A stretch of DNA of 64,000 bases. Origin: a bacterium (GTDB lineage: Bacteria > Myxococcota_A > UBA9042). The stretch spans positions 2,778-66,777 of the forward strand of contig JAUIAC010000002.1 in the NCBI GenBank assembly GCA_030425545.1, given 5' to 3'. Below the pieces are notes generated by a model that did not search any database, was not told the origin of the DNA, and saw only the letters and a list, made by a program, of their open reading frames with translations. Positions 1-64,000 of this stretch are shown here, one piece after another. Within the stretch, counting starts at the first letter, position 1. Each line of letters begins with the position of its first letter. Both the position numbers and the translations under genes were made by a program.

Positions 1-294
1 GGGCTTGAGCATGCGGGTCGCGGCGAGCACGTCCACGGGCAGCGGCTCGGCGCGACCGCCCGGACGGACCTGCCACAGCCCCTTCTTGGGGCCGGTGCGC
101 GCCGTGAACACAAGCTGGTGCACGCCCTTCTTGTTCTTGGTGCGCACGTCCCACCCGCCGTTGACCCGGGTCGCGGTGAGCTCGGCGGTGCGCTCGGCGC
201 CGGTGTCCACCTGCGTGATGTGAACCGTGTTCTGCTTGGCGGGCGCCAGGCTGAGGCCGAACATCAGGGCGAAGAGCGTCAGGGTCTGGACCAT
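1..294 (-). CDS. Hypothetical secreted protein, 5' part only. Start codon at 294..292; the gene continues past the window start.
   Basis: Reverse complement of 1..294 translates as MVQTLTLFALMFGLSLAPAKQNTVHITQVDTGAERTAELTATRVNGGWDVRTKNKKGVHQLVFTARTGPKKGLWQV with no stop. The N-terminus looks like a signal peptide. It is absent from the ORF track because it has no stop inside the window. Confidence 0.45.
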   Translation of the reverse strand, partial: MVQTLTLFALMFGLSLAPAKQNTVHITQVDTGAERTAELTATRVNGGWDVRTKNKKGVHQLVFTARTGPKKGLWQVRPGGRAEPLPVDVLAATRMLKP

Positions 295-578
295 GGGGAC
301 CTCGTTGGGGGCGGTGTCGGGACCGCGGCGGGGGTTCACGTCGGGGGTCGGTCTGTGTCGCTCGTGGGTGGGCGCGGGCCGCCACGGCGACAGGCGACCT
401 GTGTACTCCAGGCAGCCGCCGCCTGTCAGGTACGGCCGGGGACGCCCCGTGATTCACCCTCGCGCAGGCCCACGGTGGGTATGGGAGATCGTAAGTCCAG
501 CGCTCGCTCGGCCGGAACCGGTCGCGGGGGTGAGACGACTTCCGCTATGCTCCCGTCCGCTTCCTGGGGAGGACGACG

Positions 579-3500
579 ATGCGAAGATTGCTACCACTGC
601 TCGCCTGTGCGCTGTGGCTGGTCGGGTGCGGCTCGGACGCCACCGTCAGCGGACCTGAGGGCAGCGTCGACGTCGCCACCGGACAAGACGGCACAGTCGG
701 CGCCGACGGCGCCGTGGACGAGGACAGCGGCGCCGACCTGGACGCTGGCGCCGAGGTCACGGGCGACGGGGCCTCGAGCGACGCGACGGTCGACGACGCC
801 TCCCAGGGCGCCTGCAGCGCCGACCAGTGCACCATCGACGGTCAGTGCTACGACAACGACACCCCCAACCCGAAGAACCCCTGTCAGGTCTGCCTGGTCA
901 TCGCCGACCCCAAGGCCTGGTCGGCCGACGACACGGCCAGCTGCGACGACGGCAGCGCCTGCACGTCGAAAGACACGTGCAGTGAGGGCGCGTGCGTCGG
1001 CGTGGCGCTCGGCTGCGACGACGACAACCCCTGCACGGACGACGGCTGCGTGGACGGGGAGCCCGGCGGTGGGGTGGGCGGCGGCGGCGGCTGCACCCAC
1101 ACGCCCAACACCAAGCCCTGCGTCGACGGCGACGTGTGCACGCTCAAAGACACCTGCGCCGAGGGCAAGTGCGCCGGCGGCAGTCCACGCGTCTGCGACG
1201 ACGGCAACGCCTGCACCGACGACACCTGCGACAAGAAGAAGGGCTGCGGCAAGGCCGCCAACACGGCCACGTGCGACGACGGTGACCCCTGCACCGGCGG
1301 CGAGGCTTGCGCTGGCGGCGTCTGCATCGGCGGCAAGGCCAAGGACTGCGACGACGGCGACGTCTGCACGGTGGACAGCTGCGACAAGAAGACGGGCTGC
1401 CAGCACGAGTCCATCGCCGACCTGTGCAAGGACGACAACGTCTGCACAGAGGACAGCTGCGACAAGAAGAAGGGCTGCGTCTACGGCTTCAACAGCAAGC
1501 CCTGTGACGACGGCAGCAAGTGCAGCGCGGCCGACACCTGCACCCAGGGCGCGTGCAAGGGCGCGCCGGTGCCCACGGACGACAACAACCCGTGCACCGA
1601 CGACGCGTGCGATCCGGCGACTGGCGTCAGCCACAAGGCCAACGCCCTGCCCTGCGAGGACGGCAGCAAGTGCACCCTGGGCGACACCTGCGCCAAGAGC
1701 GCGTGCGTGGCCGGCACCGACAAGCCGAACTGCGACGACAAGAACCCCTGCACCGCCGACAGCTGCAGCCCGGCCAAGGGGTGCGTCAACGCCAACACCA
1801 CCGAGCCCTGCGACGACGGCACCGCCTGCACCAAGGACGACGCCTGCAAGGGCGGCACCTGCGGCGGCACCGCGCTCAAGTGCGACGACGGTAACGCCTG
1901 CACGCTCGACAGCTGCGACGCCAAGACCGGCTGCGTGAACACCGTGAAGGAGACCAACAGCTGCCGCCCGGTGATCACCGTGAGCTACCCGCCGCGGGGC
2001 GCGACCATCAAGAGCGACATCGACTTCGTGGAGATCAAGGGCAAGGTCACGTCGGGCGCCGGTCCCATCACCGCGTTCACGCTCAACGGCGGCAAGGTCA
2101 AGCCGAAGGCGGACGGCACCTTCAAGAAGGTCCTTCAGGCCAAGCCGGGCGGCAACACGCTGGTCTTCCTGGCCAAGGACAGCCTGGGCACCGAGCGCAA
2201 GCGGGTGCAGGCCTTCCTGTGGTCGAACAAGTACCGCAAGCCGCAGAAGAGCAAGCCCATGAGCGGCGCCAACGACCCCGGCATCGCCTACTTCCTGAGC
2301 AAGACCGCCATCGACGACGGCAAGCACGACCTGCCGCCCAACGACCTGGCGACCATCTTCGAGCTCTTCATGCAGAGCTACGACATCGGCGCCATCATCC
2401 CCAACCCGGTCTACGACTCCGGCGGGCTCAAGGTGACGCTGAGCAACCTGAAGTACGGCAAGGCCAAGGTGACCCTGACGCCGGTGTCGGGCGCGCTGCG
2501 GCTGGTGGCGACCATCCCCAACGTGACCGCGGACCTGCAGGCGAGCTACTACTTCATCAAGCCGAAGGGGAAGCTGACCATCAGCAGCATCGTCATCACC
2601 TCGGACATCGTGCCGACGGTGAAGGCCCACAAGCTGGTGGTCGACCTGAAGAAGACCTCGGTCAAGCTCAACGGCTTCGACGTCAAGCTCTCGGGGCTCG
2701 GCGGGCTGCTCAACCCCTTGATCAACGCGCTGAAAGGCACCTTCATCAAGCAGCTCGAGACCAGCTTCACCGACGCGATCAAGAAGCAGCTGGGGCCGGT
2801 GGTGGCCGACGCGCTGAGCGCCCTGGCCTTCAGCTTCGCCTTCGATGTGCCGCGGCTCGACGGGACCGGGTCGATCAAGGCCGCGGTGGTGACCGACTTC
2901 GCCAAGGTCACCATCGACAGCTCCGGCGCCGTCTTCTGGCTGCGCTCCCAGGGCACGGCGAAGAAGGAGAACACGGTCGACAACCTCGGTGTGCCCGACC
3001 GCATCGGCTGTGGCACGGGCGTGCAGAACGTGGTGGTGCTGAAGAAGCACGCGCTGGAGCTGGCCCTGAGCGACGACGCGCTCAACCAGGTGCTCTACGC
3101 CATGTGGCTCGGCGGGCTGCTCGAGTTTCCGGTGCCCAAGTCGCTGCTCGGCAACATCAACCTCGACCAGTACGGGGTGAAGAACCTGAAGATGAAGGCC
3201 AAGGCGCTGCTGGCCCCGACCGTGAGTGACTGCAACGCCAAGGGCGAGCTGCTGGCGCACGTGGGCGACTTCCGCATCGACGCGTCGCTCGAGCTGCTCG
3301 GGCAGAAGATGGACGTGGTGCTGTGGGCGACCTTCCTCGCGGGGGTCGAGGTCACGGTGACGAAGAACAAGGCCGGGAACGCCGAGCTGGCGATCACGCT
3401 CAAGGAGGTCAAGAAGCTCGACCTCGAGGTCAACGTGCAGCAGGACAAGCTGGTGGGCTCCGAGAAGGTGCTGGCCGGCCTGGTGGGCGACAGCCTGGTG

Positions 3501-3671
3501 AAGGGGCTGCTCGGCGCGCTGGGCGGTGAGGCGCTGGGCTCCTTCGAGCTGCCAGCCATCGACCTGAGCGGGACGGTGCAGGGGCTGCCGAAGGGCACCG
3601 GTATCGCCATCGACCCGCAGTCGGTGACGCGCAAAGAGGGCAACACCATCGTCGGCGGCAAGCTGAAGTAG
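579..3671 (+). CDS. Large lipoprotein with about 11 Myxococcus cysteine-rich repeats (DUF4215/TIGR02232-like) and a roughly 560 aa C-terminal domain of unknown function.
   Basis: Lipobox in MRRLLPLLACALWLVGC. The motif C-x2-D-x2-C-x5-C recurs (DDGNACTDDTCD, DDGDVCTVDSCD and similar). GGAGG sits 8 nt upstream of the ATG. Amino-acid composition is normal, unlike the fully antisense ORF 591..3731. Confidence 0.85.
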   Translation: MRRLLPLLACALWLVGCGSDATVSGPEGSVDVATGQDGTVGADGAVDEDSGADLDAGAEVTGDGASSDATVDDASQGACSADQCTIDGQCYDNDTPNPKNPCQVCLVIADPKAWSADDTASCDDGSACTSKDTCSEGACVGVALGCDDDNPCTDDGCVDGEPGGGVGGGGGCTHTPNTKPCVDGDVCTLKDTCAEGKCAGGSPRVCDDGNACTDDTCDKKKGCGKAANTATCDDGDPCTGGEACAGGVCIGGKAKDCDDGDVCTVDSCDKKTGCQHESIADLCKDDNVCTEDSCDKKKGCVYGFNSKPCDDGSKCSAADTCTQGACKGAPVPTDDNNPCTDDACDPATGVSHKANALPCEDGSKCTLGDTCAKSACVAGTDKPNCDDKNPCTADSCSPAKGCVNANTTEPCDDGTACTKDDACKGGTCGGTALKCDDGNACTLDSCDAKTGCVNTVKETNSCRPVITVSYPPRGATIKSDIDFVEIKGKVTSGAGPITAFTLNGGKVKPKADGTFKKVLQAKPGGNTLVFLAKDSLGTERKRVQAFLWSNKYRKPQKSKPMSGANDPGIAYFLSKTAIDDGKHDLPPNDLATIFELFMQSYDIGAIIPNPVYDSGGLKVTLSNLKYGKAKVTLTPVSGALRLVATIPNVTADLQASYYFIKPKGKLTISSIVITSDIVPTVKAHKLVVDLKKTSVKLNGFDVKLSGLGGLLNPLINALKGTFIKQLETSFTDAIKKQLGPVVADALSALAFSFAFDVPRLDGTGSIKAAVVTDFAKVTIDSSGAVFWLRSQGTAKKENTVDNLGVPDRIGCGTGVQNVVVLKKHALELALSDDALNQVLYAMWLGGLLEFPVPKSLLGNINLDQYGVKNLKMKAKALLAPTVSDCNAKGELLAHVGDFRIDASLELLGQKMDVVLWATFLAGVEVTVTKNKAGNAELAITLKEVKKLDLEVNVQQDKLVGSEKVLAGLVGDSLVKGLLGALGGEALGSFELPAIDLSGTVQGLPKGTGIAIDPQSVTRKEGNTIVGGKLK

Positions 3672-3680
3672 GGGGCGGAC

Positions 3681-5783
3681 ATGCGAGCGAAGCGGCGCCC
3701 CTCGGGGCTGGACATGAGGGCAGAGAGCCACGGGACGACCTCGCGCAAGGGCTGGGTAGGGGCGCTCGCCTTGGCGTGCACCCTGGCGGCGTGCGGCGCA
3801 GACGAGGGGAGCGAAGGTGCGGGCGGGAGCGACGCCATCGCCGACGCCGCCGCGGGCGACACGGGGGCCACGGCCGACGGCACCGCGACGAGCGACGACG
3901 CGACGACGGACGACGGCGGCCCAGCGGACAGCGCCGCGAAGAGCGACGACGCGGCAGGCTCACCCGACGCAGCTGCAGCCCACACCTGTGACGACGACAA
4001 GGCCTGCGACGACAAGCTGAGCTGCACCCAGGACAGCTGCACCGCGGGGGCCAGCGGTGGCGCCAAGGCCTGCTCCTGGTCGCTGAAGCCGGACTTCTGC
4101 CTGATCGGCAAGGTCTGCTACGCCAAGGGCGCGGCCCACCCCACCCTGCCCTGCAAGGTGTGCGACCCAGCGGCGAGCACGAGCGGCTGGTCCCAGGCCG
4201 CGCCAGACGCGCCGTGCGAGGACGGCGTCACGTGCACAGTCGACGGCGCCTGCGACGCGGCCGGGGTTTGCAAGGGCAAGCCGCTGACCTGCGACGACGG
4301 CAACCCGTGCACGGACGACGTGTGCCAGCAAGGCCAGGGCTGCGTGTACCCGCCCAAGCCCGGCGACTGCAGCGACGACGACGCCTGCACAAAAGACGAC
4401 GTGTGCGTGGAAGGCACCTGCCTGGGCGACGCCGTGAGCTGCGACGACGACAACCCCTGTACCCAGGACAGCTGCGACCCCAAGACGGCGGGTCAGGACG
4501 GCACCGGCTGCGCCCACTCGAACACAGCCGACCCGTGCGACGACGGCGACGCCTGCACGGCGGACGACACCTGCGCCGAGGGTGTGTGCAAGGCCACGGG
4601 CGCGACCAACTGCGACGACGGCAACGCCTGCACGCTCGACGTGTGCAAGCCCGCCGCGGGCTGCGCCCACCTGCCCACTCAGAGCCCCTGCTGCACGGGT
4701 CAGACCAGCATCTGCGACGACGGCAACCCCTGCACGACAGACCTGTGCGACCCCAAGACCGGGGGCTGCAGCAAGAAGCAGAACACGGCGGTGTGCGACG
4801 ACGGCGACGCCTGCACCAGCAAGGACACCTGCGCCAAGGGCGCCTGCGCGGGCAAGGTGAGCGACTGCGACGACAAGAACGCCTGCACCACCGACGCGTG
4901 CGACAAGTCCAAGGGCTGCGTGCATGCGGCGACCAACGCCGGCAAGCCCTGCGACGACGGCGACGTGTGCAGCAAGAACGACACCTGCCAGAGCGGCAAG
5001 TGCGTCGGCACGGGCGGCTGCGCGTGCACGCCGAAGTTCAGCCAGGTGGCAGCCAAGGTCACCGACATCAAGGTCGGCAAGGGTGGGCAGCCGGGCGAGG
5101 GCCTCGACCTCGACGGCAACGCCAAGACCTGCGCGCCCTCGAGCAGCTGCACGGGCGGCATCGACAACGCCCTGGGAGCCCTCGCGGGCCTGGTCAACGG
5201 GCAGCTCGACAAGCCGGTGCAGGACGGCAGCATCCTCGTGCTCGTGGAGCTCATCGACTTCAAGCAGGGGCCGGTCAAGGCGGCGGTCCACTTGGGGACC
5301 GTTGATCCCAGCAACAAGACCTGCGACTTCCAGAAGCAGACCTGCAAGTACCTCGCTGCACAGTCGCTGCTCGACCCTGTGACCTGCGCGTCGAAGGCGG
5401 TGCTCTCGGGCAAGCTGGTCGGCACCAAGCTCACCGTCGGCGCCAAGGGCGAGGGCTTCCCGGTTGGGCTGCCGCTGCAGGACGGCGTCAACCTGAACCT
5501 GATGCTCTACGACCTGCAGCTGGTGGGCACGGTGGTCACCTCGGGCGGCAAGCTCACGTCCATGACCGGCATCCTGGGCGCCGCGGTGCTGAAGGCCGAC
5601 CTGGAGAAGGCCATCGACGCCCTGCCCAACGAGGGCCTGCCCGTGCCCAAGGCGACCATCAAGGCGCTGCTGGCGAGCACGGTGGAGGTGGACGTGGACG
5701 TGGACGGCGACGGCAAGAAGGAGGCCTCGTCCATCGCCCTGAAGATCAAGGCGATCCCGGCGGTGCTCAGCGGCGCCAAGTAG
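3681..5783 (+). CDS. Paralogous lipoprotein with Myxococcus cysteine-rich repeats and a related C-terminal domain.
   Basis: Lipobox in ALALACTLAACG. It carries the same Cys-rich repeat type. Its C-terminal region shares motifs with the upstream gene (KALLAPTVSDC versus KALLASTVEVD). It starts 9 nt after the stop of the previous gene, which suggests an operon. An alternative ATG lies at 3711. Confidence 0.8.
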   Translation: MRAKRRPSGLDMRAESHGTTSRKGWVGALALACTLAACGADEGSEGAGGSDAIADAAAGDTGATADGTATSDDATTDDGGPADSAAKSDDAAGSPDAAAAHTCDDDKACDDKLSCTQDSCTAGASGGAKACSWSLKPDFCLIGKVCYAKGAAHPTLPCKVCDPAASTSGWSQAAPDAPCEDGVTCTVDGACDAAGVCKGKPLTCDDGNPCTDDVCQQGQGCVYPPKPGDCSDDDACTKDDVCVEGTCLGDAVSCDDDNPCTQDSCDPKTAGQDGTGCAHSNTADPCDDGDACTADDTCAEGVCKATGATNCDDGNACTLDVCKPAAGCAHLPTQSPCCTGQTSICDDGNPCTTDLCDPKTGGCSKKQNTAVCDDGDACTSKDTCAKGACAGKVSDCDDKNACTTDACDKSKGCVHAATNAGKPCDDGDVCSKNDTCQSGKCVGTGGCACTPKFSQVAAKVTDIKVGKGGQPGEGLDLDGNAKTCAPSSSCTGGIDNALGALAGLVNGQLDKPVQDGSILVLVELIDFKQGPVKAAVHLGTVDPSNKTCDFQKQTCKYLAAQSLLDPVTCASKAVLSGKLVGTKLTVGAKGEGFPVGLPLQDGVNLNLMLYDLQLVGTVVTSGGKLTSMTGILGAAVLKADLEKAIDALPNEGLPVPKATIKALLASTVEVDVDVDGDGKKEASSIALKIKAIPAVLSGAK

Positions 5784-5916
5784 CGCCGTCGCCGCGTCGG
5801 CGAGCCACGCAGGGCGGGCCCTTTGGAGCCGGCTGCGCCGCGCGTTATCTGTAAACTTGATGTTTAGCTAGTCTCTCTGAGCGTGCGACGACGCGCCCTC
5901 GGGTGCGCGATCGCGC

Positions 5917-8586
5917 TCACGGCGGCGTGAAGTCCACGGTGTCGGCGTCGGTCGACACCACGGCCACGCCGCGCAGGGTCTCGCGCCGCAGCTCGGGCAG
6001 CAGCGTCTCGAGCTGGCCGCGCAGGGCTGCGGCGTTGGGCGGGCGACGCTCGGGGTCGCGGGCGATGGTCCGCATGATCAGGGAGGTCAGCGAGCGAGGC
6101 AGCGGCGCCGGCAGGACCTGCGTCAGCGCTCGCGGCTCCGACCGGACGCGGGCGAGCAGCAACGCGATGCTGTGGTCGCCCTCGAAGGGCAGCTTGCCGG
6201 ACAGGGCCTCGTACAGGACCGTGCCGAGCGCGTAGAGGTCTGTGCGGCCGTCGATGGCGTGACACTCCACCTGCTCCGGCGCCATGTAGTGGGGCGTGCC
6301 GATGGCGTGCCCGTCGGTGGTGAGAGCGGGGTCCGTGGAGTCGAGCGACTTGGCGACGCCGAAGTCGATGATGCGAGCGCGCTCCGTGCCGTCGGCGTTG
6401 CGTGTGACAAAGAGGTTCGCCGGCTTCAGGTCGCGGTGCACGACCCCGGCGGCGTGCGCCACCTCGAGCCCACGGAGGATGTCGATGGCGAGGGCACAGG
6501 CGCGCGCGGGGTGCAGCGTCCCGGTGCGCTTCATGATCGTCCAGAGCTCTTCGCCGTGCAGCCGCTCCATGGCGACGAAGAGGTGACCCTCGCGCCCCCG
6601 GCCGTGGTCGAGCACCCGCGCGATATAGGGGCTGACGATGTCCCGTACGAGGCGACCTTCGTTGAAGAAGCGCTGGACCTGAACCGGGTCCTCTGCCAGC
6701 CGCGGGTGCAGCAGCTTGACCACCACCTCGCCGCCGAGCTCGTCGGCGGCGAGCCAGGCGGTGCCGAAGCCGCCGCCCCCGAGGGCCTCGCGGAGCACAT
6801 AGCGTCCGTCGACCGCGAGGCCTGCGGCTGGCGGCATGCGCGGAGGCGAGTGCCGTAGGGGCGGCGCAGAGCGCGCCGGGTGGGCCAGGCGCACCCGCAT
6901 GGGGCCGAGCGCCGCCGGATGGGGCTCGGTCTGCACGCCGTCCAGGCGGAGGCCTCCGGCGACCTCAGCGTCGGCCGCGTCCGCCACCGCCACCAACACG
7001 GCCCCGCCGGCGGCGGCGTCGGCCAGCGCCAGCGCGCGCTGGACCGTGCCGCCACAGGGTGTGTCTCGGTCGTCGATGCGGCGGTGGACCACCGGGCCCA
7101 CCGAGAGCGCGCCGCCCAGGTGTGGCGCCCCCTCCAACAGCGAGGCCGCCCGTAACGCGGCGATGCCATCGTTGAAGGTGGCCACCACCGTGTCCGTGCG
7201 CGCGAGGATCGCGCTGGGCTCCCACGCCTTCAGCGCCGTGGCCAGCGCCTCCCGCGCGGACTGTCCCCCCCGCACGAGCCGGGCGGCCAGCACCACCGAG
7301 CGGGTCACGGTCACGTCGAGGTCCGGATGCAACATGCCGGGCGGGATCGCCGCGCGCGCGTCGTCGAGCTCCAGCAGCCGCCCCGCCGTCAGCGCGTCGG
7401 GCTCGAGCGCAGGCCGCTCCACGAGCAGGGTCACCGGACGCTTCAGCTCGTTGCTCAGGTCGAAGGTGACGCGGCCGGGCTCGGCGCGCAGCAGCCCGGG
7501 GCTCAGGGTTCCGCCACGCAGCTGCAGGCTCAGCGCGCGCCCGACCACGTCGGCCCGCACCTGCAGGCTCGCCGTGCTGGTGGCGGGAAAGGTGCGCAAG
7601 CGATAGGCGCCAGCGAGCAGCGCCACGTCGAACTGCACCCGCTCGCCGGCCTGAATCACGGTCTGCGAGAGGATGTGGGGCGTGCGCCCGGGCCCCCCGA
7701 TGCAGAGCAGCGGCTCCTCGATCTTGCGAATCCGCGGGTCGACGCCGAAGCCCACCACCAGGTTGTCGGGCAGCGAGCCGTCGAAGGGCAGGTTGCACGA
7801 GGGGCAGTGCACGTCGCGCGGACCGGCCCCGAGCCGCGGCGCCGTGGCCTTGGCGACCCGGCACGAGGGGCAGCGGAGCTCCCACGACACGGTCAACACC
7901 CCTCCCGCCACCGCGTCGAGGAAGGCGACCACGGTCTCCGCCTCGGGCAGCTGCCATCGGCGCGCCAGCCGCAAGGGGTTGAGCTGACGCTGCAGGCGGA
8001 GCGGCGCCTTGTGAATCAGCTGTGCCAGGCGCTTGGCGACCGCAGGGGAGCGCACCCCCTCGAGGCCACGTTCGAGCAGATCGCCAGCGCGACGAGGCAG
8101 CGCGGGCGGCGGGTCGTCGAAGAGACTGCGCTCCCCGTCGAGCACGGCGACGGCCCGCCTGAGCGCGCGGTCCAGGCCGGGCCGCGTGAAGAGCCGCGCG
8201 TCCGCCACGACGGCTGGGCGCGTCACCGTGACACGTGGGGTGATGACGACGCGGTAGTCGATGCTGGTGCCCTTGGGGTCCGCCGTCAGGTCGAGGCTGA
8301 CCACGTAGCTCCGTGCAGGCCCGCCGTGGAAACGCCGGTTCACAGCGAAGCGCCGCGGGGCGTCCCAGACGAAGGGCCGCTCGTCCCAGCGCAGCGGGAT
8401 CCCCGCGCGGCGGAGCGTGCCGGTGCGCTTCACCGAGCCGTCGGGCTGCGCCTCTTCTTCGAAGCTCTGATCGATGCCAGCGACGCGGTTGAAGCGGTCG
8501 GTGTCCGAGAGCAGCGCCCACGTGCGCTCGAGCGGCGCGGTCGTGCGCAATCGCCAGCGGAGCTCGACGGGCCGTACCTCGGGCAT
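5917..8586 (-). CDS. Multidomain Ser/Thr protein kinase. It has an N-terminal SRPBCC-like region, a class III nucleotidyl-cyclase-like domain and a C-terminal Hanks kinase domain.
   Basis: The kinase region carries HRDLKPANLF, DFGVAK and GTPHYMAPE and begins near YVLREALGGGGFGTAWLA. The middle region has VATFNDGIAAL...LSVGPVVH, typical of cyclase homology domains. Confidence 0.88.
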   Translation of the reverse strand: MPEVRPVELRWRLRTTAPLERTWALLSDTDRFNRVAGIDQSFEEEAQPDGSVKRTGTLRRAGIPLRWDERPFVWDAPRRFAVNRRFHGGPARSYVVSLDLTADPKGTSIDYRVVITPRVTVTRPAVVADARLFTRPGLDRALRRAVAVLDGERSLFDDPPPALPRRAGDLLERGLEGVRSPAVAKRLAQLIHKAPLRLQRQLNPLRLARRWQLPEAETVVAFLDAVAGGVLTVSWELRCPSCRVAKATAPRLGAGPRDVHCPSCNLPFDGSLPDNLVVGFGVDPRIRKIEEPLLCIGGPGRTPHILSQTVIQAGERVQFDVALLAGAYRLRTFPATSTASLQVRADVVGRALSLQLRGGTLSPGLLRAEPGRVTFDLSNELKRPVTLLVERPALEPDALTAGRLLELDDARAAIPPGMLHPDLDVTVTRSVVLAARLVRGGQSAREALATALKAWEPSAILARTDTVVATFNDGIAALRAASLLEGAPHLGGALSVGPVVHRRIDDRDTPCGGTVQRALALADAAAGGAVLVAVADAADAEVAGGLRLDGVQTEPHPAALGPMRVRLAHPARSAPPLRHSPPRMPPAAGLAVDGRYVLREALGGGGFGTAWLAADELGGEVVVKLLHPRLAEDPVQVQRFFNEGRLVRDIVSPYIARVLDHGRGREGHLFVAMERLHGEELWTIMKRTGTLHPARACALAIDILRGLEVAHAAGVVHRDLKPANLFVTRNADGTERARIIDFGVAKSLDSTDPALTTDGHAIGTPHYMAPEQVECHAIDGRTDLYALGTVLYEALSGKLPFEGDHSIALLLARVRSEPRALTQVLPAPLPRSLTSLIMRTIARDPERRPPNAAALRGQLETLLPELRRETLRGVAVVSTDADTVDFTPP

Positions 8587-8737
8587 GGGTCCTCAGGGCA
8601 AGGGGCGAGTGCTCAACCCAACCGAGGCGAGCGGGGTCGCGGGGGTTGGCGTGGCTGCGATCGAAGCGCACGAGACGGCGACGGACCGTCGCCTCGTGCG
8701 AAGCATAGCGCAGCGGCCGAGCCCAGGGCAGTGCGAC

Positions 8738-8773
8738 GGCCGCCCCGGGCCAGCGCGCTGGCCCGGGGCGGCC
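8738..8773. promoter_or_regulatory. Perfect 36 bp GC-rich palindrome (ggccgccccgggccagcgcgctggcccggggcggcc) in a divergent intergenic region.
   Basis: Read directly from the sequence. It is self-complementary over 36 nt, giving a 16 bp stem with a 4 nt loop. It lies about 150 bp upstream of the kinase start at 8586 and of the ORF starting at 8926. Confidence 0.4.
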
Positions 8774-8925
8774 ACAATCCAAAAGACGCACGACGGCGCG
8801 TCCCACCCGGTGACGGACCCGCCGCCGACGCGGCAAGTGGGGATACATCCGCGGATCGCGCTGGCTGAGTCGGCCAGCACGGAGCGCATCAACCCAAGCC
8901 GCTGACGGCTACTCAGGAGTTCTCC

Positions 8926-9210
8926 ATGCATCGCTCTCGCTCCCCCTGGACGGTCGCCGTCGTGACCCTTCTCTCGGCCCTGCTCTTCGCGAGCGCGGCG
9001 TCAGCGGCCCCCACCCATCGCACCAAGCCGGGCTCCGATCGGGAGACCTTCATCGTCTTTGACGGCCTCACGATGACCGCGACGGTCCGGCGCGGTGACG
9101 CGCTGATGCTGGCGTGGCGCCGGGCGCGCTTCGAGCCGATCCTGCGGCTCAAGCGACTCGACCTCGGCAAGGCCCTGTCCCTCAGCGCACGGTCGCAGAA
9201 GCTGAAGTAG
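8926..9210 (+). CDS. Small hypothetical secreted protein, 94 aa.
   Basis: N-terminal signal peptide MHRSRSPWTVAVVTLLSALLFASAASAAP. No recognisable domain. The assumed frame is purine/GC3-rich. Confidence 0.4.
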   Translation: MHRSRSPWTVAVVTLLSALLFASAASAAPTHRTKPGSDRETFIVFDGLTMTATVRRGDALMLAWRRARFEPILRLKRLDLGKALSLSARSQKLK

Positions 9211-9344
9211 GGGCGCCCGACCCGCGCCGTTGCCCTCGCGGTCACGCGCGCGCAGGCTCCGGGAAGACGCTGGCTTCGCTGCGGGTTCTGGCTCCGATCG
9301 ACGCGAGCCGCCCGAGCGCCACGTCGGTGCTCGCCGGAGACCTC

Positions 9345-10343
9345 ATGCCCGCGTCCGTGTCCGCCTCCCCGAACGAGACTCCGCCGGCGGCGGGCGCCCC
9401 TGCCGACCGGGTGCCGGCCACGCAGCCCCGGCACACTGGCGCCACGGGGGGCTGGTTCAGCCTGTGGCGGGTGGCCACGGCGCTCGCCCTGGCCGCGCTC
9501 GCCGCGGACGCCGTGCACGCTGGCGGCGCGACCTGGGTCGTGGCCGTGTGGGTGGGGCTCGCGGTGGCCTTTGGGCTCGGCTGGACCGCCCGTCAGGTGA
9601 CCGTGAGCCTGGCGCTGGCGATCCTCTTCGAGACCGACGTCACGGCCTTGGCCGACGGTCACGCCTGGTTCCTGGGGCTGCTGACGGTGGTCAACACTGT
9701 CCCGCCGGCGCCCTACGGCAGCTGGAGCGCACGGGGGCGCATGGACCCGGGCGAGGGCTGGCGGCTCCCGGTGTGGCGCCACCGCGCGGCGGGCGCGCTC
9801 GCCGTGCTGTGGTGGGCCTTCGTGGTCTGGTGGGCGCTGGCGGCGACGGCACCCGATCCGCTCTCGTGGAGCTTCTACGCTGCGGGCCTGCTCACCCACT
9901 GGCTGGCGCTTCAACCGGGCTGGATCGACGCCACGGGCCCCGCCGTCAAGCTCGTGGGCTACGACGGTCACTGCGGCCTGTGCCACCGCGCCGTGCGCTT
10001 TCTGCTGGCGGAAGACCCGGCCGGCGCGCTGCGCTTCGCACCTCTGCAGGGCCCGAGCTTCGCCGACGCCGTGCCGGAGGCCACCCGCAGCGCGCTGCCC
10101 GACAGCGTGGTGGTCGTCACGGAGGCGGGCGACGTGGTGTGGAAGGCGGCGGCCGCCAAGCTCCTGCTGGTCCGGCTCGGCGGCGGCTGGCGTGTGATGG
10201 GGCACACGCTGTCGCTCGTCCCCACGCCGCTGTTGGACCTGGCCTACGACGCGGTGGCGGCCGTGCGGCACCGGATCTTCGCCCGGCCGCCCGCTGCCTG
10301 CCCGCTGCTGCCACCGGAGCTGCGCACGCGCTTTCTGCCCTGA
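9345..10343 (+). CDS. Membrane protein with a C-terminal DCC-family (DUF393) thiol-disulfide oxidoreductase domain.
   Basis: The motif GYDGHCGLCHRAVRFL is the DUF393 Cys-x2-Cys signature. Four to five hydrophobic helices precede it. ORF 9114..10343 is trimmed to the ATG at 9345, which avoids overlap with the 8926..9210 ORF. The start is uncertain. Confidence 0.65.
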   Translation: MPASVSASPNETPPAAGAPADRVPATQPRHTGATGGWFSLWRVATALALAALAADAVHAGGATWVVAVWVGLAVAFGLGWTARQVTVSLALAILFETDVTALADGHAWFLGLLTVVNTVPPAPYGSWSARGRMDPGEGWRLPVWRHRAAGALAVLWWAFVVWWALAATAPDPLSWSFYAAGLLTHWLALQPGWIDATGPAVKLVGYDGHCGLCHRAVRFLLAEDPAGALRFAPLQGPSFADAVPEATRSALPDSVVVVTEAGDVVWKAAAAKLLLVRLGGGWRVMGHTLSLVPTPLLDLAYDAVAAVRHRIFARPPAACPLLPPELRTRFLP

Positions 10344-10398
10344 GCGACGAAGGCTCAGCCGCAGGCTCCTCGTCCACAGCGTCGCGGCCGGAGTACGC

Positions 10399-11889
10399 TC
10401 ACGCCTTGGCGCGCAGATCCACCGGCTCGAAGGCCCCGGAGGGCGCCCGTGGGGCGAAGGGACGCGGCGCGTCTCCGCCTGGCGGCCACTCCCACAGCTC
10501 CACCGAGCGCGCGAGATCGCTGCCGTCCACCGGAGCCCGCAGCCAGACGTAGGTCTGGGTGCCGATGCGGTGGACGCACTCGGGCTCTGCGAAGGCCGGC
10601 GACCAGAAGCCGCCATTGGCGAAGGTCAGCGGCCCCACCTGGTCCAGCCGAGGGATGTGCGTGTGCCCCATGACGCAGTTCCGCGCGCCCGTGATCTTGT
10701 GGATCAGGTCCGCGCGGCGCTCGTTGACCAGCGGGTCCTCGAACACCTGCGGCTTGACCTTGAACGAGTACATCATGAAGAGCGGGGTCAACACGGCCAG
10801 GGGCACCAAGACCCACAGCGGGCTGATGCGCCAGATCCAGTTCACGGCGCTCACCGCCTGGAAGGCCGCCCAGAGCATCAGCAGAAAAAGCACGCCGCGG
10901 TCGAGCCACAGCTCGCGGGCGACCATCAGCGGATCCGTGGCCGCGGAGGGCACGCTCAGCGCGTGCAGCTGCCGCACCGCCTTGGGCGTGACCCGAGCGC
11001 GGGCGGCGATGGCGGTCACCTTGTCTTCGACCAGCAGCGGGTCGCGCATCGGCGGGCGCAGGTAGTCGCGCAAGGTCACGAAGAGGGTGACCATGGCTCC
11101 CCAGAACCAGGTCCACAGCAGCAGCGGCTGGGTGCGCAGCATGTACTTCACGAAGAAGCGCACGTACTCCCCAAAGCTCATGATGTAGTTGGCCGTGGCG
11201 TGCGGGTTGAAGTAGCCCATGCCGTTGAGCATGTACCGGTTGGCGAGGTCGCCGAAGGGGATCTGCACCCGAGGACGCCCATGCACGCTGATGAGCGGGT
11301 CGATGGGGCTCACCGTGACGCAGTAGGGGTCGTACATGTGCCCGTGGGACACGAAGGTGTCGCCCTCGCTGAGATAGAACCACTCGCAGAAGCGAACCTG
11401 TGCTTGGAGCGCCTCGGGAAGCGCCAGCGCCTGCCGCACCAGCGACTGGACCTCGGGCCAATGCAGCTCGAGATCGTGGTTGCCGAGGACGAAGACCAGC
11501 TCGTGTCCCCGCTGCACCCAGGTCCTCAGCGCGCCGAAGAAGACGGGGTGGTCCGCTACGATGCGCTCCATCTTGTAGGCGCTCATCCACGCCTCGGAGG
11601 TCATGCCACGCTGGCGGCCGAGCCAGTTGATCTCGCCCGGGGGCTCTTCCGGCATCGCCGTGATGTTGTCGAAGTCGAAGATGTCGCCGTTGAGGACCAG
11701 CTCCATGGGCCCCTCAGCCTGGGCGTGGGTCCACGTGAGCAAGCGTTCGACGTCGGCGTCGATGAAGAACTCGCGCCGCTTGTACGCCTTCCAGTGGGGC
11801 GGCCCCGCGTCCGGCTCCTGCGCGTCCGACAGGTGCATGTCGGAGAGCACGAGCGTCTCGAGCGGAGCGCGGGAGCGGGGGTCGACCAT
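10399..11889 (-). CDS. Transmembrane metallophosphoesterase (calcineurin-like phosphoesterase).
   Basis: Motifs LSDMHL, GDIFD, GNHD, GH and GHTH are present. Hydrophobic segments lie in the second half. Confidence 0.85.
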   Translation of the reverse strand: MVDPRSRAPLETLVLSDMHLSDAQEPDAGPPHWKAYKRREFFIDADVERLLTWTHAQAEGPMELVLNGDIFDFDNITAMPEEPPGEINWLGRQRGMTSEAWMSAYKMERIVADHPVFFGALRTWVQRGHELVFVLGNHDLELHWPEVQSLVRQALALPEALQAQVRFCEWFYLSEGDTFVSHGHMYDPYCVTVSPIDPLISVHGRPRVQIPFGDLANRYMLNGMGYFNPHATANYIMSFGEYVRFFVKYMLRTQPLLLWTWFWGAMVTLFVTLRDYLRPPMRDPLLVEDKVTAIAARARVTPKAVRQLHALSVPSAATDPLMVARELWLDRGVLFLLMLWAAFQAVSAVNWIWRISPLWVLVPLAVLTPLFMMYSFKVKPQVFEDPLVNERRADLIHKITGARNCVMGHTHIPRLDQVGPLTFANGGFWSPAFAEPECVHRIGTQTYVWLRAPVDGSDLARSVELWEWPPGGDAPRPFAPRAPSGAFEPVDLRAKA

Positions 11890-12000
11890 GGGCGTTCGCG
11901 GTCCGATCGTGGGGTGGGAGCGCGCCGTTCGCGGCGCTGGGAACGCGACATGGACGCGAGGCTGAACGCCAGCGGCGGCTCCACGGAGTGTGCCAGAGCC

Positions 12001-12050
12001 GACAAAACGACACCACGCTGCGTCACCTGAAGGCGACGCAGCGTGGTGTC
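12001..12050 (-). terminator. Rho-independent terminator candidate after rpsN.
   Basis: A perfect 16 bp stem (gacaccacgctgcgtc / gacgcagcgtggtgtc) with a 10 nt loop lies at about 12009..12050. On the minus strand it is followed by a UUUUG tract. Confidence 0.5.
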
Positions 12051-12118
12051 AGAACCGATGCGCCGAGCCCGAAGGCCCTCGCGCTACGCCGTGCGGGACG
12101 ACAGGCGCCCCGCGGCGA

Positions 12119-12424
12119 TCACCAGCTGGCCTTGGTCACGCCGGGCAGCTCACCACGGAGGGCGAGCTCGCGCAGGGCGATGCGGCTGAGGCCGAACTTG
12201 CGGTAGTAGCCGCGCGGACGCCCAGTGAGCACGCAGCGGTTGCGCACGCGGCCGGGGTTGCTGTTGCGCGGAAGCTTCGCAAGGGCGCTCATCGCCAGCT
12301 GCTTGTCGGCGAAGGGGACCTTGGGGTCACGGATAATCGCCTTCAGCTTGGCGCGCTTCTCAGCGTACTTGGCGACCAGCGCCTTGCGCTGCTCGTTCTT
12401 GGCGATTTTGCTCGTCTTGGCCAT
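12119..12424 (-). CDS. rpsN: 30S ribosomal protein S14, long non-zinc form (101 aa).
   Basis: Sequence [30 protein letters not shown]...[41 protein letters not shown]. It has a single Cys and no CxxC...CxxC zinc ribbon. Confidence 0.95.
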
Positions 12425-12446
12425 GTCTGGGATCTCCTGGGGTGGC

Positions 12447-12686
12447 TTACGCGCCCCACTTGCGCTTGAAGCGGTCGATGCGGCCCTCGGTGTCCACGAG
12501 GCGCTGGCGTCCGGTAAAGAAGGGGTGGGAAGCGGACGAGATGTCGAGGCGGATCACGAAGTGATCCACGCCGTCGATGTCACGGGTCTCGCCGCTCTTC
12601 ATGGTCGACCGCGACTGCCACTCCTTGCCAGTGGACGAGTCGTGGAAGAGGACCGGGTGGTAGTCAGGATGGATTTCCGGCTTCAC
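12447..12686 (-). CDS. rpmE: 50S ribosomal protein L31 type B (non-zinc; YkgM/RpmE2-like).
   Basis: Sequence [20 protein letters not shown]...[27 protein letters not shown]. No Cys residues are present, whereas type A has CxxC...CxxC. An AGGAG Shine-Dalgarno sits in the 22 nt spacer before rpsN. Confidence 0.93.
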
Positions 12687-12972
12687 GGTGCGCTCTCATG
12701 AACCCGAGGTTGCCCTCGGCTGGTGCGTCGCCTTGCGGCGAGGCGGGTTTCATTCCCCGCGCTTGGCTCTTGAAGTGTCGGAGGCGGCGGTTGCCGGCCC
12801 GATGTCCCTCGGGAGCGTGTTCAGACACCGACTGAGGCGTCCGAGCGCCAGAACCTGCGAACAGGCCCCTTGGCGGCGGGGGCGGTCAGATAGCGCATCG
12901 CCCTGGGCAATGCAAGCTGATTGTGCAGAAACCAGACGCTTTTGCGCCGAAGGAGCGCGGTCTGAGAGCAGA

Positions 12973-14649
12973 TCATGGACCCGACTCCACGCTGGGCGGA
13001 GCTCGCGGCGCGTGCGCGTCGGGGTCGCCCCGCCGCGTCCGCACCAGGGCGACCCCGCTGGCCGGGTCGCGAAAGACGCGGGGTGCGCCGGGCAGCAGCG
13101 TCCGGCCCGGACCGTCGGGGATCACCCAGGCGTCGCTGCCGGCCAAGGCGCCCGGGCCTGCGCGCGCACCGACCGGATGCAGCACACGCGCCGGGTGGCC
13201 GAGCAGCGCGAGCCCCGGCGCGGCGGCCTCCGGCAACACCGCCTGCACCAGCTGACGCAGGTCACGGGTCTGGCCCGCAGCGAGGTAGGCACGGTTGATC
13301 CCGCGGGACCGAACGACGGCGTCGTCGCCACCCTGGTGGTGCAGCCATGTGGTGCGCCAGACACCGCCGTCGCGCCAAGACCACGGGACCGCAACCAGGG
13401 CGCTCAGCGTCAGAGCGGCAGCCCACAGCCGCGCGCCGCGCGCCACGCCGGCGCTGGGCCCCGTGCGCTGCTTCGCGAGCTCTGACGCGACCGCCGCCGC
13501 GTGCACCGCGCCGATGGCGGCGAGGGTCACCACGAGCCAGAGGCCGGGATGGACAAAGCGCCACACCTTGTAGGGCACGAGCTGGTGGGGCAGCAGCACC
13601 GCCGCGGCGAGCAGGCCCAGGCTGGGCGCCCGGCGCGCGCCGACCAGCGCCAGGGGCAGCAGCAGCCACCGCAGCCCAGGGGCCGCCTCGCCGAAGTGGG
13701 CCCAGTAGCGATCTGCCGGCATGACGCCAAACGCGGTCTGCCCGGCCTGCAAGTTGTAGCGGAGGTAGGCCGCGACGCTGTGGAGCGGCGCGCCCCAGGT
13801 GACCCAGTCGACGGCGCCCCAGAGCGCCACGACGGCGACGCCACCGAGAGCGAACGCGCGCACACCCGCGCGACGCGCGTCCGCTGGCGAGCGGCGCAGC
13901 GCCAGCAAAGCCACGAGCGCCACAGCCGGCGTCAGCTGAACCCGGACGAGCGCGGTCAACGCCGCCAGCGCGCCGACGATCGCCAAGTCGCGCGGCGTGA
14001 GCCCGACGCGCTCGGCCCCACCGGGTGCCTCCGGCTGGGCGACGGGCAAGAGCAGCGGCGGCGCGGCGGTCTCGCCGTGGAGGGTCGGCGCGATCACGGG
14101 GGACTCCGGCGTCTCGCGCAGGGTCAGCACGGGGGGACCCAGCCCGACCGAGAGGCCGCGGTGCGCGAGCGCCAGCAGCAGCGCCGACGCCGGCACGTCG
14201 ATGAGGGGCTGCGCGGCCATGACCACGAACATGGGGTGGCTCGCCCCCAAGGCGAGCACCGCGACCGCGGCCCAATGGCCTGCCTCACGGCGGGCCAGCT
14301 GCACCGCCAGCGCCAGGGCGGCGAGATCGATCGCCACCACGAGGCTCCTGGCCAGGGCGACGGCGGTCGCCATGCCCACGCCGGGCCCGGACAGGTCGAG
14401 CCAGTGACACAGCGCGAAGGGCGCGGAGAGCAGGCCCGGCCAGGTCCAGCTGCGGAGGCCCTGCTTGAACTCCCAGGCCACCACCCCGTAGCCGTGCACC
14501 GCGCGGAACGCGGGCTCAAGCCCCTGGAAGAGCGCGTCTGGGTGCAGGTAGGCGTCCTCGGTCGCGACCTGCCACAGCCGCAGCGAGACCGCGGTGAGCG
14601 CCAGCGCCCAGCGGGTCACACGGCGCGCGCGTCGCGACGATGCGATCAT
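12973..14649 (-). CDS. GT-C glycosyltransferase of family 22 (Alg9/PIG-B-like mannosyltransferase), a polytopic membrane protein.
   Basis: N-terminal signature HPDALFQGLEPAFRAVHGYGVVAWEFKQGLRSW matches the GT22 motif HPDE.FQ..E...YG...TWEW..GIRS. The body is multi-transmembrane. Its start overlaps the upstream stop as ATGA. Confidence 0.72.
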   Translation of the reverse strand: MIASSRRARRVTRWALALTAVSLRLWQVATEDAYLHPDALFQGLEPAFRAVHGYGVVAWEFKQGLRSWTWPGLLSAPFALCHWLDLSGPGVGMATAVALARSLVVAIDLAALALAVQLARREAGHWAAVAVLALGASHPMFVVMAAQPLIDVPASALLLALAHRGLSVGLGPPVLTLRETPESPVIAPTLHGETAAPPLLLPVAQPEAPGGAERVGLTPRDLAIVGALAALTALVRVQLTPAVALVALLALRRSPADARRAGVRAFALGGVAVVALWGAVDWVTWGAPLHSVAAYLRYNLQAGQTAFGVMPADRYWAHFGEAAPGLRWLLLPLALVGARRAPSLGLLAAAVLLPHQLVPYKVWRFVHPGLWLVVTLAAIGAVHAAAVASELAKQRTGPSAGVARGARLWAAALTLSALVAVPWSWRDGGVWRTTWLHHQGGDDAVVRSRGINRAYLAAGQTRDLRQLVQAVLPEAAAPGLALLGHPARVLHPVGARAGPGALAGSDAWVIPDGPGRTLLPGAPRVFRDPASGVALVRTRRGDPDAHAPRAPPSVESGP

Positions 14650-16283
14650 GGTGCGGCCTCCGAGGGCCCGCCGGGCGCACGCGACAGCTGCTGAGCCAGC
14701 CGCGCCTCCGCCAGCGCCCCTTCACGGCGCAGCCAGCTCACCAGCGCGGGCCAGACCTGGTCGGGCGTGCCCCCGAGGTCGACCAGCTCGGGGAGTCGGC
14801 GCAAGCGCGCGGGCAGCGGGGTCGTGCGTTCGGCAGCCAGGGCTGGCGGGTCGAAGGGCCCGGGCCAGGCCTTGTGGCCGGCGATGGCCACGGCGTAGTG
14901 CCACAGGGCCTCGTCGGCCCGGCCGGCGCGCCGCCACGCGCGGGCCAGATGGAGGCGGTTGTGGACCGCCGCCGGGCAGCGCTCGGCGGACGAGCGGTAG
15001 AGGGAGAGCGGGGTCCGCCAGTCGTAGCTGCGCTCCGCCGAGCGCGCCGCGAAGAGCAGCGCGAGCACGGCGAGGGCGGCGGTCATCCGTCGCTGCGCCG
15101 AGGCGGGCAGGCGCCGTGAGAGGCGCTCCACGTCGTGGGCCAGGGCGCCCGCCAGGAAGAGCGACGGCCACAAGAAGATGCGCTCGGCCAGGGTCACAGA
15201 GAGGTCGACCACCCACTGCCCCACCAAGAGGTAGCTCAGCGCGAAGGCGACCCAGAGCCCCGGGGCCCTGCCCTGCCACGTGCGCCACGCGTCCCACCCG
15301 CAGCGCGCCACCACCACCAGGGCCGCCCACGCCCGCCAGCTGCCCAGCACGAAGGGGGACGTCGGTGGCGTCACGTCCGCGTAGGTGTGGTCGGCGCACA
15401 GGCGGAGCGGCACCAGCGCGAGCTCGCCGTAGGTGCCCAGCAGCCCCAGGTTGGCCCACCACCGGGCCGGCCCGCTCAGGCCGACGACGACGTTGTCGGC
15501 GCCGACAAACCCAGGCGGCAGCCCCACCGGGAGCGCCGCCTGGCGGGCCGCGATGTACACCAACCCCGCCACGGCCAAGGCGCCCGGCCCCAGGAGATCG
15601 CGCCGATGGACGGCCCCCGTGCGACGCCAACGGACCGCGAGTAGCCAGGCGGAGAGGGCAGGCAACAGCGCCACAGTCTCCTTGCTCAACAAGGCGAGCA
15701 CGTAGGCCAGCGCCCCAGCCGTCGCGAGCGCGGCGTGACGACCCAGTGAGCGCGCTCGCTGGGCGGCCAGCGTCAGCGCCACCAGCGCCAGGGCCGCCGC
15801 CAGGACGTCAGCCCGGCCGACGACGCTGGCGACGTTCTCCACGTGCACGGGCCACACGGCAAAGAGCAACGCGCCTCCCAGCGACGCGGGGCGGGAGAGC
15901 CGGGCGCCCGTCGGAGCCTGCAACCAGCGCCACAGGCCGAGGGTGAGCGACACGAAGAGCAGCAGGTTGACCAGGTGGTGCAAGAGCGGGCCGGCGCTGA
16001 GCCGATGGACCACCGCGAAGGTGAGCGAGGTCACGGGCCGGTACGAGCTCGACCAGCCGGTGCCCAGCGGCCGGCCCCAGTATTCACGGGTGAAGACCTC
16101 GAGCAGATGGGCGGCGCCGGTGACCGCGGGGTGGCCCAGCACGGCGGCGTCGTCGTCGAAGCTGTAGGCGCTGAATACACCGACACCGTGGCTGAGCACG
16201 CAGGCCACCACGATGAGCGCAGCGGGGACCCAGCGAGCGCGAGGCCCGCGCTCCCGAACGTGGGGGCGCGACGATTCGGTCAC
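14646..16283 (-). CDS. TMTC/DUF1736-like GT-C glycosyltransferase (protein O-mannosyltransferase-like) with a C-terminal TPR-like region.
   Basis: Motif YSFDDDAAVLGHP resembles the F(V/S)FDD catalytic motif of TMTC/PMT-like enzymes. About 10 transmembrane helices precede it. The tail is TPR-like (LARAWRRAGRADEALWHYAVAIAG). GTG start at 16283..16281. Confidence 0.6.
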   Translation of the reverse strand: MTESSRPHVRERGPRARWVPAALIVVACVLSHGVGVFSAYSFDDDAAVLGHPAVTGAAHLLEVFTREYWGRPLGTGWSSSYRPVTSLTFAVVHRLSAGPLLHHLVNLLLFVSLTLGLWRWLQAPTGARLSRPASLGGALLFAVWPVHVENVASVVGRADVLAAALALVALTLAAQRARSLGRHAALATAGALAYVLALLSKETVALLPALSAWLLAVRWRRTGAVHRRDLLGPGALAVAGLVYIAARQAALPVGLPPGFVGADNVVVGLSGPARWWANLGLLGTYGELALVPLRLCADHTYADVTPPTSPFVLGSWRAWAALVVVARCGWDAWRTWQGRAPGLWVAFALSYLLVGQWVVDLSVTLAERIFLWPSLFLAGALAHDVERLSRRLPASAQRRMTAALAVLALLFAARSAERSYDWRTPLSLYRSSAERCPAAVHNRLHLARAWRRAGRADEALWHYAVAIAGHKAWPGPFDPPALAAERTTPLPARLRRLPELVDLGGTPDQVWPALVSWLRREGALAEARLAQQLSRAPGGPSEAAP

Positions 16284-16285
16284 GC

Positions 16286-17074
16286 TCAGCTCGTCAGGCG
16301 AGCGTCCCGCGTGACGTGCAACGCCTCGACACGGAACAGCGCGCTGGGGCCGCGGCTGACGACGAAGCGCGCGATGCGGCTGCGCACGGCCGGGTCCATG
16401 CCGACAAATCGAACGCCGATGCCCGGCACCTGCATCGGCGCCCCACCCGGCGCGTCCGTGTCGTCGGCGGGCGCCACGCGACGGACGACCTCTCCGACGA
16501 CCACGACCGGCGAGTCGTCGGGCGGTAGGGGAAAGCGCAGGGAGACGTGAGCGCCCAGCGCCGGCGCGTCGGACAGCCGCACGAAGACACCGCCCATGCT
16601 GACGTTGAAGATCTCGCCCGCCCAGGTGCCGCCGTCCTCGGTCTCCACCAGCGCCCCTGCGGTCAGGAGCACGCGCGGGCTGGCACGATCGTCCCGTTCG
16701 GCGGGGAAGAGCGCGGCGTTGACCTCGTAGAGCAGCATCTCGAGCGGAGAGTCGGGGCCTGGGGTGAAGACGCGCAGGGGGACGTCCACCGGCGGCGTGA
16801 CATCGCGCCCGTGCGGGGCGACGACCACCACCGGCACGGGGCGCGTCGGAGCGGCCGCTCGCACGACGCGGGTCACATGCTCGAGGCGGTCCTCGCCGAA
16901 CCCGGCGTCCACCAGCACGAGGTCGATCTCACCGGGCTGGGCTCGCAGCACGGCGGAGACGTCTTCAGGGTCGGTCGACACGACCACGGGGAAGTGGGGC
17001 CGGAGCAAGCTCACAACGTCGGTGCGCGTCCCGTCGGGCGGCAAGAGCAAGAGCAAGCGGCGAACGCGGCGCAT
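16286..17074 (-). CDS. Response-regulator receiver-like domain fused to a PilZ domain.
   Basis: The REC-like N-terminus carries LLLLPPDG...IDLVLVDAGFG. PilZ-like C-terminal region RVLLTAGALVETEDGGTWAGEIFNVSMGGVFVRL. Stop lies 2 nt from the downstream GTG start. The ORF could extend to 17179. Confidence 0.6.
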   Translation of the reverse strand: MRRVRRLLLLLPPDGTRTDVVSLLRPHFPVVVSTDPEDVSAVLRAQPGEIDLVLVDAGFGEDRLEHVTRVVRAAAPTRPVPVVVVAPHGRDVTPPVDVPLRVFTPGPDSPLEMLLYEVNAALFPAERDDRASPRVLLTAGALVETEDGGTWAGEIFNVSMGGVFVRLSDAPALGAHVSLRFPLPPDDSPVVVVGEVVRRVAPADDTDAPGGAPMQVPGIGVRFVGMDPAVRSRIARFVVSRGPSALFRVEALHVTRDARLTS

Positions 17075-17308
17075 GAGAGCCTCGACGGGGCGGGAGCCGG
17101 GGAGTGCGAAACAGGTGGGAGCGAGGCAGCGCCGAGGGAGCGCTCGCGGACGAAGTGCGGCGCTGGTCGTGGGGGACACGCCCAGCCGCGCCTAGAGTAG
17201 CCGGGCGCGTGCCAGAGGGACAGCGGCAAGGGCCAATGGGCCTTCGGACGGGCGACCGCGGAGGGCGCGGGGGGCTCCGGCGACATTGAGGGGCGAGGGG
17301 GCGGAGCC

Positions 17309-20300
17309 CTACTTCAGCGAGCGCGCCAACGCCTGTCGTAGCGTGACGCCCCAGGCCCGCTCCACCTCGGTGACCAGGGCGGACGGATCCCGCTCGAGGG
17401 CGGCGATGTCCCACAGCCGCACGTCGCCGTCCCAGCTGGCGGTGGTGAGGAGCTGGCCCCGCGGACCGAAGTCGACGCTGGACACCTGACGGACGTGGCC
17501 GCGCAGGGTCGCCAGCAGGGTTCGGTCCCGGACGCGCCAGACCTCACACGTCCCGTCCACCAGCCCTGCCGCCACGAGGCTGCCGCCAGGGTTCACGGCG
17601 ACGTCGAAGGTCCGACGGGCCAGATCCCCCAGCACGAAGGCGTGCGTCACCTTGGGCTGCGTGTGGCCCGGCTCCACCTCGAACACCCGCAGGCGTCGCG
17701 TCGCCGCCACGGCGAGCGTGCGCCCCTCGGGGGAGACGGCGAGCGCCGTGGCCTGCGTCGGCCCCTCGAGCTTCGCGGCGTGCAGCTGGCCGGGCGCGCT
17801 CGCCGAAGGCTCGTGGAGCGACCATACAGCCCCGCCTATGGTGGCCACCCACAGCGCGGCGCCGTCGGCCGTGCGCGACATGTCGACCACCCGCAGCGGT
17901 GCGGCCGCGGCGTCCAGGACAACGCCCGTCGCGTCGTAGGTCAGGAGTCGACGTACGAAAGCGGCGGCGACCACCCTGCCACTGGACAGCAGCGCCGCGC
18001 GCTTGTGGCCGCCAACCCCGCTGGTCCACAGCGGACGCCATGTGCGGGTGTCATACAGGCGCATGGACCTCGTGCCCGCACAGGCGACGAGCAGGGAGCG
18101 ACCATCGGGCGAGAAGCTCGCGGACTTCAGCACGCGCCGCTGCCACCGGTCGCGCAGCAGCAGCGCGCCGTCGCGGAGCGCGCGCACCTCCAGCCAGCCA
18201 TTGGCCTTGCCGATGGCCACGGTCGCCCCGTCCGGCGACAGGGCGGCAAAGGCCAGGCCGACGGGCGGACGGGCCTGGCTCAGACGGTCGACGTGGGGCG
18301 CTGACGGCAGCCGCCACACGGACACGCGACGGCCGAAGGTGGTGACAACAGCTCCCGAGGCGGACAGGCGGAGGTCGGTGACGCCGGCGCCAGGAACCCG
18401 ACCTAGCACGGCGCCGGTGCGAGCGTTCCACACCTCGACGTGCTGCTGCGTCCCCCACACCGCCACGTTGGCCCCCTGGCGCCCCACGGCCATGGCCTGC
18501 ACGCCGCCGACGTGGACGCGCCCCCGCAACACCACCCGGGAGTCTCTCAGCCGGACCACGGCCAGGTCGCCCGTGCGGCCGGCCACCACGACATGGGCGC
18601 CGTCGGGCAGCCACGCGATGGCGGCGACGCCGTTCGTCCGGTGGTCCAGCCCGGTCCGCGTCCAACCGGGCAGCGGGTTGCCCTCGAGGTCGACCACCCG
18701 CAGCCAGCCCAGGCTGCACATCACGGCGATCCGCTGTCCCTCCGGCGAGAGCCGCGCCTGAATCGCCAGCCCACCGAGGGCGCACGCGCGATGCGTCCGG
18801 CTCCCGATGGTGTCCGCCACGTACACGTCGCCATCGGACGTGCCCACGGCCTCGGAGCGGGCGCCCTGACGATCCCAGGCCATGGGCCAGGGCATCGCGT
18901 GATCGACGGCCCACAAGCGGCGCGGCATCGGCGTCCCGTCCCGTGTGGAGAGCCAGCGGGCGTGGCTGCGACGGCCCTTCGCGTAGACGCCGACGCGATC
19001 GCCAAGCAAGAGCGCGTCCCCCACCGGCGCCGCAGGATCCGCGGGCTCGGTGAGGGTGTCTGTCGGACCGACGCCGGGGATGGGGCGAACCAGCAGTGTG
19101 CCTTCGCGCGCCCGCGCACGGCGCCACCGCAGCGCCAGCGGCGCGCGATCGACCGCGCTGACCCGGGGCTGCGGCTGTCGCGCAGCGCTGGGCACGTCGT
19201 AGAAGAGCACCGCGTCCCCGGCGACGCAGAGGACGGTCGCTCCCTCCGGCCCGGGCGCGAGACGGTCGCAGGCGGGGAGCGGGTGATCCCCCACCAGCTG
19301 AGGGCGAGGCGCGACGCCGAAGCCCGCGAGGGTCCCGCGCGCCGAGGGCGACGGCGCGAGGCGGAGGGCGTTGGCGGCGAACACCTCGGCTTCGGCGCGG
19401 CGCCCGTCACGAAGCGCGGCGTCGGCCTTCTGCACCAGGGCGAGGCGCAGGTTCTCGTTGGACTGCTCCATGGTCTCACGGGTCTGCGCCTCGGCCGCGA
19501 TGGCGCGGTCGCGCTCCAGCCCCGTACGTCGGGCCGCAAACAAGCCCAGCCCCACGAGGAGGCAGGTCGCCACTGCCGCGACGACGAGCGGGCCCCGCCA
19601 CGCCCGCGCCAGGCGACGCAGCTGCTCAGCAGGGGAGTAGACATGCGCCTCGACCAGCCGGCCGTCGAGGAAGCGCGCGACGTCGTCGGCGAGCGCCTTG
19701 GCGTCGCTGTAGCGGTCCTCGGGGTCGGGGCGCAGGGCGCGCGCCACGATGGCGTAGAGGGCGCGTGGACCCGCGCGCTCGCCCAGCCACGCCGGGTCGT
19801 CAGCCCGGCGCAGCGCGATCTGGTGAAAGGCCTCGTCGGGTCGGTCGCCCGAGAGCAGCTCCCACAGCATCACCCCCAGGCTCCACACGTCGCTCCGGGC
19901 GTCGGCCACGTGTCCGAGCGCTTGCTCGGGGCTCATGTAGGCCGGCGTACCGATGACCGCGCCGACGCGGGTCACAGAGCTGTCGGGTGGCGTAGCGCTC
20001 GCCACACCCCGTGCGGCGGCCGGCGGCGTCGCACCGCCGTCGTCTTCGTCGCCGAGGCCCGCTCCGACCAGGCTGTCGCCCCCTGCTGAGCCCTCCGGGA
20101 GGTCCCGCGCCCGGCGCGCGAGCCCCCAGTCCACCACCTGCGTCTCGCCATAGGCGCCCACCATCACGTTGTCGGGCTTGAGGTCGCGGTGGACAACGCC
20201 CTTCTGGTGCGCGTAGGCCACCGCCTCGCACGCCGCCTGCAGGTGGCGCAGGAGCCGAAGGCGCGCCTGGAGGTCCGCTGCCTCCGCCAGCGCGTCCCGC

Positions 20301-20758
20301 AAGCTGCGTCCGCGGATGAGGCGCATGGTGTAATAGGGCGTCCCGTCGTCCGCCTCGCCCGCGTCGTACACCGGCACGATGGCCGGGTGCTCCAGGTAGG
20401 CCGTGATCCTGGCTTCGCGGACGAAGCGCGCGAGCAGCTCCGGCCCGCTCCCTTGCCCGACGGCGACCCGTTTGTGCGCCACCTGCCGGTCGAGCACGCG
20501 GTCGTGGGCGCTGCACACCACCCCCATGCCGCCAGCGCCGAGCTCCCCCGCGACGTCGTAGCGCTGCGCCGGATCGCGCCCCAGCGCCGTGCGTGGCGTC
20601 ACCACGTCCTCCGCCGACGTGTCCCACACTCCGCTCGGCCTCGCGCCGTGGACCACCGATCCCACGGCCCAGCCGGGCTGCGGCGAGGGCTCGGGGGCCT
20701 CGGCGGGCACGTCCCGTGGCGCGTCGCGTGGCGCGTCGTGTCGTGCGTCACCTGCCAC
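17309..20758 (-). CDS. Ser/Thr protein kinase with one transmembrane helix and an extracytoplasmic WD40/beta-propeller region.
   Basis: Kinase domain with GAGGMGVVCSAHD, HRDLKPDNV, DWGLAR and GTPAYMSPE. A transmembrane helix follows (VVAAVATCLLVGLGLFAA). The C-terminus has WD40 hallmarks (ASWDGDVRLWD). The ORF runs to 20914 but would then overlap the upstream gene by 135 nt. GTG at 20758 is the first in-frame start after the upstream stop; the start is uncertain. Confidence 0.82.
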   Translation of the reverse strand: MAGDARHDAPRDAPRDVPAEAPEPSPQPGWAVGSVVHGARPSGVWDTSAEDVVTPRTALGRDPAQRYDVAGELGAGGMGVVCSAHDRVLDRQVAHKRVAVGQGSGPELLARFVREARITAYLEHPAIVPVYDAGEADDGTPYYTMRLIRGRSLRDALAEAADLQARLRLLRHLQAACEAVAYAHQKGVVHRDLKPDNVMVGAYGETQVVDWGLARRARDLPEGSAGGDSLVGAGLGDEDDGGATPPAAARGVASATPPDSSVTRVGAVIGTPAYMSPEQALGHVADARSDVWSLGVMLWELLSGDRPDEAFHQIALRRADDPAWLGERAGPRALYAIVARALRPDPEDRYSDAKALADDVARFLDGRLVEAHVYSPAEQLRRLARAWRGPLVVAAVATCLLVGLGLFAARRTGLERDRAIAAEAQTRETMEQSNENLRLALVQKADAALRDGRRAEAEVFAANALRLAPSPSARGTLAGFGVAPRPQLVGDHPLPACDRLAPGPEGATVLCVAGDAVLFYDVPSAARQPQPRVSAVDRAPLALRWRRARAREGTLLVRPIPGVGPTDTLTEPADPAAPVGDALLLGDRVGVYAKGRRSHARWLSTRDGTPMPRRLWAVDHAMPWPMAWDRQGARSEAVGTSDGDVYVADTIGSRTHRACALGGLAIQARLSPEGQRIAVMCSLGWLRVVDLEGNPLPGWTRTGLDHRTNGVAAIAWLPDGAHVVVAGRTGDLAVVRLRDSRVVLRGRVHVGGVQAMAVGRQGANVAVWGTQQHVEVWNARTGAVLGRVPGAGVTDLRLSASGAVVTTFGRRVSVWRLPSAPHVDRLSQARPPVGLAFAALSPDGATVAIGKANGWLEVRALRDGALLLRDRWQRRVLKSASFSPDGRSLLVACAGTRSMRLYDTRTWRPLWTSGVGGHKRAALLSSGRVVAAAFVRRLLTYDATGVVLDAAAAPLRVVDMSRTADGAALWVATIGGAVWSLHEPSASAPGQLHAAKLEGPTQATALAVSPEGRTLAVAATRRLRVFEVEPGHTQPKVTHAFVLGDLARRTFDVAVNPGGSLVAAGLVDGTCEVWRVRDRTLLATLRGHVRQVSSVDFGPRGQLLTTASWDGDVRLWDIAALERDPSALVTEVERAWGVTLRQALARSLK

Positions 20759-20778
20759 GTCGCGGGGAGGCTCGCGGC

Positions 20779-21693
20779 TCACGTGTGGTCTTGCACGCGG
20801 TCGTCGCCATAGAGCAGCAGCTCGACCGTCCCGCGGCCCCCCGCACGGACCAGGTCCGTGCGCACGCCGGCCCCACGCAGCTTGCGCCGCAGCCGGTTGA
20901 GGTTGACGTCCCACTTGCGGCGCAAGGCGATCCGGTCGGGCTCCTTGGGCCAGATCTCGCCCGCCAGCACGGCCCAGCCAACCGGGCCGTCCACGGCCAC
21001 GAGCTCGGAGACGATGCGCGCCGCGATGCCGTCGAGCGCCAGGGCTGGCTGCCCGTCTTGCAGGATGTGGGCCGTGTCGTAGCGCGCGACGAGCGTGAGC
21101 GGCCGCCGCAGCGCACCCTCGAGCTGGGTCGCCCCCTGCGCCAGACGCGCGAGAGGCACCGCCACGGCGCTCACCGTCACGCCCTCGATGTCGAACACGT
21201 CGCCCTCGTGAAGCTCGAGCGCGGGCTCACGGCGGGCGGCGCCGTCGCGGGTCTGGAGCACCCAAGCCTGCCCGGTGTTCCAGATATGGGCGCTCGCTGT
21301 GGCCCGGTAGCGCGGCACCAGCGCCGGCGCCGGCTCGAGCACGAGGCTGGTGGTCCCGGCGAGCACCTGACGCAGCTCTCCCCCGACGTCGATGGCCAGC
21401 ACGCGCTCCGGCAGCGCGACGTCGACGACGTGCAGCCCGAGCCCAGGCGCCATCTCCACGTCGAGCCCCGGTGTGAGGGTGACCTCGTTCACCGGCCGGC
21501 CAGCGACCGCGAACATGCCCCGCAGCGCCAGCAACTTCAGGTCCTTGCCGCGCAGGCTGACCATGGCGTGAGCCTCGGAGATGCGGGCGTCGCTCAGGTG
21601 CAGGGCCGCTGTGGTGAGCCGACCGATGAGGTCGCCCGGCACAAGCGACGCGACGGTGCCGTCGGGCAGTCGGAGACGAACGTGAGCGTGCAT
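20779..21693 (-). CDS. Regulator with an N-terminal FHA-like domain and a C-terminal OmpR/PhoB-type winged-helix DNA-binding domain.
   Basis: N-terminal region GDLIGRLTTAALHLSDARISEAHAMVSLRG fits the FHA pattern GR....D..SR.HA. C-terminal region IWPKEPDRIALRRKWDVNLNRLRRKLRGAGVRTDLVRAGGRGTVELLL matches the trans_reg_C consensus. Confidence 0.62.
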   Translation of the reverse strand: MHAHVRLRLPDGTVASLVPGDLIGRLTTAALHLSDARISEAHAMVSLRGKDLKLLALRGMFAVAGRPVNEVTLTPGLDVEMAPGLGLHVVDVALPERVLAIDVGGELRQVLAGTTSLVLEPAPALVPRYRATASAHIWNTGQAWVLQTRDGAARREPALELHEGDVFDIEGVTVSAVAVPLARLAQGATQLEGALRRPLTLVARYDTAHILQDGQPALALDGIAARIVSELVAVDGPVGWAVLAGEIWPKEPDRIALRRKWDVNLNRLRRKLRGAGVRTDLVRAGGRGTVELLLYGDDRVQDHT

Positions 21694-22023
21694 GGCGAAG
21701 ACCCAGGTCCTGACGGGGAGGAGGTGGGCGCGGACGTCGCGCGGGGAAGCGCGGCCACCGCCGACGAGCGTCGCAGTCTGGTCGCCACCAGGGGACGTGG
21801 CAAGGCGAGCTCCCGTGCCCAGCGGCGCCGGGAGGTGGCGCGAGCGGCCGCGTTGGCGAGGGCAGAGGGCCCGTCGCCGGGCGTCAGGTGGTGCAAGCGT
21901 GCTCCATAAGTGGCTGCAATGTTGGGTGCATGCCGGGGGCCATGTAGACTGTCTCGGTCACATCGACCGCCAGAGCCGCCGGGGCACACCAGCCCGCCGC
22001 GCGCTGCCGAAGGAGCCCCTGCC

Positions 22024-22938
22024 ATGCGACCCACCTCGTTGAAACGCCGGTCTACCTTCCGTCTGTCCCACCGCCATGCCGCCGGGCCCCGCGGCGTCCG
22101 CGCGCGGCCCACCCGAGACCTCACCGCGCCAGCGACGGCCTGGCTCTGTGCGTTCGGCCTAGTCGCGGCGCTGGGCGGCTGCACCCCGGAAGAGAAGGGC
22201 CCCGAGCTGCCGCCCGAGGCGTCGATGACCGTCGACGTGAGCGCGTTCAAGGCCGGCGCCGCCAGCGGAAAGACGGACGGCACCGGCACCGGCGACACGT
22301 CCCACGCCGCAAACGCCTGGACGCGCGTGGCGTGGCTCAACACCGCCGTCGTGGTCGGCCTGGCCGCGCCCAGGCTGGCGCTGCGCGCCGCGCTCAGCCA
22401 GCGCCCCTCCTTCGCCAATGGCGCGTGGAACTGGCTCTTCAACGTCAAGGCAGGCGGCGACACCCTCGCCGCCGATCTGACCGGGCGCTTCGGCAACAAC
22501 GCGGTGTCGGGCAGCGACCTCGATCTCGAGATGCGCCTGACCTGCACCGGCTGCAAGGTCCCCACGGACAACTTCCTCTGGTACACCGGGCGCTTCGACA
22601 GCGGTGCGCGCTCGGGACAGTGGCAGCTCTTCCATCCCGACATCGCGCAGGACGACAAGACCTTCGTGCACATCGCGTGGGAGATCACCGACCCGACGCA
22701 CAAGACGCTGACGTTCACGAACAAGCGCACCGACGGACACGCCGACGCTGGCGACGTCATTCAGTACCTGCGCGACGGCGACGCGCTGAGCGTGACGGTG
22801 CACGACGCGGACAAGGCGCTGGACTACACCGCGGAGATCTCCGTCGCCACGGGCGCGGGTTGGCTGCAGGTCCCCGGCTACAACAAGGGCGAGAAGGCGT
22901 GCTGGGACAGTGAGCGGGTCAACACCCCGTGCCCGTAG
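22024..22938 (+). CDS. Hypothetical lipoprotein.
   Basis: MRPTSLKRRSTFRL...WLCAFGLVAALGGC is a lipobox signal. ORF 21910..22938 is trimmed to the first ATG before the signal peptide. No recognised domain. The antisense ORF 21594..22760 is rejected. Confidence 0.55.
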   Translation: MRPTSLKRRSTFRLSHRHAAGPRGVRARPTRDLTAPATAWLCAFGLVAALGGCTPEEKGPELPPEASMTVDVSAFKAGAASGKTDGTGTGDTSHAANAWTRVAWLNTAVVVGLAAPRLALRAALSQRPSFANGAWNWLFNVKAGGDTLAADLTGRFGNNAVSGSDLDLEMRLTCTGCKVPTDNFLWYTGRFDSGARSGQWQLFHPDIAQDDKTFVHIAWEITDPTHKTLTFTNKRTDGHADAGDVIQYLRDGDALSVTVHDADKALDYTAEISVATGAGWLQVPGYNKGEKACWDSERVNTPCP

Positions 22939-23028
22939 TGCGCGTCGGACCCGCGGTGTGCGTCGGACCCGCAGTGTGCGTTGGACCCGCATTGTGCGTT
23001 GGACCCGCAGTGTGCGTCAGACCCGCAG
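22939..23028. repeat. Tandem repeat of 18 bp, five copies (gtgcgcgtcggacccgcg-like), directly after the lipoprotein stop codon.
   Basis: Read from the sequence: gtgcgcgtcggacccgcg / gtgtgcgtcggacccgca / gtgtgcgttggacccgca / ttgtgcgttggacccgca / gtgtgcgtcagacccgca. Confidence 0.8.
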
Positions 23029-23074
23029 GGCGCGTCGCCGCCTGAGGACTGCCGCGACCGCCACACACGCCGGT

Positions 23075-23118
23075 GCGTCAGGCGTCGGGGCGTCGGGGCG
23101 TCGGGGCGTCGGGGCTTC
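23075..23118. repeat. Tandem repeat of 9 bp, four to five copies (gcgtcgggg).
   Basis: Read from the sequence: cgtcaggcgtcggggcgtcggggcgtcggggcgtcggggc, lying between two convergent genes. Confidence 0.75.
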
Positions 23119-23131
23119 AGTCATCGGGGCG

Positions 23132-25455
23132 TCACTCGTCGATGCGCAGGTCGCGGTCGTCACGGGCTCGGAGCAGCGCGCGCAGCGCTCCGACATCGAG
23201 CGCGCCGTCGGGCCGCTGCAGCACCGCTGCGGCGGCCGCCGGTCCACGAGCGGTGCCCGGATCGGCCCCGCTGGCGGCAACCCCAGGACCTTGGGTCACG
23301 GCGGGCACGCGAGCGTCGCGTGGACGGCCGCCCTCGTCCAAGGTCGCGGCGACCAGGCGTCGCACGGCGGCCGCGCGGGCGGCCTTCGACGCGCTGGCGT
23401 CGAAGCCGATCGGGTCCGCTCCAAGCGCGCGCAAGCTGCGCGCCGCGGTGCGGCGCACCGCGGCGTAGGGGTCGTCGAGGGCCAGGGTCAGCAGCGGCAC
23501 CTGCCAGTCGCGGCCCGAGATCGCCAGCGCCGGACCCCAGGCCAGGTGCCAGGCTGCGAGGGCGCGGAGCCCCGGCTCGCCTGAGAGCAGCCACCGCACG
23601 GACGCTGCCACGCGCGTCGGTGGCGGCGCCGCCCCCTGCCCCGTGGCGTGGCCGTCAGCCGGCCTGGGTGTCCGGAAGCGCTCCGGCCACCAGCGCCCCA
23701 TGGCCGCGACGCTCCAGTCGAGCGGCCGGTCGAGGTGGCACAGGTTGCACGCCAGGGGCCGGCCTGCGGCGTGATCCGCGCTTGGATCCGGCACGCGAAT
23801 CTCATGGTCACGGGTCGCCTTGAGCAGGCTCCAGGCCGTGTTCGGCATGTGACAGCTCTGGCAGCGCGCGCCGCTGCTCGCCGCGGGATGGTGGCTGTGG
23901 TCGGCCTTCGCGCGCTCGGACGCGAGCGTCGTGTGGCACCCCACACACGCGGCGTCGCCTCGCGCGCCCGGGCGCAACTGGTCGTCGCGCCAGTGGGTGA
24001 GGTGCCCACCGACCGGCACGGCCTCGATGCGCGCGGCAGCCAGGGCAGCCGGCTGCGGATCCGTGGCCCCAGCGAGGCGCGTCGACCGGCCCGGCGCCGA
24101 GCTCCCGTCGCCAGCCACCGGTCCGACCGGGGCGGCGCCGGCGTCGTGCAGGCTGTGACACCCAGCGCAGCCCAAGGTGCCCTGCTGGTAGCAGCGCGAG
24201 CGACGCAGGGCGCTGTACTCCCGCCCCGCCACGCGCAGCCCGCCGTCCCGCCAGAACAGGCCATGCAGCGGCCACCGCGGGTCGTCGGCGTGCGCGCGCT
24301 GGTCCTCCCCGGTGAGCAGCTTCGCGTGGTCTGCCAGCGCGGCGCCGGGGCGAAAGCTGCGCCCCTGCTCGTGCACGGCGTCGAAGCGGTCTGGATCGTC
24401 GACGACCACCCCATGGCACTGGCCACACACCTGCGACCCGCGCCGGTGGTCAAGCCGACCCGGGTGGACGATGCCGTCTGGGCTCGCGCCCGCTGCGGCG
24501 CGTGGTTTGCGTGTGCCGAACAGGCGCGCGACGCGGGCGGCATAGCGCGCCCACGGCGCCCGAAAACGAGCGATGTGGCGGCCAGCGGGGCCGTGGCAGG
24601 ACTCACAGGCGATGCCGTGCTCGACCACGTCAGAGTCCCCGAATCGGGCCCTCGGCTGCGTGGTGTGGCACTGGATGCAGCTCGCGTTCCACAGCCCGGC
24701 AGAGCGATCCTCCACGGGGCCCTCCTCGCGCTCGATGTCGTGCGCCGGCTGCACAAAGATGTCGTCGAAGGGCACCCACCGCGCCGCCCGACGCAGCCAC
24801 ACCACCGGCGCCAAGGCCAGCTTGCGCGCCTCGCCCGCGGCCAGCCAGTAGGCCTGCTGGTGGTGCGAGCCGGTCATGAGCACCACCCGACGTCGCACCG
24901 GAGGGGCGTCTGGGCTCCCGGGCACCCCCAGGTCGAAGAAGTAGGCGTCGCCCTCGCGCACGGGGCGAACCACGCGGTCGGGCAGCCGCAGCGGCGCTCC
25001 GTCGAAGCGCCCGAGCACGCGCCCCGGCTCGGGCCTCTGGGTCATGGTGCTGTGGTGGGAGCGGCGCCACGAGGCGAACGCGGCGGGGTGACAGGTCCGG
25101 CACGCGGCGGATCCCACGAAGCCGTCCTCGCGGGCGCCCTGCCCCGCCACGACGAGCGGCTCGTCGCTGGGCGGCGCGCGCGGCGTCGGCGTCGGCGCCA
25201 GCCCGGCGACGGCCGCCAGGATCAGCGCGCACACCGCCGCGCCCGCGCGCCAACGGCCGCGAGCCACCGCCACCGCCGCCAGGGCCAGCGCCGCGCCCGC
25301 CCAGAGCGCCGCTTGGACCCAGGCTTCGTCGGTCGTGGGCAAGGCCGCTGAGACAGCTGCGCCGCTCCGCAGCGTGCGCCAGCCGGTTGCTTCGCTTCGG
25401 CCAAGGGGCGCGCAGGCCCAACTGCGGCCTGCGCTGTCGGCTGGCCGAGGCAGCA

Positions 25456-25456
<1 letters not shown>
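23132..25456 (-). CDS. Octaheme c-type cytochrome with an N-terminal membrane anchor and C-terminal HEAT-like (PBS lyase-type) repeats.
   Basis: Eight CxxCH motifs: CRTCH, CIQCH, CESCH, CGQCH, CAGCH, CVGCH, CQSCH and CNLCH. The N-terminus has hydrophobic helices. C-terminal DPYAAVRRTAARSLRALG is a HEAT-like repeat. Its ATG overlaps the RND permease stop as TGATG. Confidence 0.82.
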
Positions 25457-28799
<3,343 letters not shown>

Positions 28800-28803
<4 letters not shown>

Positions 28804-30176
28804 CGCTGAGCCTCCGCCTGGCCCGAGTCGGCCCGCGCGGGTCGCCCTGCCGCTGGGCCTTCGCCGCGTGGGGCCGACGCGCTGCTGGGGGCGCCGGGCT
28901 TTGGCGCGGCAGGCTTGGCCGGGGCCGCCTTGGTGCGCTCGCCTGCAGGCCCCGCTGCCGGCGCTGCCTTCTCTGTGGTGCTGGCCGCCTTGACGCGGGC
29001 GTCGCCGCGTACGCGCAGCGCCATGCCGGGCAGCGGGCTCGGGATGCGGCTGGTCACGACACGGTCCCCGTCCTGCAGGCCCTCGCGCACCAGCACGGTC
29101 CGCTTCTCGCGCCAGGCGATGCGGACCGGGCGCTCGTCGAGCTTGCCGTCCTTGGCCACCCACACCCGGTCCCCTTCACGCAGCGCGAGGCGCGGCAGCG
29201 GGATCACGTTGTCCAGCGAGCGCCCCTCGATCTCGACACGCACGTAGGACCCGAGCAGCAGCGGCAGCCAGGGCTGGCCGTCCGCGACGCCGGGCGGCGC
29301 GTCGAGCGGGTCGTCCACCGCCACCACGAGCCGCGCCATGCGGCCGTTGGGATCCAGGTCCGAGAGCAGACGCACCACCCGGCCCGCGCGCGCGAGCGTG
29401 GTCTCGTCCTCGCGCTGCTGGAGCACGCGCACCCGGGCCCCCTCCTTGGCGTTGAGCCCAGGCACCCGAATCGACGGCAGCTGCCCCACCGGCACGGACA
29501 CGTTGACGAAGAAGCGGCGCGTGTCCACCAGCGTGGCGATGGGCGACGCCGGCGACACCAGCTGACCCAAGGCCGCTCGCTTCTCTCGGACGATGCAGTC
29601 GAAGGGCGCCTTGACCGCCGTGCGCGTGAGGTTGAGCCGCGCCTGATCCAGCGCCACCTCGGCCTGCGCGATGCGCGCCCGCGCCGCCTCCTTCTGCGGC
29701 TTGCGCAGCGACAGCGCCTTGCCGGCCGCGGTTGTGCGCACCCGGCTGCCGAGCATCTTCCACTCCTGCTTCGCCAGCTCAGCGCGACCGCGCTCCATGG
29801 TCAACTCGACCTTGGCGGCGGTGACCGCGGCGCGCCGCTGCTTGATCGCCAGACGCAGGTCCCGCGTGTCCAGATGCACCAGCTCGTCGCCCTGCTTGAA
29901 CCGACGCCCCACCTCGAACGCGTCCGCCTCCGAGCGGATCACCCCCGAGATCTCGGGCTGCAGCATCACCGTGCGCTCGGGCACGACCGAGCCCGTGGCC
30001 TCGACGACCACCTTGCGGCTGCCGCTGTGGACGGTGACCACGTCAACGAGCATCGCCTCTTTGCGCGGCTTGGCGCGCTTGGCCTTGGGGCGCGACTTGA
30101 CCATCTTCACGGCCACGCCGACGCCGACACCGACCACCAGCAGAGGCAGGAGAAACTTGAGGATCGTGCGCATCAT
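28800..30176 (-). CDS. RND efflux periplasmic adaptor (HlyD family membrane fusion protein).
   Basis: N-terminal transmembrane anchor MMRTILKFLLPLLVVGVGVGVAV. Coiled-coil and beta-barrel signature regions follow. The C-terminus is Ala/Pro-rich. Start overlaps the outer-membrane-factor stop. Confidence 0.9.
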
Positions 30177-31618
30177 GACGACTTCCCGGTGGTGCCCGCG
30201 AGGGCGCGGTACAGCTGGACGCGTGTGGACAGGAGGGCACGCTGGGCGCCGATGCGCTCGCCCTCGAGGCGCTGCAGGGTCGACACCGCCTGCAGCACGG
30301 GCAGGTAGGTGCTCTGGCCGGCGGCGAAGCGCGCGCGGGCCTGCCCCAGGGTCTCGCGCGCCAGGGCCAACCGGGCGTCCACACGCCGGAGGGACTCCCG
30401 CTGGTGCCGCTCCTGCGTCAGCGCGTTCTCGACCTCCCAGAGCGCCCGCTGCACCACCTGGGTGTAGGCGAGCACGGCGTCGGTCAACGCGGCGCGGTTG
30501 CGGTCGATGTCCCCGCGGATGCGCCCGCCTTGGAAGAGGGGAGCGGTGAGGCCGGCGAAGAGGCTGCCGACGAAGTTGTCGAGGAAGCCGAAGGGGTCGG
30601 CGCGGCCCTGAAAGCCAGCGCTGCCGCCCAGCCGAAGCCCGGGGAGCAGGTTGGCCTTGGCGCTGCCGAGCCGGTGGTCGGCCGCGATCAGCCGCTGCTG
30701 CGCCGCCTTCACGTCGGGGCGGCGGGCGAGCAGCTTGGCCGGCACGCCCGTGGCGGGCAGCGGCGGCAGCTTGGGCAGCGTGCGCACGTCGCCGAGGGCG
30801 ACCTCGGTCCCCGGCGCCTTGCCCACAAGCATGCGGACCTGGTTTGCGGCCAGCTCCTCGGCCAGCTTCAGGTTGGGCTCCTGCGCCGCCACGGTCTCCA
30901 GCTGCTGCTCCTGCTGCAGCACGTCGACCGACGAGGCCATGCCCTGGCCAAAGCGCAGCTTGGTCAGCGTGAGCAGCTGCTCGTTGAGCTTGCGCTGCTC
31001 GGCCAGCAGGGTCTGGCGGGCGCGCGCTTCCACCAGGCGCAGCCAGGCGTCGGCCACCTGGGCGGTGAGGCTCAGGCCCAGCGCGTGACGGTCGTGCTGG
31101 GCGGCGCGCATGTCGCGCGTGGCGGCGCGCTTGGCGTTGAGCGCGCGCCCCCAGATGTCGACCTCCCAGCTGACGTTCAGGTTGAGTGGAAAGGTGGTCT
31201 GGGTCACCGCGATGGCGCCGCCGCCAGAGGCCGGGTTGGCGCCGAAGAAGAAGTTCTGCTGCGCCGTCTGCACCTGCCCGCTGACGCTGGCGGTCGGCAG
31301 CAGCGCGGCGCCCTGCACACGCGCCAAGGCGGCGGCCTGCTGGACCCGGGTGGCCGCGCGACGCACGTCCAGGTTGCCCTGCAGCGTGGCCTCACACAGC
31401 CGGCTGAGGTCGCCGGAGCCGAGGGCACGCCACCAGCGCGCCTCGACCTGCGCGCCACCACCCCCGGACCCGCTGAACTGGTCCGCCACGGCCACGAGCG
31501 GCTTTCGGTCGGTCTGGACCTGGTGCACCACGGAGCCGCAGCCCGCGCTGGCGAGCGCGGCCAGGCCCAGGGCGAAGCGCGCCAGGCATCGCCCTGCCTT
31601 GCGTTGGCTGGCGGTCAT
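30173..31618 (-). CDS. Outer membrane efflux lipoprotein (TolC-like, NodT family).
   Basis: Lipobox in MTASQRKAGRCLARFALGLAALASAGCG. Outer-membrane-factor repeats are present. ORF 30173..32338 is trimmed to the ATG at 31618, which overlaps the TetR stop as ATGA. Confidence 0.85.
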   Translation of the reverse strand: MTASQRKAGRCLARFALGLAALASAGCGSVVHQVQTDRKPLVAVADQFSGSGGGGAQVEARWWRALGSGDLSRLCEATLQGNLDVRRAATRVQQAAALARVQGAALLPTASVSGQVQTAQQNFFFGANPASGGGAIAVTQTTFPLNLNVSWEVDIWGRALNAKRAATRDMRAAQHDRHALGLSLTAQVADAWLRLVEARARQTLLAEQRKLNEQLLTLTKLRFGQGMASSVDVLQQEQQLETVAAQEPNLKLAEELAANQVRMLVGKAPGTEVALGDVRTLPKLPPLPATGVPAKLLARRPDVKAAQQRLIAADHRLGSAKANLLPGLRLGGSAGFQGRADPFGFLDNFVGSLFAGLTAPLFQGGRIRGDIDRNRAALTDAVLAYTQVVQRALWEVENALTQERHQRESLRRVDARLALARETLGQARARFAAGQSTYLPVLQAVSTLQRLEGERIGAQRALLSTRVQLYRALAGTTGKSS

Positions 31619-32238
31619 GGTGCCTCCCGCGCGGCGGTGCCAGGGGCGCCCGCTCCGTCCCAGAGCATGGTCACGAAGCGACGGACAAAGTCCGCTGTGT
31701 CGGGCCCCACCTGGCCGGGCAGCTGCGGCACCCGCATCCACTCCAGAAAGACATAGTTGTGCATGGTCCCCACGAGGGCCCGCGCCACCACCTCCGGCGA
31801 GTCGGTGCGCATGCTGCCCGTGGCCACGCAGCGCTCCACCAGCTCGGTCAGCGCGCCGATGACCTGCGCTGGCGGTGGGGTCTCGCCCTGCAGCATCAGC
31901 TCCGGCGAGAAGTGCGGGTGCAGGCGGCTGCACATCATCCGCGGCAGCACGTCGCGAAAGAAGCCCACCAGGGCCAGGCCGAGCGCCTCGAAGCGCGCAC
32001 GCTCCTGACCGACGGCCACGGGGCGGCGCGCCAGCGCGACCACCTCGGTGGGGTCCGGCACCGCCATGGCGGCGAAGAAGAGGCCGTCTTTGCTGCCGAA
32101 GCGCTTGAAGATGGTGCCCTCGCTCACGCCGGCGCGCTGGGCCACAGCGCTGGTGGGAGCGCCCCGCCCGTCGGCGAGGAACACCGCGCGAGCGGCGTCG
32201 AGGATCTGGTCGTCGTCGATGGTGCGTGGTCGAGCCAT
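31615..32238 (-). CDS. TetR/AcrR-family transcriptional regulator.
   Basis: N-terminal helix-turn-helix region ILDAARAVFLADGRGAPTSAVAQRAGVSEGTIFKRFGSKDGLF. The protein is about 200 aa. Confidence 0.85.
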   Translation of the reverse strand: MARPRTIDDDQILDAARAVFLADGRGAPTSAVAQRAGVSEGTIFKRFGSKDGLFFAAMAVPDPTEVVALARRPVAVGQERARFEALGLALVGFFRDVLPRMMCSRLHPHFSPELMLQGETPPPAQVIGALTELVERCVATGSMRTDSPEVVARALVGTMHNYVFLEWMRVPQLPGQVGPDTADFVRRFVTMLWDGAGAPGTAAREAP

Positions 32239-32799
32239 GGTGCGTCAGATGCCTGCGGGTCTGGGGGGGGTTCGGAGCCCGGGCGCTTGGGGTGCTGTGC
32301 CCGGGTCTGGCGAGCGCCGCCAGAGTTAGTGAGGGCACACTTACTTTCTTGCGCGCTCGCCGTCAAGGCGTAAGTGAGCGCCCACTTACTTTCTGGAAGC
32401 GCGTACGTCAACGGCTCAGGTCGCCAGACGACGCGCGAATTCCACGGCGAAGACGTCGGGACGGCGACGGTGGGCTGGCGCGCATCGCGCGATGTCGGAC
32501 CGCCGGGGGGCCTGTTTTGCGGTGCTAGGTCTGTGGCACGCGCCGCGGTCAGTGAGCGCCGAGCGGGCCGGTCGGCCGCCGCGGCGCGCGATCACACGGG
32601 GCTCGCCAAGAAGTGCAAAGACATCGCGCCACGCCCTCCCCCGTCCGGGGGACACGTCGCACTCAACCAACTGAAATCACGCGCCACCGCCTTTCGGGCG
32701 GGCGCCCTGGCTGCGACGCTGCGCGGGTCCCCCCCAACGATCCCGCGGCTGGTTCTGCGCCCGCCGCCCACGGCCTCAAGCCGCACACGGAGTCTCGCC

Positions 32800-35700
32800 A
32801 TGGTGACAGCGCCAAACCCGGGTGGGCCCGTTCGCAGCCAGTCCGGCCCGCGGGCGCGTCCGCCCCGCCCCGCCGCGGTGTCGCGGGCCGCGCTGGCGAC
32901 GCTCCTGGTCTTGGGCGGCTGTGGGCTCGGCGAGGTCGGGCCAGAGGCGGACAAGCTCGCGGCGTGGAAGGCCCAGCAGGCGGACGCACACGACGACGCC
33001 GAGGGCGACGTGACCCAGGGCGACGTGACCCAGGGCGACGTGACGCCTGCAGACACCGCCCCAGACACAGGCGCGGGCGACGCGTCGGGTGACGACGCCA
33101 ATGACTCAGGCGGCGCGGACGCGGGGTGCAGCGCCGCGAGCGACTGCGACGACGGCGACGTCTGCACCGCTGACAGCTGCGTGGCCGCCACCGGCGTCTG
33201 CGCCCACGAGCCCAAGAGCGGCCCGTGCGACGACGGCGACCCGTGCACCTCGGGCGACACCTGCGCCAAGGGGACCTGCGCGGGCACGGCCAAGGACTGT
33301 GCGGACGACAACCCCTGCACACTGGACCTGTGCAACGCGGGCAGCTGCGGCCACACCGCGGTCAAGGGCGGCGCCTGCGACGACGGCGACGCGTGCACGC
33401 TCGCGGCGTGCCCGCTCGACGGGTCCAGCCCGGTCTGCACGAAGACCGGCGAGGTCGACTGCGACGACGGCAACGCGTGCACCCAGGACACCTGCGACCC
33501 GAAGTCCGGCTGCACCCACACCTCGCTGACCACGCCGTGCGACCTGGGGGACGCCTGCGCGCTTGGGGCCTGCAAGACGGTGGCCGGCAAGGCGGCGTGC
33601 GTCAAAACCGGGCCGAAGACCTGCGACGACGGCGACGTGTGCACCGACGACACCTGCAAGCCCGGCGTGGGCTGCGTGACTGTGCCCAACGCGGCGCCCT
33701 GCGACGACGGGGTCGCCTGCACCGTTGCCGACGTGTGTACGAGCGGCACGTGCAGCGGCAAGGCGGCGCTCTTCGACAGCGGCTGGTCGGGACCCAAGTT
33801 CGCCAGCGTCCAGGGCGCGCTGCCCCTGAGCGACGGCGGCTTCCTCGCCGTGGGGGCGGAGGCGCCGACGTCCGGCAAACCAGCGGGGCGGCTCTGGACC
33901 TTCAGCGCGGGCGACCCGCTCCCGCTGGCGTGGCAGGTGACGCTGACCGGCGTCGGCATCTTCGACGTGGTCGAGCTGCCCGGCGAGGCGACCTTCGCGT
34001 TGGGGATGCACTACGACGGCCGCTTCGACAGCTGGGTCGCCCCCATCAACCCGGCGAAGCAGTCGGTCGGGACCGCGGCGACGCTCGGCGCCGACGGCGA
34101 GATTCACATCTGGCGGCGGGGCGCGGCGCTGCCCGGAAGCGGCGGCGCGGCCGGCTCGGTCGCGCTGGTGGGCGTGCGCATCGACAAGGCGGGCGTGACC
34201 CACGGCCGCGTGGCGCGCCTCGACGCGACAGGCAAGTGGGCGGCACAGCCCCCTGCAGAGGTGACCCACGTCGAGCTGCGCGCCGCCGCGGCGACACCCG
34301 GCGTGAGCGGAGACGTGAGCGCGTGTGGTCAGTGGTCCGAGGGGCTCGCGGCCGCGCCGGTGTCGGGCCCCAGAGCGTGGTTCGCGCGCGTCGACGTGGC
34401 CGGCAAGCTCCACGTCAGCCGGCCCTTCGGCTGGCGAGGGGCGCACTGCGCCGGCCTCACGGGCCTGCCGCAGGGCGGGCTCGTGGCCGTGGGCCACGTG
34501 CAGGCAGAGGCCAGCGGCCCCCGGGTCGCCATGGCCTGGCGCGTCACCCCCGCTGGCGCGGTCACTGCGCGGTGGCGCTCGCCCAGCGGGGGTGACGACG
34601 CGCTGACGGGCGTGGTCTCAGCCGGCGGGTCGGCCCTGTTTGCGGTGGGCGAACGCACCGCCGTGGCCGGGACCAAGGCCGGGCTCACCCTGCGGTGGCA
34701 GCCAGACTTCAGCGCGGCGCAGGTCGAGTCGTACCCCGGTGCGGCGCCACGGGCGTTCGCCGCGGCGGCGTGGCATCCCGCCGGCTACCTCGTCGCGGTC
34801 GGCTCGAGCGAGCCCGCGGGACAAGGCGAGCGCCCCTGGGCGGCTGCGGTCGACCCGTGGGGCCACACCAGCTGCAAGGCCGCAGGCGCCTGCGCCAGCG
34901 TGTCGCTACACACGTGCGGCACCGGCGACCCGTGCACCGTGCCGGGGTGCTCGGCCCAGGCGGGGTGCACCCTCACGCCACGCGCCGGCAGCTGCGACGA
35001 CGGCGCCCCCTGCACTGCCGGCGCGCGGTGTGCGCAGGGCGTGTGCAAGGCGGGCACGCCGCGCCTCCACGAGGCGGCTGTGACCGTTCCCGCGCCGGCG
35101 GACAAGGCCGGCTTTGTCGCCACCGTGGCGCTCCCGGAGGACGACGTCGCCCTCGCCTACACGGAGACCGCCAAGGGAGGGTCGTCGCTCAACCTGAGCG
35201 GGCGCTCCCCCGCCGGCGCGGCCCTGTGGACCCAGACGCTCGCGCTGGGCGGCGACACGCCGACCGGGCTGGTGCGTTCGGGCGATGTGCTGTGGAGCCA
35301 CGGCGAGACCTCAGCCGGTGGCGGCTGGGTCTGGCCGGTGAGCGTGACCGGAGCTGCTCAGGCGAAGGGCCCCGGGACGTCGACGCTGAGCTGGCAGTGC
35401 GCGGCCGCCGCGCCGGCGGGTGAACTGCACGTGGCCCACGTGTCGTCGACGGGCACGGTCAGCGTCGCGCGGTGGGCGACCACGGGCGCGAGCGGCGTCC
35501 CGAAGGCGGTGGCGTTTCAGGAGAGCGGGGCCGCGTCGGTCCCCGCACAGCGACTGAGTCGGTGCGACGCGTTGATCACCACGGACCAGGGCTGGGTGCT
35601 GGCCGGAGCCGGCGCAGCGGGCACGCCGAGCTGGGCTCGGCTGGACGCCAAGGGTGCGGTGATCGCCTGGCAGCCGACCGCCAGCGGGGCGGACGTCACG

Positions 35701-37821
35701 CAGCTGGACTATGTCGCCGACTGGGGCCGCCCGGCCGGGGTCTTCGCGCGGGCCAACGGACTCCGAGGCCTGCTCTCCGTCGCGGCCTACCCGGCGCCCG
35801 CCCAGGCCCAGAGCAGCTGGAAGGCCGCAGCCACGCCTCGTCTGGCGGTGTTCGACGCGGGTGGGCACGTGCGTGGGGTGTCGCGCCCGTTCAACCCCAA
35901 GCCAGACCGTGTGCTGACCGCCGTGCAGCTGCCCGACGGCGGCGTCGCCCTGCTGACGGCCACGACGTTCGGCAAGGCGACCGAGCTCGCTGTCGCGCTG
36001 GCCAACGAGGCCGGCAGCGTGCACACCACCTGGACGCGCACCGTACCCGACCTGGTGCAGATGGCAGCCGCGGCCACCGTCACCACCGACGGGGCGCTGC
36101 TCGTGGCGGCCCGCGGTGTCGACCAGGACACAGGCAAGCCGACGATGCGCCTGCTGCGCACCACCGTGTGGGGCCACACCAGCTGCGCCAAGGCCGGCGC
36201 CTGCGCCAACGTCAGCGCGTCCGCCTGCGACACGGGCGTCGCCTGCACACCGGGCCGGTGCGACACGACCACAGGCTGCAAGCCGGCGCAGACGGCCACC
36301 TGCCTGCCCAGCGCCCAGTGCGTCGCCGGTGGCGCGTGCAGCGGCGCGGCGTGCGTGGCCACCGGTAGCCCCACCGGCAAGGGCGCGCTCAGCTGCGACG
36401 ACCAGAGCCCCTGCACCGCCGACGCGTGCAGCGCCAGCGCCGGCTGCACCCACGCGCCCTTGAGCGACGTCGCGTGCAGCGACGGGGACCTCTGCACCCT
36501 TCAGGACACCTGCAAGTCCGGGGTCTGCGTCGCGACGCCCAACGCGTGCGACGACAAGGTGGCCTGCACCGTGGACTCCTGCGTCGCGGCCACCGGCGCC
36601 TGCAAGCACGTGACGGACGACAGCCACTGCAAGGACGGCAACAGCTGCACCAGCGACAGCTGTGACGCAAAGCAGGGCTGCACGTTCAAGCCCGTGGCGA
36701 TCGGCGCGAGCTGCGGTCAGGGGCTGGTGTGCACCGGCAGCGTCTGCCACGCGCCGTGGGCAGAGTCGCTGAGCTTGGGGCACGGCTTCGCCTGTGCGTT
36801 GGACGCCAAGGGCGTGGTCCGCTGCTGGGGCAAGGGCGACAAAGGCCAGCTCGGCGACGGCGGCGACAGCACCAAGGACGATCCCCAGGTGGTCAAGCTG
36901 CCGGCGGCGGCCGTGCAGGTCAGCGCCGGGGCGAAGCACGCGTGCGCCGTGACGGTCGGGGGGCAGGTGGTGTGCTGGGGGGACAACAGCCAAGGGCAAC
37001 GCGGGCCGGGATCGGTCGGCAAGGGACCCGAGGTGGTGAAGAACATCAGCGCCGCGACCGCGGTTGCGGCGGGTGTGCACCACTCGTGCGCGGTCGTGCA
37101 GGGGGCGCTGTGGTGCTGGGGCACGTCCAACGCAGGCGAGACCGGCGTCGGGCCCCAAGGCGGTCAGGGGCTCCAGAAGGTGCAGGCCGGAGCGGCGGAC
37201 TTCACGCAGGTGGTCGTGGGGACGGAGCACACCTGCGCGCTGCGCAAGGGCGGCGGCGTAGCCTGCCTCGGTGACCACACCTACAAGCAGCTCGGCGACG
37301 CCAACTTCAAGGGGCTCTCGTCGACCCAGGCCGTGACCGTGATGAGCGCGCCGGGCAAGCCCCTGGCCGAGGTCGCTGGGCTCACGGCTGGGCCGCGCTG
37401 CACGTGGGCCCTGCACGGTCCCGCAGCCAAGGCGGCCGGCTGGGGAGGCGATCGCTTCGGCGCGGGGCTGGAGGACGGGGTCGCCGAGTCGTCGGCCGTC
37501 GGCACGCCAGCGGACTATGTCGGCAGCGGCTTCGCTGCGGTGGCCGCGGCTGTCGACCACACCTGCGTGCTGGTGGCCCAGGGCGGCACCGTGCTGTGCA
37601 CGGGCGCCAGCAAGGACAAGACCCTCGGCGCGGGCGGCGCTGCGCCGGTGAGCCAGCCGACGACCGTGCCCGGCGTCAGTGGGCTCATCGGCCTGGCCGC
37701 CGGCCCGAGCGTCACCTGTGGCCTGCGCAGCGACGGCGCGGTGGTGTGTTGGGGGCTCGACGTCGACGGCGCCGCACAGAGCGCCGCCCTCGTGCCCGGC
37801 AGCGCGCCCGACCAGCCCTGA
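32800..37821 (+). CDS. Giant lipoprotein of about 1673 aa. It has two blocks of Myxococcus cysteine-rich repeats, a central beta-rich region and a C-terminal RCC1-repeat beta-propeller.
   Basis: Lipobox in MVTAPNPGGPV...LATLLVLGGCG. Repeats such as CDDGDVCTADSC and CDDGNACTQDTCD in the N-terminal block, and a second block around aa 1000..1200. C-terminal RCC1 motifs: GHGFACALDAKGVVRCWGKGDKGQLGDGG, HACAVTVGGQVVCWGDNSQGQ and HSCAVVQGALWCWGTSNAGE. ORF 32374..37821 is trimmed to the ATG at 32800. Confidence 0.85.
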   Translation: MVTAPNPGGPVRSQSGPRARPPRPAAVSRAALATLLVLGGCGLGEVGPEADKLAAWKAQQADAHDDAEGDVTQGDVTQGDVTPADTAPDTGAGDASGDDANDSGGADAGCSAASDCDDGDVCTADSCVAATGVCAHEPKSGPCDDGDPCTSGDTCAKGTCAGTAKDCADDNPCTLDLCNAGSCGHTAVKGGACDDGDACTLAACPLDGSSPVCTKTGEVDCDDGNACTQDTCDPKSGCTHTSLTTPCDLGDACALGACKTVAGKAACVKTGPKTCDDGDVCTDDTCKPGVGCVTVPNAAPCDDGVACTVADVCTSGTCSGKAALFDSGWSGPKFASVQGALPLSDGGFLAVGAEAPTSGKPAGRLWTFSAGDPLPLAWQVTLTGVGIFDVVELPGEATFALGMHYDGRFDSWVAPINPAKQSVGTAATLGADGEIHIWRRGAALPGSGGAAGSVALVGVRIDKAGVTHGRVARLDATGKWAAQPPAEVTHVELRAAAATPGVSGDVSACGQWSEGLAAAPVSGPRAWFARVDVAGKLHVSRPFGWRGAHCAGLTGLPQGGLVAVGHVQAEASGPRVAMAWRVTPAGAVTARWRSPSGGDDALTGVVSAGGSALFAVGERTAVAGTKAGLTLRWQPDFSAAQVESYPGAAPRAFAAAAWHPAGYLVAVGSSEPAGQGERPWAAAVDPWGHTSCKAAGACASVSLHTCGTGDPCTVPGCSAQAGCTLTPRAGSCDDGAPCTAGARCAQGVCKAGTPRLHEAAVTVPAPADKAGFVATVALPEDDVALAYTETAKGGSSLNLSGRSPAGAALWTQTLALGGDTPTGLVRSGDVLWSHGETSAGGGWVWPVSVTGAAQAKGPGTSTLSWQCAAAAPAGELHVAHVSSTGTVSVARWATTGASGVPKAVAFQESGAASVPAQRLSRCDALITTDQGWVLAGAGAAGTPSWARLDAKGAVIAWQPTASGADVTQLDYVADWGRPAGVFARANGLRGLLSVAAYPAPAQAQSSWKAAATPRLAVFDAGGHVRGVSRPFNPKPDRVLTAVQLPDGGVALLTATTFGKATELAVALANEAGSVHTTWTRTVPDLVQMAAAATVTTDGALLVAARGVDQDTGKPTMRLLRTTVWGHTSCAKAGACANVSASACDTGVACTPGRCDTTTGCKPAQTATCLPSAQCVAGGACSGAACVATGSPTGKGALSCDDQSPCTADACSASAGCTHAPLSDVACSDGDLCTLQDTCKSGVCVATPNACDDKVACTVDSCVAATGACKHVTDDSHCKDGNSCTSDSCDAKQGCTFKPVAIGASCGQGLVCTGSVCHAPWAESLSLGHGFACALDAKGVVRCWGKGDKGQLGDGGDSTKDDPQVVKLPAAAVQVSAGAKHACAVTVGGQVVCWGDNSQGQRGPGSVGKGPEVVKNISAATAVAAGVHHSCAVVQGALWCWGTSNAGETGVGPQGGQGLQKVQAGAADFTQVVVGTEHTCALRKGGGVACLGDHTYKQLGDANFKGLSSTQAVTVMSAPGKPLAEVAGLTAGPRCTWALHGPAAKAAGWGGDRFGAGLEDGVAESSAVGTPADYVGSGFAAVAAAVDHTCVLVAQGGTVLCTGASKDKTLGAGGAAPVSQPTTVPGVSGLIGLAAGPSVTCGLRSDGAVVCWGLDVDGAAQSAALVPGSAPDQP
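33004..33048 (+). repeat. In-frame 15 bp tandem repeat, about three copies (ggcgacgtgacccag), encoding (GDVTQ)n in the lipoprotein's N-terminal linker.
   Basis: Read from the sequence: gagggcgacgtgacccagggcgacgtgacccagggcgacgtgacgcct. Confidence 0.7.
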
Positions 37822-37957
37822 CCGGTCCAGCAGGCGTAACACCTGCGGTGCCTGCCGCGTCTGCGGTGGGTCGTCCTGCGCCTCGGGCTTGAACCGAGCG
37901 ACCGGGTCGACACACTGTACAGCGCGCGGGCGCGCCTGCCCGCCAGCGAGGCACACC

Positions 37958-38449
37958 GTGGAACATCTGATCACCTGGGACGGCTGGGTCGGCGGCGTCG
38001 GCGTCGGGCTCGTCGTCGTCCTGCTCTTTCTCACCACGGGCAAGGCGCTCGGCGTCTCGAGCGCGTACGGCGACGCCTGCGGCGTGGCGGGCGCGAGCTA
38101 CTTTCGCAAGGGCGCCTTCGCCGCGCCGCGCTGGCGGCTCTGGTTTGCGCTGGGGCTTCCAGTCGGCGGCGCGCTGGCGGTGCTGACCTCCGGCGTCCCG
38201 TGGGCGCCCACCTGGGACATGGGCACGCTCTACCCGACGGTGCTGCCGGGCTCGGTGTGGCTGCGGGGGCTGGTGCTCGTCGCTGGTGGCGCGTTGATCG
38301 GCTACGGCGCGCGCGCCGCGGGCGGCTGCCAGAGCGGCCACGCGATCACCGGCATGGCGCTGCTCAACCCACCGAGCGTCCTCGCGGGTGGGCTCTTCTT
38401 CGTGGGCGGCATCGTCAGCGTGCAAGCGCTCTTCGCCGCGTTCAGCTGA
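37958..38449 (+). CDS. YeeE/YedE-family (DUF395) membrane protein, first half of a split sulfur-compound transporter.
   Basis: Motif GYGARAAGGCQSGHAITG is the conserved G-G-C-x-S-G transporter motif. Four transmembrane helices. GTG start at 37958; ORF 37679..38449 is trimmed. Confidence 0.72.
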   Translation: MEHLITWDGWVGGVGVGLVVVLLFLTTGKALGVSSAYGDACGVAGASYFRKGAFAAPRWRLWFALGLPVGGALAVLTSGVPWAPTWDMGTLYPTVLPGSVWLRGLVLVAGGALIGYGARAAGGCQSGHAITGMALLNPPSVLAGGLFFVGGIVSVQALFAAFS

Positions 38450-38451
38450 CC

Positions 38452-39003
38452 GTGGAGACCGCCGTGCAATCGACCCCACGCCCCAGCCCCCAGCCTCGAG
38501 GCGGACCGCCTGGCGAAAAGCGGACCCTGCCGCACGTGGCGTTCCTGCCTTTTGGCGCCCTCTTCGGCTTCATCTTGAGCCGGGCCGGGGCGACCACCTA
38601 CGACTTCTACGCAGGGCTCTTTCTCTTTGAGGACCTGCAGCTGTTCTGGGTCATCGCCGCCGGCGCTGCGACCGGGGCCGTCGGCGTCGCGCTGCTCAAA
38701 GTGACCGGGGCCAAAGCGCTGCTCACCGGCGCGCCCATGGACTTTCGCGGCAAGCCCTTCCGCCCTTCCCTGGTGCCTGGATCGCTGCTGCTGGGCCTCG
38801 GCTGGGGCCTCGCAGGCGCCTGCCCAGGGACGGTGCTGGCCATGTTGGGTGAAGGCAAGCTGAACGCGCTCTTCACCATCGGCGGGATCCTGCTCGGCAC
38901 CTGGCTCTTCGGCGTCATCAACGCGCCAGCCGTTGGCGTCACCGCCGCGGGCGAGCCCCACGACACCGCGACCCGCCCCGTGACCGGCACCGCCAGCCCC
39001 TGA
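38452..39003 (+). CDS. YeeE/YedE-family (DUF395) membrane protein, second half.
   Basis: Motif LGLGWGLAGACPGT is the second-repeat signature. GTG start lies 2 nt after the previous stop. Alternative starts lie further downstream. Confidence 0.68.
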   Translation: METAVQSTPRPSPQPRGGPPGEKRTLPHVAFLPFGALFGFILSRAGATTYDFYAGLFLFEDLQLFWVIAAGAATGAVGVALLKVTGAKALLTGAPMDFRGKPFRPSLVPGSLLLGLGWGLAGACPGTVLAMLGEGKLNALFTIGGILLGTWLFGVINAPAVGVTAAGEPHDTATRPVTGTASP

Positions 39004-39040
39004 GCTCCGTCGAGGGCCGGCCTCTGCCCTTCGCCCGCGC

Positions 39041-40153
39041 CTACTTCGCCCCCTTGGCACCGCTGCGCTTGGCCAGCGCGTCCACCCGGGTCTGCAGCGC
39101 CGCCCGCTGGTCCGCCGGCAGGGCGGCCCGCCGCTTCAGCGCGTCGGCGAGGGGCGCCGCCTCCACGACGAGCCCGTGTTTCTCGGCAAACGAGAGCCAC
39201 TGCTTGAAGGCCGACAGGTCCGCCCCCCGCGTCGCCCGTTGGCGCAACACCCCCACGCCAACCCCGACCCGCCCGAGCTCGGCCTGGCTGCGCGCGTACC
39301 ACCACCACGCCCCGCCGGCCCACGACGTGTCGGGGAAGCGGGTGGCGAGCTCGCGCCACACGTGCTGCGCCACAGCGGGCGTGCGCCGAACCCGGTGGTG
39401 GAAGCGCCCGAGGACGAAGAGCACCTCCGCCGCCTGCTCGCGAGCGACGCGGAGCGCCTGGGGCGAGGTCCCCTTCGAGACCGAGGTCGGCGGCCACAGC
39501 AGCGGCTCCAAGAGCGCGCGCGCCCGCTGGAAGGTGGCGCCCTTCCCTCCGGCGCGGACCAGCAGCAGCTTGCCCAAGGCCAGGCGCGTGGCCGGGTCGT
39601 CCGGGGCCTTCTGCAGTCGAGCCTCGAGCGCCGGCACCGGGTCGACGGCCGTGCCGGCTGTGGCCAGCTGCCGCTCAAAGTCGGCCTTGCCCTCGTAGCC
39701 CATGATGCGCAGCACCTGCTGCCCGCCGCCGTCGAGCACCACCGTCGTCGGCAGGCCCAAGATGACGTAGCGCTCGACCCAGCGGCGGTTCTCCGGCGCG
39801 TCGAAGTCCACCCGCACGGCGATGAGGTCTCGCGTCAGCCGCGCCCCCTCGGGGCTGTGGAAGACCTGCGCGCCAAGCCGCTTGCACGGGCCACACCAGC
39901 TCGCCTCGAACTTGACCAGCACCCGCTTGCCCGAGGTCTTCGCCGCTGCCAGCGCCTGGGCGAGGTCGCCCTTGAACCAGCGCGTGCCCGCGGCCTTGCC
40001 CGCCGCGAGGCTGGGGGAGGTCGCGCCGCCGAACACCAGCAGCGCAGCGACCACGGCGGACGCCAGGATGGGTCCCTGGGCCCTGCGGCGGCGCGCGGTG
40101 GCTGTGCCAGCGGGCGCGGGGGACCGACGTGTCGAGCGGGCGAGCCGTGGCAT
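39041..40153 (-). CDS. Secreted thioredoxin-domain protein with a C-terminal TPR-like/helical region.
   Basis: Signal peptide, then VLVKFEASWCGPCKRL with the WCGPC active site. An alpha-helical repeat tail follows. Confidence 0.8.
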   Translation of the reverse strand: MPRLARSTRRSPAPAGTATARRRRAQGPILASAVVAALLVFGGATSPSLAAGKAAGTRWFKGDLAQALAAAKTSGKRVLVKFEASWCGPCKRLGAQVFHSPEGARLTRDLIAVRVDFDAPENRRWVERYVILGLPTTVVLDGGGQQVLRIMGYEGKADFERQLATAGTAVDPVPALEARLQKAPDDPATRLALGKLLLVRAGGKGATFQRARALLEPLLWPPTSVSKGTSPQALRVAREQAAEVLFVLGRFHHRVRRTPAVAQHVWRELATRFPDTSWAGGAWWWYARSQAELGRVGVGVGVLRQRATRGADLSAFKQWLSFAEKHGLVVEAAPLADALKRRAALPADQRAALQTRVDALAKRSGAKGAK

Positions 40154-40197
40154 AGTGGCCTCCAGGCGGCCAGGACGCGCCGCGGGAGGAGTCTGCC

Positions 40198-40956
40198 ATG
40201 TGCGGCCGCTACACGCTGAAAGCCAGCGCCCAGGAGCTCATCGAGGCCTTTGAGCTGGCCCACGACGACGGGCTCGACCTGGCCCCGGACCCCGCCAGCG
40301 AGCGACCGCCGGTCCCCCTGGGCGCACCGCCGCTGACCTGGTCGCCCCGCTTCAACATCGCGCCGACCCAGTCGCTGCCGATCATCGCGAACGTGCCGGG
40401 GCCACGGCTGATCCGCTTCGCCCGGTGGGGGCTCGTGCCCTCGTGGGCCAAGGATCCCAAGATCGGCAGCCGAATGATCAACGCCCGCAGTGAGACGGTG
40501 GCCGACAAGCCGAGCTTCCGCAGCCCCTTTCGCCGTCAGCGCTGCCTGGTGCCGGCGGACGGCTTCTACGAGTGGCAGCGGGTCGGCAAGGCCAAGCGCC
40601 CCATGCACATCGGCCTCGACGGCGGCGGGCTCTTCGCCATGGCGGGGCTGTGGGAGCGGTGGCTGCCGCGGGACGCCCCGGGTGACGCCGCGCCAGAGCC
40701 GCTGCACACGTTCACGGTGCTGACCACCACGCCCAACCCGCTCCTGGCGCCGATCCACGACCGCATGCCCGTGATCCTGCCGCGCGACGCGTGGGACCTG
40801 TGGCTCTCGCCCGACGATCCGGGCCGCTCAGCGCTGCAGCCGCTCCTGACGCCCTACCCCGCGGAGGCCATGGCGACCTTCGAGGTGGACACCCTGGTCA
40901 ACTCCGCCCGCAACGATGTGCCTGCCTGCGCGGCGCCCGTGTCGCGACTGCTCTAG
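40198..40956 (+). CDS. yedK: SOS-response-associated peptidase (SRAP/YedK, HMCES-like abasic-site processing protein).
   Basis: N-terminal MCGRY with catalytic Cys2. The motif FYEWQ and HDRMPVIL are SRAP hallmarks. The protein is 252 aa. Confidence 0.9.
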   Translation: MCGRYTLKASAQELIEAFELAHDDGLDLAPDPASERPPVPLGAPPLTWSPRFNIAPTQSLPIIANVPGPRLIRFARWGLVPSWAKDPKIGSRMINARSETVADKPSFRSPFRRQRCLVPADGFYEWQRVGKAKRPMHIGLDGGGLFAMAGLWERWLPRDAPGDAAPEPLHTFTVLTTTPNPLLAPIHDRMPVILPRDAWDLWLSPDDPGRSALQPLLTPYPAEAMATFEVDTLVNSARNDVPACAAPVSRLL

Positions 40957-41076
40957 CACTCTGCGTCGCGACTGCTCTAGCACTCTGCGTCGCGACTGCT
41001 CTAGCACTCTGCGTCGCGACTGCTCTAGCACTCTGCGTCGCGCCTGCTCCAGCACTCTGCGTCGCGCCTGCTCTGA
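40939..41076. repeat. Tandem repeat of 24 bp, about six copies (cactctgcgtcgcgactgctctag), starting inside the last codons of the SRAP gene.
   Basis: Read from the sequence. Each unit ends in ctctag, so every copy carries an in-frame TAG in the SRAP frame. Each unit encodes HSASRLL* in that frame. Confidence 0.85.
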
Positions 41077-41157
41077 GCGACCGCGTCACGGCCGTCTTCG
41101 CTCGACCACGGAAGACGACGAGACCTCCCCGAGCGCACCCGAACGAGCCACCGCAGG

Positions 41158-41186
41158 TTGACCCTCCCGGGGTCAGTGGGTATCTG
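41158..41186 (+). promoter_or_regulatory. Sigma70-like promoter candidate (TTGACC, 17 nt spacer, TATCTG) with an overlapping inverted repeat tgaccc..gggtca.
   Basis: Read from the sequence. It lies about 30 nt upstream of the ATG at 41218. Confidence 0.3.
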
Positions 41187-41217
41187 GACCTGCGTGTCCC
41201 CACGCTGAGGTCTGACG

Positions 41218-41706
41218 ATGATTCGCTCGCTCCCGCCCCTGCACTCCCCAACGCCTGCGCCTCACACGCAGCCGAGCCACGGCGCCGCGCCGCGCCGACG
41301 CCGGCTTGTCGGGGTGCTCCCCGCTGCGCTGCTGCTGGCTGCGCTGGTCTCCGGCTGCGGCGTGCAGCCCGCGGAGGTCGCCAAGCTCGAGGCCCGCATC
41401 GCCGAGCTCGAGAAGCAGGCCAAGGCGCCGCGGGTCGAGCGCATCGTCATCGTCGACAAGGACGGCAAAGAGCGCGCGATGTTCGGGCTCCGTGAGCAGG
41501 ACCAGACGCCGGCCGTGCGCTTCAAGGACACCGAGGGCAAGAACCGCGCGCTCCTGCGCCTGCACCCGACCGGCATGCCGATCTTCGTGATGTGGGGCAA
41601 GGGCGGCAAGGGCACGGCCTACCTCTCGGTGCCCGGCGAGGGGCCCCCGTCGATGATGTTCTTCGACGGCAAGGGCGAGCAAGTCCACAAGGTCCCGGGG
41701 CGCTGA
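41218..41706 (+). CDS. Small hypothetical lipoprotein, 162 aa.
   Basis: Lipobox in RRRRLVGVLPAALLLAALVSGC. Coiled-coil-like stretch AKLEARIAELEKQAK. No recognised domain. Confidence 0.55.
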   Translation: MIRSLPPLHSPTPAPHTQPSHGAAPRRRRLVGVLPAALLLAALVSGCGVQPAEVAKLEARIAELEKQAKAPRVERIVIVDKDGKERAMFGLREQDQTPAVRFKDTEGKNRALLRLHPTGMPIFVMWGKGGKGTAYLSVPGEGPPSMMFFDGKGEQVHKVPGR

Positions 41707-41796
41707 TCTCCGGGTGTCCACGCATGTCGAGCGGTGTGCCGCGCGGTGCGTCCTGCGGCGTCCGCTGCATGACCGGAGTGCGCTCAGCCCCGCGGC

Positions 41797-42879
41797 TCAG
41801 CTGTGGGCGCTCACTTGGCCGCTCGCCTCACGACTCGCCTTCAGCGCCTCCGCGCTGGCGCGCCGGGCCGCGCGGCCCTCGCTGACGCTGGGCTCGAGCT
41901 CGATGAAGGCCGCGCGCGGGTAGTTGAACGAGATCTCGCTCTCGATGGCGTCGACCTCCCGAGCCATCAGCCGAGCGACGTGCTCGGTGTAGATCGCTAG
42001 CAGCTTCGACACGGCCTCCGGCCGGTTGGCCTGCTCGAACACGGCCCCGTACATCTCCTCGAGCTGCCCGGCGAACCACGCGCCGTCGAAGTCGACCTCC
42101 GCCTTGTAGGCAAAGGCCGACGGCCCCACCCAGCGGCTCTGAACACGGTGCACCGCCTCGATGGAGGGGCGGGCCGCCAGGATCTGCCGAATCCCCTCGT
42201 CGATCTCCGGGTCCACTGCGCTGCCGAGCAGAAAGCGCTGGTTCATGCGCACCAGGGTCACGGCCACAAAGCCGAGCAGCAGACCGATGACGATGCTCGC
42301 GAGCGCGTCCCAGAGCGGGTCTTTGGTCGTCCACGTCAGGAGGATGCCGACGATGGCGATGAGCACGCCGGCGCAGGCGACGAAGTCCTCCAGCAGCACC
42401 GCGAGCAACATCGGATCTTTGATCCGCCCGACATAGGTGCGCCACGCCATGCCCTCGGGGCGCTCCTCGCGCAGCTGCTGCACGGCGCCGAAGAGCACCC
42501 AGCCGTCGAGCAGGAACGAGAAGGCGAGCACCGACCAGGTCAGCCAACCCACCTCGACGTGGTCCGGTGGGTGAACCAGCGACTGGACTCCGTGGGCGAC
42601 CGTGACGCCGCAGCCGAGGAAGAAGATGCCGAGCGCCGACACCAGCGCCCAGAAGAAGGAGGCCTGGCCGTAGCCGTAGGGATGACGGGTGTCGGGGCCG
42701 CGCTTGGCCTGGCGCAGCCCGAGCAGCAGCAGGCCCTGGTTGCCGACGTCGGCCAGGGTGTGGATCGCCTCGCTCAGCATGGCCCCCGAGCCGGAGACGG
42801 CGAAGGCCGAGAACTTCAGCACGGCGACGGTGCTGTTGCCGATGAGGGCGCGGACGACGGTCTGTTCTGAACCTGCCAT
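41797..42879 (-). CDS. Cation diffusion facilitator (CDF) family divalent-metal efflux transporter.
   Basis: Six transmembrane helices and a C-terminal cytoplasmic domain. Motifs SEAIHTLADV and HVEVGWLTWSVLAFSFLLDGWV match the CDF family. Confidence 0.88.
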   Translation of the reverse strand: MAGSEQTVVRALIGNSTVAVLKFSAFAVSGSGAMLSEAIHTLADVGNQGLLLLGLRQAKRGPDTRHPYGYGQASFFWALVSALGIFFLGCGVTVAHGVQSLVHPPDHVEVGWLTWSVLAFSFLLDGWVLFGAVQQLREERPEGMAWRTYVGRIKDPMLLAVLLEDFVACAGVLIAIVGILLTWTTKDPLWDALASIVIGLLLGFVAVTLVRMNQRFLLGSAVDPEIDEGIRQILAARPSIEAVHRVQSRWVGPSAFAYKAEVDFDGAWFAGQLEEMYGAVFEQANRPEAVSKLLAIYTEHVARLMAREVDAIESEISFNYPRAAFIELEPSVSEGRAARRASAEALKASREASGQVSAHS

Positions 42880-43013
42880 GGGACACTCCGGAGGGCCTCT
42901 GCCTCTGTCGCGGGCGTGAGCACGCCGGCGCAGTCTGCTCGCAGTCCGCGCCGCTTGTCACTTCGGGTAGCATTCGCCAACGCAGGAGGAAGCCGCTGAG
43001 CCCGCGCCGACGC

Positions 43014-44363
43014 ATGACCCTGGACGACCTCTTGCGCGCGGCGCTCGTGGCCCTGGTGCGTGGGCGGCGCTTGGAGGCGATCGAGCTGCTGCTGCTGCTG
43101 GCGGCGCTGCCGACGCTGGTGACCGGGCTGGGCCTGCGGGGTGTCGGGGCGCTGGCGCTGGCGGAGGCCGTGGTGGCGCTGGTGCTCCACGTAGCGCCCC
43201 GTCGCACGCGAGCCGGCGTCGTGACCGGCATCGGCGCGGTGCTCGCCGTCGCCGTCGCGCTGCCCACCGGCACCGACGGGGCAGCCCTGGCTGGGCTGCT
43301 GGTCGCCACGGCGCGCTCCGGCCCGGCCTGGGCGTTGCGCCGCCTGCTGGAGACGTCGGCGCGCCCGCTCGGCCCCCTCCCAGGGCAGGAGGTCGGCCTG
43401 CCGGCGGTCGCTCCAAGCCATGGCACCCTGCGGCTCCTCGGCGGCGGGGCGGCGCTCACGCGGTGGGCGCTGGCCTTCGCGCTGGCGGATCGGCCCGAGG
43501 CTGTGGTGGTCATCGCCGCGGGATGGGTGCTGGTCGACGTGGTCGCGGCCTGGGTGGGCTGGGCTCAGGTCCGAGCCACGCGCGGCCCGGCGACGTCCGG
43601 AGAGCAGGACGGCCCCAGCCTCAACGCCGGCGCGCTCTGGCACCTCGACGCGCTGTTGGTGGCGGGGATCGCTGGTGTCGAGGCCATGGCGCCCTGGGCC
43701 TTGGGGGTCTGGATCACCGGCAGGCTGATGGCGCTGAGCGGGATGTTCGAGCGCGCGCTCTCCCCCCTGCCGGTGCCGGGGGTGCCCGACGACCTGGCGC
43801 TGCAGCGCGCCTCGGACGCGGCCGCGTGGCTGGCGCTCACGCTCGCGATGCCGGTGGCCTTCTACGCCGGAGACGCCGCACGACTGCTCCTGGGTGTCGA
43901 CGCCCCCTGGCTGGGGCTCTTCGGGCCCTGTCTGCTGGTGGCGGCCGGCCAGCGGACCGTGGCGCGCGCAGCTCCCCTGGCTGGGCGGGGCCTGGCGGCG
44001 CCACTGGGGCCACGCGAGCTCGCGCTGCGCCTGTCGCTCGGCATGGCGGCGGTCGTGGCCGTGGGCGCGGCTGGCGCCCTGCTGGTGACCCTCGGCTGGG
44101 CCGCCGCGCGGCTCGGTGTGGCGCTGCGGGCGACCGCTCGCGCCCTCCCCGCGCTGCGCGAGGGCCTGAGCGCGCGGCTCACCCGCGGGCTGCTGACAGC
44201 GGCCGCGGTGGCCGCCCTGGCCGCGACCCTGCGCACCCTCGCCCCGCCGCACACCGGGCTGGAGCTGAGCACCCACGTGACCGTGGTGACCCTGCTGTGT
44301 GGGGTCACGGCCTTCGCTGTCCACCACATCGCGGGAGGGCCGGGCGACTCGCCGCTCAGCTGA
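43014..44363 (+). CDS. Hypothetical polytopic membrane protein, Ala/Leu-rich.
   Basis: Multiple hydrophobic helices. GC3 is above 90% in this frame, whereas the competing antisense ORF 42816..44327 is Gln/Arg/Gly-rich junk. No recognised domain. Confidence 0.45.
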   Translation: MTLDDLLRAALVALVRGRRLEAIELLLLLAALPTLVTGLGLRGVGALALAEAVVALVLHVAPRRTRAGVVTGIGAVLAVAVALPTGTDGAALAGLLVATARSGPAWALRRLLETSARPLGPLPGQEVGLPAVAPSHGTLRLLGGGAALTRWALAFALADRPEAVVVIAAGWVLVDVVAAWVGWAQVRATRGPATSGEQDGPSLNAGALWHLDALLVAGIAGVEAMAPWALGVWITGRLMALSGMFERALSPLPVPGVPDDLALQRASDAAAWLALTLAMPVAFYAGDAARLLLGVDAPWLGLFGPCLLVAAGQRTVARAAPLAGRGLAAPLGPRELALRLSLGMAAVVAVGAAGALLVTLGWAAARLGVALRATARALPALREGLSARLTRGLLTAAAVAALAATLRTLAPPHTGLELSTHVTVVTLLCGVTAFAVHHIAGGPGDSPLS

Positions 44364-44381
44364 GCCGCGCTTCCCGCTGGC

Positions 44382-45503
44382 TCAGCGAAGGAGCTCGCGA
44401 CCCGCCCGCCAGTCCGCGAGCGGATCGCTCGCCATCAACCCGCGCTGGCCAAGCTCGCTGAAGGGAGCCACGTCGTCGGCTTCGTCTGCGGTGGAGATCA
44501 TGTGGTGGGTCGCCCAGAAGCGCCGCGCCTCGGGCGCCCGTAGCAGGGTCTGCGTCACGGCGCTGACGTCGGCCGCGCGAGGCGAGGCGTGCGCGACCGC
44601 CAGCACCACGGGCCACAGCAGGTTCAGCCCGCTGTCGGCGCTCTCGGCCACGACCACGCGGGCGCGATCCACCGACCCGGGCACGGCCGCGTAGTCCACC
44701 CACGCCAGCTCCACCGCCCCCTGTTCCAGGGCGTCCAGCGCCGCCGCCTCGGAGCGAAAGGCCTTTGCCTTCTTGCGAAAGCGCGCCAGCCACGCCTTGG
44801 TCTGCGGCACCCCCCAGCGCCGCGCGAGGAGCCCCAGATGTCGCACTGTGCCGGCGCAGGTGGGACACCAGGCGACCGGGCGCGCGTCGGCCTCGATCAG
44901 CTGTCGGAGACCGTCGGATCGCAGCGTGTCCGTGGGGGCCTCAGGTCGGGTGAGGATCACGCGCGGCGCCACGGCGACCACGGCCCAGCGCTCGCTGCGC
45001 GCCCAGGGCGCGATGAGGTCGTCCGTCGTTGGCGCAGCGAAGCGCGCACGTGCGAGCTGCTCCGGGGCAACCAGCAGGTAGGCGTCCACGTCCCGGAGCC
45101 CAGGCTTCATCGCCACCCAGGCGATGTCGACGCCGTCGGCCCCGGCTGCCAAGGCCGCGAGGGGCTCGAGCGACGCGATGGGCAGGTCGGTCGCGACGCG
45201 CAGCTTGGGGGTGTCGGCCGGGGGCGGGGTCCCCTGCTGAGCGGTCGCCTTGGGCAGGGGCTGCGCGGCCGCTGGCGGCTCCGAGGCCGCCGACGCGCCG
45301 GCGTGATCCGACGAGCAGCGGCTGCACCCGGCCAGCGCGACCAGCGCGCCGAGCGTCAGCGTCGCCGCGACGACGAAGGCAGCGGCCCGGGGGAGCAACC
45401 CCGACGACGCGGGCGAGGGCGGGACGCGCAAGGGAGCGGCGCACAAGGTTGGGGCGCGCTTGCGCTCCGGCTGGCTCGCGGACGGCCGACGGTGGGGGCG
45501 CAT
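44382..45503 (-). CDS. Lipoprotein with a periplasmic substrate-binding-protein-like fold.
   Basis: Lipobox in AAAFVVAATLTLGALVALAGCS. The mature part resembles ABC-type solute-binding proteins. The start is ambiguous; in-frame ATGs lie at 45503 and 45539 and the ORF runs to 45704. Confidence 0.55.
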   Translation of the reverse strand: MRPHRRPSASQPERKRAPTLCAAPLRVPPSPASSGLLPRAAAFVVAATLTLGALVALAGCSRCSSDHAGASAASEPPAAAQPLPKATAQQGTPPPADTPKLRVATDLPIASLEPLAALAAGADGVDIAWVAMKPGLRDVDAYLLVAPEQLARARFAAPTTDDLIAPWARSERWAVVAVAPRVILTRPEAPTDTLRSDGLRQLIEADARPVAWCPTCAGTVRHLGLLARRWGVPQTKAWLARFRKKAKAFRSEAAALDALEQGAVELAWVDYAAVPGSVDRARVVVAESADSGLNLLWPVVLAVAHASPRAADVSAVTQTLLRAPEARRFWATHHMISTADEADDVAPFSELGQRGLMASDPLADWRAGRELLR

Positions 45504-45583
45504 GGGGGTCTCCAGTCTCGGGGAACGCCTGGGGCGCATCGGCGCGAGCAATCCACATCCCATCGAGCGGCGCAACCGAGGGC

Positions 45584-46876
45584 TCACGCCGCGGGCGCCG
45601 CCGCGTGGAGCAGGCCCGCCAACGCGGCGCTCGCGTGCTCGGCGGACAGGGTGTCGGCTGAGCGGGCGCGAACGGGACGCCGCCCCTGCTGCCACAGCGC
45701 CCACAGCGCGTCTGCGAGCCCGGCGTCGTCACCGTGAGCGACCGTGTCGCCGGCGCCGACCGCCTGCATCACGGTGCGGAGCTCCGGGTTGTCGCTCACG
45801 GCGACCACCGGACGCGGCGAGGCCACATAGTCGAAGAACTTCGCCGCGAAGCGCTGGCGACCACGCGGCTGAATCAGCAGCAGCAAGGCGTCGGCGGCCT
45901 CCATGACGGCACCGACCTGCCGGTAGGGGACGTGGGGGTGTAGCGACACCATGTCCTGGACACCGAGCCCCTGGGCCATGCGCCACGACGCTTCGGGGAA
46001 GCGCCCCGTCACCACCAGCTGCAGCCCGCCGGGGGGGACGCCCCGCCGCCGCAGCTCGGCGAGCGCGCGCAAGAGCACGTCAGCCTTGATGAAGCGACCG
46101 AAGTTGCCGAGAAAGAGCAGGCTGAAGCGATCGAACGACTGGGGCGCGCCGGCGCTGATCAGCTCGCGGTCGAAGGCGTTGCGGATGCAGTGAAAGCGCG
46201 CCGGGTCCAGGTCGGCGTAATGCGCGCGGTAGTCGTCGCGCGCGGTCTCGGTGTTCAGCACCACCGCCGCGGCCTGTGTCACCACGGCGCGCTCCAGGCG
46301 GTCCACCAGCGCGCGCACGGGGCGGGGGCGACGCGGTCGACGCAGCTCACAGGGCGCCCACGGATCCCGGAAATCGAGGATGAGCGGTAGACCGCGCTCG
46401 CGCGCGACCCGCGCCCCCACCAGACATGCCGCGTAGGGATCGGCGTTGACCACCACGGCCTCGCAGGGGTGCGCGTCCAGGGCCCGACGCGCGGCCCGCA
46501 GGTTGTCCAACATGCGGGGGCCGTGCTCGCCGAGCGGGATCAGCTCGGGGTTGTTGAGCCACGCAGGCAGCCGGCTCGACCAGCCACGCGCCGCAGGTGC
46601 GCTCCGAACCCGGCCGGGCGCGCGCTCCGGCGGCGGCGCATGGTGCAGGCGACGCCACGCCGGCTGCGCTCGCCGGGTCCAGTCCCGCAACACCACGGTC
46701 TCGGGCGGGACCGCGTCGAGCAGGTCGAGGTCCACCTGCGCGCCAGGCCAGAGATCGCAGAGCACGACGGGGCGCCAGCCAGACGCGGGCAGGTGACGCG
46801 CGAACTTCAGCGGACGGAGCGCGCCGACCCGCGACTGAGGCGGAAAGTAGGGCGTGATGTAGAGGAAGGTGCGCAT
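45584..46876 (-). CDS. GT-B-fold glycosyltransferase (GT4-like).
   Basis: Starts MRTFLYITPYFPPQSRVGALRPLKFARHLPASGWRPVVLCD. C-terminal Rossmann-like half present. ORF trimmed to ATG 46876. Confidence 0.65.
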   Translation of the reverse strand: MRTFLYITPYFPPQSRVGALRPLKFARHLPASGWRPVVLCDLWPGAQVDLDLLDAVPPETVVLRDWTRRAQPAWRRLHHAPPPERAPGRVRSAPAARGWSSRLPAWLNNPELIPLGEHGPRMLDNLRAARRALDAHPCEAVVVNADPYAACLVGARVARERGLPLILDFRDPWAPCELRRPRRPRPVRALVDRLERAVVTQAAAVVLNTETARDDYRAHYADLDPARFHCIRNAFDRELISAGAPQSFDRFSLLFLGNFGRFIKADVLLRALAELRRRGVPPGGLQLVVTGRFPEASWRMAQGLGVQDMVSLHPHVPYRQVGAVMEAADALLLLIQPRGRQRFAAKFFDYVASPRPVVAVSDNPELRTVMQAVGAGDTVAHGDDAGLADALWALWQQGRRPVRARSADTLSAEHASAALAGLLHAAAPAA

Positions 46877-46907
46877 GGCGGGTCCTGCGGCGGGGCGCGT
46901 GGCTGGG

Positions 46908-47900
46908 TCAGCCGCCCGCGTGGGCCGCGAAGAGCGCGTCGAGCCAGGGCTCCACCAGCGCCGTGACCAGGGTCCGCCCCCGGTGCTCTCGCAACCAGGA
47001 GACGTCGAGCGAGCGGCCCGTGCGGCGCCGCAACACCGAGTCGTAGAGGTGCACGACCCACGTGTCGGAGCCAAAGGCGACGTCGAGCGGTGGCGGCGGG
47101 GCGCTGCGAAAGAGGTGCCAGCTCATCTCCGGGGGCAGCGGGTAGAACGCGGCCGGCGGGTAGAGCTTGAAGGCGCCGGTCGACCGGTTGTGTGTGACCC
47201 GCTCAAGCAGCTTCGGACCGAGCTGATACATCTGGCGAGCGCGCTGGTCGGGCAGGTGGGCCGCCGTGGTCAAGGCGTCGATCACCACCGGATGGCGGGG
47301 CTCCGCGCCCAGCACGGCGTTGTTGACGGCCAGGTCGAACGCCCGCGACACATGCGGCCACGCCCGCGCCCCCAAGGCGCCGCGGCTGAGCACGTCGCGC
47401 ACGGCCAACAAGACCCCAGCGCGCCCCCACTTCAGCGGCGAGCGGCTGTCGCGCACGGCGGCGGGCAGGCAGATGCGCTCCAGCCCCGCGAAGCCGCGCT
47501 GCCCGAGCAAGGGGGCGAGCGGGCGCAGCGCGATGGCGTCGGTGTCGAGGTAGACGCCGCCCTCTCGCAGCAAGATGCCGAGTCGCAGCAGGTTGGACCG
47601 ACTCGCCGGTGGGGTCAGCGACGCGTAGAGCGCCGAGAGCCGGGCGCCCACGCCGCTGGGCAGGGCGTCCGCCACGGGCCCCGACGCCAGCAGCGCGTGT
47701 GGGTCCAGCGGGCGCAGCTCGACGTCGAAGTCCCGCACCAGGGCCCGCACACTGGGGTCGTCGCGCAGGGCGTCGTCGGTGAAGTGGAGCACGACACGGT
47801 CGAGCGCGCCGCGGTCGCGTACCGCCGCGGCCGAGAGCCAGGCGATGGGCCAGAGCGTCGGCCCAATCCACACCAGATGAGCGACCGAAGGGATCGCCAC
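46908..47900 (-). CDS. Family 32 glycosyltransferase (OCH1/capsule-type, DxD motif).
   Basis: Sequence IPSVAHLVWIGPTLWP...LLREGGVYLDTDAIAL matches the GT32 signature. GTG start at 47900; alternatively TTG at 47909 overlapping the upstream stop as TTGA. Confidence 0.65.
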   Translation of the reverse strand: MAIPSVAHLVWIGPTLWPIAWLSAAAVRDRGALDRVVLHFTDDALRDDPSVRALVRDFDVELRPLDPHALLASGPVADALPSGVGARLSALYASLTPPASRSNLLRLGILLREGGVYLDTDAIALRPLAPLLGQRGFAGLERICLPAAVRDSRSPLKWGRAGVLLAVRDVLSRGALGARAWPHVSRAFDLAVNNAVLGAEPRHPVVIDALTTAAHLPDQRARQMYQLGPKLLERVTHNRSTGAFKLYPPAAFYPLPPEMSWHLFRSAPPPPLDVAFGSDTWVVHLYDSVLRRRTGRSLDVSWLREHRGRTLVTALVEPWLDALFAAHAGG

Positions 47901-47905
47901 CGGGT

Positions 47906-49393
47906 TCAACGGCTCCCCCCGCGCTTGCGGCGCGCCGAGCTGGCGGGCTTGGACGCCTTGCGTGCGGCGGTGCGCCGGGCCGCGCGCGAGGGCGTGGGAT
48001 CGCCTGCGTGGGCGTAGAGCTCGTCCGCCGGGTTGTCGGGCGCGGCGTCGAAGGGCACGTCGGTCTTGGGCGTGTAGCTCGACGGAACGGCGCCCGAAGC
48101 GGCCAGGAAGACGTGCTTCCACACCCAGGGCCAGACGTGGTCGCGCGTCATGCTCCAGGCCATCTTGGCGTCCTTGGCACCGACGCGCTTCGGCGGGTTG
48201 CGCTCCAGGTGCTCGAAGGCCTCGGCGTACGCGTTCTCGTAGGCCCGGTAGACCACCTCGGGGGCCGAGTGCTGGCGCTGCCGCTCCGCTGCCGCCTCTC
48301 CGAAGGTCTCGCGCATGGCGTTGTCGCTCAGCATCCGCAGCACCGCAGCGCCGAAGCGCCCCTGCACGTCGTCGCCCTCCGGGTCCACGAGCAGGCCGTT
48401 GACCTCGTGCTTGACCTGGTGGGAGACCCCCATGCCGTCGGCCAGGCCCACCACCGGCGTGCCCATCCACAGCGACTCACTGACCACCTGGCCAAAGGTC
48501 TCGGTCATCGACATGTACACGAAGGCGTCCGCGTAGCCGTACCACACGGGCAGGTCGCGCTGCGGCTGCTCGCCCACGAAGTGCATGCGGTGGCTGACGC
48601 CCAACTTGCGCGCCTGCTCCTGCAGCTCGAGGTGCACCGGGCCGTCGCCCACCAAGGTCAGCGAGGCGTCGCTGCGCTTGGGCAGCACCTCGCGCGCGAA
48701 CACGTCGATGAGGTCGTTGAGGCTCTTCTCCCCCGCGTGGCGGCAGATGCAGAGCAGGCGCGCGCCCTTGTCGAAGTCGGGGCGGAAGGGATCCTCACCG
48801 AGGGGGCGGTTGAAGTTGCGGACGTCGATGGGCCGCTGAATCACGTGAAGTGGCACGTCGAGCCCGATGTTGCGCCAGTAGTCCACCAGCCCCTGGCACT
48901 GCACGATGAGGCCGTCGCAGGCGTTGAACGCGCCGCCGAAGCTGCGCTCCGTGAAGCCGGTGAGAAACTCCCAAAATGGCGCCAGCACGGGGTTGTAGAG
49001 CAGGTCGTCGTTGATGGCGTGGTGCACGAAGCCCGGCAGGTAGATGGTGTTGGTGTGGACCGCGGGGATGCCGTGCTGCTCCCGCATCATGCCGGCCCAG
49101 TGCATCGACAGGCTGTTCGTGTGGGCGTGGATCACGTCCACCTCGGGCCGCTCGGAGATCACGTTCAGCGGCGCAGGAAAGGGCACGCGTACGCCGTGGT
49201 ACTGCCGAAAGGGCACGCTCGAGAAGAGGATGGAGTCCTCCGGCGGCTGACGCTGCCACGGCGCCGGACGCGGGCCGATGATGGTCACGTCGTGCCCGCG
49301 GTGCTCCATGTTCCGCTTGAACGCCTGGGTGGCCAGGGCGGGACCGTTGGCGAAGTCCACCGCGACGTAGTCTGTCAGCATGCCGATGCGCAT
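47906..49393 (-). CDS. Family 4 glycosyltransferase.
   Basis: N-terminus MRIGMLTDYVAV...VIHAHT. Motif ETFGQVVSESLWMGTPVV is the E-x7-E family-4 motif. Confidence 0.85.
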   Translation of the reverse strand: MRIGMLTDYVAVDFANGPALATQAFKRNMEHRGHDVTIIGPRPAPWQRQPPEDSILFSSVPFRQYHGVRVPFPAPLNVISERPEVDVIHAHTNSLSMHWAGMMREQHGIPAVHTNTIYLPGFVHHAINDDLLYNPVLAPFWEFLTGFTERSFGGAFNACDGLIVQCQGLVDYWRNIGLDVPLHVIQRPIDVRNFNRPLGEDPFRPDFDKGARLLCICRHAGEKSLNDLIDVFAREVLPKRSDASLTLVGDGPVHLELQEQARKLGVSHRMHFVGEQPQRDLPVWYGYADAFVYMSMTETFGQVVSESLWMGTPVVGLADGMGVSHQVKHEVNGLLVDPEGDDVQGRFGAAVLRMLSDNAMRETFGEAAAERQRQHSAPEVVYRAYENAYAEAFEHLERNPPKRVGAKDAKMAWSMTRDHVWPWVWKHVFLAASGAVPSSYTPKTDVPFDAAPDNPADELYAHAGDPTPSRAARRTAARKASKPASSARRKRGGSR

Positions 49394-49825
49394 CGAAGGC
49401 TCCTTGTCGGCAGCGAAGATGCGCTACAGACACGCCCCGGCGTGTAGCAGGGACCGTGCCGGAATGCATGACGAAGCGGCAGCGGCGACGCGGTCGACGG
49501 CGCTTTCGAGGGGCCGGGGACTCAGACCGGCCGCCCCCCCGCCAGCCCTCGCTGGGCAGCTTCACGCGTGGTTCCAGCGCGTTGGGCGGTAATCAGCGGT
49601 CAACCGCGCGTCCTGCCAGATTGAATTTGGACTCGAACGACCGACGCTGTCGTCTTGATCATTCAGCAGGTCGTGCCCAGCGGCCAACGTCACTGAAGTG
49701 GAGCACAGGTGCTCCGGTGGAGCACGCCGCTGGAGCACCCGTACTCCGCACCGGCGAGCGCAGCGCCGCGCCCGGCCCCACCTGTCCCCAGGCCCGAGCT
49801 GAGGTGGTCGGACCCGCAGCGCGGC

Positions 49826-51265
49826 TCAGGGCGCACAGGGTCCGTCAGCTGCTTTGCCGACGTTGGCCTGCTTGCGCAGGCAGTCGTTGGCGTAGGTCTT
49901 CTTGTCGCAACCGCACACCTGCGCGGCCGGGGTGGTCTTCGGACACGGCAGCTTGGGTCCGGGCACGCAGGTCCCCAGCACGTCGACGCCGCACTGATCG
50001 GGCTCGCAGAACTCGCCCGCGCCGCAGGTCAGCCCTTGCTTGCCGCCGCACTGCTTGACCTTCGGGCACTCGCCCTTGGATTGGATGTTGCGCCCCTCGG
50101 ACTGGGCCGTGCACGTGTTGCTGTAGGTCTTGCCGTTGCACCCGCACACCGGGGAGTAGATGCCGATGCACGTGCCTGGCTTGGCCGCGCACGTGCCCGT
50201 GCCCGTGCACACGCCGCCCGGCAGCTGGCAGTAGGAGCCGGCGGCGCAGGTGTCCTGGCCCGCGACGCACGACGAGCCCTGGGCCGGCGCGCACTTGCCC
50301 TTGTCCTTGAGCGAGCGACCGGCGCTCTGCAGCAGACACAGGTTGTCGTAGGTCTTGCCGTCGCAGCCGCACACCGGATCGTAGAGCTTGTTGCACGCGC
50401 CGGGCTTCTTGTTGCACGCGCCGAACTCCGCGCAGGTGCCAAAGGGCGCCTCGCAGAAGGTCCCCGCAGGGCACTGGCCCTTGCCCATGGTGCACTGGCT
50501 GATCTTGCAGGCGCCCTGGCTCGCGACGTTGACCCCCGCGATCTTGGCTGAGCAGGCGTTGCTGTAGGTCTTGCCGTCGCAGCCGCACACGGGCTTGTCG
50601 ATCTGCTTGCACAGCTGGCTGGTGCTCTCGCAGGTGCCCGACAGGCCCTTGCCGCAGCCCGCCGCCATGCAGAAGGCGCCCTTGCCGCACTGGGACGCGC
50701 CGGTGGTGCACGCGTTGGGGTTGGCGACATCGGCCGCGCCGCTGCTGTCGCCCCCACCGCTTGAGCTCCCGTCGCCTGAACCGCCGTCCCCTGACGTGCC
50801 GTCCATCGCTCCCGCGTCGGCCGAACCGGTGTCCGTCGTCACCGCGTCATCGTCGCCCGCCGCGCCTCCGTCGCCCGCCGCGCCTGCGTCGGTCGCCGCC
50901 CCGTCTGGCGCGCCTCCGTCGGCGGTGGTCGCGGCGTCCGTCGGGCTCGCGTCGCCGGCGAGCACGTCGGTCGTGGCCCCGTCCGCCCCAGACGTGTCGG
51001 TCTGCGCGTCGCTGGACGCGCCGCTGTCTCCCGTCCCAGGCGACTCCGTGTTCGTCGTCCCACACCCGGTGACCGCCAAGGCCGACAGCAGGGCGCAGAG
51101 CCGTGCGCCGCGTGTCAGTACGCCGCGTGTCAGTACGCCGCGTGTCAGTACGCCGCGTGTCAGTACGCCGCGTGTCAGTGCGCCGCGCGCCAATACGCCG
51201 CGCGCCAGGGCGCCGCGCGTCGCCCGAGTCGTCCGCTCGTCCTGATCGATGTGCGTCTTGTTCAC
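49826..51265 (-). CDS. Lipoprotein with four Kazal-type serine-protease-inhibitor domains.
   Basis: Four copies of PVCGCDGKTY(S/D)N(A/L)C. Lipobox LCALLSALAVTGCG. A low-complexity Gly/Asp/Ser/Thr linker. GTG start at 51265 with AAGGAG 6 nt upstream; the ORF extends to 51406. Confidence 0.8.
   Translation of the reverse strand: MNKTHIDQDERTTRATRGALARGVLARGALTRGVLTRGVLTRGVLTRGVLTRGARLCALLSALAVTGCGTTNTESPGTGDSGASSDAQTDTSGADGATTDVLAGDASPTDAATTADGGAPDGAATDAGAAGDGGAAGDDDAVTTDTGSADAGAMDGTSGDGGSGDGSSSGGGDSSGAADVANPNACTTGASQCGKGAFCMAAGCGKGLSGTCESTSQLCKQIDKPVCGCDGKTYSNACSAKIAGVNVASQGACKISQCTMGKGQCPAGTFCEAPFGTCAEFGACNKKPGACNKLYDPVCGCDGKTYDNLCLLQSAGRSLKDKGKCAPAQGSSCVAGQDTCAAGSYCQLPGGVCTGTGTCAAKPGTCIGIYSPVCGCNGKTYSNTCTAQSEGRNIQSKGECPKVKQCGGKQGLTCGAGEFCEPDQCGVDVLGTCVPGPKLPCPKTTPAAQVCGCDKKTYANDCLRKQANVGKAADGPCAP
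51106..51225 (-). repeat. In-frame 15 bp tandem repeat, five perfect and about three degenerate copies (cgccgcgtgtcagta), encoding (TRGVL)n in the signal-peptide n-region of the Kazal lipoprotein.
   Basis: Read from the sequence. Protein sequence is TRGALARGVLARGALTRGVLTRGVLTRGVLTRGVLTRG. Confidence 0.8.
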
Positions 51266-51509
51266 GGTGTGCTCCTTCTGCCCGGCCCGAAGTATAGGGA
51301 CGCCTGCCCCCGGAGCCAGCCCACGGGCCAGCCCAGCCGACGCCGCGGACGCTCGAGACCCCGGCGCCCCGCGGTCGACCGCGGGGCGCTGCGACCCTGG
51401 CCGCACGGCAGCCCCTGCGACGCCCAGCGCGCGCCCGCCTTCACATCAGAAAATCAGACGCAGGCCGCGGGTCTGCTAGGCTTCGGCTCGCCCCGCCCTG
51501 GGAGGGCTC

Positions 51510-52757
51510 ATGGCTCGTTCAAAAGTGGTCTCTCGCATCGCCCACGAGTCGTGTGTGCTCGCGCCGCGCGTCGAGACGCCGCGCCGGTGGTGGAACTCGC
51601 TCGAGGCCAACTTCGCCTACCGCCCCGAGGGCTTTGACCTCGGCGTCCGCGACTCGCTGCTGGTGCGCGCGACGGCGGCGCTCGACGTGGGCATTCGGAC
51701 CTTCGCGGCGTCCGCGGTCGGCGCGCTGGCGGTGCCGGTGGGCTACGGCCCTCGGGGCGTCCGCGAGCTCCTGCGCGACCGCGGCTACTACGAGCAGCTC
51801 GCCGACGACGGGGACGCGAGCGCCTTCTTCCGCGCGCCCTCCCGTCGCGTGGCGATCACGTCCAAGCCAGCCCTCGCGCCCCTCTTCAAGCCGAAGGACG
51901 GGGTCTGTGTCGACCTCACCTTCGAGAGCCCCTTTCGCCCCGGGAACCCAAACCTGCGCGCCGACTACCTCTCCCACGTGGGCAACCGCACCGCCCACGC
52001 CCGGCTCTGGCGCCACTCCGACGGACCGCGCCCGACCCTCGTGGCCATCCACGGCTTCGGCGCGGAGCAGAGCTGGATCAACGAGTGGATGCTCGCCCTG
52101 CCCCACTTCTACCGCCTCGGCCTCGACGTGATGCTGATGACCCTGCCTTTTCACGGCCCGCGGCGGACGCGGCTCTCGCCCTTCTCCGGGCACGGCTTCT
52201 TCGCCGGCGGCGCGCTGCGCACCAACGAGGCCTTCGCCCAGGGCGTGCATGACTTTCGCGTCTTCCTCAACCACCTGCTGGACGACTGTGGCGTCACCGA
52301 TGTCGGCGTCACCGGCATCAGCCTGGGCGGCTGTACGACCGCGCTCATCGCGAGCGTGGAGCCCCGCATTCGATTCGCCATCCCCAACGTGCCGGTCGTG
52401 AGCCTGGCGGATCTGATGCTGGAGTGGCGCCCCCTCTCCGGCTACGTGCGCGCGCTCATGGCGGCCACCGGCATGAACGTGAAGCACCTGCGCCACGTGC
52501 TCGCCCCCTGCAGTCCCCTGACCTGGCCCGCGCAGCTCCCGCGAGAGCGGCTGATGATCGTCGCCGGCGTCGGGGATCGCGTCGCACCCCCGAAGCACTC
52601 GCGCATCCTGTGGGAGCACTGGGACCGCTGCCGCCTGCACTGGTTCCCCGGCAGCCACATCCTCCACCTCGACAAGGGGGAGTACCTGGTCGAGATGGCG
52701 CGCTTCATGCGGGACCTGGACTTCCTGCCTGGGCCGCGCGTGCAGCGTGCCGCGTGA
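51510..52757 (+). CDS. Alpha/beta-hydrolase fold protein.
   Basis: Nucleophile elbow GISLGG (G-x-S-x-G). Motif HGFGAEQS. Confidence 0.78.
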   Translation: MARSKVVSRIAHESCVLAPRVETPRRWWNSLEANFAYRPEGFDLGVRDSLLVRATAALDVGIRTFAASAVGALAVPVGYGPRGVRELLRDRGYYEQLADDGDASAFFRAPSRRVAITSKPALAPLFKPKDGVCVDLTFESPFRPGNPNLRADYLSHVGNRTAHARLWRHSDGPRPTLVAIHGFGAEQSWINEWMLALPHFYRLGLDVMLMTLPFHGPRRTRLSPFSGHGFFAGGALRTNEAFAQGVHDFRVFLNHLLDDCGVTDVGVTGISLGGCTTALIASVEPRIRFAIPNVPVVSLADLMLEWRPLSGYVRALMAATGMNVKHLRHVLAPCSPLTWPAQLPRERLMIVAGVGDRVAPPKHSRILWEHWDRCRLHWFPGSHILHLDKGEYLVEMARFMRDLDFLPGPRVQRAA

Positions 52758-54451
52758 AGCGAGGGTCCTCGGCTGTTCCGCTGCTCGTCACCGCCGCGCT
52801 GGCCGCGGCCGCAGCCGTGACATGGGCCCTGTGGCCGACCGACGCGCCCCCACCGCCGCCCACAGAGGAGGCCGAAGACACCCGGCCCGTGTCGCTGCAG
52901 CAGGAGCGCCCGCCCAGCCCCCCCACCGACGCCGCGCCGGTGCCCGCCGGCAAGCGTGTGCGCGTCACCCTCTCCGAGCCGCCGGCGCCCTGGTTCCTCC
53001 GCGGCCAGACCACGGGCAACGAGCGCTACTACCGCCGGCTGGTGGCCGAGATCGCGGGACGGGACGCCTTCGTCAGCGCCGACCTGGGACGGGCGGCGCG
53101 CGAGTTCGTGTTCCAGTACACCGAGCTCGGGCGGGAGCCGCCGACCGATGTCCGCGACTTTCTGATCCGGGCGTCCGGCGCCGTGGCGGGGGACACCGCC
53201 TTTCAACACGTGCGCACCTCGTCGGACACCACCAAGGCGCTCCGCACCGCCATCAGCGCGCTGCTCAAGGACCCGCCGGACGGAGACGGACGGCTGGTGG
53301 TGGGGGTGGGCGAGGTGTTCACGCCGGCTCGCAAGACGAAGCGGCACATCGGCGTCGTCGCCACGCACCTGCCGGCCCTTCTCGAGCCGCTCCCACGCCG
53401 CGTCGAGCCGGGGGACAGCTGGCGTCTGCGGGGGCGGCTGTTGGCCGAGTTTCGTGGGCTCAAGGCGCTGGTGACCCTGCCCGACGGCAGCAATCAGACG
53501 CTGGAGGTGAGCCGACAGGGGCGACGCTTCGACGTGCGTGTGCCGGTGGGGAACACCGTGGGCCGGCTGGCGGTCCAGCTGGTGGGCGAGGGCCCCCGCG
53601 GGCCCGGCAAGCTGCTGCAGGTGGAGGCCGAGGTGGGCCGTCCCCTGCCGACCTCCTACGTGGCGCGGCTGCCGCCTAGCGAGGACGCGATCACCAACGC
53701 GACCCAGGCGGCGAAGCTGGGGTTCCGCCTGCTGAACGAGGATCGCGCCCGACATGGCCTGCCCGCGCTGACCTGGGACACCAAGCTCGCGGAGGTCGCC
53801 GAGGATCACAGCCGCGACATGCGCGACAACCACTTCTTCAGCCACCGCTCGCCCTCCACCGGCATGCACCCGGCGCGGCTCGCCCGCGCGGGCTATCGCG
53901 CCACGACGTCGGCGGAGAACCTGGCGCTGAACGTGTCGATCCACGAAGCCGAGTCCGGGCTGATGCACAGCCTGGGGCACCGCCGCAACATCCTGCACAA
54001 GCGCGTGACCCATGTGGGGGTCGGGGTGGTCGGAGAGGAACGCGAGGGCGGGCAGAAGCGCTGGTGGCTGACCCAGCTCTTCGCGCGGCCGGTGGAAGAC
54101 CTGGACACGGCCGCCGCCGCCGGCCGGGTGCTCGACGCCATCACCCAGGCCCGGGCCGGGGCTGGGCGTCCCGCGCTGACCCAGGACTCCGGGCTCAACG
54201 ACGTCGCAGCCGAGGCAGCTGCCTCCGCGGTGGACGGTGATCTCAACGGCGTCACTGGGCGCGCGCTGCGCACCGCGCGGGAGCGAGGCCTGCTCAAGGG
54301 TCGGCTGCGGGCCTGGGCTGCGACCACCCCGGACCTCGACCAGCTCGAGCTCCCGGCCATGGTCCGCGGTCAGCGCGCCCGGCGTGTCGGCGTCGGCGTG
54401 ACCCAGGCCGAGAGCGGGCTGATCGCGCTGGTGCTGCTGGTGGGGCAATAG
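52754..54451 (+). CDS. Membrane-anchored protein with a C-terminal CAP/SCP/PR-1 domain.
   Basis: Sequence HSRDMRDNHFFSHRSP...GENLA...GHRRNILHKRVTHVGVGV matches the CAP domain. N-terminal signal anchor AVPLLVTAALAAAAAVTWALW. GTG start overlaps the hydrolase stop as GTGA. Confidence 0.72.
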   Translation: MKRGSSAVPLLVTAALAAAAAVTWALWPTDAPPPPPTEEAEDTRPVSLQQERPPSPPTDAAPVPAGKRVRVTLSEPPAPWFLRGQTTGNERYYRRLVAEIAGRDAFVSADLGRAAREFVFQYTELGREPPTDVRDFLIRASGAVAGDTAFQHVRTSSDTTKALRTAISALLKDPPDGDGRLVVGVGEVFTPARKTKRHIGVVATHLPALLEPLPRRVEPGDSWRLRGRLLAEFRGLKALVTLPDGSNQTLEVSRQGRRFDVRVPVGNTVGRLAVQLVGEGPRGPGKLLQVEAEVGRPLPTSYVARLPPSEDAITNATQAAKLGFRLLNEDRARHGLPALTWDTKLAEVAEDHSRDMRDNHFFSHRSPSTGMHPARLARAGYRATTSAENLALNVSIHEAESGLMHSLGHRRNILHKRVTHVGVGVVGEEREGGQKRWWLTQLFARPVEDLDTAAAAGRVLDAITQARAGAGRPALTQDSGLNDVAAEAAASAVDGDLNGVTGRALRTARERGLLKGRLRAWAATTPDLDQLELPAMVRGQRARRVGVGVTQAESGLIALVLLVGQ

Positions 54452-54648
54452 CGCGGTCGCGTTGACACGCCGCGACGGCACACAGAAGGTCATGGCACAC
54501 GCCGTCGCGAGCCGCGCTGCCGCACGCCGGACCGGGTGGCCGGCGTGAATCCCGTGCGCGGCTGACCCGTTGGCCGCTGGACCCCGCGTTGACCCCGCCC
54601 GCTCGCGCTCCGGCCGACGCGCGGCGACCGCACCCTTGGAGAGCTCCC

Positions 54649-55332
54649 ATGCCCACGCGCTGCCTCGCCTCTCGCTGGCTCCACGCCCTGCCGCTCGCCG
54701 GCGTCGTCGCCGTGCTCACGGTCACGCTGCCCGCACCGGGGGCCCGCGCCCATCCCGCGCAGCCTGGCGCCAAGGCACCCAAGGCGAAGCCGCCCGCACC
54801 CAAGAAGGTGGATCGCGACAAGGCCCGGCTCGACAAGGGCGAGATCATCGTGCGCACCCGCAAGGTCAAGGGCAGCGACATGCCGGCGGCCCATGTCCGC
54901 GCGGTGATCCACGCTCCGCCTGCCAAGATCTGGTCGATCCTCGCGTTCTGCGACCGCTACACCAAGACCATGCAGCGGGTGAAGGAGAGCAAGGAGCTGA
55001 GCCGCAAGGGCAACGTCGTGTTGTGCAAGGTGGTGGTCGACATGCCCTGGCCGGTGAGCGACCTCAGCGCGGTGACACGGGCGGTCCACACGGTTCGCAA
55101 GGGAACGTACTACCAGCGCAAGTGGTCCCTTGTGAAGGGGGACTACAAACGCAACCGGGGCTCGTGGACGCTGACGCCCTACGACGACGCCGGCAAGCAG
55201 ACCCTGGTGGTCTACAGGGCGCACGCCGAGCCCAACATCTCGGTGCCGACCTGGATTCAGAAGGCCGCCGCCAAGAGCACCTTCCCCAAGCTGATCAGGC
55301 ACCTGCGCAAGCAGGTCGGCGACCCGCGCTAG
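54649..55332 (+). CDS. Secreted SRPBCC (Bet v1/polyketide-cyclase-like) domain protein.
   Basis: Signal peptide MPTRCLASRWLHALPLAGVVAVLTVTLPAPGARA. The mature part has an SRPBCC-like topology (W..L...D...W). Confidence 0.55.
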   Translation: MPTRCLASRWLHALPLAGVVAVLTVTLPAPGARAHPAQPGAKAPKAKPPAPKKVDRDKARLDKGEIIVRTRKVKGSDMPAAHVRAVIHAPPAKIWSILAFCDRYTKTMQRVKESKELSRKGNVVLCKVVVDMPWPVSDLSAVTRAVHTVRKGTYYQRKWSLVKGDYKRNRGSWTLTPYDDAGKQTLVVYRAHAEPNISVPTWIQKAAAKSTFPKLIRHLRKQVGDPR

Positions 55333-55493
55333 CGAGCTGGGGCGAAGGCGAGCGTCCCCCGCCCATTGGGTGAGTGACCCAGCCTCCCCTGCACGGTCGC
55401 CGGCTGCAGGCAGGCCGCCCGGCTGGGCTGCGCGGGGTCGGTTTGCCACGGGGACACGGTCCGTGGCATCCACGATGCGCACTGGAGGCTCGC

Positions 55494-56648
55494 GTGCGTG
55501 TCCACACCGCCCTGTCTGAGCTCAGCGACACCCGCGCGGCCCTGGCCGAGGCGAGCGCCGCGCTGCGTGAGGGGCTGGAGGGCGAACCCGACGTCGCGTT
55601 GGTGTTTCTGACCCCGCACCACGCCGGCTCCTGGTCCCGCACCCCGGCGATGCTGACCGAGCTCCTGCCCCACACGGCCTGTGTCGGCACCAGCGCGGCC
55701 GGGGTCGTGGGCGAGGGCCATGAGGCCGAGCAGCGGTGCGCCCTCTCGATGATGGGCCTGCGCCTGGACGGGCTGCGTTGCCAGGCCACGCACCTCGATC
55801 CCAGCGCGCTCCCTGCCACCGACACGGACTGGAGCGACCTGTTGGGCGCCGACCGGCCGACGCTCGCGCTGGTGCTGGGCGACCCGCTCTCGGCTGACCT
55901 GACCGGCGTGCTGCCGGCGTTGGACAAGCTCTGGCCGGGTACGCCGGTCGTGGGCGGCCTCGCCAGTGGCGGCAATGTACCGGGGGCCCACGCGCTCTTC
56001 GCGGGCGGTCGCTGCCACCGCATCGGCACGGTGGTGGTTGCGCTCTACGGCGCCTTTGAGGTGCGCACGGTCGTCGCCCAGGGCTGCCGCCCCATCGGCG
56101 AGCCGATGCTCGTGACCAAGTGCGACAAGCGGGTGATCCGAGAGCTGGGTGGCACGCCGCCGGTGGAGGTCCTACGGGAGCTCTACGCGAGCTTGGACGC
56201 CCGCGATCAGGCCCTGTTTCGGCACTCGCTCTTCGCTGGCGTGGAGATGCGCGGCGACCAGGTCGAGTACAAGCAGGGCGACTTCCTGGTCCGCCAGATC
56301 ACCGGCATGGACCCGGACGACGGCGCCATCGCCATCGCGGCGGAGGTTCGGCCGTGGCAGGTGGTGCAGTTTCAGCTCCGCGACGCCCGGACCTCCGCTG
56401 AGGACCTGAAGACGCGGCTCGCGCCCCACAGCGGCGCCGACGTGCGCGGCGTGCTCATGTGCAGCTGCGTCGGGCGGGGGCTGCACCTCTACGAGCGCCC
56501 GGACCATGACACCGACCTCGTCGCCGGCGCGCTGGGCGACGTCGCCGTCGGTGGCTTCTTCGGCAACGGCGAGATCGGCCCGGTGGGCGACGCGACCTTC
56601 ATGCACGGCTACACCACCGTGCTCGCCCTGCTCTGCCCGGCTACCTGA
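55494..56648 (+). CDS. FIST-domain signalling protein (FIST N plus FIST C).
   Basis: The C-terminal GGFFGNGEIGPVGDATFMHGYTTVLALL matches the FIST C signature. GTG start at 55494; the ORF could start at ATG 55374. Confidence 0.72.
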   Translation: MRVHTALSELSDTRAALAEASAALREGLEGEPDVALVFLTPHHAGSWSRTPAMLTELLPHTACVGTSAAGVVGEGHEAEQRCALSMMGLRLDGLRCQATHLDPSALPATDTDWSDLLGADRPTLALVLGDPLSADLTGVLPALDKLWPGTPVVGGLASGGNVPGAHALFAGGRCHRIGTVVVALYGAFEVRTVVAQGCRPIGEPMLVTKCDKRVIRELGGTPPVEVLRELYASLDARDQALFRHSLFAGVEMRGDQVEYKQGDFLVRQITGMDPDDGAIAIAAEVRPWQVVQFQLRDARTSAEDLKTRLAPHSGADVRGVLMCSCVGRGLHLYERPDHDTDLVAGALGDVAVGGFFGNGEIGPVGDATFMHGYTTVLALLCPAT

Positions 56649-56705
56649 GCGGGCGACGCGGGCGCGCGTCCCACGTGAGCGGGCCGTCCGCTCGCTGGCC
56701 GTCGG

Positions 56706-58325
56706 TCAAGCGGTCGTCGCTGCCGCGCCGCGCTTCGACTGCGCGGCCCGCGCCTGGGCGATGTGCTGGACAAGCCCGAAGAGCCAGGCGGCGTGACCCG
56801 CCATGTGCTGCAGGCTGGTGAGCTCCTTCTCGCTCTCCGGCGCGAAGTAGCCCGTCCCCAGGTTGGCCACGGGGACCCCCGCGTCGAGGAAGGGGTCGAC
56901 CCCGGTCCCGCCGCGAATCGGGAGCTCTTGGGCCCTGACACCCTGGCCAGCGGCGGCCTCGGTAGGCCAGCGCACGAGCTCGGGACGGTCCGCGAGGCGC
57001 GGCGCCATGTTCACGTACTGACGCGTGACCGTGACCTGCGCGCCCGCGGGAGCCTGCGCCCGCACGTGGGCGACGCGCGCGTCGAGGCCAGCCGTGTCGA
57101 AGTCGCGCAGACGCACGTCCACCGCCACGGCGCCCTGGGTCTCCAGCGGCAGCAGACGGTAGGGCTGCGAGTAGCCCTCGCGGCCCTCAGAGGCCTCCGC
57201 AGCGACGGGGTACACGCCCTCGGAGATGAGGAATCGACCGATGAACGCCAGCGCGTCGGCGGTGGCTCCAGCAGAGGTGACGTCGACCGGCGCGTCCACC
57301 GACGAGATCCGCAGCGACGCCCCCCTCGGGCGGTGCGGGCCGACCACCTGCTCGGCGGCCGCGCGGACGTCGGCCAACAGCCCGGAGTCGGCCAGCGCCA
57401 GGGTCAGCACGCCGTCACAGTCGCGCAGGTCGTCGGACACAAAGGCCACCGGGACCACCTGGAGCGCGTCCACCTTGGCCAGCAGCTCCGCCGCCAGGCG
57501 CGTCGCCGGGCGGTGCCCCTCGGCCTTGGCGGTGCAGCCGTGGGTGTTGACCCCGCCGATGGCGAGCGACACGAAGTGGGCGTCGGGTACGTCGACCCCA
57601 CGGGGCGCGAAGGTCACCCGCGCGCCGGCCGCGTTGAAGTTCTCGACGTTGACCTCGTAGGGCAAGATGCCGTCGACCGTGTAGCCAAAGTCGACCCCGC
57701 GCTCCGCGAGCGTCACCGCAAGCCCCTCCACGGCGGCCATGCGGCCCACCTCTTCGTCGGGGCGGCCGATGAGCACCAGCGGTGGGTGGTCCACCTCGGG
57801 TCCCTCGCTGAGCAGCGTTGCGAGCGACATCAGGTGCGTCAGCCCCAGCTTGTCGTCGAGCCCGAAGGGCGCGTCGCCCGGCCCGTGCACAACGTCGTGG
57901 CCCACGAAGTCGACCAGCGTGGGGTAGTTGGCCACGGAGACCTGCAGCCCCGGGTTGCTGGCATAGGACAGCGCCGTGCCGTCCCAGCCGCGCACCACCT
58001 CGAGCGCGCTGGTGGCGTGCGTCCCACGCGCCGTGTCGAGGTGCACCATGAAGGCCACCGGCGCCTGCCCCACGCCGACGCCGCGGCCCGGAAAGGTCGC
58101 GATGACGTTGGCGAAGTCGTCGAGCTCGACCTCGGCGCCGTAGGTGCGAAAGAAGCGCCCGACGAGCTTGGCGAGCGCCGCCTGCCCGGGTGTGCTGGGG
58201 ATGGATTCGGAGCGCTCGTCGCTGGCGCTGTCGACCGCCACGATGGTGCGCAGATAGCCGAGCGCGCGGTCACCAAGGGCGCGCATGTCGAGGTGCGGCG
58301 GGGCGATGGTGCGTGTCGACGTCAT
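56706..58325 (-). CDS. M20-family metallopeptidase, peptidase T (tripeptide aminopeptidase)-like.
   Basis: IPSTPGQ, HLDT, GLDDKLG, RPDEEVG, YTVDG, ENFNAAG and IRGGTG align one by one with PepT motifs VPSTEGQ, HVDT, GADDKAG, TPDEEVG, YTVDGG, ENFNAA and IRGGTDG. ORF trimmed to ATG 58325. Confidence 0.82.
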   Translation of the reverse strand: MTSTRTIAPPHLDMRALGDRALGYLRTIVAVDSASDERSESIPSTPGQAALAKLVGRFFRTYGAEVELDDFANVIATFPGRGVGVGQAPVAFMVHLDTARGTHATSALEVVRGWDGTALSYASNPGLQVSVANYPTLVDFVGHDVVHGPGDAPFGLDDKLGLTHLMSLATLLSEGPEVDHPPLVLIGRPDEEVGRMAAVEGLAVTLAERGVDFGYTVDGILPYEVNVENFNAAGARVTFAPRGVDVPDAHFVSLAIGGVNTHGCTAKAEGHRPATRLAAELLAKVDALQVVPVAFVSDDLRDCDGVLTLALADSGLLADVRAAAEQVVGPHRPRGASLRISSVDAPVDVTSAGATADALAFIGRFLISEGVYPVAAEASEGREGYSQPYRLLPLETQGAVAVDVRLRDFDTAGLDARVAHVRAQAPAGAQVTVTRQYVNMAPRLADRPELVRWPTEAAAGQGVRAQELPIRGGTGVDPFLDAGVPVANLGTGYFAPESEKELTSLQHMAGHAAWLFGLVQHIAQARAAQSKRGAAATTA

Positions 58326-58398
58326 GGGGACCTCCAGGCCTTTGCGGGCGCGGAGGGTGACGGCGCGACGGTGACGGCGCAAGTTGAGGATTTGTGAG

Positions 58399-58479
58399 CG
58401 GGCCGCTGCGTGGGCGCGGACGGGGGCTCAGGCGAAGCTGTAGGCCGGCTCGGCGCCGGGCTGCCACTTGATGTTGCAG
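58399..58479. repeat. Left copy of an ~80 bp direct repeat (one mismatch/indel) that duplicates the 3' end of the thioredoxin-like gene at 60202..60281.
   Basis: Read from the sequence: ...gcgtgggcgcggacgggggctcaggcgaagctgtaggccggctcggcgccgggctgccacttgatgttgcag appears at both sites. Identity ends 2 nt before the ATPase stop codon. Confidence 0.8.
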
Positions 58480-60201
58480 TGTCACCGCAGGTCCGCCAGG
58501 AGGTCGCCCAGATCCTGGGGCACCACTCCCCTGGCCTCGATGTGTCGCCGAGCGTCCGCATCGATGACTGGGGCGATGGCCATCTTCTCGATGGTCCAGG
58601 CCTGGTACGAGGGATGCGCGTCCAGGAAGCGTCCGATGTGCCCCTCGAAGCCGGGGAGGTCGCCTCCAAGCTTCTTCGCCGAGCGCTTGCAGGTCCCAAA
58701 GCGGATCACACGGTCCACCTCGTTGAGCGCGACCAGGTCGATCTCGGTGTCCGAACGGTCCCAGTACCCCTGGATTCGATGAGTCAGGGGAAAGTCGCCG
58801 ACCCCCTTTCGGCTCCGCTCCTCGTAGAGCTGGCCGACCAGACGCTCCAGGCCAAAGCCCTCCGCCTCGTGAAGCCACCGGTCAGCCTGCGCGACGAGCA
58901 GGGCCTCTGGCCGAAAGTTGATGGCCGCCACGGGGTTGGCCAAGCCCGACAGCCACGCCCGCAGGAAGTTGTCTCGAAGGTAGTAGCGTCCGCGTCGGGC
59001 CTTGGGGCGGGCGAGGATGGGGAGCCGCTTCTCCACCATGCGGTACTTGTCTCGGAGGATCTTGAGGTAGCCCCCCACCTGCTCCTGAGTCCCCGGGCTG
59101 ACATCGCCCACGTGGGCCTTGAGGTCGCCGTTCGTGCAGCCCGGATGGCGGGCGATGTACTTGAGGATCACGTCGTAGCGACCACGCAGCTCACTCAGAA
59201 ACCAGTGGTCCGCCTCGGCCCGAAGCGGCGACGAGCTGCGAAAGAACATGCGGGACAGCAACGCTCGGCGGTCGGCGGCAAGGACGCCCTGCTCGAAGCA
59301 GTCTCGGTAGAACTTGGGCACGCCCTCGAAGAGGTTCCACAGAAAGAGCAGCCGCTCAGGATCGTCGTCGGCATGGTCGAGGAGCAGCGCTTGGATTGAG
59401 GCGATGTCCAGATGTTCCAGCTCGAGATGGTCGGTGGTTCGGTTGTAGAGGGGGGCCGTCCGGTCTTCGAGCAGGGCAACCAGCTCGGTATGCAGGGATC
59501 CGAGCACGAAGAGGCCCCCCGGGACGTTGGCGGCGTCCGCCGACAGCTCGTCTACGACGGCCTGGAGATGGGACGTGAACTCGTAGAGATGCTTGCGACT
59601 AAAATACTGAAACTCGTCGAGCGCCACGACGTAGCCAGCCCTGGCGAGCTCCCCGACCAGCCGAGCCAGCTCGCGAAGGCTGCGGGGCCTCGCAAAGCGC
59701 TCCACCGGGATGCCAAATGTGTCCATGCTGTCCGCGACGGCAGACAGCACACCGGCGGCGGCGGAGTCAGGGATCTGAACGTAGAGGACGTCCGTCGTGC
59801 CGACGGCTTGGAGGGCGTGCTGGACGAGCGTCGTCTTGCCAATCCGGCGGCGCCCAGTGATTCGAGCGAAGAACCACCGCTCACGCCGGAGGATGCCTTT
59901 CAGCTCGTCCAGCTCTCCGCCACGACCATAGAATCCCCAAGACATCGCCCTCTCCGAACACCAAGGTAATGTCTTTTACCCTATCGGCATAACCCGAGCA
60001 ATACGTTGAAACAACTGGGCTTCTGGATCCGCACGCAGGCCGTGTCGCCAGCCGAACAGGCCCGGCGGCACCGCTGAAGACACCCAGTTGCTGGCTGGGA
60101 GGCCTACGCTCCCCGGCGGTGGAGCTCGGATCGATCCGCCTGGGTGGCCTTCGTGGCCAGTGCGCGTTGCGGGTCGCAATCAGACCCAGACGACCAACAG
60201 A
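58480..60201. mobile_element. Single-gene insertion of about 1.7 kb carrying the DUF234 ATPase, bounded by ~80 bp direct repeats. No recombinase lies within the window.
   Basis: Direct repeats lie at 58399..58479 and 60202..60281. The right copy is the genuine 3' end of the thioredoxin-like gene. The leader at 59946..60010 is roughly 48% GC against about 70% for the surrounding DNA. Confidence 0.45.
58482..59945 (-). CDS. AAA+ ATPase of the Arch_ATPase (PF01637) plus DUF234 family.
   Basis: Walker A in ITGRRRIGKTTL. Motif VALDEFQY. The C-terminal DUF234-like region has DTEIDLVALNEVDRVIRFGTCKRS. Codon usage is atypical (TAT, AAA, TTT codons) compared with neighbouring genes. Confidence 0.85.
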   Translation of the reverse strand: MSWGFYGRGGELDELKGILRRERWFFARITGRRRIGKTTLVQHALQAVGTTDVLYVQIPDSAAAGVLSAVADSMDTFGIPVERFARPRSLRELARLVGELARAGYVVALDEFQYFSRKHLYEFTSHLQAVVDELSADAANVPGGLFVLGSLHTELVALLEDRTAPLYNRTTDHLELEHLDIASIQALLLDHADDDPERLLFLWNLFEGVPKFYRDCFEQGVLAADRRALLSRMFFRSSSPLRAEADHWFLSELRGRYDVILKYIARHPGCTNGDLKAHVGDVSPGTQEQVGGYLKILRDKYRMVEKRLPILARPKARRGRYYLRDNFLRAWLSGLANPVAAINFRPEALLVAQADRWLHEAEGFGLERLVGQLYEERSRKGVGDFPLTHRIQGYWDRSDTEIDLVALNEVDRVIRFGTCKRSAKKLGGDLPGFEGHIGRFLDAHPSYQAWTIEKMAIAPVIDADARRHIEARGVVPQDLGDLLADLR

Positions 60202-60281
60202 GGGCCGCCGCGTGGGCGCGGACGGGGGCTCAGGCGAAGCTGTAGGCCGGCTCGGCGCCGGGCTGCCACTTGATGTTGCAG
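60202..60281. repeat. Right copy of the ~80 bp direct repeat. It covers the last 16 codons, the stop and about 28 nt downstream of the thioredoxin-like gene.
   Basis: Reverse complement of the shared segment translates to CNIKWQPGAEPAYSFA*. Confidence 0.8.
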
Positions 60282-60811
60282 CCGATGGAGGCGACCTGCT
60301 CCGCCACGGGCGGCTCGTTAGCCAGCGCGGCGTCCACGGCCGCGCGCAGCTCGTTGCCGGTGACCACAACGCCGTTGCCCGGCGTGCTCGCGTCGAAGCG
60401 CCCGCGGTAGATCAGCTCACGCTTGGCGTCGAACACGAAGAAGTCGGGCGTGCACGCGGCGCGCAGGGACCGGGCCAGGGACTGGTCGCGGTCGAAGAGG
60501 TAGGGAAAGCGAAAGCCCTCGGCCTCCGCGAGCGTGGCCATGGCCTCCGGGCCGTCTTGCGGGTGGGTCTCGACGCTGTTGCTGTTGACCGCGACGAAGG
60601 CGCCCCCCTGGTCGAGCAGGCCGTGAGCGAAGCGCACCAGCTCCGGCCGGATGTGCAACACGAAGGGGCAGTGGTTGCACACGAACGCGACCACCAGCAC
60701 CGGCGCGTCGCGGACGTCCGCCAGCGAGAAAGGCCGGTGGCGTCCGTCGGACAGCTCGATGTCCGGGCAGCTCGTCCCGAGTGGCAACATTGTAGAGCGC
60801 TTGGCGACCAT
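60230..60811 (-). CDS. Thioredoxin-fold protein (redoxin/thiol-disulfide oxidoreductase-like), 193 aa.
   Basis: Sequence PVLVVAFVCNHCPFV has a Cys-x2-Cys in a thioredoxin-fold context. GGAGAAG sits upstream of the ATG at 60811. ORF 60230..61339 is trimmed; its N-terminal extension is antisense to recQ. Confidence 0.78.
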   Translation of the reverse strand: MVAKRSTMLPLGTSCPDIELSDGRHRPFSLADVRDAPVLVVAFVCNHCPFVLHIRPELVRFAHGLLDQGGAFVAVNSNSVETHPQDGPEAMATLAEAEGFRFPYLFDRDQSLARSLRAACTPDFFVFDAKRELIYRGRFDASTPGNGVVVTGNELRAAVDAALANEPPVAEQVASIGCNIKWQPGAEPAYSFA

Positions 60812-61034
60812 GACTTCTCCGTCGGTTCGCGGGGGCGGCGTAGCATGCGGACGCCGTGAGGTCGTGACAAGTCGTACGACAGAAGATGTCCTACGAGCGG
60901 CTCCGGCAGCTTGTGCAGGAGCAGCACAGCACGTAGGACTGAGACCAGCGTGGAGCGGGACGGTCCGCTCGGACGCCAATCGACCCGGGGTCGCGCCCGC
61001 TTGAGCGCGGCGGCTCCACAGACGCGGTGCGCTC

Positions 61035-63281
61035 GTGTCCGACTCCCAGCCAGGGCTCTTCGACGACCTGTCGTGGCGGGATGCGCTGCCCAGCCAGCCG
61101 GCGTTCGAGCCGGCGATGGACGACGACCCTGGCGTCGACGTCGGCGAGGGGGGCGGTGGTGTGACCGGCGCTGGCGTGATCGGCGCTGGCATGATCGGCG
61201 CTGGCATGATCGGCGCTGGCATGATCGGTGCTGGCATGATCGGCGCTGGCGTGATCGGAGCTGGCGAGCTTCGCGGCGAAGAACCGGACGTGCGGCACCA
61301 GCGCGGAGCGCCGGATGACGACGCCGGAGCGGCCCCCAACGCGGCGAGTCCCGACCTGGCGGACGCGAGGCACCTGCTGCAGAGCGTCTGGGGTCACCCG
61401 GGCTTTCGCGCCGGACAGGAGGAGCTGGTGGCCGCCAGCCTGGCGGGCAGAGACGCGGTGGCCGTGCTGCCGACCGGCGCGGGCAAATCGCTCTGCTACC
61501 AGCTGCCGGCGGTGGCGCTCCACCGGCGCGGGCTCGGCCCCACCGTCGTCGTCAGCCCGCTGATCGCGCTGATGGACGATCAGGTCGCGGCGCTGGAGGC
61601 GGCGGGAGTCCCAGCGGCGGCCCTGCACTCAGCGAAGACGGGCACGCCGTGGTCGCATCGCAAGGCCCAGGCCGAGCAGGCGGCGCTCATCTACGTCTCC
61701 CCGGAGCGGCTCAGCAAGGTCTCGGTACAGCGCTGGCTCGCCCGCCTCGGGGTGGCCCGCGTGGTGGTCGACGAGGCGCACTGCATCTCCTCGTGGGGCC
61801 ACGACTTCCGGCCGGCCTACCGCGAGCTCACCTGGCTCAAGCCCACCCTGCAAGCGCCGGTGATGGCGGTGACCGCGACCGCGCCGCCCAAGGTGGCCGA
61901 CGACATCGTGCGCCAGCTCGAGCTGAGCGCGCCGGTGCGCCTGCGGCTGCCTGCGCGGCGGGCGAACCTGCGTTTCAGTGTGCGCCACTGCGCCAGCGAC
62001 AAGGAGCGTGTCGACATCGCCGCGACCGAGCTGAGCCGGCTGGACCTGCCTGGCGAGGGGCGCGCGCTGGTCTATGTCACCACGCGCAAGCGCACGAAGT
62101 CGGTGTGCATGGCGCTGCGCAAACGCGGCATCAACGCGACCTGGTACCACGCCGGCCGCACGGTGGGCGCCCGCGCGCAGGCGGCGGCGGCGTTCGAGAG
62201 CGGGCGCGCGCCGGTCATGGTCGCGACCACCGCGTGGGGGATGGGCATCGACCGCGCCGACGTCCGCGCCGTGGTCCACGTCCAGGCCCCTGGCAGCGTC
62301 GCGGCCTGGGCCCAGGAGGCGGGTCGAGCAGGGCGCGACGGAGCGCCCGCGCAGGTGCTGCTCCTGGTTGGCGCGTCGGACCGGATCACCCGGCGACGCC
62401 TGGTGCGGGGCGCGCCGCGCGCCATGGCCGCGTTCGAGGACCTGCTGCGGCTGGTGGGCGAGCCCCGGTGCCGGCAGGTGGCGCTCGCCGAGGTGCTACA
62501 CGGATCGCCGCCACCCAGCGAAGACCGCGTGCCCTGCGGCACCTGTGACGTGTGCGTCGACGCCGCGGCGACCCAGGCCGACGTCGCCGCCCACCGCGAG
62601 CGGGCACACCAGCGCAGCTCGGCGCGCAAGGCCCAGAAGCACGCCGACCACGCCGCCCGCCTGGACGACGCGGCGCTCGCGGAGGTGGTGCGCTTCGTCG
62701 ACCACCTCAAGCGCCCGGTCGGTCGACGGCTCGTCGCCTTGGGTCTCAAGGGCAGCCGGGCGAAGGACGTGCGCCGCAAGGCCCTGGACAAGAACCCGGT
62801 GTACGGGGCGCTCGCCGCACACCCCACGGCGGCCATCGAGCACGGCATCGAGGCGCTGCTGGAGGCCGGAAAGCTGGCCCGAAAGGGGCGCAAGTACCCC
62901 ACGGTGTGGATCGCCGACAAGCGGGTGCGACAGGCAGCGACGCCGGGGGCCAGCCGCAAGCGCGACGTCGGGCTGCGCGGCGCGCTCAAGACCTTGCGGC
63001 GGGGCGAGGCGCGCAGGCGTCGGCTCAAGCCCTACCAGGTCTTCGACAACAAGACGCTGGGCGCCATCGAGGCGCGTCGCCCCACGTCCCACGCGGAGCT
63101 GGAGGAGGTGCCCGGCATCGGCCCGGCGCGCCTCGAGAAGTACGGCGACCTGATCCTGGCGGCGGTGGCGGCGCACCCCGAGTCGAGGGGCGAGGGTCTG
63201 GCGGAGGCCAGCGACCCGCAGACCGCGGCGCACGCCGCACCGACGCCAGGGTCAAACGGCGGCGCCGAGGGCGCGTCATGA
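61035..63281 (+). CDS. recQ: RecQ-family ATP-dependent DNA helicase with a low-complexity N-terminal extension and a C-terminal HRDC domain.
   Basis: Sequence WGHPGFRAGQEELVAASLAGRDAVAVLPTGAGKSLCYQLPA is motif 0/I. Motif DEAHCISSWGHDFRPAY is present. A zinc-binding/RQC region has CRQ...CGTCDVC. HRDC-like YQVFDNKTLGAIEARRPTSHAELEEVPGIGPARLEKYG. GTG start at 61035; alternative ATG at 61117. Confidence 0.9.
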   Translation: MSDSQPGLFDDLSWRDALPSQPAFEPAMDDDPGVDVGEGGGGVTGAGVIGAGMIGAGMIGAGMIGAGMIGAGVIGAGELRGEEPDVRHQRGAPDDDAGAAPNAASPDLADARHLLQSVWGHPGFRAGQEELVAASLAGRDAVAVLPTGAGKSLCYQLPAVALHRRGLGPTVVVSPLIALMDDQVAALEAAGVPAAALHSAKTGTPWSHRKAQAEQAALIYVSPERLSKVSVQRWLARLGVARVVVDEAHCISSWGHDFRPAYRELTWLKPTLQAPVMAVTATAPPKVADDIVRQLELSAPVRLRLPARRANLRFSVRHCASDKERVDIAATELSRLDLPGEGRALVYVTTRKRTKSVCMALRKRGINATWYHAGRTVGARAQAAAAFESGRAPVMVATTAWGMGIDRADVRAVVHVQAPGSVAAWAQEAGRAGRDGAPAQVLLLVGASDRITRRRLVRGAPRAMAAFEDLLRLVGEPRCRQVALAEVLHGSPPPSEDRVPCGTCDVCVDAAATQADVAAHRERAHQRSSARKAQKHADHAARLDDAALAEVVRFVDHLKRPVGRRLVALGLKGSRAKDVRRKALDKNPVYGALAAHPTAAIEHGIEALLEAGKLARKGRKYPTVWIADKRVRQAATPGASRKRDVGLRGALKTLRRGEARRRRLKPYQVFDNKTLGAIEARRPTSHAELEEVPGIGPARLEKYGDLILAAVAAHPESRGEGLAEASDPQTAAHAAPTPGSNGGAEGAS
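61167..61265 (+). repeat. In-frame 15 bp tandem repeat, about six copies (cggcgctggcatgat), encoding (GAGMI)n in the RecQ N-terminal extension.
   Basis: Read from the sequence. Protein sequence is GAGVIGAGMIGAGMIGAGMIGAGMIGAGVIGAG. Confidence 0.8.
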
Positions 63282-64000
63282 GCGCGCCGGCCTCGGGGAT
63301 CACCGCTGCCCTCCACCGGGCGTGGATTCAGCAGCTGCGCCTGGCCTGGCAGCGCGTCAACGTCGAGCGGCTGTCGGGCCGACTGCGGCCGCCGACCTTT
63401 CGCATCGACACCGCGACGCAGCGCCTCGGGAGCTGGCACGACGCCACGCGCACCCTGACCCTGTCTGAGCACCATGTGCTCAACGATCCGTGGCGCGACG
63501 TGGTGGCGACCCTGCGCCACGAGATGGCGCATCAGGTGGTCCACGAGCTGCTGGGCGGGGCCAGCCGTCCCCACGGCGAGCGCTTCCGCGAGGCCTGCGC
63601 GCTGCTGGACATCGATCCCAGCGGCGACCCGCGCGCCCCGCAGGCAGACGCGGCAGCGGGAGACCCAGCGGGGGACACAGCGGGGGGAGCTGGCGACCCA
63701 GGCTCCGCAGCACGGACGCGGCCCCCGGCGGCGGCCAAGGCCCTGAGTCGCGTGCGCAAGCTGCTGGCCCTGGCCGAGAGCGACAACCGCAACGAGGCGG
63801 AGGCCGCCATGGCCCAGGCGCATCGGCTGCTGTTGACCCACAACCTCTCCCACCCAGTGGATCCGGCCCGACCGGACTACACCGCGCAGGTCGTCGGGCG
63901 ACCCACGGCGGCCATCCCGCTGGCGTGGAAGCTGGTCGGCGGCATCCTGGAGGCCTTCTTCTTCGTCGAGTGCGTCTGGACGACGACGTACAACCCCCGT
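63278..64000 (+). CDS. SprT-like zinc metalloprotease domain plus DUF2786. Partial; it continues past the window end.
   Basis: Sequence LRHEMAHQVVHEL is an HExxH motif. Motif KLLALAESDNRNEAEAAMAQAHRLL is the DUF2786 signature. The ATG overlaps the recQ stop as ATGA. No stop occurs before 64000. Confidence 0.7.
   Translation, partial: MSAPASGITAALHRAWIQQLRLAWQRVNVERLSGRLRPPTFRIDTATQRLGSWHDATRTLTLSEHHVLNDPWRDVVATLRHEMAHQVVHELLGGASRPHGERFREACALLDIDPSGDPRAPQADAAAGDPAGDTAGGAGDPGSAARTRPPAAAKALSRVRKLLALAESDNRNEAEAAMAQAHRLLLTHNLSHPVDPARPDYTAQVVGRPTAAIPLAWKLVGGILEAFFFVECVWTTTYNPR

Follow-up and report, generated by a model that had tools for sequence, protein, structure and literature searches.

Does a PilZ-domain gene packed tightly against two genes for membrane GT-C glycosyltransferases of eukaryote-like families mark a c-di-GMP-controlled mannosylation system, as a first-pass annotation of this locus proposed, or do the two enzymes form a module of their own with the PilZ gene as a mere neighbor? 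The three genes (g1, g2, and g3; Table 1) are ORFs on the minus strand of the window, the whole 64,000-nucleotide stretch of myxococcotal DNA analyzed here, and their frames have GC3 values of 0.89–0.92, typical of coding frames in this window with its 72% G+C. We placed the start of g1 at the ATG at 17074 rather than the GTG at 17179 because the database protein (P0083) has 262 aa and because of the N-terminus of its ortholog. Both junctions confirmed how closely the three genes are packed: the letters ...ACG AGC TGA GC GTG ACC... put the g1 stop (16286–16288) just ahead of the g2 GTG at 16283, and g2 ends at 14646 with g3 starting at 14649, an ATGA overlap also present in three related loci (L037, L038, and L039). 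In this genome g1 very probably shares a transcript with g2–g3 and is coupled to them in translation, and the region 5′ of g1 is the likely promoter site of such a transcription unit, although we found no sigma-70-like site in its 234 nt.

Table 1. Coordinates of the features of the g1–g2–g3 locus, in positions of the window.
Feature	Position	Strand	Remarks
g1	16286..17074	-	262 aa; degenerate receiver + PilZ; cytoplasmic
g2	14646..16283	-	545 aa; polytopic GT-C; GTG start
g3	12973..14649	-	558 aa; GT22 (Alg9/PIG-B-like); C-terminal extension conserved
g1/g2 junction	16283..16288	-	TGA, 2 nt, GTG; direct sequence reading
g2/g3 junction	14646..14649	-	ATGA, 4-nt overlap; ORF coordinates
Intergenic region 5′ of g1	17075..17308	-	234 nt; STK-WD40 gene upstream ends at 17309
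g1 receiver-like domain	16700..17062	-	about residues 5–125; degenerate
g1 PilZ domain	16361..16690	-	residues 129–238; Pfam PF07238
g1 RxxxR c-di-GMP motif, R130-A-S-P-R134	16673..16687	-	codons read from sequence
g1 NxSxxG c-di-GMP motif, N157-V-S159-M-G-G162	16589..16606	-	codons read from sequence
g2 D43-D44, catalytic DD motif of periplasmic loop 1	16152..16157	-	TMTC motif M1 (PMC7801869)
g2 C-terminal periplasmic helical domain	14649..15011	-	residues 425–545; remnant of TPR array
g3 first-loop signature HPDALFQGLEPAFRAVHGYGVVAWEF	14467..14544	-	H36–F61
Lineage-specific ~6.85-kb segment	16286..23131	-	between cytochrome stop and g2 start; absent from closest collinear relatives (tblastn)

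The family of g2 emerged from profile–profile and structural comparisons rather than from direct model searches. Against Pfam and NCBIfam, the DUF1736 model included, g2 gave no match at E ≤ 1; its homologs (about 43 at 42–62% identity) are likewise devoid of Pfam domains, with a weak PF08409 match (E 0.007) in only 1 of 26 family members. However, an hhalign comparison with PF08409-bearing TPR proteins (a target set of 11, six of which pass PF08409) aligned 494 columns with a probability of 100% and an E of 4.9e-61, and the AF2 model of g2 (pLDDT 88.7, pTM 0.90) had STT3, Pmt4, AglB, AftA, AftD, ALG3, Emb, and PglB as its best Foldseek matches. Hence, of the resemblance to TMTC/DUF1736 proteins pointed out in the first-pass annotation, the HMM searches recovered nothing, whereas the profile alignment and the predicted GT-C fold upheld it: despite the Pfam failure, sequence profile and model indicate that g2 is a divergent TMTC-like (GT105-like) GT-C enzyme. 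The AF2 helices and loop charges yield 11 TM helices, a cytoplasmic N-terminus, and a periplasmic position for all motifs.

g2 is thus comparable to the eukaryotic protein O-mannosyltransferases TMTC1–4 (CAZy GT105; PF08409 TMTC_DUF1736) and their bacterial TPR homologs in its GT-C fold, its 11 TM helices, and its periplasmic C-terminus (lumenal in TMTCs). Set against the TMTC catalytic motifs, M1 (DD) included (PMC7801869), it keeps the loop-1 DD (43–44), RxD (157–159), KET (201–203; KE(T) in the comparison), and ER (367–368), together with the SYRP part of M2 (SSSYRP at 78–83, with Ser-Ser for the His-Lys of SHKSYRP) and, of M5, the metal-binding Asp alone (D298-H299 in place of DW); unlike in the TMTCs, the Tyr of ERxxY is Leu. 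Ten motif residues, D43, D44, R82, P83, R157, D159, K201, E202, D298, and R368, do not vary across 26 sequences, and so the F-D-D motif singled out earlier (F42-D43-D44) has its two aspartates fixed across the homologs. The supposed C-terminal TPR region fared less well: the domain is helical, modeled by AF2 as eight short helices, and hhalign aligned it to the TPR region of the relatives, but Pfam TPR models find no match in it and its similarity to PDB profiles of TPRs is weak (E ≥ 0.055). Where TMTCs carry a domain of 8–10 repeats, the TPR array of g2 is reduced to a helical stub of ~120 aa.

The assignment of g3 to GT22 was confirmed directly, as it matches PF03901 over profile positions 4–334 of 414 (E 6.4e-19; 68.9 bits against a cut-off of 23.8), and the same domain occurs in all 22 of its other listed matches. 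The expected HPD..FQ..EP signature is present in the first loop, where H36, P37, D38, Q42, L44, P46, A47, F48, G53, W59, and E60 are invariant in an alignment of 17 sequences (A4). g3 shares this invariant acidic first-loop motif (HPD...Q..EP....WE) and the family model with ALG9, ALG12, PIG-B, and PIG-Z/Smp3; unlike them it is bacterial, is paired with a TMTC-like enzyme, has no N-glycan or GPI pathway context around it, and bears a conserved C-terminal extra region of ~130 aa (W431-TTW...QGG...PG..LLGH) outside the PF03901 model, as well as a Pro-rich insert of ~50 aa in this copy. One g3 ortholog carries the automatic JGI label 'GPI mannosyltransferase 3'.

The first-pass annotation had also suggested looking at conservation of the three-gene order, and here its two halves part company. 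A GT22 gene directly follows g2 in 10 distinct loci (the window, L002, L003, L004, L005, L007, L009, L037, L038, and L042) of the 14 with readable downstream sequence, with 4-nt g2/g3 overlaps wherever genes were called, and with varying flanks (ValRS, MutY, PALP, cytochrome, or beta-lactamase-fold genes). It is missing beside g2 in L006, L010, L040, and L041, a radical-SAM gene taking its position in L010 and L041. More distant g2 paralogs (L011–L035; 27–33% identity) have no GT22 gene nearby; the pairing is therefore specific to the g2 subfamily. As judged from gene order and sequence, g2–g3 is a conserved two-gene GT-C module of one Myxococcota clade. In five more cases among metagenome contigs, a g2 match and a g3 match came from contigs of identical length.

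A PilZ gene, on the other hand, precedes g2 in just 1 of 15 loci, the window itself, and was not found upstream of g2 in any of the 14 others. The only g1 ortholog detected (P0084; 53–56% identity) sits in the same syntenic slot of another locus (L036), in the order AcrB-PilZ-L31-S14-metallophos, with no GT-C genes nearby. In the closest collinear relatives (L037, L038, L039, and L002) a multiheme cytochrome gene is directly followed by g2, the cytochrome stop in L037 and L038 falling 2–4 nt before the GTG of the g2 homolog. Compared with these, the window has an extra ~6.85 kb, comprising one further ORF, a 304-aa ORF, the STK-WD40 gene, and the PilZ gene, and this segment is what puts PilZ beside g2.

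The g1 product itself turned out to be a mixed case with respect to its description as REC-PilZ. Its PilZ domain is recognized by Pfam (PF07238; E 5e-14, 53 bits, cut-off 22.5), and the AF2 model, with an N-terminal (beta-alpha)5-like domain and a beta-barrel, matched the PilZ domains of BcsA, MotI, Alg44, and YcgR and the PmrA receiver in Foldseek. The c-di-GMP-binding motifs anticipated for it are both intact and conserved among 24 REC-PilZ homologs (R134 and G162 invariant; R130 and S159 each in at least 90%), and from its sequence the domain looks able to bind c-di-GMP. The receiver, by contrast, drew no Pfam Response_reg match in g1 itself and is visible only through the predicted fold and the full-length homologs, of which 24/24 have PilZ and 18/24 Response_reg. 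In alignment A5 its DD pair is replaced by L/P-P, Thr/Ser87 by Ala, and Lys109 by Pro, with D56 kept; by these residues it is a degenerate receiver without the acidic pair, Thr/Ser, and Lys needed for canonical phosphorylation. REC-PilZ proteins of about 245 aa were common in the homolog search. The combination of receiver and PilZ is known in myxobacteria from M. xanthus PixA (PMC8316039), which differs in its PilZ-REC order and canonical receiver.

We lean toward reading g2–g3 as a two-enzyme periplasmic glycosylation module, mannosylation being its probable activity, and, as part of the same judgment, g1 as a lineage-specific neighbor that local rearrangement placed beside g2, outside the module. 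Both enzymes would draw their sugar, by family analogy most likely mannose, from a polyprenyl-phosphate carrier at the periplasmic face, g2 presumably using an undecaprenyl-/polyprenyl-phosphate sugar rather than the dolichyl-P-Man of the TMTCs. They may act in sequence on one acceptor, g2 initiating and g3 adding another mannose; a secreted or periplasmic protein is weakly favored for this role, with a lipid-linked glycan nearly as likely. The sugar and the acceptor are suggested by analogy with eukaryotes because we found no biochemistry of bacterial TMTC-like or GT22 proteins in the literature that could be searched. An acceptor common to g2 and g3 is an assumption, since the acceptors of all characterized GT22 enzymes are lipid-linked, whereas TMTCs modify proteins (PMC6801728). 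No polyprenyl-phosphate-mannose synthase gene was detected in the window or beside the pair in other loci. A functional analogy is provided by actinobacterial protein O-mannosylation, in which polyprenyl-P-Man-dependent GT-C enzymes work in sequence outside the cytoplasmic membrane, the GT39 enzyme Pmt initiating and a second GT-C mannosyltransferase thought to elongate. That pathway uses GT39/GT87 instead of TMTC-like/GT22 enzymes, its genes form no adjacent pair, and its Ppm1-type synthase has no counterpart seen near g2–g3.

The 2-nt junction ties expression of the pair to PilZ in this genome, and g1 may have a local regulatory role here; the stronger proposition, that g1–g2–g3 is one unit in which the REC-PilZ protein responds to c-di-GMP, and perhaps to phosphorylation, by turning both mannosyltransferases on or off through protein–protein contact, appears improbable to us. 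Co-expression is almost certain from the two junctions, both binding motifs are intact, and the predicted fold of g1 has matches among PilZ domains with bound c-di-GMP, such as those of two glycan synthases, BcsA (cellulose synthase) and Alg44 (alginate system). Yet in those systems PilZ belongs to a conserved synthase complex, either by fusion or as a stable component, whereas here the link is that the genes adjoin in one genome; the catalytic domains of known PilZ-regulated synthases lie in the cytoplasm, whereas the active sites of g2 and g3 are predicted to be periplasmic and their cytoplasmic loops short. The presence of the g1 ortholog in the same slot of another lineage would fit an ancestral PilZ-g2-g3 arrangement followed by losses, and if PilZ was ancestral there, its absence elsewhere would be loss and no proof of independence; nonetheless that ortholog has no GT-C neighbor. 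PilZ proteins are many in myxobacteria, with 24 in M. xanthus (PMC8316039), and chance adjacency is therefore plausible. With the near-absence of PilZ from g2 loci, the extra segment, and the degenerate receiver added, we find no support for a mannosylation system under c-di-GMP control.

Alternatively, instead of a protein, the acceptor of the g2–g3 module could be a lipid or polysaccharide (a lipoglycan, LPS core, exopolysaccharide, or lipid-linked oligosaccharide), a possibility that we regard as real but doubtful. Every characterized GT22 enzyme, namely ALG9, ALG12, PIG-B, and PIG-Z, uses lipid-linked glycans (PMC6801728), the Foldseek matches of g2 include the arabinan/arabinogalactan enzymes AftA, AftD, and Emb, plus ALG3, and most of the TPR array with which TMTCs recognize proteins is missing from g2; but the nearest characterized family, the TMTCs, and the best structural matches STT3, Pmt4, and AglB modify proteins, and the surroundings of the pair show no conserved genes for polysaccharide export or lipid carriers (Wzx/Wzy, GT2 primers). 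It is improbable, in our estimate, that g2 instead works with the upstream RND efflux pump and multiheme cytochrome operon of its closest relatives, for example by glycosylating the cytochrome or a pump component, GT22 being an accessory that may be absent. OEP-MFP-AcrB-cytochrome-g2-g3 are indeed packed with 2–4-nt gaps or overlaps in L037, L038, L039, and L002, and AcrB lies immediately 5′ of g2 in L006 and L008; however, distant g2–g3 loci are preceded by unrelated genes for ValRS, MutY, a PALP enzyme (on the opposite strand), or a beta-lactamase-fold protein, and the pump/cytochrome linkage is therefore limited to one sub-clade, where it may be inherited synteny.

Three successive genes occupy positions 12973-17074 of the minus strand, coding for a degenerate receiver-PilZ protein (g1), a TMTC-like GT-C enzyme (g2), and a GT22 enzyme (g3); the window has a G+C content of about 72%, and true reading frames in it are marked by a third-position G+C of 0.87-0.92. 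The gene junctions and motifs quoted in the first-pass annotation are all present: the TGA of g1 lies 2 nt ahead of the GTG of g2 (...AGC TGA GC GTG ACC..., read from the sequence), the ATG of g3 shares 4 nt with the stop codon of g2, and the proteins display F42-D43-D44 (g2), HPDALFQGLEPAFRAVHGYGVVAWEF (g3), and RASPR and NVSMGG (g1). We discarded a longer GTG-initiated ORF for g1 (extending to 17179), as the ATG fits both P0083, the copy of the protein in the database, and the N-terminal end of the orthologue.

Coordinates of the genes and other features discussed, as positions in the window
Feature	Position	Strand	Remarks
Gene for a CTDC-repeat protein	534-5783	+	
Terminator	12008-12051		20-bp stem; follows L31-S14
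L31 and S14 genes	12119-12686	-	directly downstream of g3
g3	12973-14649	-	558 aa, ATG start
Proline-rich insert of g3	~13975-14148		residues ~168-225
g2	14646-16283	-	545 aa, GTG start
C436 of g2	~14976-14978		in CPAAVHNR
C296 of g2	~15396-15398		in LCADHTY
g1	16286-17074	-	262 aa, ATG start at 17074
Extra segment of ~6.85 kb	16286-23131	-	at the cytochrome/g2 point; absent from L037 and L038/L039
Sigma-54-like element, TGGCACGCGCCCGGC	17200-17214	-	126 nt upstream of the g1 ATG
304-aa ORF and kinase-WD40 gene	17309-21693	-	overlap of 4 nt
18-nt tandem repeats	22932-23039		six units
8-nt repeats, GGCGTCGG	23081-23112		four units
OEP-MFP-AcrB-cytochrome part	23132-29175		
Gene for a CTDC-repeat protein	32374-37821	+	

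The assignment of g3 to GT22 was borne out by Pfam: the protein passes the Glyco_transf_22 model (PF03901) with a score of 68.9 bits (cut-off 23.8; residues 18-384; E = 6.4e-19), and in a large protein database the same domain is found in every other g3 match among the matches listed. H36-P37-D38, Q42, and W59-E60 are invariant in an alignment of 17 g3 sequences, and the first extracytoplasmic loop carries an acidic motif directly behind TM1; GT22 enzymes require a DxD-type motif (PMC6801728). A conserved C-terminal region of about 130 aa lies outside the Pfam model, and a crude hydropathy scan left the TM helices of g3 unseparated. The protein also carries a proline-rich insert of about 50 aa that is absent from most orthologues, and inserts of another kind occupy this site in its two closest orthologues.

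For g2, the earlier TMTC/DUF1736 assignment failed against the curated models, which, strictly read, is the outcome that the first-pass annotation had named as refuting it; it held up in profile homology and predicted fold, with the TMTC motifs kept in part. A Pfam and NCBIfam scan of g2 alone yielded nothing at E ≤ 1, the gathering score of PF08409 (TMTC_DUF1736) not being reached, while a domain scan of all 26 members of the g2 subfamily alignment returned only sub-threshold matches to PMT_2, GtrII, and DUF1736, with PF08409 appearing in one of the 26 (E = 0.007). Database searches recovered about 43 homologues at 42-62% identity, none of them with a Pfam domain, and weaker matches (E = 1e-10 to 1e-22) to bacterial TPR proteins and one eukaryotic one, part of which contain PF08409; for instance, g2 directly matched the eukaryotic PF08409 protein P0056 with E = 6.7e-13. 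Comparison with hhalign of the 26-member alignment against an alignment of 11 TPR proteins, all of which contain TPRs and six of which pass PF08409 (best E = 4e-20), gave a probability of 100% over 494 columns (E = 4.9e-61), such that the homology to PF08409-bearing proteins spans the whole membrane domain of g2. An AF2 model built from the 26-sequence alignment (pLDDT 88.7, pTM 0.90) found its best PDB matches entirely among GT-C enzymes, namely STT3 of OST, Pmt4, AglB, AftA, AftD, ALG3, EmbA/B, PglB, and Pmt1-Pmt2 (Foldseek probability ~1.0, yet with E-values of only 4e-3 or weaker). Sequence-profile searches of the PDB with the g2 and g3 alignments found no GT-C chains.

Going by the helices of this model and the loop charges, g2 is predicted to span the membrane with 11 TM helices, to keep its positively charged N-terminus in the cytoplasm, and to expose all its motif loops and its C-terminal domain to the periplasm, the same topology as proposed for TMTCs (PMC6801728). 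Eisenhaber and colleagues defined the TMTC1-4 motifs DD, SHKSYRP, RxD, KE(T/Q), DW, and ERxxY (M1-M5 and M7; PMC7801869), of which g2 keeps DD (43-44), SYRP (80-83), RAD (157-159), KET (201-203), ER (367-368), and the Asp of DW (D298). The altered positions are in SSSYRP (78-83), where His-Lys is lost, D298-H299, where His replaces Trp, and ERIFL, where Leu replaces Tyr. D298-H299 is part of LCADHTY, a block aligned to the DUF1736 segment in the relatives, and D43, D44, R82, P83, R157, D159, K201, E202, D298, and R368 are invariant across the 26 subfamily members. The C-terminal TPR region that the first-pass annotation had proposed is absent as a long array; in its place, residues 425-545 form a helical stub of about 120 aa, with eight short helices in the AF2 model and marginal TPR similarity. 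There was no Pfam TPR match in g2, TPR_4 was seen in four of the 26 subfamily members at E-values of at least 0.03, and the PDB profile search with the g2 alignment reached TPR proteins only at E-values of at least 0.055. In light of its profile homology, GT-C fold, motifs, and topology, we regard g2 as a TMTC-like GT-C enzyme that is divergent, TPR-reduced, and outside the curated model of the family, and that would act in a TMTC-like manner. Two cysteines of g2 are invariant in all 26 members, namely C296 in the DUF1736-equivalent loop and C436 in the C-terminal helical domain; their predicted periplasmic location would allow a disulfide bridge between them, linking the catalytic loop with the stub domain.

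We compared the locus with 14 other g2-orthologue loci from species-representative genomes and metagenome contigs, all of them Myxococcota MAGs (Nannocystaceae, 'Myxococcales') or unclassified relatives, leaving L008, which ends within g2, out of the count of downstream genes. A GT22 gene is directly downstream of g2 in 10 distinct loci (the window, L002, L003, L004, L005, L007, L009, L037, L038/L039, and L042), with an overlap of 4 nt wherever the genes were called, and for five further metagenome contigs the lengths given with a g2 match and with a g3 match are identical; g2 occurs without GT22 in four loci (L006, L010, L040, and L041). The genes upstream of the pair are unrelated between loci, coding for ValRS, MutY, a PALP enzyme (on the opposite strand), a multihaem cytochrome, or a beta-lactamase-fold protein, and no third conserved partner (polyprenyl-P-sugar synthase or flippase) was found up- or downstream of the pair in L003-L010 or across the window. 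Thus, g2-g3 is a conserved two-gene module with variable flanks, and, since none of the distant g2 paralogues (27-33% identity; L011-L035) has a GT22 neighbor, the pairing belongs to this g2 subfamily. In one sub-lineage, a radical-SAM gene stands in the place of GT22 (L010, 8810-10174; L041, 6761-7957); the L041 copy shares 4 nt with g2 and precedes L31-S14.

Both enzyme families are already known, as is the PilZ domain, and bacterial PF08409 and PF03901 proteins are present in public databases under automatic names ('protein O-mannosyl-transferase' and 'GPI mannosyltransferase 3'); a functional study of a bacterial TMTC-like or GT22 member did not turn up in the literature searched. What is new is a TPR-reduced TMTC-like subfamily, which is currently annotated as hypothetical because it is invisible to Pfam, and the way its genes recur next to GT22 within a single clade of Myxococcota. 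The compact conserved pair offers a tractable entry to the prokaryotic role of 'eukaryotic ER' mannosyltransferase families, and g2 may show how a TMTC-type enzyme operates almost without a TPR domain.

A further new result is negative: the PilZ link to g2-g3 is not conserved. The three-gene order on which the first-pass annotation built its module was found in the window only, with PilZ upstream of g2 in none of the 14 other loci. Among 5.8 billion proteins, g1 has a single detectable orthologue (P0084, 53-56% identity), and the locus of the latter, L036, has the order Usp-OEP-MFP-AcrB-PilZ-L31-S14-metallophos, devoid of the cytochrome, g2, and g3; a tblastn search with g1 against all fetched loci matched only this locus and the window's own contig. 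The closest collinear relatives, L037 and L038/L039, match the window over more than 20 kb in the common order OEP-MFP-AcrB-multihaem cytochrome-g2-g3-L31-S14-metallophos-DCC1-like-STK(DUF5939)-Dicty_CTDC protein, and in them the GTG of the g2 homologue comes 2-4 nt after the cytochrome stop codon (GGAGGAGTAGCCGTG...). Given this equally close spacing, tight coupling to whatever gene is upstream is a property of g2 at this locus and not a signature of partnership with PilZ. The extra segment of the window contains one putative ORF, a 304-aa ORF, a 1,157-aa Ser/Thr kinase-WD40 protein, and g1, and it displays no signs of a mobile element, having no flanking direct repeats and the same G+C as its surroundings. 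AcrB of L036 is 77% identical to that of the window versus 71-72% for L037/L038, making L036 about as close by protein identity. PilZ may have been inserted, or may have been ancestral and lost later; in either case, PilZ and g2-g3 each occur apart.

Within this segment, the 304-aa ORF, which has no Pfam match, overlaps the start of the kinase-WD40 gene, which in turn ends 234 nt upstream of g1; the collinear relatives lack counterparts of both. Two repeat arrays lie side by side at the edge of the segment: the 18-nt units, which follow closely on the stop codon of the cytochrome gene, would read as SDAH(Y/R/C)G-like hexapeptides in a single minus-strand frame, and the 8-nt units are beside them. 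The g1/g2 junction has an inverted match of 17 nt (22780-22796), which lies inside another ORF and was judged to be due to chance. In this genome, g1 is probably co-transcribed with g2-g3; the 234 nt upstream of g1 are the only sizeable gap, and a separate gap of about 286 nt comes before L31. A sigma-70 scan of 11900-17500 returned zero sites. The GG-N10-GC sigma-54-like element upstream of g1 is a lead only: shuffled sequence contains the relaxed pattern more often than the window does (8.2 expected versus 3 found), and the match is hence no evidence of a promoter.

The PilZ domain itself was confirmed. The C-terminal half of g1 passes the Pfam model (PF07238) at 53 bits against a cut-off of 22.5, and an exhaustive profile search with g1 recovered 1,331 relatives, many of about 245 aa and aligned over their full length; among 24 full-length homologues, all contain PilZ and 18 contain Pfam Response_reg. 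Its c-di-GMP motifs are R130ASPR134 (RxxxR) and N157VSMGG162 ((D/N)xSxxG), with R134 and G162 invariant in the 24 homologues and R130 and S159 present in at least 90% of them; both motifs are therefore intact, and g1 may bind c-di-GMP. An AF2 model (pLDDT 75.7, built from two sequences) displays a (beta-alpha)5-like N-terminal domain and a beta-barrel, and in Foldseek searches it matched the c-di-GMP-bound PilZ domains of BcsA, MotI, Alg44, YcgR, and MapZ (E ~1e-6 to 4e-5) as well as the PmrA receiver (E = 7e-4, TM(target) 0.75). The REC designation stands for the predicted fold, with the model and Foldseek pointing to a (beta-alpha)5 receiver (strands 7-10, 30-33, 52-56, 82-85, and 100-103, with a helix after four of the five and none between the fourth and fifth). 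It fails for the Pfam Response_reg model (PF00072), which gave no match to g1 at E ≤ 1, the only hit being GlnR_1st (E = 0.04), and for the phosphorylation residues. Of these, the alignment of 24 homologues indicates that the acceptor D56 is kept, while the DD pair is replaced by L/P-P, Thr/Ser by Ala, and Lys by Pro; with D56 alone left, canonical phosphorylation of this receiver is unlikely.

By family knowledge, g2 and g3 would each draw a sugar from a polyprenyl-phosphate carrier, most likely mannose, since Dol-P-Man is the donor of the TMTCs and of all GT22 enzymes (PMC7801869, PMC6801728); a gene for a polyprenyl-P-mannose synthase was not found near g2-g3. The motifs of g2 are all on the predicted periplasmic side. 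The first transfer would fall to g2, and its product would be extended by g3. The acceptors of the characterised GT22 enzymes are lipid-linked glycans without exception, which speaks for such a glycan here; however, the TMTCs and the best structural matches of g2 modify proteins, and we lean slightly toward a protein. A bolder reading, in line with the c-di-GMP-linked mannosylation module of the first-pass annotation, would have g1 as a genuine regulator of the periplasm-facing GT-C pair, working via short cytoplasmic loops or translational coupling, in an ancestral PilZ-g2-g3 order with later losses. Were this true, it would be the first c-di-GMP control of polyprenyl-phosphate-sugar-dependent (GT-C) glycosylation. 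We consider it quite improbable: g1 is cytoplasmic and would have little surface to act on, with the active site of g2 predicted to be periplasmic, and a chance PilZ neighbor is unsurprising, given how numerous PilZ genes are in myxobacteria (M. xanthus has 24; PMC8316039). The idea of c-di-GMP control over GT-C glycosylation rests on gene adjacency in a single genome and is unfit to be propagated as an annotation.

The flanks of the pair have features of their own. L31 (79 aa, zero cysteines) and S14 (101 aa, long form) hold their place in all related lineages, whether the GT-C genes are there or not (the window, L006, L010, L036, L037, L038, and L041); they look like the zinc-independent pair of paralogues, suggesting that the neighborhood has a metal-starvation (Zur-type) context. 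On the other side, the RND efflux operon (OEP-MFP-AcrB) runs into the multihaem c-type cytochrome and then g2-g3 with gaps or overlaps of 2-4 nt in the collinear relatives (L037, 1769-13482; L038, 97-11503). A cytochrome in an efflux-pump operon is odd, and raises the question of whether it is a substrate of the glycosyltransferases. Farther out, the window codes for several CTDC-repeat proteins of the Dictyostelium type, all very large; one (1,815 aa) has an RCC1-like propeller as well. Eukaryote-like repeat proteins of this sort are typical of myxobacteria.
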